Origin: a virus | Virus record (IMG/VR): IMGVR_UViG_3300044742_000148 | Length of the DNA stretch: 56,995 nucleotides | Reading direction: 5' to 3' (one strand) | Notes under the pieces: model-generated | Seen by the model: only the letters and a program-made list of their open reading frames with translations | Told to the model about the DNA's origin: nothing | The model's database searches: none | Shown: positions 1 through 56,995 of the stretch, piece after piece | How positions within the stretch are numbered: position 1 is the stretch's first letter | Layout of the letters: every line of letters starts with the position of its first letter | Translations under genes and position numbers: made by a program

Positions 1-127
1 GCCCGGATCGAGGAGGCCCTGGACGCCGGGTACTCCGAGGGCGAGCTCTCCAGGGCTCTGCCGACCATCAAGGCGTTTACCCGCAACGGGTTCGACCTGG
101 CGCTCCGCCAGACCAGGGCGGCCCAAC
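1..127. repeat. Left copy of exact 127-bp terminal direct repeat (identical to 56869..56995)
   Basis: Read base by base: gcccggatcgaggaggccctgg...accagggcggcccaac occurs at both window ends. The unit length of 56868 is divisible by 3 and the crossing CDS stays in frame. Confidence 0.95.
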
Positions 128-189
128 CCCAACATGACGAGACACTGGACGAGGGGCGAGAGCTCCCGTCCGGAGAGGTGCAGCTATGA
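1..189 (+). CDS. C-terminal end of the wrap-around CDS that starts at 56137 (HTH replication-initiator-like protein, 306 aa in total)
   Basis: Frame 1 is open from base 1 (ARIEEALDAGYSEGELSRALPTIKAF...) to TGA 187..189. The stop overlaps the next ATG at 186 (ATGA). It is the same frame as 56137..56995. Confidence 0.75.
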   Translation, partial: ARIEEALDAGYSEGELSRALPTIKAFTRNGFDLALRQTRAAQPQHDETLDEGRELPSGEVQL

Positions 190-836
190 CCCGCACGTAC
201 GACGAGCCCGAGGGGCCCATCGACCGAGACACCATCAACGCCTACGTGGACGAGATCATGCAGGGCTCGTGGGACCTGGCCTGGCAGGCGGCCATCCCTG
301 TCCGCTTCCGCAACGCCAGCCTCGGGGCGCTCCCCCGGGAGGTGCGGGACCCGTGTCACCGCTGGGCGGAGGCGTGGGCGCACGACAGCCCGGAGGCCGG
401 AGCTCTCCTGCTGATCGGCCCCGTGGGCACCGGGAAGACCTACGCCGCCGTGGCGACCGCCCGGGAGTATGAGGTGCCGCTGTTCGTGCCGGTGGTCGAG
501 CTGTTGGACGCCCTCCGCCCGGGGGGCGACCTCGGGACCATCACCCGGCAGGGCGTCACCGTGACGGCCGGGCCCGTCGGCATGCAGCGTTTCGCTGCGG
601 GCGTGGAGACGGGGCTGGTGATCCTCGATGACCTGGGCGCCGAGCGTCCGACGGAGTGGACCGCAGAGCGCCTGTACGCCATCGTCAACCGCCGGTGGAT
701 GGACCAGCAGCCGACCATCGTGACCGCCAACACCACGCCCGAGAAGATGGCCGAGACGTTCGGGCCTCGCATCTACTCCCGCCTGGTGCACAACGCCACC
801 GTGGTCCGGGTCGGCGGAGAGGACCGCCGCCGATGA
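186..836 (+). CDS. DnaC/IstB-like AAA+ ATPase (helicase loader-like)
   Basis: Walker A LLLIGPVGTGKTY, Walker B LVILDDLGAE, TIVTANT. ATGA overlap with the upstream stop. Confidence 0.8.
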   Translation: MTRTYDEPEGPIDRDTINAYVDEIMQGSWDLAWQAAIPVRFRNASLGALPREVRDPCHRWAEAWAHDSPEAGALLLIGPVGTGKTYAAVATAREYEVPLFVPVVELLDALRPGGDLGTITRQGVTVTAGPVGMQRFAAGVETGLVILDDLGAERPTEWTAERLYAIVNRRWMDQQPTIVTANTTPEKMAETFGPRIYSRLVHNATVVRVGGEDRRR

Positions 837-1195
837 CCACCGACCTCCTGACCGACTGCATGGAGTGCGGGGGCCGCTGCCGCTGCCCCCGATGCCACGG
901 GCTCCGCTGGGTGTACGTCACCCCGGCCTACGCCGACCGCTTCGAGCAGCCCGCCCGCCCGGGGCACCGGGCCGCCCTGCTCAACACCATGTACCCGTGC
1001 AAGGACTGCAACGCCGGAGCGTTCTACCGCTGGAGCTCCGGCTGCTTGGAGGCCGACCATGACGCCTTCAACTGCGACCGCTGCCAGGCTGACCACGAGC
1101 GGCCCCGGAGAGGCAACCGGCGGGCCGCCCCTGGGCGACCGCCCCTCCAGGCCGTAGAGGCCGGATACCGGGCAGAAGGGCCCGACCATGACTGA
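833..1195 (+). CDS. Cys-rich zinc-finger-like hypothetical protein
   Basis: ATG 833 in an ATGA overlap. Motifs CMECGGRCRCPRCHG, CKDCN and CDRC. High GC3 frame within ORF 656..1195. Confidence 0.65.
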   Translation: MTTDLLTDCMECGGRCRCPRCHGLRWVYVTPAYADRFEQPARPGHRAALLNTMYPCKDCNAGAFYRWSSGCLEADHDAFNCDRCQADHERPRRGNRRAAPGRPPLQAVEAGYRAEGPDHD

Positions 1196-1460
1196 GACGA
1201 GGGGGCACTGCAAGGGGTGCGGAGGCCCGGTCCTGTGGGTGCGGACGGAGGCGTCGGGGGCGTGGCTGTCCCTCGACCCGGAGCCGGTGGGCGAGGGCAA
1301 CGTGGTGCTCGTGAAGGGCAAGGCCCACGTGCTCACCAAGGCCGAGCTCGCCCCACCGGGCCTGCTCGACAGTCTGCTCCCCGGGTCGCCGCCGCCCGGG
1401 CCCCGGTACGTGCCCCACCGGGCGACGTGCACCAACTGGCCTGCGAGCAACAAGCGATGA
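1188..1460 (+). CDS. Hypothetical protein with N-terminal CxxC zinc-ribbon-like motif
   Basis: ORF 1188..1460. 8-nt overlap with the upstream gene. HCKGCGGPVLWV. Confidence 0.65.
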   Translation: MTETRGHCKGCGGPVLWVRTEASGAWLSLDPEPVGEGNVVLVKGKAHVLTKAELAPPGLLDSLLPGSPPPGPRYVPHRATCTNWPASNKR

Positions 1461-1645
1461 GGGCCGCCGACTACTTCGCCGTCGTGACCTCGACCGCCAA
1501 GGTGACGACCGGCCCGAACGACGGGCAGGGCATGGCGTACTGCGCCTTCTGCCACGGGCCGATCGCCACCGGCACGATCATCCACCGGCTCGTCCCCAAG
1601 CGGGGAGGCAGCCACGTCTACGCCCACCAGGGATGCTGGCCGTGA
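1457..1645 (+). CDS. Hypothetical small protein
   Basis: ATG 1457 in an ATGA overlap. Internal start of ORF 1217..1645 (MRAADYFAVV...). Confidence 0.6.
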   Translation: MRAADYFAVVTSTAKVTTGPNDGQGMAYCAFCHGPIATGTIIHRLVPKRGGSHVYAHQGCWP

Positions 1646-1962
1646 AGCGCCGCACCCCGCTGAGGGCGAGCCTGGAGACAGCCCGGGCGTGGGAACGCCG
1701 GAGCCGACGAGCTCTGCCTGTCCGCCGCAAGGGCCTCGACCCGGCCCTCGCCAGAGCGTGCTACGTCCGGGACGGGGGCTGCAAGGTCCGCCCGGAGCTG
1801 TACGGCGTGAAGTGCTGGGGCGTCAACGACCCGCACCACGTCCTGCCGAGAGGCCGGGGCGGGCCCGACGCCCTCGACAACCTGGTCACGCTCTGCCGGG
1901 GCCACCACGACTGGGTGCACGCCCACCCGGAGCTGTCCAAGCCGCTGGGGCTCCTCCGATGA
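1633..1962 (+). CDS. HNH endonuclease
   Basis: DPHHVLPRGRGGPDALDNLVTLCRGHHDWVH (H-N-H core). An alternative start is GTG 1642, in a GTGA overlap with the upstream stop. Confidence 0.85.
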   Translation: MLAVKRRTPLRASLETARAWERRSRRALPVRRKGLDPALARACYVRDGGCKVRPELYGVKCWGVNDPHHVLPRGRGGPDALDNLVTLCRGHHDWVHAHPELSKPLGLLR

Positions 1963-2126
1963 CCGCCCCCGACTTCGACCGGCAGTGCCTCGCCACCACC
2001 GATGACACCGAGATTGACGGCGCCATCGAGTTCGGCCACTGGTGCCGCCTGTACGAGGGCCACCTGACCGAGGGCATCCCGCACGCCTGCGGGGCCTGCA
2101 AGGCCACCTGGGGGATCGAGGAATGA
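1959..2126 (+). CDS. Hypothetical small protein
   Basis: ATG 1959 in an ATGA overlap. 55 aa, coding-like frame (MTAPDFDRQCLATTDD...). Confidence 0.55.
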   Translation: MTAPDFDRQCLATTDDTEIDGAIEFGHWCRLYEGHLTEGIPHACGACKATWGIEE

Positions 2127-2506
2127 CCGGCCTCCCGATCAGCCACGTGGACCTCCAGGCGACCGTGACCGAGGCCCTGCACGTCCTCGGCTGGCGCCAC
2201 CTCCACGTCCGCCGCTCCATCGGGAAGGGCCGCAAGTGGACTACGGCGACGAACGTGGACGGCTGGCCTGACCTGTTCTGCTGGCATCCCGTCGCCCGCC
2301 GACAGTTGGCCATCGAGCTGAAGGTGCCCCCCGACCGCCTCACCCTCGGCCAGTGGCAGGTGCTCCACGACCTCGACGCCGCCGGGGTGGAGACGGCCGT
2401 GCTCGACCCGTCAGACCTGACGTGGCTGGGAGCTCTCCTGGCGCCGAAAGGCCCCCGGCTGGAGCTCCGGATGCTGGAGGCGTTCGCCCCCAAGAACCCG
2501 GGCTAA
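2123..2506 (+). CDS. VRR-NUC domain nuclease
   Basis: ATG 2123 in an ATGA overlap. GWPDLFCWH...LAIELKV (D...ExK restriction-fold core typical of VRR-NUC). Confidence 0.75.
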   Translation: MTGLPISHVDLQATVTEALHVLGWRHLHVRRSIGKGRKWTTATNVDGWPDLFCWHPVARRQLAIELKVPPDRLTLGQWQVLHDLDAAGVETAVLDPSDLTWLGALLAPKGPRLELRMLEAFAPKNPG

Positions 2507-2526
2507 CCGGGCTATGGTTCAGACGC
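2502..2526 (+). promoter_or_regulatory. Degenerate copy of the phage promoter motif (GCTAACCGGGCTATGGT)
   Basis: GCTAAC at 2502..2507 and a -10-like TATGGT at 2513..2518, 8 nt before ATG 2527. There is no RBS in between, so the mRNA is possibly leaderless. Confidence 0.35.
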
Positions 2527-2931
2527 ATGGCAGTCATCAACAACTTGGGGCTGGGCGACCTCGATGGTGAGGCGTTCACCCACACGACCATCAAGCTGAC
2601 CAACGCCGGGGACGGCCTGTCCGACTCGATGCGAGTCGAGCCGTGCTGGCTCAAGACGGGCGACGAGGTATTCGTCATCGTGAAGGCCCACGTGAGCCAG
2701 GTGACCGGCAAGCCGTGGGTCGGCAAGGGCGGAGAGACGGGCCTGGAGCGCATCGTGACCTTGAAGGCGGAGGCCGCCGGGCTCGCCGCCGAGGACCTGG
2801 TCGGCCCGGTCATCGCCGAGATGCAGGTGCGGCTGCGAGAGCTCCGAGACGCCGAGGCCGGTCAGGGGAGCCTGGCGGACCGGATGGGCGACAACGTCAC
2901 CCCCGTCAAGCCCGAGGAGGGCAGCGAATGA
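2527..2931 (+). CDS. Hypothetical protein
   Basis: ATG 2527 is an internal start of ORF 2353..2931 (MAVINNLGLGDLDGEAF...). The upstream part of the ORF is R/P-rich and non-coding-like. Confidence 0.65.
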   Translation: MAVINNLGLGDLDGEAFTHTTIKLTNAGDGLSDSMRVEPCWLKTGDEVFVIVKAHVSQVTGKPWVGKGGETGLERIVTLKAEAAGLAAEDLVGPVIAEMQVRLRELRDAEAGQGSLADRMGDNVTPVKPEEGSE

Positions 2932-3227
2932 GCCAGCGCCAGACCAAGACTCGGAACCCGTCGGTGCAGACCGTCAACGTCGCCGAGGCCATCGCCGAGC
3001 GGGGAGGGTCCGAGGGGCTGCTCGACGCCCTGGCCGACCTCGCCCCGCAGATCGACACGGCCAACAGCGAGCTCCAGCTGCTCTACGACCGGCGCCTGGC
3101 GCTGTGGCGTGAGGGTCGGGAGAGGGCCATCACCCACAAGGTGCTGGCAGCCGCCTCGGGCGTGACGGACGCCCTCGTCGTGCAGACCTTGAAGCGTGCC
3201 GACAAGGCATTGGCCGCAACGGGGTAG
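2928..3227 (+). CDS. Hypothetical protein
   Basis: ATG 2928 in an ATGA overlap. MSQRQTKTRNPSVQ... ends at TAG 3225..3227. Confidence 0.65.
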   Translation: MSQRQTKTRNPSVQTVNVAEAIAERGGSEGLLDALADLAPQIDTANSELQLLYDRRLALWREGRERAITHKVLAAASGVTDALVVQTLKRADKALAATG

Positions 3228-3251
3228 ACGGGCTAACCCGGGTTAGTCTAT
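3224..3251 (+). promoter_or_regulatory. Phage promoter/operator motif copy A
   Basis: Perfect 14-bp palindrome CTAACCCGGGTTAG at 3233..3246 overlaps a -10-like TAGTCT at 3244..3249. GTAGAC lies at 3224..3229, closer than in the other copies. Confidence 0.55.
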
Positions 3252-3297
3252 GCTGGGGGCTCCCAACCAAGCACCACGCCCAAGGAGGCACCCAGTC

Positions 3298-3474
3298 ATG
3301 ACCCGCACCGATTCAGCCCTCGCCCAGCGCCTGCTCAACGCAGTCGGTATCTGCACCATCGACATCAGCACCGTTCCCGGCCAGCCCGCCCGCTCGCTGT
3401 GGGCCAAGTCCGGCGCCCGCTGGGACAACCTCGATCAGGTCTACGAGACGCTGACCGTCGCCTGCGGGTCATGA
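3298..3474 (+). CDS. Hypothetical small protein
   Basis: RBS aaggagg lies upstream of ATG 3298 (internal start of ORF 3250..3474). Confidence 0.6.
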   Translation: MTRTDSALAQRLLNAVGICTIDISTVPGQPARSLWAKSGARWDNLDQVYETLTVACGS

Positions 3475-3895
3475 CCGACCTGTGGGTTCCCCGGGAGGTC
3501 GTCGCCGACCCGGAACGCCGCCAGGGCGACTGCTTCGCCGCCGCCGCCAAGCTCGTGCTCAGCGACCCGTCGTTCACCCTCGTGCACGCCAAGGTAACCA
3601 CCCCCGACAGGGAGACGCCCAGGCGCCCCGACCAGCCCCGTCCCGGGGAGCGCCACGACCACGCCTGGGCCGAGAAGCGGGCCCCCGTGCGGCTGGAGGA
3701 CGGCAAGATGCGCAACACCGTCGTTTGCGTGGACCTGTCCTCCGGCCGCCACGTGGCCGCCCCCCGGGAGCTCTACTACCGGCTCGGCACTACCGGCTCG
3801 GCAAGATCGGCAAGACGTTCCGGTACTCGATGGCCCAGGTGCACCAGCTGGTGACCGAGCACGAGCACTGGGGCCCGTGGAGGGAGCTCCCGTGA
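3471..3895 (+). pseudogene. Hypothetical protein gene interrupted by a 14-bp tandem duplication (frame 0 ends at 3854, the restored frame ends at 3895)
   Basis: ATG 3471 in an ATGA overlap. After 3790 the coding-looking sequence (KIGKTFRYSMAQVHQLVTEHEHWGPW) continues in the frame of ORF 3482..3895. Removing one 14-nt unit joins the two frames. Confidence 0.55.
3777..3804 (+). repeat. 14-bp tandem duplication taccggctcggcac / taccggctcggcaa
   Basis: The two adjacent units are read directly and match at 13 of 14 positions. Confidence 0.9.
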
Positions 3896-4254
3896 CCGAC
3901 CGCCCGAAGCTCCGCCGCCTCACCGAGGCCCACGGGGAGGACCCGCTCGACTCGACGTGGGAGGTCATCCTCCCGTGGGACGTCATCGGCTGCGTCTCCG
4001 CTCCCCGAGACGGGACGGCCGACAAGCCCCGGGAGTGGGCGTGCTGGTCGTACCGGCCCGACCCTGACGACCCGGTAGACGCCCTCGCCGACGACGCAGA
4101 GCTCGCCGACCTCGGCACCAGCCCGGCCGAGATGGACGACCCGGAGATGGCCGCCCGCATCAGGGCTGGCCGGGCCCGCTTCCTGTTCGGGGGCTTCACG
4201 ACCCGCCGGGCCGCCGTCACGTACCTCGTCGCCCACGAGCTCGGCATCACGTGA
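3892..4254 (+). CDS. Hypothetical acidic protein
   Basis: GTG 3892 forms a GTGA overlap with the stop of the restored upstream frame (3893..3895). ATG 3877 is an alternative start. Confidence 0.6.
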   Translation: MTDRPKLRRLTEAHGEDPLDSTWEVILPWDVIGCVSAPRDGTADKPREWACWSYRPDPDDPVDALADDAELADLGTSPAEMDDPEMAARIRAGRARFLFGGFTTRRAAVTYLVAHELGIT

Positions 4255-4439
4255 GCCTCACTCACGGCGTGGCCCTCGTCTGCAACCTGTGTGGCGCCAC
4301 GACGCCGTTTACCGTCTACGACGGCGTGCGCCAGAGGACCAACGCCGTCCACCTTGCCCGGGCTGTCGCCGAGAGCAAAGGCTGGAAGGCCAACCCCGTC
4401 GCCGACATCTGCTCCGTCTGCACGGAGGCTCGGCGATGA
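4251..4439 (+). CDS. Hypothetical zinc-ribbon-like small protein
   Basis: GTG 4251 in a GTGA overlap. Motifs CNLCG and CSVC. Confidence 0.6.
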   Translation: MSLTHGVALVCNLCGATTPFTVYDGVRQRTNAVHLARAVAESKGWKANPVADICSVCTEARR

Positions 4440-6154
4440 CCCGGCTGGCGCTCCGCCCGTACCAGGAGGAGGCCCTTGACGCCGTAGCCAAGGCGGAGGC
4501 TGAGGGCTGCCGCCGACAGCTCCTCGTGGCCGCCACCGGCCTCGGCAAGACGGTCATCTTCGCCCACCTCGCCGAACGACGGCAAGGCCGAGCTCTCATC
4601 ATCGCCCACCGGGACGAGCTCGTGTCGCAGGCCGCCGCCAAGGTCGCCGCCCAGTGGCCTGAGCTCGGCATCACCCCCGCCTGCGCCCAGCTTCTCGCCG
4701 ACGCCAAGGAGCCCGAGGTCCGTCTGATGGCCGCCTCCGCCCAGGTGCGCCGGGGAGGCATCGGCATCGTCAAGGCGGAGGCCGACGACACCGACGCCCA
4801 GGTGGTGGTCGCCTCCATCCAGACTCTGGCGAGGGCCCGCAGGAGGGACCGCCTCGCCGCCTCTCCGCCCTTCGACCTCGTGGTCGTGGACGAGGCCCAC
4901 CACGCCGCCGCCGACAGCTACGGAGCGGCCCTCGCCGCCGTCCGAGCCGGGGAGCCCGACGGGCCCCTCCTCATCGGCGTGACCGCCACCCCCGACCGGG
5001 GCGACGGCAAGGGCCTGGACGACCTGTTCGACCAGATCGTGGCGTCCTTCGACATCCTGTGGGGCATCCGAGCCGGGTACCTGTGCGACGTCCGAGGGCT
5101 CCGCATCGTGGTCGAGCACCTCGACCTGTCGGGCGTGAAGGTCCGCCGGGGCGACTACGACCAAGGCCAGGCCGGTCAGGCGATGGAGGACGCCGGAGCC
5201 CCCGAGCAGATCGTTCGGGCTTGGCTCGAGCACGCCCCCGGGAGACGGACTCTCGTGTTCACGCCGACCGTCGCCCTCGCCCATCAGGTGGCGGACGAGT
5301 TCAACCTGTCCGGGGTGCACGCCCAGGCCATCGACGCCTCAACGCCGCTGGGCGACCGCCGCCGAGCTCTCGCCGCCTACGCCACGGGCGAGATCGAGGT
5401 GCTGGCCAACTGCGGTGTCCTCACGGAGGGCTACGACGAGCCCCGCACCGACTGCATCGTGGTCGCCCGCCCCACCAAGAGTCGGGCCCTCTACGCCCAG
5501 ATGATCGGCCGGGGCACCCGCAAGCACCCCGACAAGGGCGACCTCCTCGTGCTCGACACGGTGGGCGCCACCCGCATGCACAGCCTCGTCACCGTCCCGT
5601 CGCTGATGGGCCTCGGGGAGACGGAGTGGGCCGGGCTGATGGAGACGGGCTCGGGCCTCCTGTCGCAGGTCATGCAGGACCACGACGACGAGCTCGTGCG
5701 TCTCGGCCGCCTCAGGGCGGAGGAGGCAGACCTGTTCCGCCAGCTCACGTCCAGCGCCGTGCGGATCGCCTGGGCGCCCGTGGACAGCCCCGAGCCGGGC
5801 CTCCGCCGGTATGCCCGCCCGATGGGCCCGGGGGAGCCGACCGTCATCCTCGCCCAGCGTGCCGAGGGGGACGTGTGGACGGCCGGGCTGCTCTGGCCCG
5901 ACGGCCGCAAGGAGGCGCTGATGGCCCTCCAGCCCCTGGCCGCCTGCCAGGGCGTGGCCGAGGACTTCGTGCGAGCCGGGCGCTCCGTCGTGCTGACCCT
6001 GGCCGACGCCCCGTGGCGGGCCCGGGCCGCCTCAGCGAAGCAGAAGGGCTACGCCCGAGCCCTGGGCGTGGAGGTGCCGAAGGGCGTGACGGCCGGGGAG
6101 CTCTCCGACCTGATCGCCGCCGCACAGCTCCGCAACGGAGAGGTGAGCCAATGA
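4436..6154 (+). CDS. Superfamily-2 DEAD/DEAH-box DNA helicase
   Basis: ATG 4436 in an ATGA overlap. LRPYQEEA, motif I VAATGLGKT, motif II VVVDEAHH, TATPDR and QMIGRGTR. Confidence 0.85.
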   Translation: MTRLALRPYQEEALDAVAKAEAEGCRRQLLVAATGLGKTVIFAHLAERRQGRALIIAHRDELVSQAAAKVAAQWPELGITPACAQLLADAKEPEVRLMAASAQVRRGGIGIVKAEADDTDAQVVVASIQTLARARRRDRLAASPPFDLVVVDEAHHAAADSYGAALAAVRAGEPDGPLLIGVTATPDRGDGKGLDDLFDQIVASFDILWGIRAGYLCDVRGLRIVVEHLDLSGVKVRRGDYDQGQAGQAMEDAGAPEQIVRAWLEHAPGRRTLVFTPTVALAHQVADEFNLSGVHAQAIDASTPLGDRRRALAAYATGEIEVLANCGVLTEGYDEPRTDCIVVARPTKSRALYAQMIGRGTRKHPDKGDLLVLDTVGATRMHSLVTVPSLMGLGETEWAGLMETGSGLLSQVMQDHDDELVRLGRLRAEEADLFRQLTSSAVRIAWAPVDSPEPGLRRYARPMGPGEPTVILAQRAEGDVWTAGLLWPDGRKEALMALQPLAACQGVAEDFVRAGRSVVLTLADAPWRARAASAKQKGYARALGVEVPKGVTAGELSDLIAAAQLRNGEVSQ

Positions 6155-6423
6155 GCCTCGACGTGGGAGGCCTGTACTCAGGCGTGGTCCTCACCGACGC
6201 CGCCGACATCGTGGAGGGCCTGCTGGCGCCCGACGTGACCCCCGACCGCATCAGCGACCTCCTGGAGCACGCCGCCGACGACGCCGACCGAGCCCACGCC
6301 GTCATGTTCTACCTGGTGCTCCGCTGCCGAGGCATCCCCTATGGCCACCCCATCGCTGACGGCCTGACGGCCCCCCACGTCCACGGGGCCCAACTGATCC
6401 TCCCCCCGGGGGTGCAGACGTGA
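6151..6423 (+). CDS. Hypothetical protein
   Basis: ATG 6151 in an ATGA overlap. Only the last 90 codons of ORF 5059..6423 look coding. Confidence 0.6.
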   Translation: MSLDVGGLYSGVVLTDAADIVEGLLAPDVTPDRISDLLEHAADDADRAHAVMFYLVLRCRGIPYGHPIADGLTAPHVHGAQLILPPGVQT

Positions 6424-6611
6424 CCTGCCCGGCCCAGTGGCGGACGTTCGCCATCCACGACTGCAAGCGCAAGGAGGGGCACGCCGGGTTCCACCTATGC
6501 CCCTGTGGGTCGGCCTGCGCCCACGCCGACCTCGGCAAGTACAGCCTGAGTGAGGCTGGCCGGGTGGGCGACCTCCGGTACGTCCGGTACAGCCCGCCGC
6601 CCCCCGCATAG
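6420..6611 (+). CDS. Hypothetical Cys/His-rich small protein
   Basis: GTG 6420 in a GTGA overlap. ORF 6420..6611. Confidence 0.55.
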   Translation: MTCPAQWRTFAIHDCKRKEGHAGFHLCPCGSACAHADLGKYSLSEAGRVGDLRYVRYSPPPPA

Positions 6612-6620
6612 GCTCGCCCC

Positions 6621-7391
6621 ATGCCTGCCTCCAAGAGCCCCGCCGTCCCCGGTCAACGCCGCCTGGAGTACCTGCCGCTCCGCCAGATCATGAGCGCCCC
6701 CCGGAACCCCAACGGCCACGACCTGCCCGCCATCGCCGCCTCCATCCGCCGGCACGGCTTCGTGGAGCCGGTGGTGGTGGACGAGCGGACCGGGTTCCTC
6801 GTGGGAGGCCACGGCCGCCTGGAGGTGCTCGCCGAGATGCGAGACGCCGGAGAGCAGCCCCCCGAGGGCATCGTGGAGCAGGAGCGAGCCGAGAACGACG
6901 TGGCCGCCGAGCCGGAGTGGCTGGCGCCGACCATCCTGGGCTGGGCGTCCCGCTCAGACGCCGAGGCCGAGGCGCTTCTGCTCGCCATGATGAAGCTCCC
7001 CAAGACGGCCGTCGCCTCGATGGACCTCCTCGCCACGATGCTGGACGAGCTCTCGCAGGGCACCGAGCTCGCCCTCGCCGGGACCGGGTACAGCCCCGAC
7101 GACCTCGATGACATCTTGGCTGGCCTGTCCGAGAGCGCACCCCTGACCGAGCTGGAGTACGGGGACAGTCGCAAGAGCGCCTACCCCGAGCCGTCGTACG
7201 GGGAACGCACCGACAACTACCGCAACAAGCAGGTGCGGGCGATGGTGTTCGACTACCCGCTGGACGATTACGCCCTGGTCGCCGAGATGGCCGCCCGGGC
7301 CCGGGGCGCCTTCGGTGTGCAGTCCAACGCCGAGCTGTTCCAGCGGATGCTGGAGGCGTGGTGCATGCAGAACCCCGAGACGCCCGCATGA
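6621..7391 (+). CDS. ParB/Srx-like N-terminal domain protein
   Basis: LEYLPLRQIMSAPRNPNGH...IRRHGFVEPVVVDERTGFLVGGHGRLEVL matches the ParB N-terminal (ParBc) pattern. Confidence 0.75.
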   Translation: MPASKSPAVPGQRRLEYLPLRQIMSAPRNPNGHDLPAIAASIRRHGFVEPVVVDERTGFLVGGHGRLEVLAEMRDAGEQPPEGIVEQERAENDVAAEPEWLAPTILGWASRSDAEAEALLLAMMKLPKTAVASMDLLATMLDELSQGTELALAGTGYSPDDLDDILAGLSESAPLTELEYGDSRKSAYPEPSYGERTDNYRNKQVRAMVFDYPLDDYALVAEMAARARGAFGVQSNAELFQRMLEAWCMQNPETPA

Positions 7392-8317
7392 GCGACACCG
7401 AGCTCGCCCCCGCCGTCACGGTCCGTCTTGCCCCGCTCGACCCGGAGGCCCGCAAGGCCGCACTCGACCTCCTCGGCAAGGGCGCCGCCCTGGAGCCCCC
7501 CGGGGCGATGATCAAGGCGCCGTGCCTCGTGCGAGCCGGAGACGAGCTCGTGGCAGTCGTTCTCAGGATGCCGCCGGGCCCGCTGGCCTGGGTCCGCAAG
7601 GCGCTTCTCGGCTGGCCGTTCGACACGACCACGTACCGTTCGGCTGGCATCAAGAACAACGCCCGGACGTTCGGCTACCTGGCCCGCAACACGCTCCTGC
7701 AGCGTGACGGCTGCCGGGCCTGCCAGGGCTCCCGGCTGGCGCCCGAGGCCCACCACGGCATCGTGGCCCAGGCAGAGCTCCTGTCCGCCATGCTGGCCGA
7801 GGCCGCCCCAGAGCTCGCCGCCCGGGACCGGGCCGCCGCCGAGGCCGTCTCGCCGGAGTGGCGCATGGGCGACAGCCAGTGGACCTCCGGGGTGGCGAAC
7901 AGCACCTCCGTCCTGCCCTACCACTTCGACCGCAACAACCTGGAGCCCGTCTGGTCAGCGATGATCGTGGTGCGGAGGGGCGTGCGGGGCGGCTACCTCC
8001 ACGTGCCCGAGCTCGGCGCCTCGTTCCACTGCCGAGACGGAGACGTGGTGTGCTTCCCGGGCTGGCGCTTCGTGCATGGCGTCACCCCGGTCAAGATCGT
8101 GGAGCCCGACGGCTACCGCATCTCCGCCGTGTACTACTGCGTGGAGCAGATGCGGGCGTGCGGCACCGGAGCCGAGGAGATGGCCCGGGCACAGCTCGCC
8201 CGCACCAACCGGGAGGCCGACACCAGGCCCACCGTGGACCGCATCCCGGCTGCGATCGCCCGCCGAGATGCCGCTTCCAAGCCCACGGTTGAGGACGACG
8301 AGAGTGACGAGCTGTGA
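7388..8317 (+). CDS. 2OG-Fe(II) dioxygenase acting on nucleic-acid bases (TET/JBP-like; AlkB-like is the alternative)
   Basis: ATGA overlap. H-F-D at 7922..7930, a distal His at 8075..8077 (FVHGVTP), then YRISAVYY. The ligand spacing is 51 and 14 residues. Confidence 0.65.
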   Translation: MSDTELAPAVTVRLAPLDPEARKAALDLLGKGAALEPPGAMIKAPCLVRAGDELVAVVLRMPPGPLAWVRKALLGWPFDTTTYRSAGIKNNARTFGYLARNTLLQRDGCRACQGSRLAPEAHHGIVAQAELLSAMLAEAAPELAARDRAAAEAVSPEWRMGDSQWTSGVANSTSVLPYHFDRNNLEPVWSAMIVVRRGVRGGYLHVPELGASFHCRDGDVVCFPGWRFVHGVTPVKIVEPDGYRISAVYYCVEQMRACGTGAEEMARAQLARTNREADTRPTVDRIPAAIARRDAASKPTVEDDESDEL

Positions 8318-9252
8318 CCCTGAACCCCGACATGGGCGCCCTCGATGACCTCGCCACCTTCGCCCGCATCGAGGTGGAGAGCCGAGACGTGGAGCCGTGG
8401 GCCGACCTCCTCCGCCACCTGTACATGGAGGACGGGGCGCTGAGCCTGGAGGCCGCCCTGTGGCTGGTGGCGCTCTACAACACGTACGACAGCCTGGGCT
8501 CCGCCTGCTCAGTGTTCGCCCGCTGGCCGAGCCCGCACGAGCTCCTGACGGCCGCCGACTTCCCCGACAGCGCCCAGTACGAGTGCACCCAGGAGCGCCG
8601 CAACCTCAGGGGCGGCCTCGTGCTGACCCGCCACGCCTCCTACGGAGCTCTCGTGATGGGCGGAGACGGCACCCAGGCCTACTGGCTCGGCCAGGGCATC
8701 CCCCAGCCCGACGTGACGACTGACTGCTGCGACACCGGAGGCGCCGAGGCCGCCTGGGAGCCGATGACCCGCCACCTCCGCCGAGTGTGGGGCGTGGGCC
8801 GCCAGGCCGCCTTCGAGTGGGCCGAGTTCCTCGCCAAGGTGGTTGGGATGCGGCTGACCGCCCCCCACGCCCAGCTGTGGGAGAGCGAGGGCCCGAGACG
8901 GAGCCTGCAGCGCCTCTACGGCAACCCCGACCCGGACCGGGCGTGGCTGGACGAGGCCGCCCTGGAGTGCCGGGCGTGGCTGCTCTCGCAGGGCATCGAC
9001 CTCTCGTGGGAGGACTTCGAGACGATCATCTGCGACTTCAACGTGATGCGGGACGGCCGCTACTACCCGGGCCGCCACCTGGCCGCCCTCCGGGAGGAGA
9101 TCGACGGCGTGGCCGAGTCGGCGCTCCGGGCCGCCCTGGAGCACGCATGGGAGCAGGTCGTGCCGCCCGAGTGGCAGTGCATTGACCCGGGCATCGACAA
9201 GGCCAAGCTGCCCGTCTACCGGGACTCCGGCCTGATCAGGAGCTCTGCATGA
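8314..9252 (+). CDS. Hypothetical helical protein (function unknown; candidate base-transferase by context only)
   Basis: GTG 8314 in a GTGA overlap. 312 aa. I can name no motif. It sits between the two oxygenase genes. Confidence 0.7.
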   Translation: MTLNPDMGALDDLATFARIEVESRDVEPWADLLRHLYMEDGALSLEAALWLVALYNTYDSLGSACSVFARWPSPHELLTAADFPDSAQYECTQERRNLRGGLVLTRHASYGALVMGGDGTQAYWLGQGIPQPDVTTDCCDTGGAEAAWEPMTRHLRRVWGVGRQAAFEWAEFLAKVVGMRLTAPHAQLWESEGPRRSLQRLYGNPDPDRAWLDEAALECRAWLLSQGIDLSWEDFETIICDFNVMRDGRYYPGRHLAALREEIDGVAESALRAALEHAWEQVVPPEWQCIDPGIDKAKLPVYRDSGLIRSSA

Positions 9253-10316
9253 CGCCCGAGGAGACGGCCCGCTTCCTCAACGGCTACGCCCGCCGCCACG
9301 CCGCCGGGGCGTTCGCCACGCCCCTTGCTCGAGAGTTGAACGACGGCAACGTCCGCATCTGGAAGAACCCGCTCGGCCGCACTGTCGCCGTGACCAAGCG
9401 GCTGACCCGGGACAGCGTCCGCACCGACTGGCTCGGCCAGCCGTACACGCTTCCCCGGGGCGCCACCATCGTGACGCACCTCGGCCGGGAGACGGGCTCC
9501 CCCATCCCAGCCGACCTGGACGAGTACCACGCCATCTACGCCTACGCCGACGACCTGGAGCTGACCGCCGGGCTGGGCCGCCTCGGCCGGGAGGTCACAG
9601 CCACGAGGATCAGCGCCGCCTCCGAGATGATCCACTGCTGGGGGTGGCCGGGCACCGCCCGCCCGACGCCCCTCCTCGACGGCCTGACCGTGGTGCCGGT
9701 CGCCACGCACTCGGGCGACCTCCTCAACGCCTGCCGCCGAGAGCTCGCCCGGGCGACGGGGTGGGCCGATGACTACCCGTTCTACTCAGACGGCTCCTGG
9801 TCGGCGCTGTCCCTCCGGGGCTTCGACCCGGACCCGGCCTGGGGGGTGAAGCCCGCCGAGATGGGCCGCAAGTGGAACGACGCCCACCCGGGGGCTCTCC
9901 GCCGGACGTGCGTCTGGACCGACCTCGCCGACCGCTGCCCCACCCTCGTGCAGATCGCCTCGCAGCTGCCCGGGGCCGGGCTGGAACGGGTCCGCCTGAT
10001 GCGCATGAAGCAGGGGAAGCTCGCCCGCCACACCGACATCACCGACAAGGCCAGCGGCCTCCGGGACGGGCAGATCGCCCGCTTCCACCTGCCCCTGATC
10101 ACCAGCGAGCTCGTCGCCCTCCACGTCTGGGAGCTGTCCGGGGAGCTCCACAACTGGCACCTCGACGTGGGCGTCTGGTACTACCTCGACGCCCGCAAGC
10201 CGCACGCCGTCACCCAGGGCGACCCTGACCTCGACCGCATCCACCTCGTCGCCGACGTCATCTGCGACGAGTCCACCCGCTCCTACCTGGAGGCTTCATG
10301 CTCGGCTGCTACCTGA
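9249..10316 (+). CDS. Two-domain protein with a C-terminal Asp/Asn beta-hydroxylase-type (cupin) 2OG-Fe(II) oxygenase domain
   Basis: ATGA overlap. KLARHTDITD (His at 10029..10031), IARFHLPLIT, YYLDARKPHAV. The N-terminal ~170 aa are unassigned. Confidence 0.65.
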   Translation: MTPEETARFLNGYARRHAAGAFATPLARELNDGNVRIWKNPLGRTVAVTKRLTRDSVRTDWLGQPYTLPRGATIVTHLGRETGSPIPADLDEYHAIYAYADDLELTAGLGRLGREVTATRISAASEMIHCWGWPGTARPTPLLDGLTVVPVATHSGDLLNACRRELARATGWADDYPFYSDGSWSALSLRGFDPDPAWGVKPAEMGRKWNDAHPGALRRTCVWTDLADRCPTLVQIASQLPGAGLERVRLMRMKQGKLARHTDITDKASGLRDGQIARFHLPLITSELVALHVWELSGELHNWHLDVGVWYYLDARKPHAVTQGDPDLDRIHLVADVICDESTRSYLEASCSAAT

Positions 10317-10861
10317 TCGGCCAACCTGGCGCCGGCAAGTCCACCCTGTTCCGGGAGGTGACCCAAGGCATTCCGAGCTACGAGAGCTCCCAGCCGTTCG
10401 CCCACACCGTGTACCTGCCCGAGCCGTCGGGGGGCCGCCCGATCGGCGCTCAGCTGGGCCGCCACCACGAGACGTTCCCGGGTACCGACCGCCTCAGCAT
10501 GGCCGTCCAGCCCGACGCCGAGGCGTGGGTGCGCTCCGCCCCCTACCCCGTCATCATCGGCGAGGGCGACCGTCTCGCCACGCTCGGCTTCCTCACAGCA
10601 CTGACGGAGGCGTGCGACGAGGGCTGCACCATCCTGTGGCTGGACACGCCCCAGTTGACCGCCAGGGCCCGGGCGACCCGCCGGGGCTCAGCCCAGACGG
10701 AGGCGTGGGTGAAGGGCCGCCGCTCCAAGGTCAACCGGCTGACCGACCTCCTGCCGGTGGTCCGGCTCGACGGCACCCTCAGCCCGGAGCTTCTCGCCGT
10801 GCAGGCCATCGGGGCGTCCCCCGCCTTGCAGGCGCTCCACGCCCTGGTGCCCGGCCTCTGA
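10298..10861 (+). CDS. Small P-loop kinase/NTPase
   Basis: RBS ggagg before ATG 10298. Walker A LIGQPGAGKSTL. 187 aa. 19-nt overlap with the upstream gene. Confidence 0.7.
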   Translation: MLGCYLIGQPGAGKSTLFREVTQGIPSYESSQPFAHTVYLPEPSGGRPIGAQLGRHHETFPGTDRLSMAVQPDAEAWVRSAPYPVIIGEGDRLATLGFLTALTEACDEGCTILWLDTPQLTARARATRRGSAQTEAWVKGRRSKVNRLTDLLPVVRLDGTLSPELLAVQAIGASPALQALHALVPGL

Positions 10862-10875
10862 CCAGGCTCGTCCCG

Positions 10876-10908
10876 GTAGACGCCCCAGGCTAACCCGTGT
10901 TAGCCTGG
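10876..10908 (+). promoter_or_regulatory. Phage promoter/operator motif copy B
   Basis: GTAGAC-N7-GCTAACCCGTGTTAGCCTGG. The arms GCTAAC and GTTAGC are perfectly complementary. It lies 50 nt upstream of ATG 10959. Confidence 0.6.
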
Positions 10909-10958
10909 GTAGGCCCCCAACCGGGGGGCGTCACACACAGCCCAAGGAGAGCCCCAAC

Positions 10959-12011
10959 ATGCCCGACTACTTCGAATCAGGCTTCGCCGTCCGAGATGTC
11001 TCCTGGCACGGCAAAGAGACGCTGCTGCAAGAGCACCCCGAGAACTGGGCGGCAGCCCGCATCCTCGCTGGCCTCGACTGGGAGCCCGAGTACCAGGACC
11101 TCTACGTCCCCGAGGTCATCCCCGCCGGGGAGAGCGCCCCCGAGGGCTCCATCCATATCAAGGCGATGGGCAACGACAGCGCCGACCTGTGGCACGTCCC
11201 GGTCAACGGCCACCAGGCCATCATCCGCAGCGACAACCGGAAGGTGCTCGCCACCCCCAAGGACTCGTTCCGGCTGATCAGCAACACCGAGATGGGCGAC
11301 CTCCTGGAGGCGTACAGCGAGGCGTGGCGCAAGGCCGGAGCCAAGGTGCTGTTCGACACCGCCGGGTCCGTCTACGAGGGCCGGTGGGTGTACGCCACGC
11401 TCCTGCTGGACGAGCCCTACACCATCCCCGGCGACCCCAGCCCCATCCTCCCGTACGCAGCGTTCCTCAACGCCCACGACGGCACGGCCGCCTGCAAGGT
11501 CGTCAACACTCAGGTCCGGGTCGTCTGCGCCAACACGTGGAAGATGGCCGACGTGGAGGGCGAGCGCTCTGGCCGCCAGATCGTCATCCGCCACACGTCC
11601 GGTGCGACGGAGCGCCTGGAGGAGGCCAAGGCCGCCCTCGCCAGCGTCCGTGACGAGGTGGCGAACTACCAGATGCTCGCCACCGAGCTTGCCTCGATCA
11701 ACGTCTCAGACGCCCTCGTCAAGACGTTCCTCAGCGAGTTCATCCCGGTGCCGGAGAACAGCTCCGAGCGCACCCGGACGGCCCGCCTGGAGCGCCAAGG
11801 CATGTTCATGGCGCTGTACGCCTCGTCGCCCACGACCGACGGCATCCGGGGCACCGCCTACGGCCTCGTGCAGACGGCCGGGGAGTACCTGGACCACCTG
11901 CGCCCCGTCCGGAACAGCGACACCTACCTGGCCCGCACCCTGTTCAACAGCGAGCCCATCAAGGGCAACGCCGTCCGCCTCGTCCGAGAGCTCGTGCAGG
12001 AGGGCGTGTGA
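10959..12011 (+). CDS. DUF932-like phage/plasmid protein
   Basis: RBS aaggaga. N-terminus MPDYFESGFAVRDVSWHGKETLL...AGLDWEPE. The size (350 aa) is typical of the DUF932 family. Confidence 0.7.
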   Translation: MPDYFESGFAVRDVSWHGKETLLQEHPENWAAARILAGLDWEPEYQDLYVPEVIPAGESAPEGSIHIKAMGNDSADLWHVPVNGHQAIIRSDNRKVLATPKDSFRLISNTEMGDLLEAYSEAWRKAGAKVLFDTAGSVYEGRWVYATLLLDEPYTIPGDPSPILPYAAFLNAHDGTAACKVVNTQVRVVCANTWKMADVEGERSGRQIVIRHTSGATERLEEAKAALASVRDEVANYQMLATELASINVSDALVKTFLSEFIPVPENSSERTRTARLERQGMFMALYASSPTTDGIRGTAYGLVQTAGEYLDHLRPVRNSDTYLARTLFNSEPIKGNAVRLVRELVQEGV

Positions 12012-12529
12012 TGGCCGCCCCGTCCCTGCCCCGAGTGTCCGTCACCCCTCCCCCCCTTGCGGGGGGAGAGGTGCGCTCGGGCTCCCTTTCGCTCAACGCC
12101 GTGGCGGCCTGGAACACGGGCGTCTACGCCGGGGAGCTCCTGCGCTTCGGCTTCGACGTGGAGCTCCGGGACTACCACGCCCGGGGCCTCACCCAAGGCC
12201 TCCTGTGGGTCGGGCGTCCCGGCCTGGAGCCCGGCATGGTCCGGGTGGAGCTCGACCCGGAGAGCAACAGCCTCCGGGGCGTCTGGGACCGCTGCGTGGT
12301 GGTCCTGTACGGCAGCCAGCTGAACGCCCTTTCGGGCATGGTGCGCCGGAACCTTCGCCGCCTCAGGGAGCACGGCTCCGGCCGCCCCCCCGAGACGGTG
12401 GCGACCCAGGAGGCTTTCCTGGTGCGTCTGCTTGAAGCGCTGGCGGAAGCCGGGGCCAACAACCGATACGACGCAAGCGCCCGCCCCGAGCGAGCTCTGA
12501 CCGTCGTGCCTGACTACGAGGAGAACTGA
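12011..12529 (+). CDS. Hypothetical protein
   Basis: ATG 12011 in a TGATG overlap (GTG 12008 is an alternative start). ORF runs to 12529. Confidence 0.6.
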   Translation: MAAPSLPRVSVTPPPLAGGEVRSGSLSLNAVAAWNTGVYAGELLRFGFDVELRDYHARGLTQGLLWVGRPGLEPGMVRVELDPESNSLRGVWDRCVVVLYGSQLNALSGMVRRNLRRLREHGSGRPPETVATQEAFLVRLLEALAEAGANNRYDASARPERALTVVPDYEEN

Positions 12530-13086
12530 TGCACAGACTCATCCGCACGGCCGCCGCTGCGGCCCTCGGCCTCTCCGCCCTGTGGCTGACAACCACAGTC
12601 CCGGCTGGGGCCACCAACCCGCCTCCCGTGTGCGAGAACAACGGGCGTGAGTTCACCTACAACCCGTCGACCACCCAGTGCACGCCCCCGACCACGGGGG
12701 CTACGACGACAGGGGCGACCACCACGGCCGCCACGACCACGACAGCCACCACCCTCCCGCCGACCACCACCGTGCCGCCGACCACCACCACCGTGTTCAA
12801 CTGCGGCCTGTGTGCAGGCCAGTTCGGCACGACCACCACGACCGCCCAGGCCACGACGACCGTTGCCCCTCCGGTGACGACAGCGCCCCCTACGACGCAA
12901 CCTGCGCCGCCGCCGCCCGACACAACGCCTGAGCACGTGACCGTCCCCGACGCCCCCGCCACCACAGCTCCGCCGGAGCTTCCCGTGACCGGCAGCCTGT
13001 CGGGCCCGATGGTCGCATGGGCTCTCGCCGCCGGTGCCGTCGGCCTCGCCCTCGTGGCGTTCGCCAAGGCTGTCCGCCGGGCATGA
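12529..13086 (+). CDS. Secreted Thr/Pro-rich LPXTG cell-wall-anchor protein
   Basis: Signal peptide MHRLIRTAAAAALGLSALWLTTTVPAGA, long T/P tracts, then C-terminal LPVTG, a hydrophobic helix and KAVRRA. Confidence 0.8.
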   Translation: MHRLIRTAAAAALGLSALWLTTTVPAGATNPPPVCENNGREFTYNPSTTQCTPPTTGATTTGATTTAATTTTATTLPPTTTVPPTTTTVFNCGLCAGQFGTTTTTAQATTTVAPPVTTAPPTTQPAPPPPDTTPEHVTVPDAPATTAPPELPVTGSLSGPMVAWALAAGAVGLALVAFAKAVRRA

Positions 13087-13214
13087 ACGGAGGCCTGACC
13101 GCCCTGACGCTCCCGCTGTGGGGCGTCTGGGCGGTCGCCTTCGCAGCGATGTTCCTCGCCCTCCTACTCGAGGAGCGAGTCCACGAGTGGCGGAGACGCC
13201 GGAGGCACCGATGA
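13083..13214 (+). CDS. Small membrane protein (43 aa)
   Basis: ATG 13083 in an ATGA overlap. One TM helix LPLWGVWAVAFAAMFLALLL followed by an R-rich tail. Confidence 0.55.
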   Translation: MNGGLTALTLPLWGVWAVAFAAMFLALLLEERVHEWRRRRRHR

Positions 13215-13327
13215 CCACGACCAAGCCCTACGGCTGCATGAGTTTCCTGTTCGACCTGCTGATGGTCATGCTCACGGGTGGGCTCTGGCTCATCTGGATA
13301 TTCGTGCGGGAGATGCGCAAGCGATGA
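13211..13327 (+). CDS. Small membrane protein (38 aa)
   Basis: ATG 13211 in an ATGA overlap. FLFDLLMVMLTGGLWLIWIFV. Confidence 0.55.
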   Translation: MTTTKPYGCMSFLFDLLMVMLTGGLWLIWIFVREMRKR

Positions 13328-13527
13328 CCCGCCGGGCGAGAGAGCTCCTGCTGCTCGCCCTCGTCGGCGCCCTCTACCTCTGGGTGGGGGGCGCTTTGGC
13401 GTGGGGCGCCCTGACGGCCCCGGAGGAGCCCCCTCGGACCCGCAGGTGGGCCGGGGTGGAGTACAGCCCCGAGGCCTGCTACGTGAACGACGCCGGGGCT
13501 CTCCTGTGCGTCTCGGGGCTCGCATGA
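13324..13527 (+). CDS. Small membrane/secreted protein
   Basis: ATG 13324 in an ATGA overlap. N-terminal TM helix LLLLALVGALYLWVGGALAWGAL. Confidence 0.6.
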   Translation: MTRRARELLLLALVGALYLWVGGALAWGALTAPEEPPRTRRWAGVEYSPEACYVNDAGALLCVSGLA

Positions 13528-13730
13528 CCCTCCTGGCCGGAGCTCACCTCCACGTCGCCACGGACGCCTTCGGCACCCTCCGCCTGACGGCTACCCGCCG
13601 GGGCGTCTGGACCACTATCGCCATCCCCAACATGCCCTACCGGGCCGACGCCCAGGGCGTCCTCGACGTCACTCTGGCGATGCTCGACGCCCGCCTCGCC
13701 GAGGAGGAACAGGCAGGCTCCGGGGCGTAG
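13524..13730 (+). CDS. Hypothetical small protein
   Basis: ATG 13524 in an ATGA overlap. Ends at TAG 13728..13730, inside the next promoter motif. Confidence 0.55.
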   Translation: MTLLAGAHLHVATDAFGTLRLTATRRGVWTTIAIPNMPYRADAQGVLDVTLAMLDARLAEEEQAGSGA

Positions 13731-13759
13731 ACCACCGGGGCTAACCCGTGTTAGTCTGG
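13727..13759 (+). promoter_or_regulatory. Phage promoter/operator motif copy C (leaderless configuration)
   Basis: GTAGAC 13727..13732, GCTAAC 13740..13745, TAGTCT 13752..13757. Only 6 nt separate the -10 element from ATG 13764 and there is no RBS. Confidence 0.6.
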
Positions 13760-13763
13760 GGCT

Positions 13764-13964
13764 ATGACAACCACCCAGCCCAAGAGGCACCCGCTGGTCG
13801 GCTGCAAGATCACCGACAACGGCATCGTTGGCGGCCTGACCGGCCGCATCGTCCACGTCTTCCCCGACGCCATCTCCGTCAGCTGGAACGGCAGCGAGCA
13901 GGCGTCCCAGATCAGCCTCGCCCGCATCAAGGCCGGGCAGTTCAGCGTGGAGGTGGCAGCATGA
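13764..13964 (+). CDS. Hypothetical small protein
   Basis: ORF 13764..13964 starts immediately after promoter copy C. Confidence 0.6.
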   Translation: MTTTQPKRHPLVGCKITDNGIVGGLTGRIVHVFPDAISVSWNGSEQASQISLARIKAGQFSVEVAA

Positions 13965-14197
13965 CCGACGAGATGCGCACCCCCGGCTTCGCCCGAGGCC
14001 CGATCAACTACGCCCTCCAGACCTGCCCCGAGGGGTACTGCCCCGAGTGCAGCGAGCCCGACGACGAGTGCGAGTGCGTCCGGCTCCCCAAGCCCCCGGC
14101 CCGCACCCCCGTCCAGGCTGAGGCCCTCCTCGCCCGCCAGATCAACACCGAACGCAAGGTCGCCGAGTCGATGGCGTACTGGGCCGCCCGCCGGTAG
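13961..14197 (+). CDS. Hypothetical Cys-rich small protein
   Basis: ATG 13961 in an ATGA overlap. CPEGYCPECSEPDDECEC. Confidence 0.55.
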   Translation: MTDEMRTPGFARGPINYALQTCPEGYCPECSEPDDECECVRLPKPPARTPVQAEALLARQINTERKVAESMAYWAARR

Positions 14198-14213
14198 ACG
14201 CCCCAGCAGAGCT

Positions 14214-14284
14214 CCCCCGGGTTCCGCCCCCGGGGGCGTAGGGGCCCCTCGACCATCCGCCCGGTCGGGGGGCCCCGCCTGTTT
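14214..14284 (+). terminator. Two tandem GC-rich hairpins, candidate intrinsic terminator
   Basis: Hairpin 1 is cccccggg/cccggggg (14214..14236). Hairpin 2 has a 14-bp stem with one mismatch, ggggcccctcgacc/ggtcggggggcccc (14241..14276), followed by gcctgttt. Confidence 0.5.
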
Positions 14285-14300
14285 GGGCAGGCTCCCCCAC

Positions 14301-14333
14301 GTAGACGCCCCCGGCTAACCCGTGTTAGTCTGG
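14301..14333 (+). promoter_or_regulatory. Phage promoter/operator motif copy D
   Basis: GTAGAC-N7-GCTAACCCGTGTTAGTCTGG, followed by RBS aggagg and ATG 14365. Confidence 0.6.
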
Positions 14334-14364
14334 AGTCATCACCAACAGCCCACAGGAGGCCGTC

Positions 14365-14658
14365 ATGCCCAACCCCCGTCTCGCTCTCGACCACGGAGAC
14401 GTCGCCGTCTACCGCAACGAGCGTGGCACCGTCGTCATCGACGTGGATGCCCCGTTCCGGGCGCTCGCCCGTCTGCCCGAGCCCGCCACCACCGGCTGGC
14501 AGGGCGGCTACAACGCCGACGCCCAGCTCATGCTGCACCCGGCCCAGGCCGTCGCCCTGTTGAAGGCGCTCATGGAGAGCCAGGAGCTCCGCATCGCAGC
14601 CGGGTTCGGCGAGGCCGACGAGGTCGCCCACGTCGCCACCAACGGTCTCGCCCGATGA
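14365..14658 (+). CDS. Hypothetical protein
   Basis: RBS caggagg 6 nt before ATG 14365. ORF 14365..14658. Confidence 0.65.
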   Translation: MPNPRLALDHGDVAVYRNERGTVVIDVDAPFRALARLPEPATTGWQGGYNADAQLMLHPAQAVALLKALMESQELRIAAGFGEADEVAHVATNGLAR

Positions 14659-14945
14659 CCGGCATCCCCTACGCCCGGGCCTCCGTGCTGCCTGTCCGCT
14701 ACGGCCAGACCGACGGGTCAGAGCTCGTCATCAACGCCTACTTCGTGCACTGCCCGATCTGCGGCGAGCAGTTCATGGGCGACGACCCGTCCATCGCCGG
14801 GCCCAAGGACACCGACCTGACCGGCGAGGAGCGTCTCCGCCCCCGCACCCCCGAGGACCAGATCACCAAGTCAGCCGCCCGCAAGTACGGCCGCCACTGG
14901 GAGAAGGTCCACGCCGAACCCCAACCCCAACTGGAGCTCTCATGA
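14655..14945 (+). CDS. Hypothetical protein (CxxC motif)
   Basis: ATG 14655 in an ATGA overlap. HCPICGEQF. Confidence 0.6.
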   Translation: MTGIPYARASVLPVRYGQTDGSELVINAYFVHCPICGEQFMGDDPSIAGPKDTDLTGEERLRPRTPEDQITKSAARKYGRHWEKVHAEPQPQLELS

Positions 14946-15106
14946 CCAGCCTCAAAGCACCCCCTCCCCCGTCCACCCCACAGCCCGCCCACACGGGCGC
15001 CTGCCAGGCCCTCGGAAGCTCCGAGGGCTGCCCCGGCTGCGCCTGGGAGGCCCACGAGGCCCAAGCCCTGGCGGAGTACCTGGACGCCAACTACGAGGAC
15101 GCCTGA
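14942..15106 (+). CDS. Hypothetical small protein (54 aa, below the ORF-track cut-off)
   Basis: Translated by hand: ATG 14942 in an ATGA overlap, MTSLKAPPPPSTPQPAHTGACQALGSSEGCPGCAWEAHEAQALAEYLDANYEDA, TGA 15104..15106. Confidence 0.45.
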   Translation: MTSLKAPPPPSTPQPAHTGACQALGSSEGCPGCAWEAHEAQALAEYLDANYEDA

Positions 15107-15107
15107 G

Positions 15108-15386
15108 ATGGGCCGGTACGAGCGGATGGAGGCCGCCTCGATCACCTACCGTCCCCGGGCCCGTGTCTGGTGGATTCAGGTCACCGACCCGTCGGGCGAG
15201 GCTGTCCCCGACAGCGTCCTCGCCGCCGCCAGCAGCGCCGACCTCGCCAAGACCATCGGCCGGGAGATGGCCGAAGCCCTCGGCTGGGTCGAGCTCGGCC
15301 GGTGGCGGTCCAACGGCGCCGACTGGGAGCTCATGGGCGGCTGGTACGAGAAGGCCTACAACGAGGAGACGGAGACGTGGGAATGA
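15108..15386 (+). CDS. Hypothetical protein
   Basis: ORF 15108..15386, high GC3, starts 1 nt after the upstream stop. Confidence 0.6.
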   Translation: MGRYERMEAASITYRPRARVWWIQVTDPSGEAVPDSVLAAASSADLAKTIGREMAEALGWVELGRWRSNGADWELMGGWYEKAYNEETETWE

Positions 15387-15679
15387 GCAACGACTGGACG
15401 GAGAGCCAACTGGCCCGAGCGTGGGCGCCCAAAGACCCAGAGCTCCCGGGCCCGGCTCCCGAGGCCGGGCCCGCCAAGGGCCACCGCACCCGCAAGCCCA
15501 CGGTGCGCCGCACCAAGGAGCACCCCTACGTCGATGGCTGGTGCGACCAGTGCGACTGGCGCTCCGCCTACATCACCCCGGCCGCCTGCGGCCTCGACTG
15601 CAAGGAGCACGCCGAGGCGAACCCGGGCCACACCGCCCGCTGGCGCAGGGTCGAGCACGTCTCCTACGAGGCGTCATGA
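15383..15679 (+). CDS. Hypothetical protein
   Basis: ATG 15383 in an ATGA overlap. MSNDWTESQLARAW... Confidence 0.6.
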   Translation: MSNDWTESQLARAWAPKDPELPGPAPEAGPAKGHRTRKPTVRRTKEHPYVDGWCDQCDWRSAYITPAACGLDCKEHAEANPGHTARWRRVEHVSYEAS

Positions 15680-16065
15680 CCGACTACAGCCTGATCCCGA
15701 CGGGGGGCGCCGGAGGCGTCCGTGACGCCGCCGTGGAGGTCGTCGCCGCCGCCCTCGTCATCGACTACGACGAGGTGCTGGGCGGCCTGATGTGCTACCA
15801 GGGCGACAGGTGCGCCACCGCTGACGAGCAGCAGGAGGTCAACCTCGTCATCGAGCAGGTCGAACGCCTCCGGGGAGCCGTCGCCGCCCTCGTGCTCGCC
15901 CGAGAGCCGGGCCCCGACCCGCTCTGCGACGTGCCCCACCTCGACCTCGGCCTTCGCTGCACCCTCCCCCCCGGCCACGACGGCCGCCACCAGGCCCGAG
16001 ACATTGGCGTCCGGGGCCGCCTGGTCCACTGGACGGCCCCCGAGTTCGACCGCAAGAGCTCGTGA
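15676..16065 (+). CDS. Hypothetical protein
   Basis: ATG 15676 in an ATGA overlap. MTDYSLIPTGGAGG... Confidence 0.6.
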   Translation: MTDYSLIPTGGAGGVRDAAVEVVAAALVIDYDEVLGGLMCYQGDRCATADEQQEVNLVIEQVERLRGAVAALVLAREPGPDPLCDVPHLDLGLRCTLPPGHDGRHQARDIGVRGRLVHWTAPEFDRKSS

Positions 16066-16274
16066 TGCCCGCTTACCGGGTCGCCCTCGACCTCCGCTGC
16101 CAACAGGAGCGCTGCCCCCGCACCGCCACCCAGGAGGTCCGCAACACCGTCAACGCCTTCATCGGCCGCTACTGCATGGCCCACGCCGAGCAGATGGTGA
16201 CCCGCCTCAACGACGGCTGCCGCCCCGAGCCGACCAGCCCGCCCGCCTGGGCCCAACGCCAGAGGGAGCTGTGA
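16062..16274 (+). CDS. Hypothetical small protein
   Basis: GTG 16062 (GTGA overlap) or ATG 16065 (TGATG overlap). ORF runs to 16274. Confidence 0.55.
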   Translation: MMPAYRVALDLRCQQERCPRTATQEVRNTVNAFIGRYCMAHAEQMVTRLNDGCRPEPTSPPAWAQRQREL

Positions 16275-16456
16275 TGGCGTCCTGGCCACCCGAGTACCCG
16301 CCTCTCGAGCATTGGCCGCAGCGTCTCCGCTTCTGCCCGTGCGGGCTCGCCATGTTCGTCGTGGCGCCCGCCGACGGGGGCCCTGACGAGTGGATCTACG
16401 CCTGCGACGACTGCGACCCGCACCTGTTCCCCCCACGCCCCGAGGAGACACCGTGA
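16274..16456 (+). CDS. Hypothetical small protein
   Basis: ATG 16274 in a TGATG overlap (GTG 16271 is an alternative start). MASWPPEYPPLEHW... Confidence 0.5.
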   Translation: MASWPPEYPPLEHWPQRLRFCPCGLAMFVVAPADGGPDEWIYACDDCDPHLFPPRPEETP

Positions 16457-16917
16457 CCGCCCGCAACGCCTTCCTGGCCGGAGCTCTGCTCGGCCTGACC
16501 CCCTGGCTCGTCCACCGCCTCGACCGCTACCTCCGGGAGCCGTGGAACGACTCCGGGCCCATCGAGGAGTGGTGGCGGACCCAGACTTGGAAGCAGCGCC
16601 GCTGGGTCACCGACCTCCCCGAGAAGGCCGGAGGCTGGATCGTGGCCCGCCCCCCAGCGCACCCCATCCTCGCCACCCGCCGCTTCCGGGTCGAGTACGA
16701 GTGCCACTGCATCCACGGGCCCGAGTTCGGCTGGGCCCCGTACAAGGTCGGCGAGTCATGGCACTGGACGTTGAAGGGCGCCGAGTTCAAGCGCCGCCAC
16801 CGCCCGCCCAGGCGCACGTACATGCGGGCCGTCGGGCTCGGCTCCGGGCTGATGGTCACCAAGATCGACCGCCGCACAGCGTCGGGCTGGCTGCCCCAGG
16901 GAGAGCCCCGTGACTGA
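16453..16917 (+). CDS. Hypothetical protein with N-terminal TM helix
   Basis: GTG 16453 in a GTGA overlap. AFLAGALLGLTPWLV. Confidence 0.55.
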   Translation: MTARNAFLAGALLGLTPWLVHRLDRYLREPWNDSGPIEEWWRTQTWKQRRWVTDLPEKAGGWIVARPPAHPILATRRFRVEYECHCIHGPEFGWAPYKVGESWHWTLKGAEFKRRHRPPRRTYMRAVGLGSGLMVTKIDRRTASGWLPQGEPRD

Positions 16918-17051
16918 CTGTTCGGCCCGCCTGCCCCGTGCAGCGTTGTTCGGGGGCCTCATCGACTGCACGTGCCGCCTCCCCTCGGCCACCCGGTCCT
17001 CTGCCCGGGGGCTCTCCTGCGTCTCCACCCCCCAGGCGTACACTCCCCCGC

Positions 17052-17690
17052 ATGGCACGCCCCCGCAACAGCTCCCTCCCCGACGAGGGCGGGCAGCCCT
17101 CCCGCATCAGCGAAGTCGTCCGCTACCGGGAAGCCACCGACGCCGACGGCGTGACCAACATGGTCCCCTTCACCCTCGGCGAACAGATAGTCGAACGGGT
17201 CCGCACCGGCCTCGACCTCACCGACGCCGCCGCCTCCGCCAACATCACCAAGCAGACCATCTGGAACTGGCGCCGAAGGGGAGCCCTCAACCGGGCCCTC
17301 CTCGCCCAAGGCAAACCCCTCGCCACCGACGACGGAGACGCCTACGTCAAGTTCGTTGATGCACTGGAAAGAGCCGAAGCCGAGGCAGAGCTCGTCCGCC
17401 TCGCCATCATCCAGAGGGCCGCCGAAGGGGGCTTCAAGACAACCCGGGAGACGATCAAGTACGACGCCGCCGGGGACGTCCTGGAGCGCACCGTCGTGAC
17501 GGAGGTCAGCCTGCCGCAGTGGACGGCAGCCGCCTGGTATCTGGAGCGCCGCCACGCCCGCAAGTACGGCCGCAAGAGCCAGCTCGCCGCCGAGGCGCTG
17601 TCGGGCCTCCTCCACGCCCACGACGACGGAGACGACGAGGCGCTGCGCACGGAGGCGCTGATCGCCATGGCCCAGGAGTTCGGCACGTAG
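17052..17690 (+). CDS. Terminase small subunit (putative)
   Basis: Lies immediately upstream of the large terminase. HTH-like ANITKQTIWNWRRRGAL. Internal ATG of ORF 16938..17690. Confidence 0.6.
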   Translation: MARPRNSSLPDEGGQPSRISEVVRYREATDADGVTNMVPFTLGEQIVERVRTGLDLTDAAASANITKQTIWNWRRRGALNRALLAQGKPLATDDGDAYVKFVDALERAEAEAELVRLAIIQRAAEGGFKTTRETIKYDAAGDVLERTVVTEVSLPQWTAAAWYLERRHARKYGRKSQLAAEALSGLLHAHDDGDDEALRTEALIAMAQEFGT

Positions 17691-17701
17691 GCTCCCCGCT
17701 C

Positions 17702-19432
17702 ATGGCAGCCCGGGCGCCCAACCGAGACGCCCAGGCCGCCGAGCTGTTGGCGGTCATCCACGGCATGAAGCCCGCCCGCCGGGCCCTGTTCCTCAGCGCC
17801 CTCCCCGTGGAGGACAAGGCGCTGGTGGAGCGGGCCTACGCCCTCCACCAGCAGACAGGCTGGCGGGCCCACCCGGCCGCCATGTGGGCTCACCTCGACG
17901 GCCGGGAGCTCTGGCCGTACGTGGTGCTCCTGTCCGAGACGTTCGCCCGGGCGCTCATGGGCCTCGGCCCCACCAAGGTGATCGAGAACCTGCCCAGCCA
18001 GATGGGTAAGACGACGGGCCTGATGGACGACGCCCTCTGGGCGCTCGACTTCGACCCTCGCCTCCGGGTCATGTACGTCACCTACGACGTCAACAAGGCG
18101 GAGGAGCTCGGGGGCGACTGCCGTGACCTCGCCGAGGTCCACAGCGCCGACCTCCGCTTCCGCCTCCGCAAGGACCGGAGCGCCAAGGGCCAGTGGAAAA
18201 CGGACCAGGGCGGAGGCATGTACTGCACCGGCATCAACGGTGCGATCACCGGCTACCCGGCCGACGTGCTCCTGTTGGACGACCTGTTCAAGGGCTGGGA
18301 GACGGCCCACAGCGAGACGCAACGTGAGCACGCCTGGGCCATCTACCGCTCGCAGTGCCGCCTCCGCATCCAGGGGCCACACTGCCCGGTCATCAACGCC
18401 GGTACCCGCTGGCACCGGGACGACATCACAGGGAAGCTCCTCGACGCCGCTCTCGCCGACCCGGCCGCCGACCAGTGGCACCACATCCGTCTCCCCGCCA
18501 TCGCAGAGGCCCCCGACCCGCTGAACGTGGACCCGTCGTTGCGCACCCCCGACCCGCTCGGCCGGGCCCCCGGAGAGCTCCTGGAGGCCCGACGCTTCCC
18601 CGAGGAGGAGGTCAAGGCCCGCCAGGTGGTGCTCGGCTCGTACCTGTGGGCTGCGATGGAGCAGCAGCGGCCCGCCCCCGAAGAGGGCAACATCGTCAAG
18701 CGGGCCTGGTTCCGACTGGAGGCACAGCTCCCCCCGCACGCAGACGAGTGGATCAGCAGCTGGGACTTGAAGCTGAAGGACAAGGAGGAGGGCGACTTCG
18801 TGGTCGGGCAAGTGTGGGCCCGCACGGGGGGCGACATGTGGCTGTGCGACCAGCTGCGAGGCAAGTGGGGCCAGGAAAAGACGATCCTCGCCATCGCCCT
18901 CCTCCAGGTCCGCTGGCCGCAGGTGAACGCCCACCACGTGGAGTGGGCTGGCAACGCCCCCGAGGTCATGAAGGCCCTCCGCCAGGCCGCCCCCGCCTAC
19001 GTGGTGTCCGACGACGACGCCGACGAGCTCGGCATGACCCAGACGGAGCGAGCTCTCGTGCAGGAGCTCCGCCGGCACGGCCTCCCCGGCCTGTTGGGGA
19101 ACCCGGTCAAGGGCGACAAGGCGGTGCGCCTCCGAGCGCAGGTGCCGTACATCGAAGCGGGCAACGTCCACGTGCTCGAGACGGCCTCGTGGCTGCCCGG
19201 GTACCTGGACGAGATGGCCGCCTTCCCGAACGGGTCGCACGCCGATCAGGTGGATGCGACGAGCCAGGCGCTGCTGAAGCTCGCCAAGGGCCCGGCCACT
19301 GCGGGCCCGCCTCCGGCAGGGCCGTTGCCCAACCGGCCGCACACGGGCCCTGGGTTGGCCGCTGCGCCCTCGTTGCGTGGGGGTGGGGCGTTGGGCAGCC
19401 CGGCCCGTAGCGGCCCCAGGAGGGTCAGGTAG
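17702..19432 (+). CDS. Terminase large subunit
   Basis: Walker A-like NLPSQMGKTTG, Walker B VLLLDDLF, C-terminal nuclease-like GSHADQVDATSQAL. Internal ATG of ORF 17519..19432. Low-complexity 50-aa tail. Confidence 0.8.
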   Translation: MAARAPNRDAQAAELLAVIHGMKPARRALFLSALPVEDKALVERAYALHQQTGWRAHPAAMWAHLDGRELWPYVVLLSETFARALMGLGPTKVIENLPSQMGKTTGLMDDALWALDFDPRLRVMYVTYDVNKAEELGGDCRDLAEVHSADLRFRLRKDRSAKGQWKTDQGGGMYCTGINGAITGYPADVLLLDDLFKGWETAHSETQREHAWAIYRSQCRLRIQGPHCPVINAGTRWHRDDITGKLLDAALADPAADQWHHIRLPAIAEAPDPLNVDPSLRTPDPLGRAPGELLEARRFPEEEVKARQVVLGSYLWAAMEQQRPAPEEGNIVKRAWFRLEAQLPPHADEWISSWDLKLKDKEEGDFVVGQVWARTGGDMWLCDQLRGKWGQEKTILAIALLQVRWPQVNAHHVEWAGNAPEVMKALRQAAPAYVVSDDDADELGMTQTERALVQELRRHGLPGLLGNPVKGDKAVRLRAQVPYIEAGNVHVLETASWLPGYLDEMAAFPNGSHADQVDATSQALLKLAKGPATAGPPPAGPLPNRPHTGPGLAAAPSLRGGGALGSPARSGPRRVR

Positions 19433-19643
19433 CCACGCTGATGACGGCCCACAGGAGGGCCGAGAGGATCAGCCACCCTCCGGCCACGATGGCGATGACG
19501 ATCGCCCACGCCCGGAAGTGGTTCCGCCAGGGGATGGGCGGCCCCGTGTCGGCCACCCTCCGGCCGCCGACCTCGTAGATGCCCGGGTTGCGAGGCGCCC
19601 CGGCCCTTGGCTGAGGCTCGACCTTGGGCTCACCCCAGCCCAT
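19425..19643 (-). CDS. Small membrane protein (72 aa)
   Basis: ATG 19643 shares its A with the upstream TGA (TGATG). C-terminal TM helix AWAIVIAIVAGGWLILSALLWAVI. Confidence 0.6.
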   Translation of the reverse strand: MGWGEPKVEPQPRAGAPRNPGIYEVGGRRVADTGPPIPWRNHFRAWAIVIAIVAGGWLILSALLWAVISVAT

Positions 19644-19903
19644 CAGCGACAGCTCCGGCACCCGGTCCGGTCCTGCACCGCCGTGTAGGCGCCCTCCGCC
19701 GTGGTGATGCGCCACGTCCTGTTCCCCACCTTCGAGACGGACAGGACGCCCTCGACCTCCTCGTTGACGGTGCCGTCTGCGGACCGGAGCGCCAGCTTGC
19801 CTCCACGAGTGAGGAGCTGGACCTTGCCCCAGGACCGTTGCGGCCCGCCGTTCAACGGGTCGAACGTGACGGATGATGCCCTGAAAGCAGCGGTGGCGGC
19901 CAT
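19643..19903 (-). CDS. Hypothetical protein (86 aa)
   Basis: ORF 19643..19903 on the minus strand with coding-like composition (MAATAAFRASSVTFDPLNGG...). Confidence 0.6.
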   Translation of the reverse strand: MAATAAFRASSVTFDPLNGGPQRSWGKVQLLTRGGKLALRSADGTVNEEVEGVLSVSKVGNRTWRITTAEGAYTAVQDRTGCRSCR

Positions 19904-19946
19904 GGCCAGCCACGCTACCCCGGGGAGCTCTCCCGGGCCGGGTTGG

Positions 19947-20222
19947 TCAGGCCGGGTCGCCGACCCGCCGGATCGTGATGAAGCACAGCATCGTGTGCGG
20001 CGTGCGATTCTCCATGAACAGGGTGCCGTCGCCGTTGACCGTCTGGTGCTTCCCGTCGCCGACGCAGTTGATCGCCGTCTCCGTCCGCCCGACCTTGGCG
20101 TCGATGGAGATGCCGACCGACACCTTGGGTGTGGGCGCCTGGCGTGGAGCGGCAGCCACGACGTTCACCCAGAGGCCGACCGGCCAGACTGCGATGCAGG
20201 CGACGAGCAGGACACGGCGCAT
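19947..20222 (-). CDS. Secreted or lipoprotein-like small protein (91 aa)
   Basis: Internal ATG 20222 in a TGATG overlap with the MerR-like gene. MRRVLLVACIAVWPVGLWVNVVAAAP is signal-like, with a possible LVAC lipobox. Confidence 0.6.
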   Translation of the reverse strand: MRRVLLVACIAVWPVGLWVNVVAAAPRQAPTPKVSVGISIDAKVGRTETAINCVGDGKHQTVNGDGTLFMENRTPHTMLCFITIRRVGDPA

Positions 20223-20608
20223 CAGGCGAGGGCGAGCTCGTGCTGCCCGGCCCGGTCCCAGCACCAGCCGAGGTCGATGACCCAACCGGCGCCCTCGCTC
20301 AGGTGCGGAGTGTCGCCGAGCTCTCGCCGGGCGCCAGCCGGGTCGGGCGTGACCACCAGCACCCCAGCCCACGGGCCCGGAAGCTCCATCGCCCACTCCG
20401 CCATCGAGGCGAGCGTGGAGTAGTCCGCCCCGAGCCGGAACAGGCAGCCCCACAGCGCCGTGACGGCCACGTGCCGAGGGTGCCACTCTCGGGAGACACC
20501 AGAGCCGGGGCGTGCGGGGACGTCCGGGTAGAGGCCCATGCGGTGCCAGTAGTCCAGCTGCCGGTAGGTGACGCCCGCCTGGCGGCAGACGTCTGCTGAT
20601 GTCAACAC
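20222..20608 (-). CDS. MerR-family HTH DNA-binding protein
   Basis: RBS gaggagg 7 nt before GTG 20608. VLTSADVCRQAGVTYRQLDYWHRMGL is a MerR-type HTH. Confidence 0.7.
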   Translation of the reverse strand: MLTSADVCRQAGVTYRQLDYWHRMGLYPDVPARPGSGVSREWHPRHVAVTALWGCLFRLGADYSTLASMAEWAMELPGPWAGVLVVTPDPAGARRELGDTPHLSEGAGWVIDLGWCWDRAGQHELALA

Positions 20609-20683
20609 GGGCTCACCTCCTCGTCCACGGCGCACACCTTCGAGCGTATCCACAGCCTGGGGACTGCGCTGGTGATACCCCGA

Positions 20684-20693
20684 CGAACGTTCG
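20684..20693. promoter_or_regulatory. 10-bp perfect palindrome CGAACGTTCG in the divergent intergenic region
   Basis: Read directly. It lies 76 nt upstream of the minus-strand MerR-like start and 23 nt before promoter copy E. Confidence 0.3.
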
Positions 20694-20715
20694 GTAAACG
20701 GGCAGGCTCCGCCGG

Positions 20716-20748
20716 GTAGACGCCGGGGGCTAACCCGGGTTAGTCTGG
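20716..20748 (+). promoter_or_regulatory. Phage promoter/operator motif copy E
   Basis: GTAGAC-N7-GCTAACCCGGGTTAGTCTGG with the perfect palindrome CTAACCCGGGTTAG at 20730..20743, followed by RBS aggagg and ATG 20777. Confidence 0.6.
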
Positions 20749-20776
20749 AGGGACCACAGAGCCCCAGGAGGCCGCA

Positions 20777-21646
20777 ATGACGATCGCCGAGTACCCCGAG
20801 AACAGCCTGCAGACGCTGATCGACCTGTACGCCGAGGTCTACGGCCTCACCGACCCGTGCCACATCATGGACTCCCTCCACGCCGCCGGGATGCTCAACG
20901 AGGCCGGGCTGTTCGAGGACACGGTCCGGGTCGCCACCGGCAAGGGTCGCCCGGTCGCCCTCCCGCTCGACGGGCGTGAGGTGCCCCGCCGGGAGCGCCA
21001 GGTCAAGTCCACCGTCGCCCACAGCGGCAAGGTCCACGAGGGCCCGGCCCGCCGTCAGGGCTCCCAGTGGGGCACCAAGGCCGCCACCCCGGCCCCCAAG
21101 CCCGAGACGCCCACGGTCACCACGGTCACCTACCGCAAGCACCAGGACGTCTGGGCGCTCCAGGTGACGGGCCCCGTCCCCGCCGAGGGCACCGAGGTCA
21201 CGGTCGCCAAGCGTGACGGCACCACCAAGGTCGAGACGGCCGGAGCTGTCCTCGCCCGCTTCGCCGAGGCCACCATCGTCGCCATCGCCAAGACGGCTCG
21301 CAGCACCGGCACCCCGGCCGCCCCGACCGTCCCCGCAGGCCACTACGCCACCCCTTCCCGGACCGGCAACAACGACCTGGACTTCTGGGCCGTAGACGTC
21401 CCGACCGACGGCAAGTGGGCCGGGTACACCTTCGTCAGCCGGGTCATCGGCGGGCACGAGGACACCAGGGTCCGGGGGGCCGAAGCCCGCCAGGCCCTCG
21501 ACGCCATCGCCGCCTTCGGCCCCCAGGACGCAGCGAAGGCCTACGGACGGGCCATCGGCCGCTGTGGCCGCTGCAACCGGCACCTCACCGACGAGACGAG
21601 CCGCACCCTCGGGCTCGGCCCCGAGTGCGCCCAGAAGGGCTGGTGA
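20777..21646 (+). CDS. Hypothetical protein with C-terminal CxxC...C motif (DUF6011-like)
   Basis: ORF 20777..21646. C-terminus IGRCGRCNRHLTDETSRTLGLGPECAQKGW. Confidence 0.65.
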   Translation: MTIAEYPENSLQTLIDLYAEVYGLTDPCHIMDSLHAAGMLNEAGLFEDTVRVATGKGRPVALPLDGREVPRRERQVKSTVAHSGKVHEGPARRQGSQWGTKAATPAPKPETPTVTTVTYRKHQDVWALQVTGPVPAEGTEVTVAKRDGTTKVETAGAVLARFAEATIVAIAKTARSTGTPAAPTVPAGHYATPSRTGNNDLDFWAVDVPTDGKWAGYTFVSRVIGGHEDTRVRGAEARQALDAIAAFGPQDAAKAYGRAIGRCGRCNRHLTDETSRTLGLGPECAQKGW

Positions 21647-21734
21647 TGTTGGCCCGCCCCCAGACGCACCCCAACCCCCAACGCAACCCCAACGACGGCC
21701 CCGGGCGAGAGCTCGGGGCCAAAGGAGACTCCCC

Positions 21735-22103
21735 ATGACCCACGCACGCTGCCTCGTCGTCACGGACGACGGGGACTACGACAGGGCGCTCGCCCCGTTC
21801 GACTTTGAAGGCCCGGGGGCCGAGGCCCACTGGGACTGGTACGTGCTCGGGGGCCGCTACACCGAGCGTGCCCTGGTCACGGCCGACGGCACGATGGTCC
21901 TGCAATGCCGCCGGGCCGAGTTGAACGTGGAGGCGACCGGCCCCTGCTTCGCTGTCCTCACGAGCTCTGGCGAGTGGCACGAGAACCCCGACGCCTGGGG
22001 TGAGGGCCTGCCCGAGGGCAAGACGTGGCCCGAGACGTTCGCCAAGCTCGTGCTCGCCGAGAGCCCCGACGCCATCCTGTCGCTCGTGGACTTCCACTCA
22101 TGA
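21735..22103 (+). CDS. Hypothetical protein
   Basis: RBS aaaggag before ATG 21735 (internal start of ORF 21564..22103). Confidence 0.6.
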   Translation: MTHARCLVVTDDGDYDRALAPFDFEGPGAEAHWDWYVLGGRYTERALVTADGTMVLQCRRAELNVEATGPCFAVLTSSGEWHENPDAWGEGLPEGKTWPETFAKLVLAESPDAILSLVDFHS

Positions 22104-22618
22104 GCCTGACCCCAACCAAGACTTACACCGACCCGGAGGGCCGCCGCTACCGGGTGGGCGACCGCATCCGTCTCGTGTGCTGCACCGACCCGTACACCCA
22201 CCTGGAGCCGGGAGCTCTCGGGACCGTCACGGGCGGCCACGTCTCCGCCGTGTTCCCGATGGCGCTCTACGTCCAGTGGGACTCCGGCAGCACGCTGTCG
22301 CTGTGCCCCGACGCCGGGGACCGCTGGGAGCCCGAGGCGAGGGTGGTAGACACCGCCGCCACCCCGCCGGTAACCTCCCCGGCCGGAGCCCAGACCTTGC
22401 CCCAGTCCACGCTCAGCGCCCCCAGCGCCGACGACGTCGCCCGAGCCTCACGGCTCTGGGATGACGCCCAAGTTCAGGCCCTCGCCCGCCGTGGCGTGGA
22501 GGCCGAGCTTGTGGACGGCCGCATCTGTCTGACCCGCCGGGCTGTAGAGCATCTGATGCTCACCCTCCCGGTCCTGCCAGTCGAGTCCGCCGTGGGCGCA
22601 CGGCAACCGAGCGGCTGA
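22100..22618 (+). CDS. Hypothetical protein (N-terminal DUF4314-like domain)
   Basis: ATG 22100 in an ATGA overlap. YRVGDRIRLVCCTDPYTHLEPGALGTVTG...VQWDSGSTLSL. Confidence 0.6.
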   Translation: MSLTPTKTYTDPEGRRYRVGDRIRLVCCTDPYTHLEPGALGTVTGGHVSAVFPMALYVQWDSGSTLSLCPDAGDRWEPEARVVDTAATPPVTSPAGAQTLPQSTLSAPSADDVARASRLWDDAQVQALARRGVEAELVDGRICLTRRAVEHLMLTLPVLPVESAVGARQPSG

Positions 22619-22650
22619 GGTGGCGCCAGGGCGTCTCCGCCCTCTCTCTG

Positions 22651-23256
22651 ATGCTGTGCGCCGGGCTGGCTGCCTGTCAGCCTGGCCCGGCCGTTCTCCG
22701 GGAGCTTCCCGGGCACGACGCCGACGGCCCTGACCTCGGGACGGCAGAGGCCATCCTGGCCGCCGTCGCCGAGGCCCAGGCCGCCCCTGTCCTCCGGGAG
22801 GAGAGCTCCCAGCCAGAGGCGCAACCTCCGCCGCCTACTGCCACTCCGGCAATCGAGGGGCCCGCTCCGCTTGACCTCCGCTGGATGGCTGACCTCACCC
22901 CCCACCAGCTGATCAAGGTCGCCTTCGCCGAGCTCGGCGCCGCCAACGTGGAGAAGGCCCTGTACGTCGCATGCCGTGAGGGCGGCCTCGACAAGGGGCG
23001 CAGCATGGTGAACGGCAAGCGGGTGGACCCGTGCGATCCCCGCTACCGGCTGGTGGACAGCCAACCCCCCCGGGGCCCGGCCTGCTCGGCCGACAACCCC
23101 ACCAGCACCGCCTCAGGCCTGTTCCAGTACCTTCGGGGCTGGGCCGGATGGGGAGGGTACTCGTGGGCCGACATCGTGGGACCGGACTGTCTGACGGACG
23201 TGCTGATGACAGTGGCCGTGGTCAGGGGCCCGAGCGGCTGGGGCCCCTGGGAGTAG
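22651..23256 (+). CDS. Lytic transglycosylase-like (lysozyme-fold) secreted protein
   Basis: MLCAGLAAC is lipobox-like. C-terminal YVACREGG...NPTSTASGLFQYLRGWAGWGGY resembles the SLT/transglycosylase-like signature. Confidence 0.5.
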   Translation: MLCAGLAACQPGPAVLRELPGHDADGPDLGTAEAILAAVAEAQAAPVLREESSQPEAQPPPPTATPAIEGPAPLDLRWMADLTPHQLIKVAFAELGAANVEKALYVACREGGLDKGRSMVNGKRVDPCDPRYRLVDSQPPRGPACSADNPTSTASGLFQYLRGWAGWGGYSWADIVGPDCLTDVLMTVAVVRGPSGWGPWE

Positions 23257-23348
23257 ACGGGTGGCGGCAGGGCTACGCCACCTTCGACCTCGGCCGCCGA
23301 GCTCGGGCCGGGGCCGCCAGTCGCAAGATCGACCGTCTCGGCACCCGG

Positions 23349-23450
23349 GTGGACGGCCTCCTCGACCTGCTGCTGGCGTTGACCATCGGCGCCTGCGTCG
23401 GGGAGCTGTTGGCCGTCGCCCTGTTCGTCGCACTGGCGCTGTGGGGATGA
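23349..23450 (+). CDS. Possible very small membrane protein (33 aa)
   Basis: GTG 23349. LLDLLLALTIGACVGELLAVALFVALALWG. The stop overlaps the next ATG (ATGA). No clear RBS, so the start is uncertain. Confidence 0.3.
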   Translation: MDGLLDLLLALTIGACVGELLAVALFVALALWG

Positions 23451-23803
23451 CACCGGAGGGAGAGCTCGCCACGGACGCCCTGGCCATCGCCCGGCTGACC
23501 CGCCTCGTCACCCACGACGTCATCTCCCAGGGCCCACGCCAGGCCGTCATCCGCTGGGCCTACGCCCGAGACGGACGTGCCGGCGACTTGGCCGAGCTCG
23601 AGGAGTGGGGCGGCCCGGAGGAGGCTGTGGAGACGGACCGGAACCCGCCCAAGCTCGCTCGGCTGATCACGTGCCCGTGGTGTGCGGGCATGTGGGTCGC
23701 CCTCGGGGTGGTGGCGGCGAGACGAGTCGCACCTGGGCTGTGGCGTCCGCTGGCACGAGCTCTCGCCGCTTCGCAGGTCGCCGGGCTGGTGGCGAACCTG
23801 TGA
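23447..23803 (+). CDS. DUF1360-like membrane protein
   Basis: ATG 23447 in an ATGA overlap. IARLTRLVTHDVIS...LITCPWCAGMWVAL. Confidence 0.6.
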   Translation: MTPEGELATDALAIARLTRLVTHDVISQGPRQAVIRWAYARDGRAGDLAELEEWGGPEEAVETDRNPPKLARLITCPWCAGMWVALGVVAARRVAPGLWRPLARALAASQVAGLVANL

Positions 23804-24060
23804 GCGGCCCCGAGACGCCCGAGGTGGGCTCGGGGTGGGGGGCGCTCAACCAGGCCGCCCTTGACCGCATGGCCGCCGTCCGAGGGTGGCTGGACGAGTG
23901 CCTGTTCGGGGCTCGCACCCCGACGCCGGGGGAGCTGTCCCGCTGTGCAGGGCAGCTGCTCTACGCCGCCGGGGCTCTGCTGGACGCCTCCGCACTAGGC
24001 TCGCCTCCGGGGCCCGACGAGGCCCCAGACGCCAACCCAACGGAGGATGATCATGAGTGA
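23800..24060 (+). CDS. Hypothetical protein
   Basis: GTG 23800 in a GTGA overlap. Internal start of ORF 23605..24060. Confidence 0.55.
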   Translation: MSGPETPEVGSGWGALNQAALDRMAAVRGWLDECLFGARTPTPGELSRCAGQLLYAAGALLDASALGSPPGPDEAPDANPTEDDHE

Positions 24061-24487
24061 TACCGACCCGTTCTGCACGGGGCAGTACAGCTACTACGCC
24101 AACGCCAAGCTGCAGCCGGGCGCCGACATCGCCGGGCTGTTCCCGGCCGCCGCCGACGGCACGCCGTGGCCGGGCCGGGACACGGGCGAGACGCAGTGGG
24201 GCACCCTGTACCGCAACGCCGTGGAGGGCTTGTGGCTGCCGGTCTACATCCCCGAGGGATGCGACGGGTACGTGGCGGCAGTCGATCCGGTCACGGGCGA
24301 CAAGCTCCCGAGCGTGGTGCTGTACGCCAACACGAACCACAGCGCCGTCGCCAACCGGCTCTCCCCGCACGGGGAGGCGCACAGCTCCCCCGAGGTCGAT
24401 GCGGCACGCTTCGAGGAGGCGTGTGCGATCGGCCTGGAGTCGTGCACCTACACCTCCGGCTCGCCGTACGTGAAGGAGCTCGGGTGA
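24053..24487 (+). CDS. Hypothetical protein
   Basis: RBS cggagg 6 nt before ATG 24053 (ATG 24047 is an alternative start). Confidence 0.6.
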   Translation: MSDTDPFCTGQYSYYANAKLQPGADIAGLFPAAADGTPWPGRDTGETQWGTLYRNAVEGLWLPVYIPEGCDGYVAAVDPVTGDKLPSVVLYANTNHSAVANRLSPHGEAHSSPEVDAARFEEACAIGLESCTYTSGSPYVKELG

Positions 24488-24894
24488 GCACCTACCCGCA
24501 CGTCTCGCTTGGCGACGCCTACGACGAGCGCCAGGACGCCCGCCAGCAGGCCCCCGAGTACCGGGAGCACCGGGGCGTCTCCCCCGAGGCCCAGGAGCCA
24601 TCGGTGCACCAACAGCTCCGCCGCCTCGGCGACCTCGTGGACGAGGCCGAGAAGGGCATGGTGGGCCTCCTCGACGCCCGGGCCGGGCTGGAGAGTCGCA
24701 TCGGCCCCGTCCTCAGCCAGGTCGAGCCGATCAACGGCACCGGCATGATCGGCACCCGGGTCGCCACCGTGGGGCCCCGATGCGGCCTCGCCGCCGAGAT
24801 AGACCGGCAGTGCCTCAGGCTGGAGAGTCTGATCCAGGGCATGGACGTGGAGCAGCTACAGCTCCGGGGGCTCGCCCAGCGGGTAGAGGTCTGA
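24484..24894 (+). CDS. Hypothetical protein
   Basis: GTG 24484 in a GTGA overlap. Internal start of ORF 24166..24894. Confidence 0.55.
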   Translation: MSTYPHVSLGDAYDERQDARQQAPEYREHRGVSPEAQEPSVHQQLRRLGDLVDEAEKGMVGLLDARAGLESRIGPVLSQVEPINGTGMIGTRVATVGPRCGLAAEIDRQCLRLESLIQGMDVEQLQLRGLAQRVEV

Positions 24895-24915
24895 CAGTGG
24901 CTACGGTGGGGGCTC

Positions 24916-25254
24916 GTGGCCGGGCCCTCACCGTTGCTCGTCCGACACGACGTGCCTGGGGCCCCGGGTCAACCCCTGGGCCGCCTCCACTCCACCCGAG
25001 CTCTCGACGCCTCATGCTGGTGCAGCCCGTGCTGGGAGGGCATCTGGGTCGTGCACCACGAGACGTGCCCGGGCTGTCGTGGCTACGGCCTCCACGAGGA
25101 GCGTGGCCTTGTGTTCGACAAGCCGTGCCGGGAGTGCCGGGGGGTAGGGTTCTTCCCATGCGCCTCGCCCAAGGGTTCGCCTTCCTCGCCGCCGTCGTCG
25201 GTTACCTCGTGCTGTACCGGGCCCGAGCCCGAACGGGCAGGTAGCGGGGCGTAG
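24916..25254 (+). CDS. DnaJ-type zinc-finger (CxxCxGxG x2) small protein
   Basis: CPGCRGYG and CRECRGVG. GTG 24916 follows ggtggggg. The 3' end is uncertain (see 25158..25244). Confidence 0.5.
   Translation: MAGPSPLLVRHDVPGAPGQPLGRLHSTRALDASCWCSPCWEGIWVVHHETCPGCRGYGLHEERGLVFDKPCRECRGVGFFPCASPKGSPSSPPSSVTSCCTGPEPERAGSGA
25158..25244 (+). CDS. Possible 28-aa TM peptide in the -1 frame, overlapping the zinc-finger gene tail
   Basis: MRLAQGFAFLAAVVGYLVLYRARARTGR. Its GC3 is clearly higher than that of the overlapping frame. Confidence 0.3.
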   Translation: MRLAQGFAFLAAVVGYLVLYRARARTGR

Positions 25255-25283
25255 ACGCCCGGGGCTAACCCGTGTTAGCCTGA
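25251..25283 (+). promoter_or_regulatory. Phage promoter/operator motif copy F (leaderless configuration)
   Basis: GTAGAC 25251..25256, GCTAAC 25264..25269, TAGCCT 25276..25281. 6 nt separate the -10 element from ATG 25288 and there is no RBS. Confidence 0.6.
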
Positions 25284-25287
25284 GGTC

Positions 25288-25518
25288 ATGACACCTCAGC
25301 CCACAGCGGCCCCCGCCTGGTACGCCGCCGAGTTCCGCACGTTCGCCGTCCGCATCGGCCGCAACCACCGCCACTACCTGTCGGTCAAGCAACTGGTCGA
25401 GAACCTGGGCGGCCACCGCTCGCCCGGCTCTGGCGGCTACTTCACGGTCACCTGCCACCCCGGCCACGTTGGCACCTTCGAGGCTTGCGGCGCCCGGGTC
25501 ACCGAGGCCGCCCGATGA
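25288..25518 (+). CDS. Hypothetical small protein
   Basis: ORF 25288..25518 starts directly after promoter copy F. Confidence 0.6.
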   Translation: MTPQPTAAPAWYAAEFRTFAVRIGRNHRHYLSVKQLVENLGGHRSPGSGGYFTVTCHPGHVGTFEACGARVTEAAR

Positions 25519-25883
25519 CTACGCACCTGCTCCCGCACGACGAGGCCCGAGAGGCCCGCATCGCCGCCCGTGTCGCCGCCCGAGCCGACCGGCCCACCCC
25601 CACCGGCCCCCGCACAGCTCCGTCCTGGCGGGCCATGCTGACCCTGGTCCGCACGCACGCCGGGCTCAACCCCCTCAACGCCTTCGCCCTCAGCGACAAG
25701 GCGTTCGCCGAGGCGCTGTGGACCGCTGGCGTCGGCCCCGAGCAGTGGAACACCATCGGCTACCTCGACCAGCAGGCCGCCATCGACGCCGAGTGCGAGA
25801 CGGTCGCAGACGCCCTGATCGCAGCCGGGTACCGCATCACGCAGGGCCCCCGGGGCGGGCTCCGCTTCGAGCGCCGTGGCTGA
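25515..25883 (+). CDS. Hypothetical protein
   Basis: ATG 25515 in an ATGA overlap. Internal start of ORF 25485..25883. Confidence 0.6.
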   Translation: MTTHLLPHDEAREARIAARVAARADRPTPTGPRTAPSWRAMLTLVRTHAGLNPLNAFALSDKAFAEALWTAGVGPEQWNTIGYLDQQAAIDAECETVADALIAAGYRITQGPRGGLRFERRG

Positions 25884-26220
25884 CGGGCTGCCCGGCCGCC
25901 CACGAGCTCTCCCCAACCCGCTCCCCCCGTCTCGCAACGACTGGTGGAAGGCCGGGGCCTGTGCGAACCACCGGCACCCGGAGTGGTTTACGGGCCCGTG
26001 CCACAACCCGGGCGGCCAGGGAGGCCGGGGCCCCCTCACCCGCAACGCCAACATGGCCCTCGTGGTTTGCGCCGCCTGCACGCAGCGCCGCCCGTGCCTC
26101 GCCGAGGCGCTGGAGTTCACCGAGCAGGTGGGCGTCTGGGGCGGCCTGACCGACCAGGAGCGCCGCCTGTACGAGCACGAGCGGGCCGTCATCCTCCGGG
26201 AGCGCTTCGGCTCTGCGTAA
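25876..26220 (+). CDS. whiB: WhiB-family transcriptional regulator
   Basis: Four Cys including CAACTQRRPC (CxxCx5C), plus the GVWGGLT turn motif. Confidence 0.85.
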   Translation: MADGLPGRPRALPNPLPPSRNDWWKAGACANHRHPEWFTGPCHNPGGQGGRGPLTRNANMALVVCAACTQRRPCLAEALEFTEQVGVWGGLTDQERRLYEHERAVILRERFGSA

Positions 26221-26231
26221 GATGCCGCCCG

Positions 26232-29200
26232 GTGGCACGGACCCGGGGGAAGCAGCAGCGTGACTTCGGCATCGTCGCCGCCGCTCAACGCATCAACCTC
26301 GCCGACAGGGCCGCCGCCCATAGGGCCGCCGCCGTCGCCCAACCCTGGCAGGCGGAGGCGTGGGAGGCGTATAACGAGGTCCCCGAGATCGGCGAGAGCC
26401 TGACCTACCGGGGCGACCTGATGGCGCAGCTGATCCTGTTCCCCGCTGTGGCCGACCCGGAGAACCCGGATGGCGACCCCATCCCCCTCGCCGACGAGAA
26501 GGTGGCCTGCCCCCCCGCCGTGCTCGAAGCGGCCACGGCAGAGCTCGCCCGTCTCCGCACGTGGGCTGGCGGCCAGGCCGAGATTCTGCGCCTCTACGAG
26601 ATCAACATGCAGGTCGCCGGGGAGCTGTACCTGGTCGGCTACGCCCCCGACGGAGACGAGCCCGAGGAGTACTGGGCGGTCGCCTCGACGCAGGAGGTGA
26701 AGGAGCAGGACGGGGAGTACACGGTCCTGGCGAAGCCGGGCGACACCGAGGGCCGCAAGCTGACCGCCAACGACTACATCGAACGGTACTGGACCCGTCA
26801 CCCGCAGTGGGCCGCTCTCCCCGACAGCCCGCTCCGCCGCCTCCGCACCGACACTCGGGCCGCCATCACCCTCAACGAGCAGGTGATCACCGAGGCGCTG
26901 TCGACGCTGCCAGCGGGCATGCTCCTCATCCCCAACGAGATTCAGTTCGAGTGGCCCGCCGGGTACACGCCGTCCGACAAGGACGCCGAGCGGAACCCGT
27001 TCGACGTCATGCTCGAGATGGCGATTCAGGACGGCATGGTGCCGGGGAGCTTCGCCAGCCAGTACCCGCTGACCGTCCACGGCGCCGCCGAGTTCTTGAA
27101 GGAGATCAGACGGGTCAGCCTCGCCCGTGAGGCCGACACCACCACGGAGGCCCGTCTCGCCGCCCGAGTGGACCGCATCGCCCGGGGCCTGCCGCTGCCT
27201 GTGGAGAAGGTCATGGGCCACCAGCAGACCACGTTCGCCAACGCCAAGCAGGTCGATCAGGACACCTTCGACGACTACCTGCGCCCGTCGGCCGTGTCGA
27301 TGGTGACGGCCATCACCTACTGCTTCTACCAGCCGCACCTGATCGAGAACCCGGCCATCCCGGAGGACTGGCAGAAGCGCATCGTGGCGTGGTTCAACCC
27401 GTCTGCCCTGATCGCCGACCCGGACCCGGAGGAGAGCGCCGACTTCGGCGTGACCGAGGGCCTCGTGAAGGCGGCCAGCTGGCGAGCGAAGCGTGGCTGG
27501 ACGGAGGAGGACGCCCCCGACGCCGAGGAGCTTCTGTTGCGGATGGCGTACCGCCGGGGTGCCATCGACCCGGGCCTGACCGCACAGCTCCTCCGTGACC
27601 TGGCCGCCGAGGTGGGCGTGGAGCTGAGCGTGGCCGAGACGCAGACGATCGCCGAGCAGAGCCCGCAGCAGGCCGCCGCTCTCCTGTTGAAGTGGCACCA
27701 GGCGAAGGCCCGTGGCGAGCCGCCCCCACATCTGACGCCCCGGCAGCCGCTGGCGCTGACGGCCGGGGCCACGACAGCGCCAAGGGTGATCGACGGAGGG
27801 CGAGAGCTCCTGGCGATTGACCAAGAGCTCCGGGTGCGGTGGCGGGCCGCCATGGACGCCGCCTTGGACCGGGAGCTGGAGCGGACAGCGAACAAGCTCC
27901 GCAACACCGCCCGCAAGCTCGGGGTGCTCAGCGCTCTGCAGGCTCGCCCCGAGGACGTCGCTCCTCTGCTCGGGCGAGCGGTGGTGGCCGCCGCCGGAGT
28001 GGAGTACGACTGGAGCCGTCTCCGACTCTCGTTCATGGGGCTTGGCCGCCGGGCCCAGGATCAGGCCGTGGATGCCGCTGGGCGCATCGCTGGGGGCTTC
28101 TCGACGGCCCAGCGGCAGACGCTGAAGCTGCGCCAGGCCGACGACCTCGGCACGGCGTGGAAGTGGGTCCAGCAGGCGATGACGGGCCTCGCCGATCTGC
28201 GCCTGTACGACCCGTCCACCGGCCAGTACACGGGGGTGGGCGAGAGCGACCCCACGAGCTTCATCCCGGCCGGGATGGTCCGCCAGGCGATGAACGTCGC
28301 CGGGGGGAGCCCGGTCCGGGTGCTCACCGACGAGACACTCCGGAACGGGGAGGCGTGGATCAGTGTCGGGGACCGGGTGGAGGGCATCGGCGTCGGGGAG
28401 CGCATCCGGGACGCCCTCGCCTCGGAGGGCGTGGAGGTCGTCCGGTACAGGTGGATCTACGGGCCCGCCATCCGCATGCACCCCTTCGAGCCCCACCAGC
28501 GCCTCGATGGCCTCGTGTTCGAGTCGTTCGAGGACGACCGCCTCGCCAACACCTACGGGTGGCCTGTCCGCTCGCACTTCCTCCCGGGCGACCACGGGGG
28601 CTGCGTCTGCGACGTGGAGCCGATCTTGGGCGCCCCACCCCCGGTCGAGGAGCCGCCCCCGCCGCCGCCCGTGCTCGGCAAGGAGACGGGCAAGGCCGTC
28701 CGAGGGTTCGACACGCCCCTGGAGGAGAAGCTCGCTCGCCGCTTCGCCGGGTGGCGCCGCCTCCGCAGCGTCGATCAGGAGCAGCTGGACGAGCTCAACG
28801 TGGCGTACAACGCCATTCGTCGCCACCCCAACTTCTCCGTGGCGAGCCCGACGGTGGAGACGGTCGCCAAGACGTTCCGGGGCCAGTTCAAGACGTTGCA
28901 GCTGACCAAGACTCGGGCCAAGACGCTCCTCACGACGACGCCCGAGAACCTGAACCCAACCCAGCTGGACGGCATCCTGGGAGACGCCACCCGCCTCGGC
29001 CTCGACCCGCAGGACATCGCCGACCAGGGGCTGGTGGTCGTAGCCAAGGTCGGCGACCGGGAGGTCGTAGCGTTCGGCTCCGAGCACCTGTGGGCCGCTC
29101 TCGAGCGTGGCGCCGCCGAGGAGTTCTACCCCAAGGTCCTGTACTGGAACGCCAAGATCGACGTGCCGCCGGGCGCTGACCTGGAGCGCCTGTTCCACGC

Positions 29201-30068
29201 CGACGACCTGACCCGTGTCCGCCAGGCCGCCGCCCGTGAGGCGAAGGCGACCCGTCTCGCCCTCGGCCTGGACGAGCCCACAGGCAAGGCCACGCCGGGC
29301 GCCAAGACGTCGGGCCTGGCAGCTCTCCCCCCGGCCGACCGGCCCGCCGCCGCCGCCGAACAGTTCGCCAAGCGCTGGGGCCGGGGTGGCGTCGGGGGCA
29401 CCAACGTGGACACCAAGGGCGCCTTCACGGGCATGTCGACCCGGGTCGCCAACGACGTCACCGACGAGCTCGACCGGATGATGCGAGCCCACCCCGTGAC
29501 CGCCGGCAAGCTCCGCTCCGTCCACACCGTCAAGCTCGGGAGCAACACGCACGCCCAGGCCAATCAGGCCACCCGGGAGCTCACGTTCAACAGCCAGTTC
29601 TACGGCTACGGCAAGGAGAAGCGTTTCCAGGAGACGTGGGAGGCGTGGAACCACCAGCCGGGCTCGGGGTGGAGCGCCTACGTGGAGGGCGCCGCCGAGC
29701 GCAAGATCACCCACGCCCGGTACACGACCACCCACGAGTTCGGCCATCACATCGACTACACCGCCCGAGACAAGCTCGGCGAGGACGCCTGGGATCAGCT
29801 CGTGCAGGACACCATCGAGGCCGACTGGCGCCGGGTGCGGGGCACCAAGGGCAAGCTCCGCCGGACCCAGGAGCGGAGCAGGGGCCGGGCGAAGCTGCCG
29901 CCGGAGATGGCCGCCCACGTCAAGGAGCATCTGTCCACGTACGCCACGACTAACCTCCGGGAGGTCATGGCTGAGGTCGTCGCCGAGGCGACCCTGTCCC
30001 TCAACCCCCGGCCTCTCGCCACCGCCCTGTACAAGCTCCTGTTGAAGCACGCAGAAGGAATCGCATGA
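26232..30068 (+). CDS. Portal protein fused to a MuF-like (SPP1 gp7) domain and a C-terminal HExxH domain (1278 aa)
   Basis: GTG 26232 is the first in-frame start after whiB. The N-terminus is portal-like. MuF signature [16 protein letters not shown] near 28584..28613. HEFGH at 29733..29747. Confidence 0.75.
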
Positions 30069-30334
30069 CGAGTCTCGGCCCGCCGATCTGCATGAGCTGC
30101 GCCCGGATGGCCCGGGGACCTAATGCCGCCGTCGGGACGTGCGAGGCGTTCCCGGAGGGCATCCCCGACGACATCTGGCTCGGGGGCTACGACCATCGGC
30201 TGCCGTACCCGGGCGACGAGGGCGTCCTGTTCTCGCTGGCCCTCAGCCCCGACGCCGCCGCCGGGCTGGAGGCCTACGACGACTCGGGCCGGGCCGGGTC
30301 CGCCCAGATCGGCTACAAGGTCCCTCCCTCCTGA
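30065..30334 (+). CDS. Hypothetical small protein
   Basis: ATG 30065 in an ATGA overlap. CMSCARM...[19 protein letters not shown]. Confidence 0.6.
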
Positions 30335-30348
30335 CCGACGCCGGGCGT

Positions 30349-31944
30349 ATGCTCCCGGTCATGCCTCCGCAGCTTGCCCCTGCCCCGTTCCCTCTCGTCC
30401 GTCAGGCTGGCGCCGCCTGGGAGGTGCACGCAGGCGACGACGTCCTCGCCGTGCGAGACACCTACCCGGAGGCTGTCGCCTTCCTGGCTGACCTGGCCGC
30501 CGACGAGGGCGCCCCAACACCGAGCTCTGACGGCCTGTTGCCGGAGACGTGGACGGGCGAGGTGGCCATCGCCTACAACGAGCAGCCCGACCCGGAACGT
30601 GACTTCACGAACGTCAAGTGGGGGTGGCGTGACCCGGAGGCGAGCCTGGTCCCGCTCATGTTGCAGACCAGCACCGAGATGGGCCACTTCGGCGCCGAGC
30701 TCGCCGGGTTCATCCAGTCGTTCGAGCTGACCGGGACGGGCGAGCCGAACGCCACCGGCCGCTTCTACGACACCGAGGCTGGGCGCACCGCCCGGGGCCT
30801 GTTGCTCGGGGGCCGCAAGTTCGGCGTGAGCGTGGACCCGGACAGCGACACGACCGCCGACTACATGTGCATCGAGGAGGACGACGACGGGTTCTGCCAG
30901 GCGGCCATGTGGAGCTTCACGTACTACAGCATCGCCGGGCTGACCATGACGCCGTTCCCGGCCTTCGCCCGAGCCAACATCGTTCTGGCCGGGGCCGAGA
31001 CGGCCGACAGCTCCGCCCCTGAGGACACCGTGGAGGCCGCTCTGGAGGGCCTCGTTGCTGCGAGTGCAGCCCGCCCGGACCGGCGTGCCCGACCGCCCAA
31101 GGCGTGGTTCACGATGCCGGAGCCTGAGTTCGGCGACCCGCTCCTCGTGCAACAGGACCTCGCTGGGGAGCGGTGGGGCGTGCCCCTGACCATCACCGAG
31201 GAGGGCCACGTCTTCGGCCACCTGGCGCTGTGGGGCGAGTGCCTGCGGGTAGGCCGGGAGGACGTCTGCATCCAGCCGCCCGACAGCGCCCGGGCTTACG
31301 CCGAGTTCATGGTCTGCTCGACCCGCACCGCCGAGGGAGAGCTCGTGGCGACGGGCGCCATGGTGGTCGGCTGCCCGCACTACCCCGTCTCGGGCGTGGA
31401 CCGCTCCCACCCGTCCGTCGTGCGTGACTACTACGCCGAGGCCGGGCTGGGCTGGGCTGACGTGCGAGCGAGCTCTGGGGCGTTCGGCCCGTGGATCACC
31501 GGCCGGGTCCGCCCCGACGTGACCCTGGCGCAGCTGTCCGTCTTGCAGAGCGTCCCGCCCTCAGGCGACTGGTCGTTCTCCCCGGAGGACGGGGGCCTGG
31601 AGCTGTGCGCCATCCTGTCCGTCAACAAGCCCGGCTACCCGGTCCGCCGTGAGGCCATCGCCGCCGCCGCTCTCCCCGCTGACAGCCTCGCCGACGGCGC
31701 CTCCGTCGCAGCGCACCTGGTCGGCCGGACGGTCATGGCGCTGACCGGCGCCAACAGGGTGCGTCCGTGCCCCGAGTGCAACCAGAGGCACGCCGCTGCC
31801 CAGACGGCCACCAGCCGGGAGCTCGCCGCTCTCGCACGCATCGAGGCCCTCCTCCGGACCATCGACCGGCGCACCCTCCACTTGAACGGCGCCGCCATGC
31901 AGACGGCCCGGGCCCGTCTCTTTCCCCCGACCATCCGTGACTGA
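30349..31944 (+). CDS. Capsid maturation protease (putative, by position)
   Basis: Lies between the portal-MuF gene and the capsid gene. 531 aa. Internal ATG of ORF 30139..31944 (ATG 30361 is an alternative start). No catalytic residues identified with confidence. Confidence 0.5.
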   Translation: MLPVMPPQLAPAPFPLVRQAGAAWEVHAGDDVLAVRDTYPEAVAFLADLAADEGAPTPSSDGLLPETWTGEVAIAYNEQPDPERDFTNVKWGWRDPEASLVPLMLQTSTEMGHFGAELAGFIQSFELTGTGEPNATGRFYDTEAGRTARGLLLGGRKFGVSVDPDSDTTADYMCIEEDDDGFCQAAMWSFTYYSIAGLTMTPFPAFARANIVLAGAETADSSAPEDTVEAALEGLVAASAARPDRRARPPKAWFTMPEPEFGDPLLVQQDLAGERWGVPLTITEEGHVFGHLALWGECLRVGREDVCIQPPDSARAYAEFMVCSTRTAEGELVATGAMVVGCPHYPVSGVDRSHPSVVRDYYAEAGLGWADVRASSGAFGPWITGRVRPDVTLAQLSVLQSVPPSGDWSFSPEDGGLELCAILSVNKPGYPVRREAIAAAALPADSLADGASVAAHLVGRTVMALTGANRVRPCPECNQRHAAAQTATSRELAALARIEALLRTIDRRTLHLNGAAMQTARARLFPPTIRD

Positions 31945-31984
31945 CCGCTCCGGCATGGTGTACCTTCCCCGCTGACACCGAGCA

Positions 31985-32006
31985 GGGGGGCGCATAGACG
32001 CCCCCC
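31985..32006 (+). terminator. GC hairpin ggggggcg-cataga-cgcccccc between the protease and capsid genes (attenuator or terminator candidate)
   Basis: 8-bp perfect stem read directly. No U-tract follows. Confidence 0.3.
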
Positions 32007-32090
32007 AGCCGAGCGCCGGGCAGCACAGCTCCCGGGACTCCTGCTCCGTTCGCCGTCTCAACCGACCGCTGACGCAAACAGGAGATTCCC

Positions 32091-33836
32091 ATGCAGGTGC
32101 TGACCGAGCTTCTGGCCCGTGTGGCCCAGGGCCTCACCGAACTGACCGACGAGGAGCTGGCGCTCCTCCTGGACGAGGTTGTCTCCGAGGCTCTGGCCCT
32201 CGCCGAGACGGACGACAGCGACGAGGCGTTGACGCTGGTGCAGCAGGCCGTGGAGGCCCGCACTGCGATCGTCGCCGAGCAGACGCAGCGTGCAGCTGAC
32301 GCCGACGGCCGGGCGACCCGGGCCGCCGACCTCATCGCCGCCCTCAACGCCGGGCCCGACGACGACCCGGAGCCCGAGCCGGAGCCGGAGCCGGAGGAGC
32401 CCGAGGCCGAGGCGGCCGAGGCCACCGAGGCGGAGATCGCCGAGGTCGTCGCAGAAGCCGAGGAGGTCGTGCAGGAGGCCCTGGAGCCTGTTGCGGCGAG
32501 CTCTGCCCCTGTGGTGTCCCGTGTGGCAGCCCGCCGCCCGGCCAGCCGGGCCGTCTCCCGTGCGCAGGCCCGCCCGGCCCGCCAGGTCGGCTCCGTCGCA
32601 GAGTGGGGCCTCGTGGCCTCCGCCAACGCCCCCGGCACGGTCAACGCCGGAGCGCCTGTCCGCACCGAGGTGGAGCTCGCCGACATGTTCCTGGAGGCTT
32701 GGGCCGCCAGCGAGAGCTACCGGGGCCCGTCCACCTACATCAAGCTCGCCCGTGCAGGCCAGCTCGCCTCTCCCCGCACGTTCGGGGCGGCCCGCTTCCT
32801 CGACCGGGACGAGACGGGCAACGGCCGCAAGATCAGGGACGTGACCAGCGCCGAGGCCATCACGGCCGCCGGGGGCATCTGCGCCCCGGTCGAGGTGCGC
32901 TACGACATCCCGTTCGTCGGCTCGACCGAGCGCCCCGTCAGGGACGCCCTCGTCCGCTTCGGCGCTGACCGTGGTGGTGTCCGCACCATCCCGCCGGCAG
33001 TCATGAGCGAGTTCGAGGCTGGCGTGGACCTGTGGACCGAGGCGAACGACGTCAACCCCACCGACCCGACGGTCAAGCCGTGCCTCGTGATGACCTGCCC
33101 CGAGGAGGAGGAGACGGTCGTTGACGCCATCACCAAGTGCTTGGAGATCGGCAACTTCCGGGCCCGGTACTTCCCCGAGCAGGTCGCCGAGTGGACCCAG
33201 ATGCTGTCCGTCTGGCAGGCCCGCTTCGCCGAGCAGAACCTGATCACCCAGATCGCCGCTGGCTCCACCGACATCTCCGTCGGCCAGGTGCTCGGCACGG
33301 TCCGGACGATCCTGGCCTCGCTCGCCCGGGAGATCGCCGCCGTGCGGTACCGCTACCGGATGCCTCGGAGCTTCCCCCTGCGCCTCCTGTTCCCGGAGTG
33401 GATCTACGAGAACATGAAGGCCGACCTGATCCGGCAGATGCCGGTCGGGACGCTCGAGGAGACGCTGGCCGTCGCCGACAGCACGCTGGATCGGTTCTTC
33501 GCCGCCCTCAACATCCGCATCACCCTCATGAAGGAGGGCGAGACGGGCCAGGGCTTCGGAGCGCAGGGCGACGGGACGCTCAACCCGTGGCCGTCCACGG
33601 TCATCGGCTACATCTTCCCCGAGGGCACGTGGCTGTTCCTCGACGGGGGCACGCTGGACCTGGGCATCTACCGGGACAGCGGCCTGATCGAGACGAACGA
33701 TTACCGCATGTTCTCGGAGACGTTCGAGGCCGCCCACTTCCACGGGCAGTTCTCCCACCGCTTCATCTTCGACATCTGCCCGGACGGCTCGGCGTCGGCT
33801 CTGATCGACATCGACCCGTGCACGCTGGGTAGCTGA
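32091..33836 (+). CDS. Major capsid protein with an N-terminal acidic coiled-coil (scaffold/delta-like) domain
   Basis: RBS aggag before ATG 32091. 581 aa. The acidic PEPEPE/EAEA region is followed by an HK97-like body (AAGGICAPVEVRYDIPF). Position follows the protease. Confidence 0.75.
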   Translation: MQVLTELLARVAQGLTELTDEELALLLDEVVSEALALAETDDSDEALTLVQQAVEARTAIVAEQTQRAADADGRATRAADLIAALNAGPDDDPEPEPEPEPEEPEAEAAEATEAEIAEVVAEAEEVVQEALEPVAASSAPVVSRVAARRPASRAVSRAQARPARQVGSVAEWGLVASANAPGTVNAGAPVRTEVELADMFLEAWAASESYRGPSTYIKLARAGQLASPRTFGAARFLDRDETGNGRKIRDVTSAEAITAAGGICAPVEVRYDIPFVGSTERPVRDALVRFGADRGGVRTIPPAVMSEFEAGVDLWTEANDVNPTDPTVKPCLVMTCPEEEETVVDAITKCLEIGNFRARYFPEQVAEWTQMLSVWQARFAEQNLITQIAAGSTDISVGQVLGTVRTILASLAREIAAVRYRYRMPRSFPLRLLFPEWIYENMKADLIRQMPVGTLEETLAVADSTLDRFFAALNIRITLMKEGETGQGFGAQGDGTLNPWPSTVIGYIFPEGTWLFLDGGTLDLGIYRDSGLIETNDYRMFSETFEAAHFHGQFSHRFIFDICPDGSASALIDIDPCTLGS

Positions 33837-33848
33837 CCCAAGGCGAGA

Positions 33849-33890
33849 CGGCCCCGGGGGACCAGAGCTGGAGGGCTCCCCCCCGGGGCC
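33849..33890 (+). terminator. 12-bp GC stem-loop just after the capsid gene
   Basis: cggccccggggg (33849..33860) pairs with cccccggggccg (33879..33890) across an 18-nt loop. No U-tract follows. Confidence 0.45.
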
Positions 33891-33922
33891 GACCCGTACC
33901 CGCCGACCGCCAGGAGGCCTGA

Positions 33923-34804
33923 GTGGCGCAGTCGCAGACCAACATCACTGCCATCCCCGCCGACCCGCCCCGATACGGCCTGATCCAACAGCTCCTCCGT
34001 GACACCCCCGACGAGCTCCGGGACCGCTTCGTGCAGGGCTGGACGTTCCTGCCGGAGGGCTGCGACCCGTCTGGCGCCGAGCCGGTCATCTGCGCCACCT
34101 CGACGGCTGAGGTGGACGGTGGAGACGGCCCGGCCGTCATCGCCGGGCAGCCCGTTTGGCTGTGGGCGGAGGACAGCTGCTCCACGTTCGGCTTCATGAG
34201 CCGAGACTGGAACGGCCGGGTCCGCCGGGCTCTCGACGCCAAGCAGTCGTACGACCTCGCCCGGGAGCTCTGGGAGGGCGTCGCCAGCCAGATCGGCGGG
34301 CTGGGCAACATGTACCTGAGCGCCCCGGACGCCAACATCGTCACGTCAGGCGCCTTCGCTGTGGCCAAGGGCGTCGGCTGCCTGGAGGCCGCCCTCGCCA
34401 CCGGCCTCGCCGGGCAGCCCGGCCTCATCCACATCACGCCCCAGGCGCTCATGCACCTCGTCACCATGAACGCTGTCCGCTTCGACTCCGGCACGTGGCG
34501 CACCCCGCTCGGGACGGCCGTCATCGCCGACGCCGGGTACTCGGGCGCCGGGCCCGGCAACGAGCCCGCCGGGGACACGCAGTGGGCCTACGCCACGCCG
34601 ATGATCCGGGTGCACCTCGCCGAGGTCATCGTCCGCCCGAGCTCGACCGACGACCGGGAGCAGCTGGCCGCCGCCATGAACATCGGCACGAACCTGATCA
34701 CCGTGCGGGCTGGGCGTCTCGCACAGCTCGTGTGGGCGTCCGAGTGCGTCCACGCCGCCGCCGAGCTCGACCTGCCGGTGTGCGGCTACGGGACGGGCTC
34801 GTGA
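33923..34804 (+). CDS. Virion structural protein, possibly a second capsid-fold protein
   Basis: RBS aggagg before GTG 33923. 293 aa. Position directly follows the capsid gene. The fold assignment is only an impression. Confidence 0.55.
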   Translation: MAQSQTNITAIPADPPRYGLIQQLLRDTPDELRDRFVQGWTFLPEGCDPSGAEPVICATSTAEVDGGDGPAVIAGQPVWLWAEDSCSTFGFMSRDWNGRVRRALDAKQSYDLARELWEGVASQIGGLGNMYLSAPDANIVTSGAFAVAKGVGCLEAALATGLAGQPGLIHITPQALMHLVTMNAVRFDSGTWRTPLGTAVIADAGYSGAGPGNEPAGDTQWAYATPMIRVHLAEVIVRPSSTDDREQLAAAMNIGTNLITVRAGRLAQLVWASECVHAAAELDLPVCGYGTGS

Positions 34805-35814
34805 GCGACGTCTCCGCCAGCGACCTGTCCTCCACCGACCGTGGGGGCGTGCTCGAGAACGACCTCACCATGGACGAGCAGGGTGGGGGCGGAGGGGGCT
34901 GCCCGCCGGGGGAGGAGTGTCTGCCCGACGACTTCATTGACCCTGACGACTGCCCGGGCTGCCCTGATGGGGAGGAGTGCCTCCCGTCCAACTTCGTGGA
35001 GCCCTGCCCCGAGGGCCAGGAGTGCCTGCCGTCAGACTTCATCGACCCGGACGACTGCCCGGGCTGCGTGGGCGACTACGTGCCTTTCTGTCTCAACGAG
35101 AACGCCGACGACGTTGACACGCTGATCCTGGCGCTGACCCCGTTCGCCTACTACCCCATGGACGACGCCTCGGGGCTGATCCAGGACGCCTCGGGCAACG
35201 GCAACCACGCCACGGCCGCCCAGGGGACCGCCGCCTACGCCCAGGCGCCGATCACCTCCAAGGTCGGCAACTCGATCCGCTTCGACGGGCAGGGCTTCAC
35301 GATCCCCAAGCCTCAGGCGACGCTGGGCGGTGGGGCCGCCTGGTCGTTCATCTGGCTCCAGCTCATCACCGTATGGCACGGCACCGGCTCGACAGCCGAG
35401 GCGCCCGTCCCCTTCGGCGTATCTCAGTCCTCCAACAGTGACGCCCTCACGCTCATCCTCGCCGGGGGCGACCTGTACGTGATCTTCGCCCAGGATGGCG
35501 CTCAGAACTACGCCAGCTACTTCCCCGAGGCCGACCTCGTCGGACGTGTGGCAGTGATCGCCCTCGTGTGCAACGGGGACAACCAGCCGCAGATGTACGT
35601 CGATGGCGTCCGCTGGGGTGCCACTCAGACAGCGGGCGCAGGCTCGGGAAACGATCTTCGCATCGGCTCTATGAGCGACGGCTTCTGGGGCCACTCCGAT
35701 ATGCGGATGTCGAACCTCGCCTCGTTCGACCGGGGGCTCACCCACGCCGAGGTTCTGTCCATCACCGAGGCCCTGCACGACGCCGCCTCCCTGGCGGCCT
35801 GCCTAGTCCCCTGA
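34801..35814 (+). CDS. LamG/ConA-like lectin-domain protein with N-terminal Cys-rich repeats
   Basis: GTG 34801 in a GTGA overlap. Three C-P-x-G-E/Q-E-C-L-P-x-x-F repeats. C-terminal PMDDASGLIQDASGNGNHAT...SIRFDGQG is LamG_3-like. Confidence 0.65.
   Translation: MSDVSASDLSSTDRGGVLENDLTMDEQGGGGGGCPPGEECLPDDFIDPDDCPGCPDGEECLPSNFVEPCPEGQECLPSDFIDPDDCPGCVGDYVPFCLNENADDVDTLILALTPFAYYPMDDASGLIQDASGNGNHATAAQGTAAYAQAPITSKVGNSIRFDGQGFTIPKPQATLGGGAAWSFIWLQLITVWHGTGSTAEAPVPFGVSQSSNSDALTLILAGGDLYVIFAQDGAQNYASYFPEADLVGRVAVIALVCNGDNQPQMYVDGVRWGATQTAGAGSGNDLRIGSMSDGFWGHSDMRMSNLASFDRGLTHAEVLSITEALHDAASLAACLVP
34900..35067 (+). repeat. Three coding repeats of a ~15-aa Cys-rich module (CPxGEECLPxxF[IV][DE]P), two followed by DDCPGC
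   Basis: Read from the translation of 34801..35814 (Cys34 to Cys89). Confidence 0.8.
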
Positions 35815-35899
35815 CCGCCTACCGACCACCCAACGTGACGGCCCGCCCGCCACGTGCCATAGTCCCGAAACCACCAAACACGCCATCAAGGAGTGACCT

Positions 35900-36541
35900 G
35901 TGCCCGAACATTGCTTGCCCCAGGTCCAAGCCATTGCGATGCGGGTGACTGCGCTCGACCTGTCGGGCGTCCCGCTTCCGGGCACGGACACCATGATCGT
36001 CAGCAACGCCCTGTCGTCGCTGGCCGTCTCGCCCGTCTACACCGACGGTGACGAGATCGAGGAGAAGGGCGCCAACGGTGGCGTCTGCGTGAACTACCGG
36101 AGCGCCGACACCTTCAAGCGCCTCGACCTCACCCTCACCCTGTGCACCCCTGACCCGTACCTGGAGGCCGCCATCTCCGGCGGAGACGTCCTGGAGGCCG
36201 GGGGCCTCGTGGGCTTCGCCGCCCCGCCGCTGGGCATCGTGACGGGTGCCGGTGTGAGCATCGAGCTCTGGGCTCTCCGCATCGACAACGGCGCCCTGGA
36301 CGTGGACTCCCCGTACGCCTGGCACGTCTACCCGAGGGTGCAGAACCTGCGCCTCGGCGACTACACCCATCAGAACGGCGCCCTGCTGCCCGTGTTCTCG
36401 GGGCAGGCCGTGGAGAACCCCAACTGGTTCGACGGCCCGGGCAACGACTGGCCCGCCACCAGCGACCGGGTGCACCAGTGGATCGAGACTGCGAGCTACC
36501 CGACGCCTGTCTGCGGGTACACCGAGCTCGTCGCCAGCTAG
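35900..36541 (+). CDS. Abundant virion structural protein (major tail tube-like; assignment uncertain)
   Basis: RBS aaggag before GTG 35900. 213 aa. A 15-bp perfect hairpin follows. RVTALDLSGVP...GVCVNY resembles actinophage major tail proteins from memory. Confidence 0.5.
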   Translation: MPEHCLPQVQAIAMRVTALDLSGVPLPGTDTMIVSNALSSLAVSPVYTDGDEIEEKGANGGVCVNYRSADTFKRLDLTLTLCTPDPYLEAAISGGDVLEAGGLVGFAAPPLGIVTGAGVSIELWALRIDNGALDVDSPYAWHVYPRVQNLRLGDYTHQNGALLPVFSGQAVENPNWFDGPGNDWPATSDRVHQWIETASYPTPVCGYTELVAS

Positions 36542-36551
36542 ACCTGTCCCA

Positions 36552-36592
36552 GAGCTCCGGCCCGGGCCCAAACGCCTCCCGGGCCGGAGCTC
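36552..36592 (+). terminator. 15-bp perfect inverted repeat hairpin
   Basis: gagctccggcccggg (36552..36566), an 11-nt loop, then cccgggccggagctc (36578..36592). No U-tract follows. Confidence 0.55.
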
Positions 36593-36614
36593 GTGACCGT
36601 GGGAGACTGAGACG

Positions 36615-37400
36615 ATGCCGGGCACCTGCGCACCCTGGGCGACCCTCGCCGACGTCTGCTCGCCCTGCGACGACTACGAGTTCGACGCCGGGCTGCTCGG
36701 CGACACACTCCAGTGGGCCAGCGACATCCTGTTCAACCTGACCAAGCGCCGCTGGTCCGGGAGCTGTGAGCAGACGGTCCGCCCGTGCACGGGCCTCGAC
36801 CGCTACCGCTGGGCGCCGACCGGCCAGTACTTCTGCGGTTGTTCCACGTGGAACAGCTGCGGGTGCTCGACTTGGAGCGAGCTGATCCTGCCCGTGTACC
36901 CCGTCACCGAGGTCACGGCCATGATCGACGGCGTGGCCGTGGACGCCGCCCGCATGCGGATCGATGACGGCTTCAAGCTCGTGTGGCTGCCCGACGAGAC
37001 GGACCCGGGCTCCCGGCAGGGGTGGCCGTGCTGCCAGCGGGTAGACGCCCCCCCGACGGAGGAGGGCACGTACGAGCTGACGATCACCTACGGCGAGGAG
37101 CCGCCCATCGGGGGCGTCATGAGCGCCGCCATCCTCGGCTGCCAGCTCGCCCTCGGCTGCCAGCCCGAGACGATCGGGGCGTGCCGCCTCCCCAAGCGGG
37201 TGACCGCCATCACCCGCCAGGGCGTGACGGTGGCCGCCGTGCTCGACCCTCTGGAGCTGTTCGCCAAGGGCCTGACGGGGCTCCCCGAGGTGGACCTGTG
37301 GGTGCAGTCCGAGAACCTGGGGCAGGCGTCCAGGGGGGCGACGATCTTCCAGCCCGGCCAGCGGACCCGACAGTCGTACCGGCGCCCGGGGAGCTTCTGA
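36615..37400 (+). CDS. Head-to-tail adaptor (putative)
   Basis: MPGTCAPWATLADVCSPCDDYEFD...TVRPCTG...PVYPVTEVTAMIDGV matches the actinophage adaptor pattern as I remember it. Confidence 0.55.
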   Translation: MPGTCAPWATLADVCSPCDDYEFDAGLLGDTLQWASDILFNLTKRRWSGSCEQTVRPCTGLDRYRWAPTGQYFCGCSTWNSCGCSTWSELILPVYPVTEVTAMIDGVAVDAARMRIDDGFKLVWLPDETDPGSRQGWPCCQRVDAPPTEEGTYELTITYGEEPPIGGVMSAAILGCQLALGCQPETIGACRLPKRVTAITRQGVTVAAVLDPLELFAKGLTGLPEVDLWVQSENLGQASRGATIFQPGQRTRQSYRRPGSF

Positions 37401-37436
37401 CCGGGAAAGTTTCCGCATCTGGGCAGGTTCGGGGGC

Positions 37437-37468
37437 GTAGACGGAGCGGCTAATCGCTGTTAGTCTGG
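37437..37468 (+). promoter_or_regulatory. Phage promoter/operator motif copy G
   Basis: GTAGAC-N6-GCTAATCGCTGTTAGTCTGG (one-base-shorter spacer, variant centre). Confidence 0.55.
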
Positions 37469-37660
37469 ACCTGTCGCAAAGAGCTCCCGCCCCCGGCCCG
37501 TAACGGAGGCCGAGGCACCACCCGGTCGGTAACGCAGACCGGGAAGGGGGCTCCGAGCGGCCCGACCCCGAGGGGCGGCAGGGACGCCGGATGCAAACTG
37601 CCTGCGTGACCCGCCCCGGGGGGCCGGACCCCAACCCAGCACGAGGCCAGGAGGCCCACC
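37469..37660 (+). promoter_or_regulatory. ~190-nt structured 5' leader with twin hairpins that display GTAACG loops
   Basis: Hairpins are cggcc-cgtaacgga-ggccg (37494..37512) and cccggtc-ggtaacgca-gaccggg (37521..37543). RBS aggagg precedes ATG 37661. Confidence 0.4.
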
Positions 37661-38134
37661 ATGAGCAAGACCCAGCCCACCCTCACCATCACCGTCCCCG
37701 GCCGCTTCCTCATGGCGGAGGCCCCCAAGGGCGCCAAGGTCGTCAAGCCCGGCACCCGCCAGTCCACGGTCGAGTTCACCTCGGCGCAGCTGATCGAGTT
37801 CATGGCGAAGGCGGCCCACTTCGCCAACCACAAGAACTTCAGCCCGGTCCCGGCCGACCTGTGGCCGGTCATCGACTCGGCCCGCAACACGGTCAAGGCG
37901 CTCGACGCCAACGCCGCTGTGGCGGAGTTCCTCGGCATCCAGGGCCCCGTCGTTCCCCGGACGGCCCCGGCCCCCGAGGTCATCGAGGTCCCCGAGTCGA
38001 TCACCATCGTGGTCGAGACGCCGGACCCGGCCCCCGAGGTTGGCGACATCGACCCGGTCGCAGTGAAGCGGGCTGCCCGCAACGCCGCAGCCCGTGAGCG
38101 CCGTGCAGCCAAGAAGGCGAAGGCGAACGCCTGA
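37661..38134 (+). CDS. Hypothetical protein with a basic Ala/Lys-rich C-terminus
   Basis: ORF 37661..38134. RBS caggagg. Confidence 0.65.
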   Translation: MSKTQPTLTITVPGRFLMAEAPKGAKVVKPGTRQSTVEFTSAQLIEFMAKAAHFANHKNFSPVPADLWPVIDSARNTVKALDANAAVAEFLGIQGPVVPRTAPAPEVIEVPESITIVVETPDPAPEVGDIDPVAVKRAARNAAARERRAAKKAKANA

Positions 38135-38210
38135 CCCTCAGGGGGGGAGACCTCGCCGGGTGCGGGAAACGCCCCGGGGCAGGAAGGCTCCCCCCCACCT
38201 GGTCCAAGCA

Positions 38211-38254
38211 GCGCCCCCCGTCCACACCAGGGCCGGGGGGCGCTCTGCGTTCTC
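38211..38254 (+). terminator. Intrinsic terminator candidate
   Basis: 10-bp stem gcgccccccg/cggggggcgc (38211..38243) followed by tctgcgttctc. Confidence 0.5.
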
Positions 38255-38260
38255 GGGGCC

Positions 38261-38281
38261 GCTAACCCCGGTAACGTCTGG
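38261..38281 (+). promoter_or_regulatory. Degenerate promoter motif copy I (leaderless configuration)
   Basis: GCTAACCCCGGTAACGTCTGG. The -10-like ACGTCT at 38274..38279 lies 6 nt before ATG 38286. Confidence 0.4.
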
Positions 38282-38285
38282 CGCC

Positions 38286-40052
38286 ATGCGCATCGCCTAC
38301 ATCGGCAACTTCACCCGCCCCTGGTGCACCGAGGTCCACGTGGCCGCCGCCCTCACCGAGCTCGGCCACAGCGTGGTCCGTCTCCAGGAGAACCGCACCC
38401 AGCTCGACCAGCAGACCAAGGCCCTGCTCCACGGGGGCAACCGGCCGGGCCGCCTCGGGCAGGCGCCCCCGGACCTGTTCATCTGGACTCGCACGTGGGG
38501 CGTGCCGCCCGCCCAGGCGAACGGGATGCTGGAACAGCTGCGGGCCGCCGGGGTGCCCATCGTGTCGTTCCACCTGGACCGCTACCTCGGCATCGAGCGT
38601 GAGGGGATGGTGGACTCGGAGCCGTTCTTCCGGACGGACCTCCTGTTCACGCCCGACTCGGGCGACTGGGCCGCCCACGGTGTGCGGGCCCACTGGATGC
38701 CGCCGGGGGTGGACCGGGCCGAGGCCAACGCCGTGTACCGGCCGAACCCCAAGCGGTGGCCGTGGAAGGTGGTCATGGTCGGGAGCTTCCCGTACCCGCA
38801 CCCCGACTGGCACCCGGTACGAGCGGAGGTCGTCTCTCATCTGAGAGCCCGTTACGGAGACGCCTTCGCCGTGCTGCCCGCCGATCAGGGGGGCCGACCG
38901 ATCCGCAACGCCGACCTGGGGGAGCTCTACGCCACCGTGCCGGTGGTGGTGGGCGACAGCTGCTGGGCCGGGATGGCCGACGACCCGGGCGGCTACTGGT
39001 CCGACAGGGTGACCGAGACGCTGGGCCGGGGCGGCTACCTCATCCACCCGCACAGCGCCAAGCTCGCCGAGATGTACCCCGACCTCGCCCTCTACAGCCT
39101 GGGCAACATGGACGAGCTCGGCACGCTGATTGACGAGGTGCTGGAGCCCCCGAACGACCTGATCGCTGCCGCTGTGGCGAGGGCCCGGGTCCGCAACAGG
39201 GAGCTCGTGCTCGGCCGGGACACCTACGCCCACCGCATGGAGGAGCTTCTGGTCACAGCGATGGACGCCGCCCAGATCAGGGAAGCGTCCCGGCCTGTGC
39301 CGCCAGCCCCTCCGCCGAGGGCCCTGAGGAGGGCCCCTCGTGTGCCGGAGAGCCCCGAGGTCGCCGCCGCTGCCCAGACGGTCACTGGCACCTACCGGCC
39401 CCGCAGGCTGCGTCATACGTTCCGCTGGGCTGAGGGCGTCTCCGACAGCCACGCCGTCAAGGAGGTGTGGGACAACGACGACTACGGGATGGCCGGGCTT
39501 CCGCTGGCCGGGGCGACCGTCATCGACGTCGGCGCCAACCTGGGCGCCTTCTCCGTGCTGGCGGCCATGCTCGGCGCCCGAGACGTGCACGCCTACGAGC
39601 CTCACCCGGAGACGTTCGCCTGCCTGCTCGAGAACGTGGCGGCCTGCAGGGTGGCGAACAGGATCACGTGCCACAACCACGCCGTGGGGGGCTGGGCCCG
39701 GGTGGATGCGCTGGTGGGCTCTGGGGGTGGCGCTCACATCGGGGCCGGGGTGGACGGGCCCGAGGTGGCTGTGCTCGACATCTCGGCCGTGCTGGAGCCG
39801 GTCCAGGGGGAGGTCGTTCTGAAGCTGGACTGCGAGGGCTCCGAGTACGAGATCATCGACGGGCTGGCCGACGCTGACTGGGCGAAGGTCAAGGCGGTGG
39901 TGATGGAGTGGCACGGGCCCGGCATGCCCCACCTGGCCCACATCGACCTCGACCGCTGGGGGCCGATGGTCCAGCGTCTGGCCGACCACGGGGCGTTGAC
40001 GATCAAGGGCCACCCGCATCTGGGTGGGCTTCTGTGGTGCAGGAGGTACTGA
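38286..40052 (+). CDS. Fusion of a CgeB-like glycosyltransferase domain and an FkbM-family methyltransferase domain
   Basis: Internal ATG 38286 of ORF 38094..40052. The N-terminal part ends ...DRVTETLGRGGYLIHP...RDTYAHRMEELL. The C-terminal part has VIDVGANLGAFSV...MEWHG. Confidence 0.7.
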   Translation: MRIAYIGNFTRPWCTEVHVAAALTELGHSVVRLQENRTQLDQQTKALLHGGNRPGRLGQAPPDLFIWTRTWGVPPAQANGMLEQLRAAGVPIVSFHLDRYLGIEREGMVDSEPFFRTDLLFTPDSGDWAAHGVRAHWMPPGVDRAEANAVYRPNPKRWPWKVVMVGSFPYPHPDWHPVRAEVVSHLRARYGDAFAVLPADQGGRPIRNADLGELYATVPVVVGDSCWAGMADDPGGYWSDRVTETLGRGGYLIHPHSAKLAEMYPDLALYSLGNMDELGTLIDEVLEPPNDLIAAAVARARVRNRELVLGRDTYAHRMEELLVTAMDAAQIREASRPVPPAPPPRALRRAPRVPESPEVAAAAQTVTGTYRPRRLRHTFRWAEGVSDSHAVKEVWDNDDYGMAGLPLAGATVIDVGANLGAFSVLAAMLGARDVHAYEPHPETFACLLENVAACRVANRITCHNHAVGGWARVDALVGSGGGAHIGAGVDGPEVAVLDISAVLEPVQGEVVLKLDCEGSEYEIIDGLADADWAKVKAVVMEWHGPGMPHLAHIDLDRWGPMVQRLADHGALTIKGHPHLGGLLWCRRY

Positions 40053-40324
40053 TGCTGGGGCGTGTGGCGCTGGTGAAGGTGCGGGCGACCGCCGAGAGCG
40101 TGGATCCGGAGACGGGGGTGCGCCGCTTCTGGCGGATCGAGTCTCGCCGGGCGCACCTGGAGGAGACCATGGTGGGGCAGATGGGCGGTTGGCCCGAGAT
40201 GGTGCTCTCCCTGGGCGTGGCCAGCTTCTACCAGGCCTCGGGCGTTACGCCCGACTGCACGTTCGCCTGGGCGGAGGACGAGGCCACCTTGGCCGAGCAC
40301 TTCCCCTGGCACGAGGAGGGCTGA
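40052..40324 (+). CDS. Hypothetical protein
   Basis: ATG 40052 in a TGATG overlap. Internal start of ORF 39908..40324. Confidence 0.55.
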   Translation: MLGRVALVKVRATAESVDPETGVRRFWRIESRRAHLEETMVGQMGGWPEMVLSLGVASFYQASGVTPDCTFAWAEDEATLAEHFPWHEEG

Positions 40325-40345
40325 TGATGCCTGTACTGATGGAGC

Positions 40346-40501
40346 GTGACCGACGAGGAGCTCCAGGCGATGGGCGACTACTGCATGGCGCTGCTGGAGG
40401 AGGGAGGCCGGGTCGAGGAGGTCTACTGGCTGCTGGTGGAGGCCCGGGAGAGGGGGAGCTGGCGTGGACCCTCTGATGATCGTGAGCCCCCACCTGGATG
40501 A
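40346..40501 (+). CDS. Possible small protein (below the ORF-track cut-off)
   Basis: Hand translation: VTDEELQAMGDYCMALLEEGGRVEEVYWLLVEARERGSW... GC3 is high up to about 40460. ATG 40370 is an alternative start, preceded by gaggag. Confidence 0.35.
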   Translation: MTDEELQAMGDYCMALLEEGGRVEEVYWLLVEARERGSWRGPSDDREPPPG

Positions 40502-41138
40502 CGCCGTGCTGTCCTGCGGGCAGCTGATGGCCGGAAGGCCCGACTGCGTGGTGGTGACCGTGTTCGCCGGGGCGCCGCTCAACGTGCAGACCACCCCCTA
40601 CGACGAGGCGTGCGGCTTCCGGGACAGCGACGAGGCGCTGACGCTCCGCCGGGACGAGGACGCCGAGGCGTGCGCCCGTCTCGGGGCGACACCGATCCAT
40701 CTGGACTTCCCTGACGGCCAGTACGAGCCCAAGCAAGAGCTCCTGTTCCACATCACCGACAAGCTCCTGCGGACGTGGGAGGCGCTGGGGCGCCCCCCAG
40801 TGCTCGGCCCGGCCGGGCTGATGCACCCCGACCACGAGCAGGTCGCCGCCGCCTGCATCAGGGCGTTCGGCTGGCAGGCCCGCTGCCCGGAGCTGTACGT
40901 CTACGAGGAGCTTCCCGCCCGGGTGCTGTGGCCGGAGAGCGTGGAGCCCGCTCTGACCCGCTGGGAAGTGGGCACGGTGCACCATTACGCCCCGGGCTTC
41001 CTCGGCACCGGGTCCAAGGTCCGCAAGGCGGCCGCCATCAGGGCCTACCGTAGCCAGATGCCTCAGATCGCCCCGCTGGGGGATGGCGCCGGGCGGACGT
41101 GCCTGTTCGTTCCCGAGCGCTACTGGAGGCCGTCATGA
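40476..41138 (+). CDS. PIG-L/LmbE-family deacetylase
   Basis: MIVSPHLDDAVLSCG (PHxDD), RRDEDAEACARLG and HPDHEQV. GTG 40464 is an alternative start. Confidence 0.8.
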   Translation: MIVSPHLDDAVLSCGQLMAGRPDCVVVTVFAGAPLNVQTTPYDEACGFRDSDEALTLRRDEDAEACARLGATPIHLDFPDGQYEPKQELLFHITDKLLRTWEALGRPPVLGPAGLMHPDHEQVAAACIRAFGWQARCPELYVYEELPARVLWPESVEPALTRWEVGTVHHYAPGFLGTGSKVRKAAAIRAYRSQMPQIAPLGDGAGRTCLFVPERYWRPS

Positions 41139-41686
41139 TCCGGCTCAACGTGGGCTGCGGGCTCGACGTGCGAGACGGCTGGGTCAATGTCGATCTTGGC
41201 TCGTGGGACTACGACCCGGAGGGGCCCGACGCCGACCTGGGGCCCCGGCTCGTGCTGCCGCCCGGGGTGCTCTACGCCGACGCCGCCGAGGACCTCGGGG
41301 AGTGGCACGGCCGGTGCGAGACGGTCCTGCTCAACCACGTCCTCCACATGCTCCCCTACGACCAGGCCGACGTGGCGCTCGACCAGTGCGCCCGATGCCT
41401 GGCGCCGGGGGGCGAGCTCGTCATCGTGGAGGCAGACGTCCTGGGCGTCATCGGTGGGCCGAGGGCCAACTGGCCTGTCGCCGAGCTCGTCGCCGACGAC
41501 GTGGAGCCGACGGTGCAGGGCAAGTTGCTCCGGTGGGCCGTCTGGCACGGCACCCGCCGCTCGCTGTGGAGCGTGGAGAGCCTGATCGAGCGGCTGACCC
41601 GCCGGGGCCTGGAGGCCGACGAGACGGAGGCCATCTGGGGCCGGGAGGCCGAGTCGTTCGCCGTGTTCGGGGCCCGGCCCGAGTGA
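41135..41686 (+). CDS. Class I SAM-dependent methyltransferase
   Basis: ATG 41135 in an ATGA overlap. Motif I LNVGCGLD. Post-I/II region LAPGGELVIVE. Confidence 0.65.
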   Translation: MIRLNVGCGLDVRDGWVNVDLGSWDYDPEGPDADLGPRLVLPPGVLYADAAEDLGEWHGRCETVLLNHVLHMLPYDQADVALDQCARCLAPGGELVIVEADVLGVIGGPRANWPVAELVADDVEPTVQGKLLRWAVWHGTRRSLWSVESLIERLTRRGLEADETEAIWGREAESFAVFGARPE

Positions 41687-42726
41687 AGGTCGGGCTCGTC
41701 GTCCGGGCGGACAACCGAGGCCTCGGGAACGTGACGTGGGAGGCCGCCCGCCACCTCGACGTAGACCGCATCCTCATCGTTCGCATGGGGGGCTCCCAGG
41801 CGTTCGGGGGCTGGCACCCGGAGCGGTACGAGGGGCTGGCCCGCTGGGTGATCACGCTGCCGTTCGACGGCCACCAGCTCGACAAGCGCCACGTGGTCAA
41901 CTGGCTGGACGGCCTCGACGTGGCGTACAGCGCCGAGACGTTCTACGACTGGCGGATGGTCGAGTGGGCCCGAGAGCTCGGCGTGGGGACCGTCTGCCAC
42001 GTGATGCCCGAGTTCTTCAAGCACCACCGGCAGAAGGACTTGCCGCCACCGACGGCGTGGTGGGCGCCGACGCCGTGGCGTCTCGACCAGCTGCCGAACA
42101 GCACCCGGCTGGTGCCGGTGCCGGTGGCGCTGGACCGCTTCCCCGACGCCTACGAGCCGTACACGGGCGGAGAGCTCCGGGTGCTCCACCCGGCCGGGAA
42201 GCTCGCCATGGCCGACCGGAACGGCACCCGTCTCCTGCTGATGACGCTGCGCCGAGCGAAGCGCCCGATGACCGTGACGGTCCTGAGCCAGGACGGGCAG
42301 GTGCCCGCCTACCGGCAGGTCACCCGGCACATCACCCTCGACGTGGTGAAGGGCGACCGGCCGCACTACTGGGACGGCTACTACGGCCACCACCTGTGCG
42401 TCATTCCCCGCCAGTACGGAGGGCTGTGCCTGCCCGCCCAGGAGGCCGCCGCCGCCGGGCTGCCGCTGATGATGACGGACTGCTCGCCGAACGACTGGTA
42501 CCCGGCCGAGCTCCTACCGGCCACGCTGACCGGAGCTGTGGGCGCCCCCTGTGGGCCGCTGGCCACGTACCGGCCCGACCCCATGAAGCTCGCCGCCCGT
42601 CTCGACGCCATCACCGCCGACGAGCTCGGGGACCTCGCATGGCAGTCGTTCGCCTGGGCCCAGGCCCACTCGTGGGAGGCGCTGCACGAGCTCTGGCTCG
42701 CCGAGCTCGCTCTGGCCGCCGGGTGA
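41683..42726 (+). CDS. GT-B fold glycosyltransferase (GT4-like)
   Basis: GTG 41683 in a GTGA overlap. GGLCLPAQEAAAAGLPLMMTD resembles the GT1/GT4 donor-binding region. Confidence 0.6.
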   Translation: MKVGLVVRADNRGLGNVTWEAARHLDVDRILIVRMGGSQAFGGWHPERYEGLARWVITLPFDGHQLDKRHVVNWLDGLDVAYSAETFYDWRMVEWARELGVGTVCHVMPEFFKHHRQKDLPPPTAWWAPTPWRLDQLPNSTRLVPVPVALDRFPDAYEPYTGGELRVLHPAGKLAMADRNGTRLLLMTLRRAKRPMTVTVLSQDGQVPAYRQVTRHITLDVVKGDRPHYWDGYYGHHLCVIPRQYGGLCLPAQEAAAAGLPLMMTDCSPNDWYPAELLPATLTGAVGAPCGPLATYRPDPMKLAARLDAITADELGDLAWQSFAWAQAHSWEALHELWLAELALAAG

Positions 42727-43688
42727 TCGACGCCTTCGCCAGCCTGCCGCACTACGCAGAGCACCTGCTGCCCGTCTGGGAGGCGCTCCCGGAGGGGGCC
42801 CGAGGGACGTTCTGGAAGGCCGGGCCGTACATGGCTGACCAACCGGGCAGCAACCTCCCCAACGGCCGTCTCCGGGCAGTGGGGGCCGCCACTCCGGGCA
42901 ACCTCGTGATGGTGGCCTCCGCCGGGGACACCCAACAGCTCCCCGGCCGCCGCTTCGTGCTCGTGGAGCACGGCGCCGGGCAGACCTACGAGGGCATCCG
43001 GTCCCGGTCGTACTCCGGCTCCCACGGGTGGGACGACGCCGTCCTGTTCCTCACGCCCAACGAGACGGTCGCCGGCAGATGGCGAGCCCGCTACCCGGCC
43101 GCCCGGGCTGTCGCCGTGGGCTGCCCCCGTCTCGACTTCTGGCACCGCAACCGGGCCGCCCGGCCGATGACGGTCGCCGTCACGTTCCACTGGGACAACC
43201 CGCTGCTGCCCGAGACGAGGTGGGCGTTCCCGCACTTCAAGGCCGGGCTGGAACAGCTCCGGGACGACTGCGCCGCCCTCGGCTACGAGTTGATCGGCCA
43301 CGGCCACCCTCGGGCGTGGGGCATGCTGTCCCGCTGGTGGGGGGCGTTCGGCATCACCCCAGCCGAGAGGTGGCACATGATCGCCGGGTGCGAGGCGCTG
43401 ATCGGCGATAACACCAGCGCCCTCCCCGAGTTCGCCTCCCTCGGCAAGCCCGTCGTTTGGATGAACAGCCCCAAGTACCGCCGGGACGTGCACCACGGGG
43501 GCCGCTTCTGGGAGTGGCCCGCCGGTCAGCCCCAAGCGGACGGGCCGGGAGAGCTCCGGGGAGCTCTGGTGCGGGCCCTGTACGGGGAGGGGGAGGAGAG
43601 CCGACGGCGCATGGTGCGGAGCATCTACTGTGCGACGGACGGGCACGCCGCCGAGCGTGCCGCAGCCGCCATCCTGGAGGTCCTGTGA
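42723..43688 (+). CDS. TagB/TagF-like glycerophosphotransferase or glycosyltransferase
   Basis: GTG 42723 in a GTGA overlap. VLVEHGAGQTY, VGCPRLD, TFHWD and LIGDNTSALPEFASLGKPVVW. Confidence 0.45.
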   Translation: MIDAFASLPHYAEHLLPVWEALPEGARGTFWKAGPYMADQPGSNLPNGRLRAVGAATPGNLVMVASAGDTQQLPGRRFVLVEHGAGQTYEGIRSRSYSGSHGWDDAVLFLTPNETVAGRWRARYPAARAVAVGCPRLDFWHRNRAARPMTVAVTFHWDNPLLPETRWAFPHFKAGLEQLRDDCAALGYELIGHGHPRAWGMLSRWWGAFGITPAERWHMIAGCEALIGDNTSALPEFASLGKPVVWMNSPKYRRDVHHGGRFWEWPAGQPQADGPGELRGALVRALYGEGEESRRRMVRSIYCATDGHAAERAAAAILEVL

Positions 43689-43945
43689 ACCCGTACGCCA
43701 GCCGCCCCGACCAGGCCCCCCGGATGTCCGTCCCCGAGACGGAGAGCAAGATGGACCAGCTGCAGCGCCGCCTCCGGCAGCTGGGCGCCACCGGGGAGGA
43801 GTCGCTGGCGCTCCTCGAGCACTGGTATCAGGACACCGACGACTGGGGCGACGAGGACCGGGCCCGCATCATGCGCTCGTCGGACACGGCTCTCCGGGCG
43901 ATGATCGTGCAGGTGCGGAAGGAGTGGGCTGATGCAACCGGGTGA
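43685..43945 (+). CDS. Hypothetical protein
   Basis: GTG 43685 in a GTGA overlap. Internal start of ORF 43457..43945. Confidence 0.55.
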   Translation: MNPYASRPDQAPRMSVPETESKMDQLQRRLRQLGATGEESLALLEHWYQDTDDWGDEDRARIMRSSDTALRAMIVQVRKEWADATG

Positions 43946-44465
43946 CCGCCTGTTCGCCTGGTGCCAGGCGGTCATGGACGCCTTGGAGGCGTGGGAGATC
44001 GCCAACACCGAGGGGTGGCTGCTCCCGGCCCGCCGGGTGATCAGCCACGGGGCGCCCGCCTGGGACTGCGAGCTTGTCGCCGTGTGGGCCGAGGGGACCA
44101 TCGGCTACGAGGGCGACGTGAGCCTCCCGACGTCAGGCCCGCTGTCGCCGTCGGCGCCTCGCTCGATGCGGGTAGCCACGCTGGGCGTCACCATCGTCCG
44201 CTGCGACCTCAGCGCCGCCGAGCTCGACCTGCGAGGAGGGGAGGCGGAGCTCCCGTCGGCCGCTTCCGTGACGAACACGGCCCAGCTGACCTACCAGGAC
44301 CAGGCGCACGTGATGAACGCCCTCCTGGCGAAGGATCAGAGCGCTGGCCGCCCGTTCGGCGTGCACCAGTGGTCGCCGAACGGGTGGGCGCCCGAGGGCC
44401 CCGACGGGGGGCTCGCCGGGTCCACGCTCCGCATCAACGTGGCTCTGGTGATCCCGGTCGCCTGA
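43932..44465 (+). CDS. Head-tail connector / tail completion protein (putative, by position)
   Basis: ORF 43932..44465. 14-nt overlap with the upstream gene. Lies upstream of the HK97 gp10-like gene. Confidence 0.5.
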   Translation: MQPGDRLFAWCQAVMDALEAWEIANTEGWLLPARRVISHGAPAWDCELVAVWAEGTIGYEGDVSLPTSGPLSPSAPRSMRVATLGVTIVRCDLSAAELDLRGGEAELPSAASVTNTAQLTYQDQAHVMNALLAKDQSAGRPFGVHQWSPNGWAPEGPDGGLAGSTLRINVALVIPVA

Positions 44466-44932
44466 TGGCGCTCAAGGGGAGCTTCGCCGGGCACGTCGTC
44501 ATCGACAACCGGGCGCTGAACCAGGTGCTCCACGGCGCCTCCGGCCCGGTGGCGAAGGCGCTCCTCGTGGCGGGGGACATCGTGAAGGCCGGGGCCCGAC
44601 GCCGGGTGGGCGTCTACAAGCGTGCGCCGGGCGACCCGCTTCCCCGCTCGGGAGGCCGCCGACCGGGCACCCTCCGGGACAGCATCGTGAAGCGCCTCGT
44701 CGTCGGCGGGCCCGAGGGCGTCAAGGTGCTGGTGGGCTCTGAGGACCCCATCGCCCTCCTCCACCACGAGGGGACCATCCCCCACAGGATCACCGCCCGC
44801 CGCAAGCCGTTCCTCGTGTTCTACTGGCCCGCCGCCGGGAAGGTCATCCGCATCAGGTCCGTGAACCACCCGGGCACCCAACCCAACCGCTACCTGGCCG
44901 ACAGCCTCCCCGACTTGCGGGCCCGCTTCTGA
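44465..44932 (+). CDS. HK97 gp10-like head-tail joining protein
   Basis: ATG 44465 in a TGATG overlap. LLHHEGTIPHRI...VNHPGTQPNRYL. Confidence 0.65.
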   Translation: MALKGSFAGHVVIDNRALNQVLHGASGPVAKALLVAGDIVKAGARRRVGVYKRAPGDPLPRSGGRRPGTLRDSIVKRLVVGGPEGVKVLVGSEDPIALLHHEGTIPHRITARRKPFLVFYWPAAGKVIRIRSVNHPGTQPNRYLADSLPDLRARF

Positions 44933-44948
44933 TCTAGGCTCCGGCGCC

Positions 44949-45380
44949 GTGACCCGTCATCGTGACTTCGCCGTCATCTCCGCTGAGCCCGAGCCTCTGT
45001 CTTTCACCGTGTCCGGTATCCGGGTTAGCACCGGGGAGCCCTGGTCCGAGACGTTCAAGTGCTGGCCTCGCATCGCACCCCAGGCGATGGCCGACCTTGC
45101 CCTGGCGATGCGGGTGACGCCGGAGGGCGAGCGCATCTGGAACGCCGGGGCTGTGATTGGGTTCGTGCGCCGGGCGCTGATGGACGTGGAGCCGGTCGCC
45201 GTCAACGGGGAGACGCCCCCGTTCGACCCGACCCAGATGGCCAAGTCTCAGCGTGGCCGCTGGCAGGCGCTCGTGAACGACTCCGACCGGGCCCTCAACA
45301 TGCAGGACGACCTCGGGCCGATCCTCCTGTGGCTGGCGGAGGAGTACACGGGCCGCCCTACCGAACCGCCCTCCACCTGA
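44949..45380 (+). CDS. Tail assembly chaperone (G-like)
   Basis: First of two overlapping ORFs directly upstream of the tape measure gene. GTG 44949. Confidence 0.6.
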   Translation: MTRHRDFAVISAEPEPLSFTVSGIRVSTGEPWSETFKCWPRIAPQAMADLALAMRVTPEGERIWNAGAVIGFVRRALMDVEPVAVNGETPPFDPTQMAKSQRGRWQALVNDSDRALNMQDDLGPILLWLAEEYTGRPTEPPST

Positions 45381-45715
45381 CGGCTTGGGCGGTCACGAAC
45401 AGCAGCTACTGCAACGCCAAGCTGACCACCCTCGGGGTGGACCGAGAAGCGCTGACCCTCGACTCGCTGTGCGACCTGATCCACATGCTGATGGTCGAGA
45501 CGGCCCACCTTCCTCACAACCGGGTGGCAGAGCTCGTGGACCAGCCGTTCTGGATCGAGCGGGACACGTGGGGGCAGGGTCCGGTGTCCGAGGCCGCCCA
45601 CCGTGCAATGATGGCGCTGACCGGGGGCCCAGCCCCCCTGCGTGACCCGTCAGCCCAGCGCCCCCGGCCCGTCGGGACGGTGGTGCCCGAGACGCCCCAG
45701 GAGAGCCCGGCATGA
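45377..45715 (+). CDS. Tail assembly chaperone -1 frame extension (T-like; no start of its own)
   Basis: The -1 frame is open from 45059. There is no ATG or GTG near 45377. The stop overlaps the tape measure ATG (ATGA). I could not pinpoint a slippery site. Confidence 0.45.
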   Translation: MTAWAVTNSSYCNAKLTTLGVDREALTLDSLCDLIHMLMVETAHLPHNRVAELVDQPFWIERDTWGQGPVSEAAHRAMMALTGGPAPLRDPSAQRPRPVGTVVPETPQESPA

Positions 45716-48700
45716 CCGTGGTTGGCGAGGCCTTCGTCGTCATCCGCCCCGACGACGACAAGTTCGTCCAGGAGCTCTCCCAGATCAACCTCAGCAAGGC
45801 CGGGCAGAAGATGTCCCAGCAGCTGAGCAACGCCCTGGAGACGGTCGGCGCCGACCTCCGCCGGGAGATCGAGCAGGAGCTCGGGGCTGTCCCCGACACA
45901 CTCGACGTGGACGTCCGGGTGGACGCCAACACCGCCCAGGCGAGCTCCGCCATCCGCAGCCTGGAGGCCCAGGGCGAGGGCCTGGACATCAACGTGCCGA
46001 TTGACGCCGACGCCGACCCGCTCCTGGCGGACATCAAGCGCATCCAGCGTGAGGCGGAGATCGCCGAGGACCGCCTGGTCCGCATCGGCCGGGCCGGGGA
46101 CACCTTCGTGTCCGCCGGGCAGAAACTGAGCGTCGGGCTGACCCTCCCGCTGATCCTCCTCGGCAAGCAGGCCATCGGCATCGCCACAGACGTGGAGACG
46201 ACCCTCGCCCAGACCATCGGCCTCGCCGGGGGCACCGCCGAGCAGGTCGAGCAGGCCAACGTCGTCATCCGGAGCCTGGCCGGGGAGACGGGCAAGAGCC
46301 TGACCGACCTGTCCGAGGCGCTGCTGGCCATCTTCTCCGCCGGGTTCACCGGCCAGCAAGCCTTCGACGTCCTCGACGCCTCAGCCCGGGCCGCCGCCGC
46401 CGGGCTGGGCGACACCAGGGACGTAGCGAACGCCATCACCGGAGCTGTCGCCGCCTACGGGCCCGAGGTGCTGAACGCCGCCCAGGCGACGGACATCCTC
46501 GTCAACACCGTGAAGGAAGGCAAGGCCGAGGCGTCCCAGCTGGCCCCCCAGTTCGGCCGTCTCCTCCCTCTCGCCGCCGAGCTCGGAGTGGGGTTCGATG
46601 ACGTGGGCGCCGCCCTGGCGTTCCTGACCCGTGAGTCGGGGGACGCCTCCCAGTCGGCCACCGCCGTTGCGGGCATCCTCCAGAAGCTCGTCAAGCCGAC
46701 CCAGCAGGGAGCCGAGGCCCTGTTGGCCGCCGGGTTCTCGAGCGAGAGCCTCCGGGAGAGCCTGGCCGACCAGGGGCTGCTCGGCACCCTCCGGGACGTC
46801 CGCAAGGGCCTGGAGGAGACGGGCGGCTCGCTGGGCGAAGTGTTCGAGGACGCCGAGGGGTTCGTCGGGGTGCTGTCCCTCACCCGGGAGGAGGGCGCCG
46901 CCGTCGATGCCGTGTTCAACAACCTGAGCAACAGCGCCGGCACCCTGGACTCCGCCTTCGGGGCGTTCGATGCGACCAAGGCCGCCGAGCTCGCCAAGGC
47001 CTCCGCCACCGCCCAGACGGCCCTCGCTGACATCGGCAACGTCGCCTTGCCCGTGCTCGCCGAGGTGCTGAGCCTGTTCGCCAAGGGCGCCGCCCTGTTC
47101 TCCGCCCTGCCAGCGCCGCTGCAGACGGCCGCCGTGGGAGCTCTGGCGCTGGCCGCCGCCCTGGGGCCGGTCATGATCATCGGCGGGAAGATCCTCCAGA
47201 ACTTCGGCACGATCCAGACGGCCGCCGGGAAGCTCGGCAACAAGCTCGATGATGTCTTCGGGGCCGGGTCGGGCGCCAAGTTCGCTCGGGCCGCCGGGGG
47301 CCTCGCCGCCATCGCTGTCGGCGTGGAGGTCATCCAGAACCGCATCCAGTCGGACCAGGGCGACACCGAGGACTTCCTGGGGGGCATCGTTGACGACGTG
47401 AATGCCGCCATCTCCAGTGGGAACTTCGACACGCTGGCCGCCAAGTTCACTGCGGTGGCCGACGCCCGGAACGAGCTCGCCGAGGACGCCAACCGGGCCA
47501 TCGACCCGTTCAAGCGGAAGCAGCTGACCGAGGCCGTCACTGGGCTCGACTCGATCCTGGCGGCCATGAACGAGACGTCCATCGGCGCCGACGACCTCGC
47601 CGTGCAGCTCGGCATCACCAAGGACGAGGCGCTGGCGCTCGGCTTCCAGGGGGCCGACGCCATCGCCGCCTTCAAGGCCCAACAGACGGACCTCGGCATC
47701 CAGGTCGATCCGATCGTGGCGGCCCGCACAGCGCTGGACGAGCTGACCCTTGCGTTCCTCCGGGGGACGGACACCGAGCAGCAGTTCGCCGAGGTGTCGG
47801 CGCTGACCAACATCCCGGTCGAGGACCTGCACGAGAACCTGGGCAAGCTCGCCGACAAGGCCCGGGAGCTCGGGGACGCCTTCGTGGAGGGGCTGGGGGG
47901 CGTGCAGGACGCCTTCGCCACCACGTTCGGCGACGAGGCCAAGGACACGGTCGATGCCTTCCTGACCAACTACGCCAAGCAGGTCACCGACGCCGCCTCG
48001 TTCACGGTCAACCTGCAGAAGCTGATCGCCCGGGGCGCCACCGACCTCGCCCAGACGTTCGCCGAGCAGGGGGTGGGGAGCGCCGGGCTCGCCGCCGAGG
48101 CCGCCGCCGCCTCAGACGTCGCCCTGGCCGACATGGAGACGAGGTTCGACTTCATCTCCCTGCAGGAGGACACCGCTGAGGCCCGCCAACGGGCGTTCGC
48201 CACCCGCATCACCGACGGGACGCTCCGTCTCGTGGAGGAGGCCAACCAGACCGCTGAGGGCCTGTTCGGCCCGGAGGTCGCCGAGACGATCGGGCCTCGC
48301 CTCGCTGCCGCTCTGGAGCAGGGGGACGAGGCGTTCTTCGCCGAGCTGGACGCCATCGCCGCAGAGGCCAAGCTGCGCTCCATCGCCATCGGCGAAGGGG
48401 TGGGGGAGGGCACGGCCGAGGGGCTGGCGAACAGCATCGCCGCCATCAAGGTCGCCGCCCAGGCGGTCATCGACGCCACGCTGGGAGTGTTCGGCGCCGG
48501 GTTCCAGCTGGGCAGTCCGAGCCGGGTGATGATGCGCATCGGCGGAGACGTGGCTGAGGGCTTCAACATCGGCCTGAACGAGGGACTGTCGGCCCCGGAC
48601 CTGACCGAGTTCACGAACGCACTCCCGAGCGCCGCTACGAGCGCCGCCCAGGCGCTCTCCCTGGGAGCGAGCTTCGGCGCCTCTCCGGCAAACCTCGGGG

Positions 48701-48834
48701 CCTCTCCGGGGGCGACTGAGGTCACGTTCACCGGGGACATCGTCGTGCCGGTGCCGCCGGGGGCGTCCCCGGGCGAGCAGGCCGACCTCGTGGGCCGCCA
48801 GATCGCCTTCCGGGTGCAGGGGGCTGTCGGTTGA
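45712..48834 (+). CDS. Tape measure protein
   Basis: 1040 aa, Ala/Gly/Leu-rich and helical. Lies after the chaperone pair and before the minor tail genes. Confidence 0.85.
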   Translation: MTVVGEAFVVIRPDDDKFVQELSQINLSKAGQKMSQQLSNALETVGADLRREIEQELGAVPDTLDVDVRVDANTAQASSAIRSLEAQGEGLDINVPIDADADPLLADIKRIQREAEIAEDRLVRIGRAGDTFVSAGQKLSVGLTLPLILLGKQAIGIATDVETTLAQTIGLAGGTAEQVEQANVVIRSLAGETGKSLTDLSEALLAIFSAGFTGQQAFDVLDASARAAAAGLGDTRDVANAITGAVAAYGPEVLNAAQATDILVNTVKEGKAEASQLAPQFGRLLPLAAELGVGFDDVGAALAFLTRESGDASQSATAVAGILQKLVKPTQQGAEALLAAGFSSESLRESLADQGLLGTLRDVRKGLEETGGSLGEVFEDAEGFVGVLSLTREEGAAVDAVFNNLSNSAGTLDSAFGAFDATKAAELAKASATAQTALADIGNVALPVLAEVLSLFAKGAALFSALPAPLQTAAVGALALAAALGPVMIIGGKILQNFGTIQTAAGKLGNKLDDVFGAGSGAKFARAAGGLAAIAVGVEVIQNRIQSDQGDTEDFLGGIVDDVNAAISSGNFDTLAAKFTAVADARNELAEDANRAIDPFKRKQLTEAVTGLDSILAAMNETSIGADDLAVQLGITKDEALALGFQGADAIAAFKAQQTDLGIQVDPIVAARTALDELTLAFLRGTDTEQQFAEVSALTNIPVEDLHENLGKLADKARELGDAFVEGLGGVQDAFATTFGDEAKDTVDAFLTNYAKQVTDAASFTVNLQKLIARGATDLAQTFAEQGVGSAGLAAEAAAASDVALADMETRFDFISLQEDTAEARQRAFATRITDGTLRLVEEANQTAEGLFGPEVAETIGPRLAAALEQGDEAFFAELDAIAAEAKLRSIAIGEGVGEGTAEGLANSIAAIKVAAQAVIDATLGVFGAGFQLGSPSRVMMRIGGDVAEGFNIGLNEGLSAPDLTEFTNALPSAATSAAQALSLGASFGASPANLGASPGATEVTFTGDIVVPVPPGASPGEQADLVGRQIAFRVQGAVG

Positions 48835-49283
48835 GCGCCGACGGAGTGACGGCCGCCATCGCCTCCCGGACCATCTCGTTCGGCGACGGGACCGTGTACT
48901 GCTGGGGGCAGCAGGGCATCGTCGGGCTCGGCGAGCCTCCCGTGCGGAACAACGACGTGAACCAGGGCAACGATGACGGCGCCATCGGCCAGCGTGACTA
49001 CCGGGACGTCCGCCACCTCGGCTTTGACCTGACCATCGGCCCCGGGCTGGGTGACGTGGAGACGGACGGCGCCGACGTCTGGGCGCTGTGGGAAGTCCTC
49101 CGGGTCGCCTGGGCGCCATCCATGGCCGACCTGACGTTGACCATCGACTTCTTCGGCTCGAGCACGCTGACGTTCTTGGGCCGCCCCGACGGAGCTGTGC
49201 TCGACACCAGCCCCATGTTGAAGGGCCTCCGAGCTCTGCGGGTGATGCTCGACTTCCGCTGCCCCGACCCGACGCAGTACTGA
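48831..49283 (+). CDS. Minor tail protein (distal-tail-like, by position)
   Basis: TTG 48831 in a TTGA overlap. ORF runs to 49283. Confidence 0.55.
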   Translation: MSADGVTAAIASRTISFGDGTVYCWGQQGIVGLGEPPVRNNDVNQGNDDGAIGQRDYRDVRHLGFDLTIGPGLGDVETDGADVWALWEVLRVAWAPSMADLTLTIDFFGSSTLTFLGRPDGAVLDTSPMLKGLRALRVMLDFRCPDPTQY

Positions 49284-49284
49284 C

Positions 49285-50886
49285 GTGCCGCCGCCTACGC
49301 CGCTTCCGGCGCCCGAGGCCTGGTCGTGCACCGTGGTGGAGCCGGACGGCACGAGCCACGGCGCCATCAGGGCTTACCCCGTGTCGCTCGGCTGGGAGCT
49401 GAACGGCATCGGCCAGAACGAGGCGTACATGGCCGCCCTCGACCCGACCGCCGCCCTGTTCTTCGCTGGGGGCGAGTTCCTGGACGGGCGAGAGCTCGCT
49501 GTGTTCTACGGCGTGGACTTCGTAAAGACGATCCTGCCCTCGCCCCGGCAGAAGCCCGCCCCGACCACCCTCACCCTCTCCGGGTTCGGCTTCGGCTACG
49601 CCTTGAAGCGCCGGTACGTGGGCCGTCTCAACGCCCACCCCAACCTCGTCACGATCAACCCGGACTTCGTGACGGACCTGGCCGGGTGGGCGACGTTCGG
49701 GGGCGCCACGGGCACGTGGGACGCCGGGCCCGGCCCAGACGGAGCTTCGGGGGTGGCCGAGGTCAGCATCTCCGCCGTTCAGAACAACACTGGCCTGCAG
49801 AACGTGACGCTGATCCCCGTGGGAGGCCAGCCGTTCGACACTTTCCTGTGGATCACCGTCTGGGTCAACGTCAACAGCACCGTGGCGGACTACATGGTCC
49901 CGCCCGACGGCGCCGCTCTCCGCATCGAGCTCCTCGACGGCTCCAGCAACCTCCTGTGGGAGCAGCTGGCCGCCCCGGACTGGCGCATCAAGGGCGCCTG
50001 GCAGCTGGTCCGCATGAAGGTGTACGTCCCGGGCGGCCTCGGCACGGTCAACCTCCGGGTACAGCTCCGGGCCCCAGAGTCGGGGGCCCTGTTCGACAAG
50101 GTGCTGGTGCGGCAGGAGGAGCGCCTGTACGCCTCGGGCGACCCGGGCACGATCATCACCCTGCTGGTGGCCCACGCCCAGGACACCGGCATCGGCAAGA
50201 CGGACCTGTTCATCGGCATGAACGTGCAGGACGGGGGTGGCGCCCAGCTGACCCGGGCCTACAAGTACTCCGGCCGCCAGAACATCTTGGCCGCCATGCG
50301 GGAGATGGAGACGCTGGACGGGGGCGTGGACTGGCTGCCCGAGCAGCCCGCCCTCAACACCAGGGAGATCGCCGTGTACTCCCCGCTCGGCTACGAGCCC
50401 CCCGGGGGCCGTCTGCAGGCGACGTGGGCTGACGGGAGCTCTGGCGGGAACATCAGCGACTACGAGTGGCTGTGGGCGACGGACGAGCACGCTGACCGGG
50501 TGATCGTGATGGGCCGAGGCGACGGGTTCGAGCTGGACGAGGGCGTCTGGGTGGATCAGCTGAGTCCCGACCTCGGCTGGGAGTCAGTGTTCCCCGCCAA
50601 GATCGAGGGCTTCCAGGACGTCAAGACGCAGGCCGACGGTCGGGGCCGCCAGATGCGCCGGGCCCACGTGCTGCGTCTCACCATCCAGCGGACCGCCGTG
50701 TTCGACCCGGCCGAGGAGGTCATCGGCGACGGGGCTCTCCTGCCCGGCCGCCTCCTCGACGTGGACCTGCAGGATGGCGAGGTGGACATCTTCGAGGGCA
50801 TGAAGATCATCAAGACGGTCCTGGCCTGCGAGCCCCACACGGCCACGGTGGACTGCGTGATGGTGTCCGAGCTGGACGCCTCCTGA
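49285..50886 (+). CDS. Minor tail protein (tail-tip/Tal-like, by position)
   Basis: GTG 49285, 1 nt after the upstream stop. 533 aa. Confidence 0.6.
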   Translation: MPPPTPLPAPEAWSCTVVEPDGTSHGAIRAYPVSLGWELNGIGQNEAYMAALDPTAALFFAGGEFLDGRELAVFYGVDFVKTILPSPRQKPAPTTLTLSGFGFGYALKRRYVGRLNAHPNLVTINPDFVTDLAGWATFGGATGTWDAGPGPDGASGVAEVSISAVQNNTGLQNVTLIPVGGQPFDTFLWITVWVNVNSTVADYMVPPDGAALRIELLDGSSNLLWEQLAAPDWRIKGAWQLVRMKVYVPGGLGTVNLRVQLRAPESGALFDKVLVRQEERLYASGDPGTIITLLVAHAQDTGIGKTDLFIGMNVQDGGGAQLTRAYKYSGRQNILAAMREMETLDGGVDWLPEQPALNTREIAVYSPLGYEPPGGRLQATWADGSSGGNISDYEWLWATDEHADRVIVMGRGDGFELDEGVWVDQLSPDLGWESVFPAKIEGFQDVKTQADGRGRQMRRAHVLRLTIQRTAVFDPAEEVIGDGALLPGRLLDVDLQDGEVDIFEGMKIIKTVLACEPHTATVDCVMVSELDAS

Positions 50887-51425
50887 TGCTCCGCTACCCG
50901 GACGACATGGAGAACATGCTGGCGAACTACGACGCCCGCTTGAAGGAGCTGGAGCGCCGCCTGCCCGCCCTCAACGACGACCCGCCCGGCCCGACGCTCG
51001 ACTGTTGCGACACCTTCTGCGCCTTCCAAACGGGCACGGAGGAGTTCAGCGTCGGGGAGAACCAGACTCTCCTGACGGTCACGGTGCCCCGGCCCGCCGC
51101 CGGGCGCATCGTGGTGACCGGAGGCTTCACCGGGGAGCTGTCCGTGGGCGGAGACTTCTACCTCCGCTCCCAGATCAGCATCTCGGGCACCCGCTACCAC
51201 CCGATCCGCTTCCACCGGGTGCAGGGCTCGACCGCTGGCGACCAGATGTCCCTGTACCCACGCCTCGTGTTCGACTTCCAAGCCGGAGCCGACCTGACCG
51301 TGGGCCTCTACATCATCAACCTCTCGTCCCAGGCCGTCGTGGTGGGGGAGGGCGAGCTGGACGTGCTCATGCGAGGCCGGGGCGGCAGCGACGGCTGCAA
51401 CCCCGTCTCGTCGGGCACCGGGTGA
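50886..51425 (+). CDS. Minor tail / fibre-like protein
   Basis: ATG 50886 in a TGATG overlap. N-terminal coiled coil ENMLANYDARLKELERRL. Confidence 0.5.
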   Translation: MLRYPDDMENMLANYDARLKELERRLPALNDDPPGPTLDCCDTFCAFQTGTEEFSVGENQTLLTVTVPRPAAGRIVVTGGFTGELSVGGDFYLRSQISISGTRYHPIRFHRVQGSTAGDQMSLYPRLVFDFQAGADLTVGLYIINLSSQAVVVGEGELDVLMRGRGGSDGCNPVSSGTG

Positions 51426-52207
51426 TCGCCTGGCTCGCCGACTCGGGCAGCTGGGGGCCCCTCACTCGGGCCATCGCCGTCCTGCGCCACACGCCCGGCT
51501 TCGTGGTCGGCTACCGGGCTCCTCGAGATTGGGAGCCGTGCGACCGAGAAGGCATCGGCCACGTCTCGTTCGACTGCTGCGGCGTGCCGGCGGCCCGGCA
51601 GCTCGCAGAGCTCCCCGCTGATCTGCTGGTGGCCGACCCGTCGTGGTGGGAGGTCGCTGTGGCTGACGGTCGACCTTGCGTCAGGCTGGGGTGGGCGAGC
51701 TCGGGGGCGCCCGACTGGGACCTCGACGCCGGGCCGATCCACCCGTGGGCTGACGGGCTCCCGCTGACCCGGGGCGCCGTCCGGGAGCTGTGGGGCGTCG
51801 GGCCCGAGACGCCGGTGGTCGCCACGCTGAGCAACCGGCGGTATCGCAACATCATCGAGAACCGGGTGGCAGACTCCGTCCCGGAGGGGGCCAGGCTGGT
51901 CTCCCTGTCCGGGTGGGGGGCAGCCGAAAGGATGGTTGGCGCCGACCTGGTTGTGGCGACGGCCGGATGGGCATCATCAGTGGAGTGCCGATGGACCGGA
52001 GTGCCACATTGCCTGCTCGACGTGGGCGGCCCCGACGGGTGGCCGAGAGTCACCCACACCGTGGACGAGGCGAGGAGAGCGGTCGCAGCCGTCTCGCCAT
52101 GGCCGTCGCCGTCCGACTGGGCCGGAACGCCCGACCGGAGGCCGCTGACCGAGTTCCTGGCGTTGGCCGAGAGGAGCGCCCTCCGCCACGTACAGTGGTC
52201 AAGGTGA
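51422..52207 (+). CDS. Hypothetical protein with weak GT28/MurG-like C-terminal resemblance
   Basis: GTG 51422 in a GTGA overlap. GADLVVATAGWASSVECRWTGVPHCLL resembles the GT-B C-terminal motif. Confidence 0.4.
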   Translation: MIAWLADSGSWGPLTRAIAVLRHTPGFVVGYRAPRDWEPCDREGIGHVSFDCCGVPAARQLAELPADLLVADPSWWEVAVADGRPCVRLGWASSGAPDWDLDAGPIHPWADGLPLTRGAVRELWGVGPETPVVATLSNRRYRNIIENRVADSVPEGARLVSLSGWGAAERMVGADLVVATAGWASSVECRWTGVPHCLLDVGGPDGWPRVTHTVDEARRAVAAVSPWPSPSDWAGTPDRRPLTEFLALAERSALRHVQWSR

Positions 52208-52593
52208 GCAAGGTCGTGGCGGGCATGCTCGTGTTCGTCCTGGCGGTCAACTGGGACCCGATCGTGACGGGCGTCCTCCTCGCCGTGGGCACGCTCGTGT
52301 CCGTCGCCGTGGTGAAGTTCGGGGGCGCCTGGCTCCTCCGGTCCGCCAAGGAGGACTTCCAGGACAGCATCCGGCAGGTCGTCAGGGCCGAGATGCGCTC
52401 GTCCGGGAAGCGTCTCGCCCCGACGTTCGAGAAGGCCGCCAAGGACATCGCCTGGTGCAAGGAGGAGCTCTCCGAGCACAACGGGGAGACGATGAAGGAC
52501 GCCATCGTGCGGACCGAGTACCGGGTGGCCCGCAACACCAAGGTGCTGAAAGAGGTCGCCGACAGGGTGGGGCTGGAGCTGGACTTTGACTAA
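52204..52593 (+). CDS. Membrane protein, holin-like (two N-terminal TM helices)
   Basis: GTG 52204 in a GTGA overlap. VVAGMLVFVLAVNWDPIVTGVLLAVGTLVSVAVV. Lies directly upstream of the amidase gene. Confidence 0.5.
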   Translation: MSKVVAGMLVFVLAVNWDPIVTGVLLAVGTLVSVAVVKFGGAWLLRSAKEDFQDSIRQVVRAEMRSSGKRLAPTFEKAAKDIAWCKEELSEHNGETMKDAIVRTEYRVARNTKVLKEVADRVGLELDFD

Positions 52594-53359
52594 CTACCCG
52601 TACGTGCCCGCCCGGCTGGCGTGGCCCCGCCCGGCCGCCTGCTGGCCGCCATCGTTGGGCGTGGTGCACGACATGGAGGCCCCTGAGGGCCCGCTGACCG
52701 CCGAGAACTGCGCCCGGTACTTCCAGAGCTCCGCCGCCCAGGGCTCGACGCACCTGTGCTGCGACGAGGACAGCACCGTGCGGTGCGTGCGGGACACCGA
52801 GAAGTCAGCCGGGGCGAAGGGCTACCCGTACCGGGGGCGCTCCGTCAACGACTGGGCCCTGCAGATCGAGCACGCCGGGTACGCACGCCAAAGCCGAGCG
52901 GAGTGGCTGGACCGCAGCTCCCGTCGGACGATGGAGCAGGGCGCCCGGGCGTTCGCCCGCTGGTCGGACCTGTACGTGATCCCGCCGTTCCGCCTGACGG
53001 ACGCCGAGATCAGGTCGGGCATGCACGGGCTGTGTGGGCATGGCGACATCACCCGTGCGCTGAAGGTCGGGGGCGGCCACACCGACCCGGGCTTCGGCTT
53101 CCCGTGGGACGTTTACCTGGAGATGATCCGGACCTTCAAGGAGGATGAAGTGTGGACGCCTGAGGAGAAGGCCCGGCTGCTCGCCGGGGCCGACGCCAGC
53201 GTGCGGATGGACCAGCGGTGGAACGCCGACGCCCGCACCAAGCTGGAGGAGGTGTGGACGAACCTGATGGACCGGGACGACCCCGACCCCGGCTTCCGCA
53301 AGGGGACGGTGGGGGCGATGGTGCAGCGCATCCTCTACCCCGAGCCGACCGAGCCGTAG
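52586..53359 (+). CDS. Endolysin, N-acetylmuramoyl-L-alanine amidase (Amidase_2/PGRP fold)
   Basis: VVHDMEAPEG, LQIEHAGY and GHGDITR...GGHTDPGFGFPWD. The start is uncertain (TTG 52586 or GTG 52604). Confidence 0.8.
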   Translation: MTNYPYVPARLAWPRPAACWPPSLGVVHDMEAPEGPLTAENCARYFQSSAAQGSTHLCCDEDSTVRCVRDTEKSAGAKGYPYRGRSVNDWALQIEHAGYARQSRAEWLDRSSRRTMEQGARAFARWSDLYVIPPFRLTDAEIRSGMHGLCGHGDITRALKVGGGHTDPGFGFPWDVYLEMIRTFKEDEVWTPEEKARLLAGADASVRMDQRWNADARTKLEEVWTNLMDRDDPDPGFRKGTVGAMVQRILYPEPTEP

Positions 53360-53369
53360 GCTGCCCGCC

Positions 53370-53699
53370 ATGCGACTCATTGCACGACTCCAGGCCTCGG
53401 GGCGCCTCGCTGGGGACGCCGGGGCCATCACTGACAACTGGCCCGACTGGCTGCGTGCGGCCTCCCGGACTGCCGTGCAGACGTTCGTGGGCATGTTCGG
53501 CCTGTCCCTCGTCGGCTGGCTGGCCGATGTGGGCGCCTGGGCCGGAAGCTCCGAGGGGACGTTCCCGTCCGTCTCGCCGCTCGGCAAGGCCGCCGTCGCC
53601 GCTCTCGTGGCAGCCGCCTCGGGCGTCGTGGCCGCCCTCATGAACGTCTTCGGGAAGCGCTCTGCGACCTATCCAACGCCCCCGCCTGCTGGGGGGTAG
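53370..53699 (+). CDS. Holin (r1t-like)
   Basis: AASRTAVQTFVGMFGLSLVGWL plus a second TM helix AAVAALVAAASGVVAAL. Lies after the endolysin gene. Confidence 0.55.
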   Translation: MRLIARLQASGRLAGDAGAITDNWPDWLRAASRTAVQTFVGMFGLSLVGWLADVGAWAGSSEGTFPSVSPLGKAAVAALVAAASGVVAALMNVFGKRSATYPTPPPAGG

Positions 53700-53720
53700 G
53701 CTCTCGGGCGTTGGGGCTGG

Positions 53721-53802
53721 GCGACCGGCCACCTGCACCAGAAGGGCTCCAGTTGGGTTCGCACCTCTCGGAGCTCGGGGCTGGCGCTGGGTGGCCGGTC
53801 GC
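53721..53802. repeat. 13-bp perfect inverted repeat GCGACCGGCCACC / GGTGGCCGGTCGC with a 56-nt spacer
   Basis: Arms at 53721..53733 and 53790..53802, read directly. There is an inner 5-bp pairing gctcc/ggagc. Confidence 0.85.
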
Positions 53803-53818
53803 AGTCCGTTCTGCCCCA

Positions 53819-53850
53819 GTAGCCTCGCCCGCTAACCCGGGTTAGACTGG
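53819..53850 (+). promoter_or_regulatory. Phage promoter/operator motif copy H
   Basis: GTAGCC-N6-GCTAACCCGGGTTAGACTGG with the perfect palindrome at 53832..53845, followed by RBS aggagg and ATG 53877. Confidence 0.55.
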
Positions 53851-53876
53851 CGGCCTCCACCCCAACAGGAGGCCCC

Positions 53877-54623
53877 ATGCCCGACCTCATCCCGGCGGAG
53901 CTGATGCCCGCCGCCCCGTTCGACCCTGACCTGATCCCGCCCGACGTCGCAGACGACCAGGACTTGGAGCCGCTGCCCCCCGAGATTGAGCGGTGGGAGC
54001 CGACCACCCAGGACGAGGCCGAGTGGGCCATGCGCCTGTTGGCCGCCTACCAGGCCGAGGCCGCCGCCATCAGCGACCAGGCCGCCCTGTGGCGTGAACC
54101 CATCGACGTCTGGGAGGCCGCCGAGCTCCGTCGCATCGTCCGCAAGGCCGAGTTCTTCACCGGCCACCTGGAGCGCTTCGCTCTCGCCTGGCGCCAGCGG
54201 ACCGACCGTGCGACCCTGGCCCTCCCGTCTGGGAAGGTGACGACCACCAAGCAGCCTCGCCGCATCTACGTGGGCGACGAGGCCGCCGTGTGGGAGTGGC
54301 TGGCCGCCCGGGACGCCGTGGACGACCTGGAGGCCCGGGACGCCTTCACCAAGCAGGAGCTCTCCCTGTCGGGCATCCAGGCCGCCTGCCAGATCGAGGA
54401 CCGGCCGCTCGCCGTGGACGTGTACCGGAGCTGTGGCTGCATCTACCGGGCCCCCGGCTGGGACGACCGCACGCCGGGCGTCTGCCCCGAGTGCGCCACT
54501 GGCAGCGAGGTCACTCAGGTGCTCGTGGTGGACTCAGAGCTCGTGGCGACGTTCCGGGGCGACCGGGTGCCTGGGCTCGACGTGACGCCCGAGAGGATCA
54601 AGCCCAAGGTCAAGCCCGCATGA
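53877..54623 (+). CDS. Gam-like host-nuclease inhibitor (putative)
   Basis: DEAEWAMRLLAAYQAEAAAISDQAALWREPIDVW...AEFFTGHLERFA resembles Mu Gam-like proteins. It is the first gene of the recombination module. Confidence 0.45.
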   Translation: MPDLIPAELMPAAPFDPDLIPPDVADDQDLEPLPPEIERWEPTTQDEAEWAMRLLAAYQAEAAAISDQAALWREPIDVWEAAELRRIVRKAEFFTGHLERFALAWRQRTDRATLALPSGKVTTTKQPRRIYVGDEAAVWEWLAARDAVDDLEARDAFTKQELSLSGIQAACQIEDRPLAVDVYRSCGCIYRAPGWDDRTPGVCPECATGSEVTQVLVVDSELVATFRGDRVPGLDVTPERIKPKVKPA

Positions 54624-54949
54624 GCCTCATCCCCGGGCCCCTGCCCCCGGCCACCACCCAGCAGCGGGTGGACTACGACGCCATCGCCCGGGAGGTGCGG
54701 GCGACCCCCGGCCAGTGGTTCCGGCTGGAGGTCGTTCCCGCTCTGGGGAACAACGCCGCCTACGCCCGAGGCAAGCAGTTCATGAAGCGCCGCCTGACCG
54801 TGGCCTACCGGGCCCCCCAACAGAACCCCCCGAGCGCCCTGACCGGGAGCTTCGGCGCCGAGACGGACGAGGCCCACAAGTGGCGCCTCGACCACAAGGA
54901 CGTCTGGCTCTGCTACCAGCCCCCAACCCCAACTGAGGAGACACCATGA
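54620..54949 (+). CDS. Hypothetical protein
   Basis: ATG 54620 in an ATGA overlap. Internal start of ORF 54290..54949. Confidence 0.6.
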   Translation: MSLIPGPLPPATTQQRVDYDAIAREVRATPGQWFRLEVVPALGNNAAYARGKQFMKRRLTVAYRAPQQNPPSALTGSFGAETDEAHKWRLDHKDVWLCYQPPTPTEETP

Positions 54950-56076
54950 CCCATGACACCACCACAGGCACCGCCCGCTCCCGCCTCTCCCAGGGCCACC
55001 CCGGGCAACGCACCGCCACCAAGGCCCGCCTCGCCATCTCCGGCGCCTCCGGTGCGGGCAAGACGTGGACGGCCCTCTCCGTCGCCGAGGTGCTCGCCCC
55101 ATCCGGGCCCACCGTCATCATCGACACCGAGCCGTCCGACCAGGACACCGGGGCCGCCGAGCTGTACGCCGACCGCTTCCGCTTCGACACCATCAGGTGG
55201 GCCCCTCCGTTTGACCCTCGTGACCTCGCCCTCACCATCCAGGAGCTCGGCGCCAAGCGTGTGCCCGGGTCGCTGTGGCAGGGGGAGGGCGGCTACGACG
55301 TGATCGTGGTGGACTCCGCCTCGCACTTCTGGCGGGGAGAGGGCGGCACGCTCGACATCGCCGACGGCAAGTTCGGCGGCTGGAAGGAGGCCACCCCCAT
55401 CCAGGACCGCATGGTGGACTCCATCCTCCGCAGCCCCGCCCACGTCATCGTGTGCACCCGGGCCCGCATGAGCTACGCCCAGGAGCCCGACGCCGGTGGC
55501 AAGCAGAAGGTCGTCAAGCTCGGCATGGCGCCCGTCCAGCGGGACGACCTCGAGTACGAGTTCCAGGTCGTGGTCCAGATGGACCAGGCGCACACCATCG
55601 AGATCGGCAAGACCCGCTGCGCCACCCTGGCCGGGATGCAGTTTCGCCAGAACGATCAGGCCCGCTTCGCTGGCATCTTGAAGGAGTGGCTGGACGGAGG
55701 CGTGGAGCTGATCACCCAGACGCAGGTGGACGAGCTTGTGGACGCCTTCAACGCCCTGGAGGGCCCGCCCAAGGTGGCCGCCAAGACGGCCTTCGTGGAC
55801 GTCTTCGGTGCCCCCGGGGCTCTGCCGGCGGAACGTCTCGCCGAGGCTGAGGCGTGGATCGCCGCCCGAGTGGCGACGGACCTTGCCAGCCCCCCCGCTA
55901 CGGCCCCGGAGGAGGCCCCTCCTGTTGACGAGGAGCCGGGCAACGACCCGGAGGCCCCCACTGGGCACCCAGAGCCTCCTGCGAGCTCTGAGGACGCTAA
56001 GGCCGCCGCCGACGAGAAGGCGGACAGCGCCATCGCCCGGGCCAAGGCCAAGGCGAAGGCGTCCACAGCGTCGTGA
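54946..56076 (+). CDS. AAA_24/RecA-like ATPase (Sak4-like recombination protein)
   Basis: ATG 54946 in an ATGA overlap. Walker A ISGASGAGKTWTA, Walker B DVIVVDSASHFW. Confidence 0.75.
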   Translation: MTHDTTTGTARSRLSQGHPGQRTATKARLAISGASGAGKTWTALSVAEVLAPSGPTVIIDTEPSDQDTGAAELYADRFRFDTIRWAPPFDPRDLALTIQELGAKRVPGSLWQGEGGYDVIVVDSASHFWRGEGGTLDIADGKFGGWKEATPIQDRMVDSILRSPAHVIVCTRARMSYAQEPDAGGKQKVVKLGMAPVQRDDLEYEFQVVVQMDQAHTIEIGKTRCATLAGMQFRQNDQARFAGILKEWLDGGVELITQTQVDELVDAFNALEGPPKVAAKTAFVDVFGAPGALPAERLAEAEAWIAARVATDLASPPATAPEEAPPVDEEPGNDPEAPTGHPEPPASSEDAKAAADEKADSAIARAKAKAKASTAS

Positions 56077-56136
56077 CCGCCGGGTGGGATAGACCTACCC
56101 GGCCCCAACCGCCTCTCCCTCACCCCGAGGAGGCCC

Positions 56137-56995
56137 ATGAGTGTCGCCGCCCTTGACTGGGTGCTGAACCACAGTCGCACGACTGGCGCCGAGCGCATGG
56201 TGCTCGTCAGCCTCGCCAACCACGCCGGGGGCGAGCCCGTAGGCGACCCGCCCGCATGGGAGTCCTGGCCGGGCGTCTCGCTCATCGGGACCGAGGCCGG
56301 GCTGCGCCGGGACCGCACCACGTCCGACGTGCTCAGCCGTCTCGTGGAGGTGGGCGCCATCGAGCGCCTGGTCAACAGCGCCCCCGACCCCCGCCTCGCC
56401 GCCAACCGCCGCACCAACCTGTACCGCATCCTGATCCGGGCCGGGGAGTCATGCGGGCGTCTCAGGTGCTCGTGGTGCGGCCCCGAGAGGCCCGTCGCCG
56501 AGCGACCCCCCAAGCACGCCGGTAGGGGGGCGACCGCCACCAGGGGCAATGCGACACCGGAAGCTCCTGACCTGGGCGGACAGCCTGTTCTGGGGGGCGC
56601 CCGGGAGGGACGCCGCCGGGCGACGGACAAACCAACTACTACAACCACAACCCATAACCCCATAACCCCTGGCCCCGTCCCGGGGCCTGGGGGGAGCCCA
56701 GACGCCCCCCAGGTTGACCTCGTGCTGGCCAACCCAACCCCTGCACGAAAGCAGAAGGCTCCTGCCCAGCCGGAGGCCCGCCCTCACAGCTCCGTGGCGG
56801 ACAGGCTCGCCCGGGCTGAATGGGAGAGACTCCCCACCAAGCCGGTAGCCGGGTTCCTCGCATTGCGGGCCCGGATCGAGGAGGCCCTGGACGCCGGGTA
56901 CTCCGAGGGCGAGCTCTCCAGGGCTCTGCCGACCATCAAGGCGTTTACCCGCAACGGGTTCGACCTGGCGCTCCGCCAGACCAGGGCGGCCCAAC
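56137..56995 (+). CDS. Winged-helix/HTH replication-initiator-like protein, N-terminal part (continues at 128..189 across the circular junction)
   Basis: RBS gaggagg before ATG 56137. MSVAALDWVLNHSRTTGAERMVLVSLANHAGG... There is no in-frame stop before the window end, and the ORF is absent from the ORF track because it is open-ended. Confidence 0.7.
   Translation, partial: MSVAALDWVLNHSRTTGAERMVLVSLANHAGGEPVGDPPAWESWPGVSLIGTEAGLRRDRTTSDVLSRLVEVGAIERLVNSAPDPRLAANRRTNLYRILIRAGESCGRLRCSWCGPERPVAERPPKHAGRGATATRGNATPEAPDLGGQPVLGGAREGRRRATDKPTTTTTTHNPITPGPVPGPGGSPDAPQVDLVLANPTPARKQKAPAQPEARPHSSVADRLARAEWERLPTKPVAGFLALRARIEEALDAGYSEGELSRALPTIKAFTRNGFDLALRQTRAAQ
56869..56995. repeat. Right copy of the exact 127-bp terminal direct repeat
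   Basis: Identical to 1..127. Confidence 0.95.

Follow-up and report, generated by a model that had tools for sequence, protein, structure and literature searches.

A conserved sugar-modifying gene cassette in the head module of an uncultured phage: a candidate pathway for virion glycosylation

Introduction

Why should a phage carry a set of sugar-modifying enzymes among the genes that build its particle? The question is raised by IMGVR_UViG_3300044742_000148, an uncultured high-GC phage of which we analysed a stretch of 56,995 nt (the window). Positions 38286-43688 form a cassette encoding six sugar-modifying enzyme activities amid head and tail genes. The preliminary description of this DNA cited mycobacteriophages as a precedent, and the precedent is real: the capsid and tail tube of Che8, Corndog and Myrna are glycosylated (PMC12363180). 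The Corndog methyltransferase and glycosyltransferase (GT) genes lie within the structural operon, between portal and protease (PMC4351075), and Che8 gp108-110, Corndog gp35-38 and Myrna are reported as O-glycosylation systems (Freeman et al. 2023, via PMC12363180, PMC11256854 and PMC4351075).

Results

Pfam searches with each ORF placed three of the cassette proteins above family cut-offs. ORF1 (38286..40052, 588 aa) encodes an N-terminal CgeB/YkvP-type GT of the GT-B fold and a C-terminal FkbM-family SAM methyltransferase; residues 199-322 match PF13524 Glyco_trans_1_2 (33.5 bits, cut-off 25), residues 414-546 match PF05050 FkbM (47.9 bits), and the protein also matches TIGR01444 (E = 3.8e-23) and the PHROG families phrog_28745 and phrog_8156. 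Such GT-methyltransferase fusions were found in about 120 homologues, and in some relatives the GT stands by itself or is joined to methyltransferases of other families. The second protein is a PIG-L/LmbE-family zinc de-N-acetylase (40476..41138, or from a GTG at 40464; 220 aa), which matches PF02585 (3.9e-13, 50.5 bits, cut-off 28.2) and carries SPHLDD and HPDH motifs. Its nearest solved relatives by sequence, Dbv21 and Orf2*, both deacetylate peptide-linked GlcNAc. The third is a class I SAM-dependent methyltransferase (41135..41686, 183 aa; PF13489, PF08241), whose gene overlaps the PIG-L gene at ATGA and whose match to PF13489 is marginal (29.6 bits against a cut-off of 27).

Assignment of the last two enzymes needed homologue profiles together with AlphaFold models and Foldseek searches. 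The GT4-type GT-B glycosyltransferase (41683..42726, 347 aa) by itself scored under the Pfam cut-off (17.3 versus 27); its homologues carry PF00534/PF13692, their profile matched the GT4 enzyme 7qsg at 2.5e-5, and the AF2 model (pLDDT 94.4) matched GT4 GT-B structures, including PimA, PglA, MshA and BshA, at TM 0.6-0.73. An invariant Glu254 lies within an LPxQEA motif. The TagF-like (PF04464-related) phosphotransferase (42723..43688, 321 aa) is a minimal soluble GT-B core. By itself it had no Pfam match, many homologues carry PF04464, and the homologue profile matched TarL at 5.7e-4, with the HP and D-x-S-S motif region aligned. Its AF2 model (pLDDT 94.4) was closest to TagF, Cps3D and TarL at TM ~0.7, with TarM also among the matches. 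The preliminary description had named these two enzymes from motifs alone; profiles and folds confirmed both, and the other families that it had named (CgeB-type GT, FkbM, PIG-L and class I methyltransferase) were likewise correct.

The two small unknown genes that it had placed after ORF1 fared differently. The first, hypA (40052..40324, 90 aa, acidic), has a corrected ATG start at 40052 that overlaps the ORF1 stop at TGATG, a GGAGG upstream and a GC3 of 0.93. No Pfam, PHROG or NCBIfam match was found for it; it is missing from the related phage contig L004, and unrelated small ORFs fill its slot in contigs L006, L008 and L010. It is probably a real, lineage-specific gene. The second, hypB (40346..40501, 51 aa), is doubtful as a gene: it starts at a GTG, overlaps the PIG-L gene, has a GC3 of 0.79 compared with 0.92-0.95 in its neighbours, and had no homologue at any locus compared. 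A third small ORF, hypC (43724..43945 from a corrected start, 73 aa, acidic), is kept beside the TagF-like gene among closer relatives and has homologues in L004, L013, L006 and L016, with no family match in Pfam, PHROG or NCBIfam; it might serve the cassette as an accessory or belong to the connector side.

The cassette genes lie on the + strand throughout, and translational coupling was evident in most. Inspection of the ORFs revealed a GTGA overlap joining the methyltransferase stop to the GT4-like start (41683) and another joining the GT4-like stop to the TagF-like start (42723). A 35-nt gap separates the end of the TagF-like gene (43688) from hypC, the end of which (43945) overlaps the connector gene. 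The edges of the slot, all on the + strand, are a head-tail adaptor upstream (36615..37400; phrog_783 at 2.8e-39), with one extra gene between it and the cassette run, and downstream a connector (43932..44465; phrog_810) and a Neck1/tail-completion gene (44465..44932; phrog_5), in a series of connector, neck, TAC and TMP genes. These matches bear out the originally described location between adaptor-side head genes and connector and tail genes. No terminator was found between the cassette and the connector and tail genes, with which the cassette is continuous in the direction of transcription.

Upstream of ORF1, fold analysis identified two + strand hairpins. Hairpin 1 (38141..38196) is intergenic, lies 3' of the gene at 37661-38134 and occurs once in the window; about 52 of its 56 positions match L004 despite diverged flanking sequence, and it had no Rfam match. 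Hairpin 2 (38210..38244) is GC-rich, with 14-bp arms that are 93% complementary and a 7-nt loop, followed by CTGCGTTCTC (fold z = -3.15); in L004 the corresponding site has a GC-rich hairpin too, but a different one. A terminator had been proposed here (38211..38254). The hairpin is present and looks like a terminator or attenuator, though without a T-tract, and a consensus terminator scan made no call at this site. No Shine-Dalgarno sequence was seen ahead of ORF1, where a sigma-70 consensus scan also called no promoter. On a leaderless-start hypothesis, TAACGT (38272..38277, + strand), 8 nt upstream of the ORF1 ATG, is a putative -10 hexamer; its counterpart in L004 is TAAGGT, 7 nt upstream of the ATG, and this recurrence, as sole support, makes a leaderless ORF1 promoter possible.

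Comparison with relatives revealed that about 20 metagenomic phage contigs share the order adaptor, GT, GT4, TagF-like, connector. Identities of the cassette enzymes across them (~32-76%) are comparable to those of their structural genes, and the GC and GC3 of the cassette equal those of its flanks. This flank-like composition and conserved order indicate that the cassette has long belonged to the head module in a syntenic position and is no recent insertion, contrary to the preliminary description. Nor does the promoter that the description assigned to the run make the cassette autonomous, given the lack of a terminator before the connector and the position of the GT in distant relatives, directly 3' of the adaptor (within ~60 nt in L006, L008, L009 and L010). 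The core of the cassette consists of the three GT-B enzymes. PIG-L and the methyltransferases are accessory: PIG-L is missing from many cassette-bearing relatives, and the class I methyltransferase co-occurs with it in L004, L006, L009, L020 and L082.

The family to which the TagF-like protein belongs is discrete and comprises ~1,160 clusters at 50% identity; 164 contigs encoding a relative were found in IMG/VR and eight matches, all on MAG contigs, in 185,579 species genomes. By sequence the cassette protein is a member of a phage-specific subfamily. Virion or packaging genes occurred in the flanks of 73 of the 82 TagF-like loci analysed, and on both sides at 30 of the 45 with at least 5 kb per side. 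A capsid gene was present at 40 of the loci, at a median distance of ~4 kb. In unrelated HK97-type lineages the TagF-like gene is directly 3' of the capsid gene, partnered by a GT-A enzyme, a methyltransferase or a GT4 fused to TagF-like, and it is likewise directly 3' of the capsid gene in Virus Rctr41k. Among 50,697 deposited phage records, no PIG-L or GT4-like homologue was detectable and one record, annotated hypothetical, held a TagF-like homologue. Full-text literature searches returned no phage description of such an enzyme set, in line with the earlier view that the combination is richer than any described.

Discussion

The best explanation, to which we give slightly better than even odds, is that virion proteins, probably the capsid, are glycosylated in the cytoplasm late in infection. 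The cassette would be a late-expressed, wholly cytoplasmic glycan-building pathway within the head-morphogenesis module, and virion proteins would be O-glycosylated while being made, the capsid being the likeliest target and the tail tube a possible one. The linkage of the TagF-like family to head modules in several lineages strengthens this reading of the target. No membrane-span-like hydrophobic segment was detected in any cassette protein, and no flippase, lipid-carrier enzyme, cytidylyltransferase, nucleotide-sugar gene, exporter or integrase was found in the window.

We infer the acceptor, donors, order of steps and glycan identity as follows. The GT4-type enzyme would use a nucleotide sugar of the host to place a HexNAc or hexose on the protein or the growing glycan. 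PIG-L would then remove the N-acetyl group to leave a free amine, following the GT-B-then-PIG-L logic that recurs in mycothiol, bacillithiol and teicoplanin biosynthesis, and the coupled class I methyltransferase may methylate the amine or a hydroxyl. The CgeB-type GT would attach a further sugar, which the fused FkbM domain would O-methylate. Finally, the TagF-like enzyme would draw on a CDP-activated donor of the host to attach a substituent through a phosphodiester link; the donor could be CDP-glycerol (yielding glycerol phosphate). The model for this last step is the TagF-like CD0244 of C. difficile, which acts in flagellin glycosylation and for which transfer of a phosphodiester-linked moiety to protein-linked GlcNAc, with a CDP-activated donor, has been proposed (PMC10714395).

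Several points count against a virion target: the target is deduced from gene position, structural-gene proximity is not rare among phage genes, and the same phage has a DNA-hypermodification cluster. Canonical TagF, TarM and PimA-type enzymes also have lipid-linked or polymeric acceptors in the cell envelope. In the major tail protein we saw neither a Ser/Thr-rich tail nor any other obvious motif for an acceptor. The preliminary description drew attention to a Thr-rich LPXTG protein (12529-13086), which does exist but is less likely as the acceptor, since it is secreted and encoded in the early region ~25 kb away, whereas the cassette enzymes are soluble and cytoplasmic.

The cassette might instead modify lipid-linked precursors of teichoic acid or another wall polymer at the cytoplasmic membrane face, which could block re-adsorption of progeny to debris, block superinfection or aid release. 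Prophage-encoded wall teichoic acid GTs exist, such as TarP of S. aureus; the nearest characterised folds of the TagF-like protein are the wall teichoic acid and capsule polymerases TagF, TarL and Cps3D, with TarM also matched, and PimA and PglA are among the GT4 matches. However, the cassette comes without a flippase, a ligase or a lipid-carrier enzyme and its proteins have no segment for membrane binding, and the TagF-like protein falls ~80-90 residues short of the TagF catalytic fragment in length, its target-normalised TM being only ~0.58. Its family hardly occurs in bacterial genomes or prophages, no integrase was found, and the genes sit within head modules in several lineages and not in a lysogenic-conversion position. 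We regard envelope remodelling as improbable, if the least so of the alternatives.

Decoration of the phage DNA is somewhat less probable still. Here the cassette would glycosylate or phospho-decorate hypermodified bases after the cluster of Tet/JBP, kinase and amino-acid:DNA-transferase genes at 7358-10861 had acted; Tet_JBP, ADDT, a hydroxylase-like protein and a P-loop kinase3 are encoded in the window. T4-type DNA glucosyltransferases have the GT-B fold, and the hypermodified DNA of Bacillus phage SP-15 bears sugar and phosphate. SP-15 encodes a protein annotated as CDP-glycerol glycerophosphotransferase (TagF), but its match is weak (TM 0.35). Both clusters are present in the sample of the closest relative, on separate contigs; in the window ~28 kb lie between them, and the gene set at 7358-10861 resembles what we take to be a complete thymidine-hypermodification pathway. 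Among the matches listed, which included 13 TagF-bearing contigs of 52-225 kb, no contig was common to TagF-like and kinase matches, although this pattern-based scan is a weak test. The head-module position kept across lineages and the activity of PIG-L's nearest solved relatives on peptide-linked GlcNAc also speak against a DNA substrate.

Synthesis of a soluble mycothiol-, bacillithiol- or aminoglycoside-like amino-sugar conjugate during infection appears very unlikely. A GT4 paired with PIG-L is the signature of the mycothiol (MshA/MshB), bacillithiol (BshA/BshB) and aminoglycoside pathways, and MshA and BshA are structural matches of the GT4-like enzyme; however, PIG-L is accessory and missing from many relatives, the cassette has no ligase, cyclase or aminotransferase genes, and the head-module position and TagF-like hallmark would be left unexplained. 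Equally remote is a moron, which would be transcribed independently between a promoter and a terminator of its own and would serve a function unrelated to the virion: the hairpins and conserved TAAnGT hexamer ahead of ORF1 in the window and L004 fit it, but with no terminator before the connector any cassette transcript would run into the tail genes, and the adaptor-proximal GT of relatives, the flank-like composition and the near-absence of the TagF-like family from prophages all oppose it.

Like the systems of Che8 and Corndog, the cassette is a phage-encoded GT and methyltransferase cluster in an actinobacteriophage-type genome and, as in Corndog, it lies inside the virion structural operon, in the adaptor/connector slot instead of portal/protease. 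The Che8 and Corndog enzymes are GT-A (GT2, GT25) and TylF-type methyltransferases, whereas the cassette has three GT-B enzymes (CgeB-type, GT4 and TagF-like), FkbM and class I methyltransferases and PIG-L; as these are non-homologous to the experimentally proven Che8 and Corndog enzymes, function cannot be transferred by homology. The C. difficile type A flagellin pathway CD0240-CD0244 is similar in being a cytoplasmic decoration of a self-assembling structural protein (PMC10714395, PMC4441256) and, by description, in its steps: a GT adds a sugar, CD0244 acts and a SAM methyltransferase finishes. It differs in its GT-A initiating enzyme and in having its own cytidylyltransferase and phosphatase, neither of which the cassette has.

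TagF (3L7I), TarL (8VA1) and Cps3D (8QOY), polymerases of PF04464, share the TagF-like fold (query-normalised TM ~0.65-0.71), but the cassette protein has no counterpart to the extra region in TagF's catalytic fragment and, unlike theirs, its acceptor is probably not a lipid-linked polymer. A GT-B enzyme is paired with a PIG-L enzyme in MshA/MshB, in BshA/BshB and in the teicoplanin/A40926 pathways of Orf2* and Dbv21 as well; those pathways yield small molecules or antibiotics and continue with a ligase or acyltransferase, whereas in this phage head module PIG-L is accessory and a methyltransferase follows. Among cultured phages, a homologue of the CgeB-type GT domain (~30% identity) was detectable only in the Dryad group (Streptomyces phages Dryad, Yara, Wentworth, Gibson and others). 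The Dryad gp34 GT is likewise close to a methyltransferase (gp36), but these genes come after the tail and lysis genes, outside the head module, without a GT4-like, PIG-L or TagF-like partner. Taken together, the most likely role of the cassette enzymes is to cover the virus particle with a glycan that is methylated and carries amine and phosphate groups. Their families are unrelated to the ones at work in the few phages for which particle glycosylation is known.

Enzyme families of the cassette

Analysis of the cassette confirmed a run of genes at 38286-43688, with the reading frames from the PIG-L gene to the TagF-like gene coupled translationally through ATGA/GTGA overlaps. Every enzyme family named in the preliminary description was borne out by profiles, homologues and structures, including the two that had been guessed from motifs, GT4-like and TagF-like. 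Four assignments, spread over three products, came directly from curated profiles. The glycosyltransferase (GT) domain of ORF1 (38286-40052) matched PF13524 (Glyco_trans_1_2) over residues 199-322 (33.5 bits, cut-off 25), and the protein also matched phrog_28745 'glycosyltransferase' at 9e-26; PF13524 is linked to the CgeB family, and the names of BFVD proteins support this link. The fused FkbM methyltransferase domain was recognized by both PF05050 (47.9 bits, cut-off 22.7) and TIGR01444 (82.5 bits, cut-off 37.7). The PIG-L protein (40476-41138) matched PF02585 (50.5 bits, cut-off 28.2), and its translation contained the zinc-binding motifs SPHLDD and MHPDH, both of which align with Dbv21. 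Its nearest solved relatives were Dbv21 and Orf2*, whose substrate is GlcNAc carried on a peptide scaffold. The class I methyltransferase (41135-41686) matched PF13489 with a score marginally above the cut-off.

Single-sequence searches of ORF6 (41683-42726) and ORF7 (42723-43688, 321 aa) against Pfam, PHROG, NCBIfam and the PDB yielded no match or sub-threshold matches only: ORF6 reached 17.3 bits on the GT4 model of Pfam (cut-off 27) and ORF7 had no Pfam match at E <= 0.01. Homologue profiles and structure prediction were therefore needed. Metagenomic homologues numbered 382 for ORF6 and 439 for ORF7. Among the matches listed, most ORF6 homologues (42-54% identity) carried PF00534/PF13692 and most ORF7 homologues (43-57% identity) had been precomputed as PF04464; the ORF7 relative in L030, a metagenomic phage locus, scored 23.7 bits on PF04464 (cut-off 22.1). 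The ORF6 homologue profile retrieved the GT4 mannosyltransferase 7qsg (2.5e-5), and the ORF7 profile retrieved the teichoic acid polymerase TarL (5.7e-4) in an alignment that spanned the His-Pro and D-x-S-S motifs, pairing GHgHPr with MHPF and DNtSAlpE with DYSSLIYE. Residues H195, P196, D229, N230, S232 and E236 of the ORF7 C-terminal domain were invariant in 61 sequences.

AlphaFold (AF2) models of ORF6 and ORF7 each had a pLDDT of 94.4. Foldseek matched the ORF6 model to 6eji, 7qsg, PimA, PglA, MshA and BshA (TMq 0.61-0.73), and the model also matched the GT4 GT-B enzyme ManT. Glu254 of ORF6 was invariant and represents the conserved Glu of the EX7E region; the second Glu of this motif was absent. 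The best Foldseek matches to ORF7 were TagF (3L7L/3L7I, TMq 0.70-0.71), Cps3D and TarL, with UDP-GlcNAc 2-epimerases scoring almost as high. ORF7 is thus predicted from its model to adopt the TagF-type fold of two Rossmann domains, although the catalytic fragment of TagF exceeds it in length by approximately 80-90 aa. A fold search of BFVD gave generic GT-B matches only (TM <= 0.56). A weak structural match to ORF7 in the same collection (TM 0.35) was A0A127AW81 of Bacillus phage SP-15, annotated as a CDP-glycerol:poly(glycerophosphate) glycerophosphotransferase; SP-15 is known for hypermodified DNA, which bears sugar and phosphate groups. Taken together, three independent routes (homologue annotation, profile searches and structure) confirmed ORF6 as a GT4-type GT-B enzyme and ORF7 as TagF-like.

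Position of the cassette in the virion module

The window has a GC content of 71%, all of its recognized genes lie on the + strand, and it looks like the genome of an actinophage-type siphovirus. The virion genes are of the 'major capsid hexamer/pentamer' lineage found in Gordonia, Mycobacterium cluster B and related phages. Upstream of the cassette, the virion module comprises genes for a portal-like protein (30139-31944, phrog_859), the major capsid hexamer (32091-33836, phrog_777), a pentamer-type protein (33923-34804, phrog_779), the major tail protein (35900-36541, phrog_792) and the head-tail adaptor (36615-37400, phrog_783), followed by a 157-aa gene with no family match (37661-38134). 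The cassette stands between adaptor and connector. Downstream lie hypC (43724-43945), a small ORF with no family match, the connector (43932-44465, phrog_810), Neck1/tail completion (44465-44932, phrog_5) and, assigned by position, the tail assembly chaperone (44949-45380) and tape measure (45712-48834). Each of these features is encoded on the + strand.

Megablast against 50,697 phage records found no close deposited relative of 38000-44000, and part of the early region was identical to a 4.5-kb IMG/VR contig from sample 3300011440, which points to a metagenomic source. Directly upstream of the portal-like gene lies an ORF of 1,374 aa (25944-30068) without any Pfam match. Near the window ends are genes for an IstB-like ATPase (186-836), a Mu Gam-like protein (53877-54623) and an AAA_24 protein (54946-56076); the whole window showed no detectable integrase gene. 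A cluster of DNA-hypermodification type at 7358-12011 encodes a Tet_JBP dioxygenase (7358-8317), an amino-acid:DNA transferase (ADDT, 8314-9252), an Asp/Arg-hydroxylase-like protein (9249-10316), a P-loop nucleotide kinase3 resembling 5-HMUDK (10298-10861) and a DUF932 protein (10959-12011), which suggests that the phage DNA contains hypermodified thymidine or cytosine. The Thr-rich LPXTG protein noted in the preliminary description was also present at 12529-13086. Its features are a signal peptide at the N terminus, long mucin-like repeats rich in T and P, a Ser+Thr content of 28%, an LPVTG sortase motif, a hydrophobic anchor and a basic tail, without a Pfam match; the product is predicted to be a phage-encoded cell-wall-anchored protein.

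The cassette had been described as inserted into the structural operon. This proved wrong: its GC and GC3 matched those of neighbouring genes and it was syntenic in related contigs, which rules out a recent horizontal insertion. In two IMG/VR contigs the cassette occupies the same position, with enzymes 58-76% identical and flanking structural proteins 63-95% identical to those of the window. At greater distance, contigs from JGI, Logan and NCBI MAGs, one of them deposited as 'Phage 71_18', keep the same order at 32-57% enzyme identity: adaptor, CgeB-type GT (in some cases with FkbM), GT4-like, TagF-like, connector, neck, chaperone and tape measure. GC skew was positive (+0.04 to +0.11) over 39001-42000 and negative across most of the genome, with GC and GC3 unchanged; this is probably an effect of amino-acid composition rather than of foreign origin.

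Comparison of the related loci separated core from accessory genes. The minimal cassette, in contig L010, consists of three GT-B enzymes only (CgeB-type GT, GT4-like and TagF-like). The PIG-L and class I methyltransferase genes are accessory and occur together in five contigs (L004, L006, L009, L020 and L082), a co-occurrence that fits a deacetylate-then-methylate pair. Extra parts in other loci are an additional GT4 in L009 and, in L008, proteins of C-methyltransferase-like and Methyltransf_24 type. The CgeB-type GT is found by itself or as a fusion with FkbM, Methyltransf_23 or Methyltransf_11 domains, so that the pairing of GT and methyltransferase recurs across methyltransferase families. 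This modular variation resembles that of glycan-diversifying loci.

Small ORFs and the region upstream of ORF1

Two small ORFs without known function had been placed within the cassette. One of them, hypA (40052-40324), is probably a real gene; its ATG at 40052 overlaps the ORF1 stop codon and is preceded by GGAGG. The other, hypB (40346-40501), is doubtful, with a GC3 of 0.79, an overlap with the PIG-L gene and no homologue. hypA likewise had no homologues, and hypC, which starts at 43724, was the sole conserved small ORF.

A terminator and a leaderless promoter had also been proposed in front of ORF1. Two strong hairpins were present in 38135-38285; however, neither had a T-tract and no terminator was called. 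A consensus scan found neither a sigma-70 promoter nor a terminator where these elements had been placed, and Rfam returned nothing meaningful on 37400-44200. A candidate leaderless-promoter hexamer, TAACGT, lies 8 nt upstream of the ORF1 ATG, and L004 has TAAGGT 7 nt upstream; support for the putative promoter consists of this recurrence of TAAnGT in L004. The GC-rich hairpin 1 (38141-38196, 56 nt) was identical to L004 2489-2544 at approximately 52 of 56 positions, is present in a single copy in the window and had no Rfam match. Around it, the upstream gene was only about 31% identical between window and L004 and the remaining intergenic region had diverged.

That upstream gene, at 37661-38134, is an extra gene between adaptor and cassette, present only in the window and L004 and missing from more distant relatives. 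Its 31-33% identity between the two marks it as fast-evolving, and its product is rich in P, E and V at the centre and has a tail of basic Ala/Lys/Arg composition, with the two hairpins lying 3' of the gene. Because the GT gene of the distant contigs begins within approximately 60 nt of the adaptor, the hairpins and putative promoter belong to this gene and not to the cassette. No terminator or other separator was found between the TagF-like gene and the connector genes, so a transcript starting before ORF1 would serve the tail genes too.

Linkage of TagF-like genes to head genes

An exhaustive profile search recovered 1,160 TagF-like clusters (50% identity) at E <= 1e-30, 1,331 at 1e-10 and 2,486 at 1e-3. 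These counts indicate a discrete family, apart from the canonical TagF enzymes, which match weakly. A TagF-like relative was found on 164 IMG/VR contigs. In a cellular collection of 185,579 species genomes there were eight matches, all on MAG contigs, and the 50,697 deposited phage records held one homologue, in Virus Rctr41k, annotated 'hypothetical' and located just 3' of the capsid/protease gene. A prophage or lysogenic-conversion reading was ruled out by the lack of an integrase in the window together with the eight MAG matches in the cellular collection. Relatives also occurred on low-GC viral contigs, including L026 (GC 0.36) and L045 (GC 0.31), with one contig of 115 kb; the family is thus not confined to high-GC, actinophage-like genomes.

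Recognizable virion or packaging genes were present within the available flanks in 73 of the 82 TagF-like loci analyzed, and on both sides in two-thirds (30/45) of the loci having at least 5 kb on each side. A capsid gene was found in 40 of the 82, at a median distance of approximately 4 kb. The linkage holds in unrelated head modules of canonical HK97 type (Pfam Phage_capsid, Phage_portal, S49 or S78 protease), where the TagF-like gene lies directly 3' of the capsid gene and is preceded by a GT-A gene (L030) or a methyltransferase gene (L081). Within the hexamer/pentamer lineage the slot varies: L044, L047 and L064 have it between the pentamer and adaptor genes, L086 and L090 have it 5' of the capsid gene, and in L055-L058 it follows the terminase gene; the link to head genes persists in each variant. 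The TagF-like gene, the hallmark of the cassette, defines a large, unannotated, phage-restricted family tied to head genes in many uncultured phages.

In L081, GT4 (PF00534/PF13692) and TagF-like (PF04464) domains share a stop-to-stop frame of approximately 900 aa at 8810-11512, suggesting that the two enzymes are fused. If real, this fusion would be Rosetta-stone evidence that they are functionally coupled. Three representative proteins of 700-890 aa (P0241, P0315 and P0356) also have a TagF-like module.

Proposed function and alternative explanations

No membrane-type hydrophobic segment was found in any cassette protein, and the window had no flippase, lipid-carrier enzyme, cytidylyltransferase or nucleotide-sugar enzyme. 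Soluble proteins and missing export and donor genes point to cytoplasmic enzymes that draw their activated donors from the host and act late in infection, in parallel with head assembly. On the most economical reading, which we consider somewhat better than an even bet, the cassette O-glycosylates virion proteins. The enzymology of the preliminary interpretation was right, and virion proteins, one of the targets it had named, are plausible and now better supported by the linkage of TagF-like and head genes. In the proposed sequence, the GT4-type enzyme would transfer HexNAc or hexose, the PIG-L enzyme would remove the N-acetyl group and the coupled class I methyltransferase would methylate. 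The CgeB-type GT would then add a second sugar, to be O-methylated by the fused FkbM domain, and the TagF-like enzyme would attach a phosphodiester-linked substituent. A precedent for a TagF-like step on a protein-linked sugar is CD0244 of C. difficile, a TagF-like protein that adjoins a methyltransferase, is required to complete the type A flagellin glycan and has been proposed to move phosphothreonine from a CDP-activated donor to O-GlcNAc (PMC10714395). Extending this, we tentatively suggest, as a possibility that falls short of even chances, that an unrecognized and phage-restricted TagF-like family puts teichoic-acid-type phosphodiesters on capsid-linked glycans, with the window lineage bearing the most elaborate form, a zwitterionic coat of methylated amino sugar and phosphate. 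On this reading, virions would be glycosylated by a second route of independent evolutionary origin and new chemistry, one frequent in the viromes of soil and sediment.

Remodelling of the host envelope would suit the usual substrates of TagF, TarM and PimA-type enzymes. We regard it as unlikely, since it leaves unexplained the minimal size and solubility of the enzymes, the missing export and ligation functions, the absence from prophages and the position in the head module. Decoration of DNA is somewhat more improbable still. The phage does have, at 7358-10861, the genes for its Tet/JBP dioxygenase, amino-acid:DNA transferase, hydroxylase-like protein and 5-HMUDK-type kinase, and SP-15 encodes a TagF-annotated protein; however, the modification cluster lies approximately 28 kb from the cassette, whose gene position also argues against a role on DNA, and, judged against the published pathway of thymidine hypermodification, the 7358-10861 set looks complete by itself. 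Contigs with TagF-like genes and contigs with the kinase did not overlap among the matches listed in a weak, pattern-based scan that included 13 TagF-bearing contigs of 52-225 kb. Synthesis of a soluble small molecule would fit the logic of GT4 plus PIG-L and fails because PIG-L is accessory, leaving it a very slim chance. That the cassette is an autonomous moron is equally hard to credit, given its continuity with the downstream genes and its synteny across relatives.

Comparison with known glycosylation systems

For O-glycosylation of virion proteins, the closest known system by function is that of the mycobacteriophages. Such glycosylation has been established experimentally for Che8, Corndog and Myrna (PMC12363180). 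Che8 gp108-110 and Corndog gp35-38 carry the Pfam domains Glycos_transf_2, Glyco_transf_25 and TylF/Methyltransf_24, that is, GT-A enzymes of GT2/GT25 type and a TylF-type methyltransferase. In contrast, the window enzymes (PF13524, PF05050, PF02585, PF13489, GT4 and TagF-like) comprise transferases that are all GT-B, methyltransferases of other families and an added PIG-L deacetylase. These differing Pfam families rule out homology to the proven Che8/Corndog enzymes and place the cassette outside that system by membership. The arrangement is nevertheless alike, with GT and methyltransferase genes coupled on the same strand within the structural genes, as in Corndog (PMC4351075).

The only cultured phages with relatives were those of the Streptomyces phage Dryad group, in which the similarity covers the CgeB-type GT domain (approximately 30% identity) and the genes follow the lysis genes. 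Homologues of the PIG-L and GT4-like enzymes were not detectable in deposited phages, and full-text literature searches turned up no account of a phage structural module with TagF-like or PIG-L enzymes; the enzyme combination is thus, as first surmised, richer than what has been described. The cassette is a candidate virion-glycosylation module, non-homologous to the known one and chemically richer.

To our knowledge, phage virion glycosylation has been demonstrated so far for a few mycobacteriophages only. If the proposed function is true, many head-module genes now labelled 'hypothetical', members of one large family, would gain a function, and the enzymes, being compact and soluble (a TagF-like core of 321 aa, fusions of GT and methyltransferase), could serve in glyco-engineering of phage particles. 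De-N-acetylation, two methylations and attachment of a phosphodiester-linked group could be part of the chemistry; none of these is described for phage particles. Mycobacteriophage virion glycans are a shield that alters antibody recognition, which raises the question of how a glycan coat would benefit a phage of soil, where antibodies are never encountered; speculative roles are stability, adhesion and escape from host sensors of capsid proteins. Among uncultured phages of high GC content, virion glycosylation would be far commoner than cultured phages imply (164 IMG/VR contigs and approximately 1,160 protein clusters against a single unannotated homologue in 50,697 deposited phage records). 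It would also have arisen at least twice, independently, from unrelated enzyme sets.
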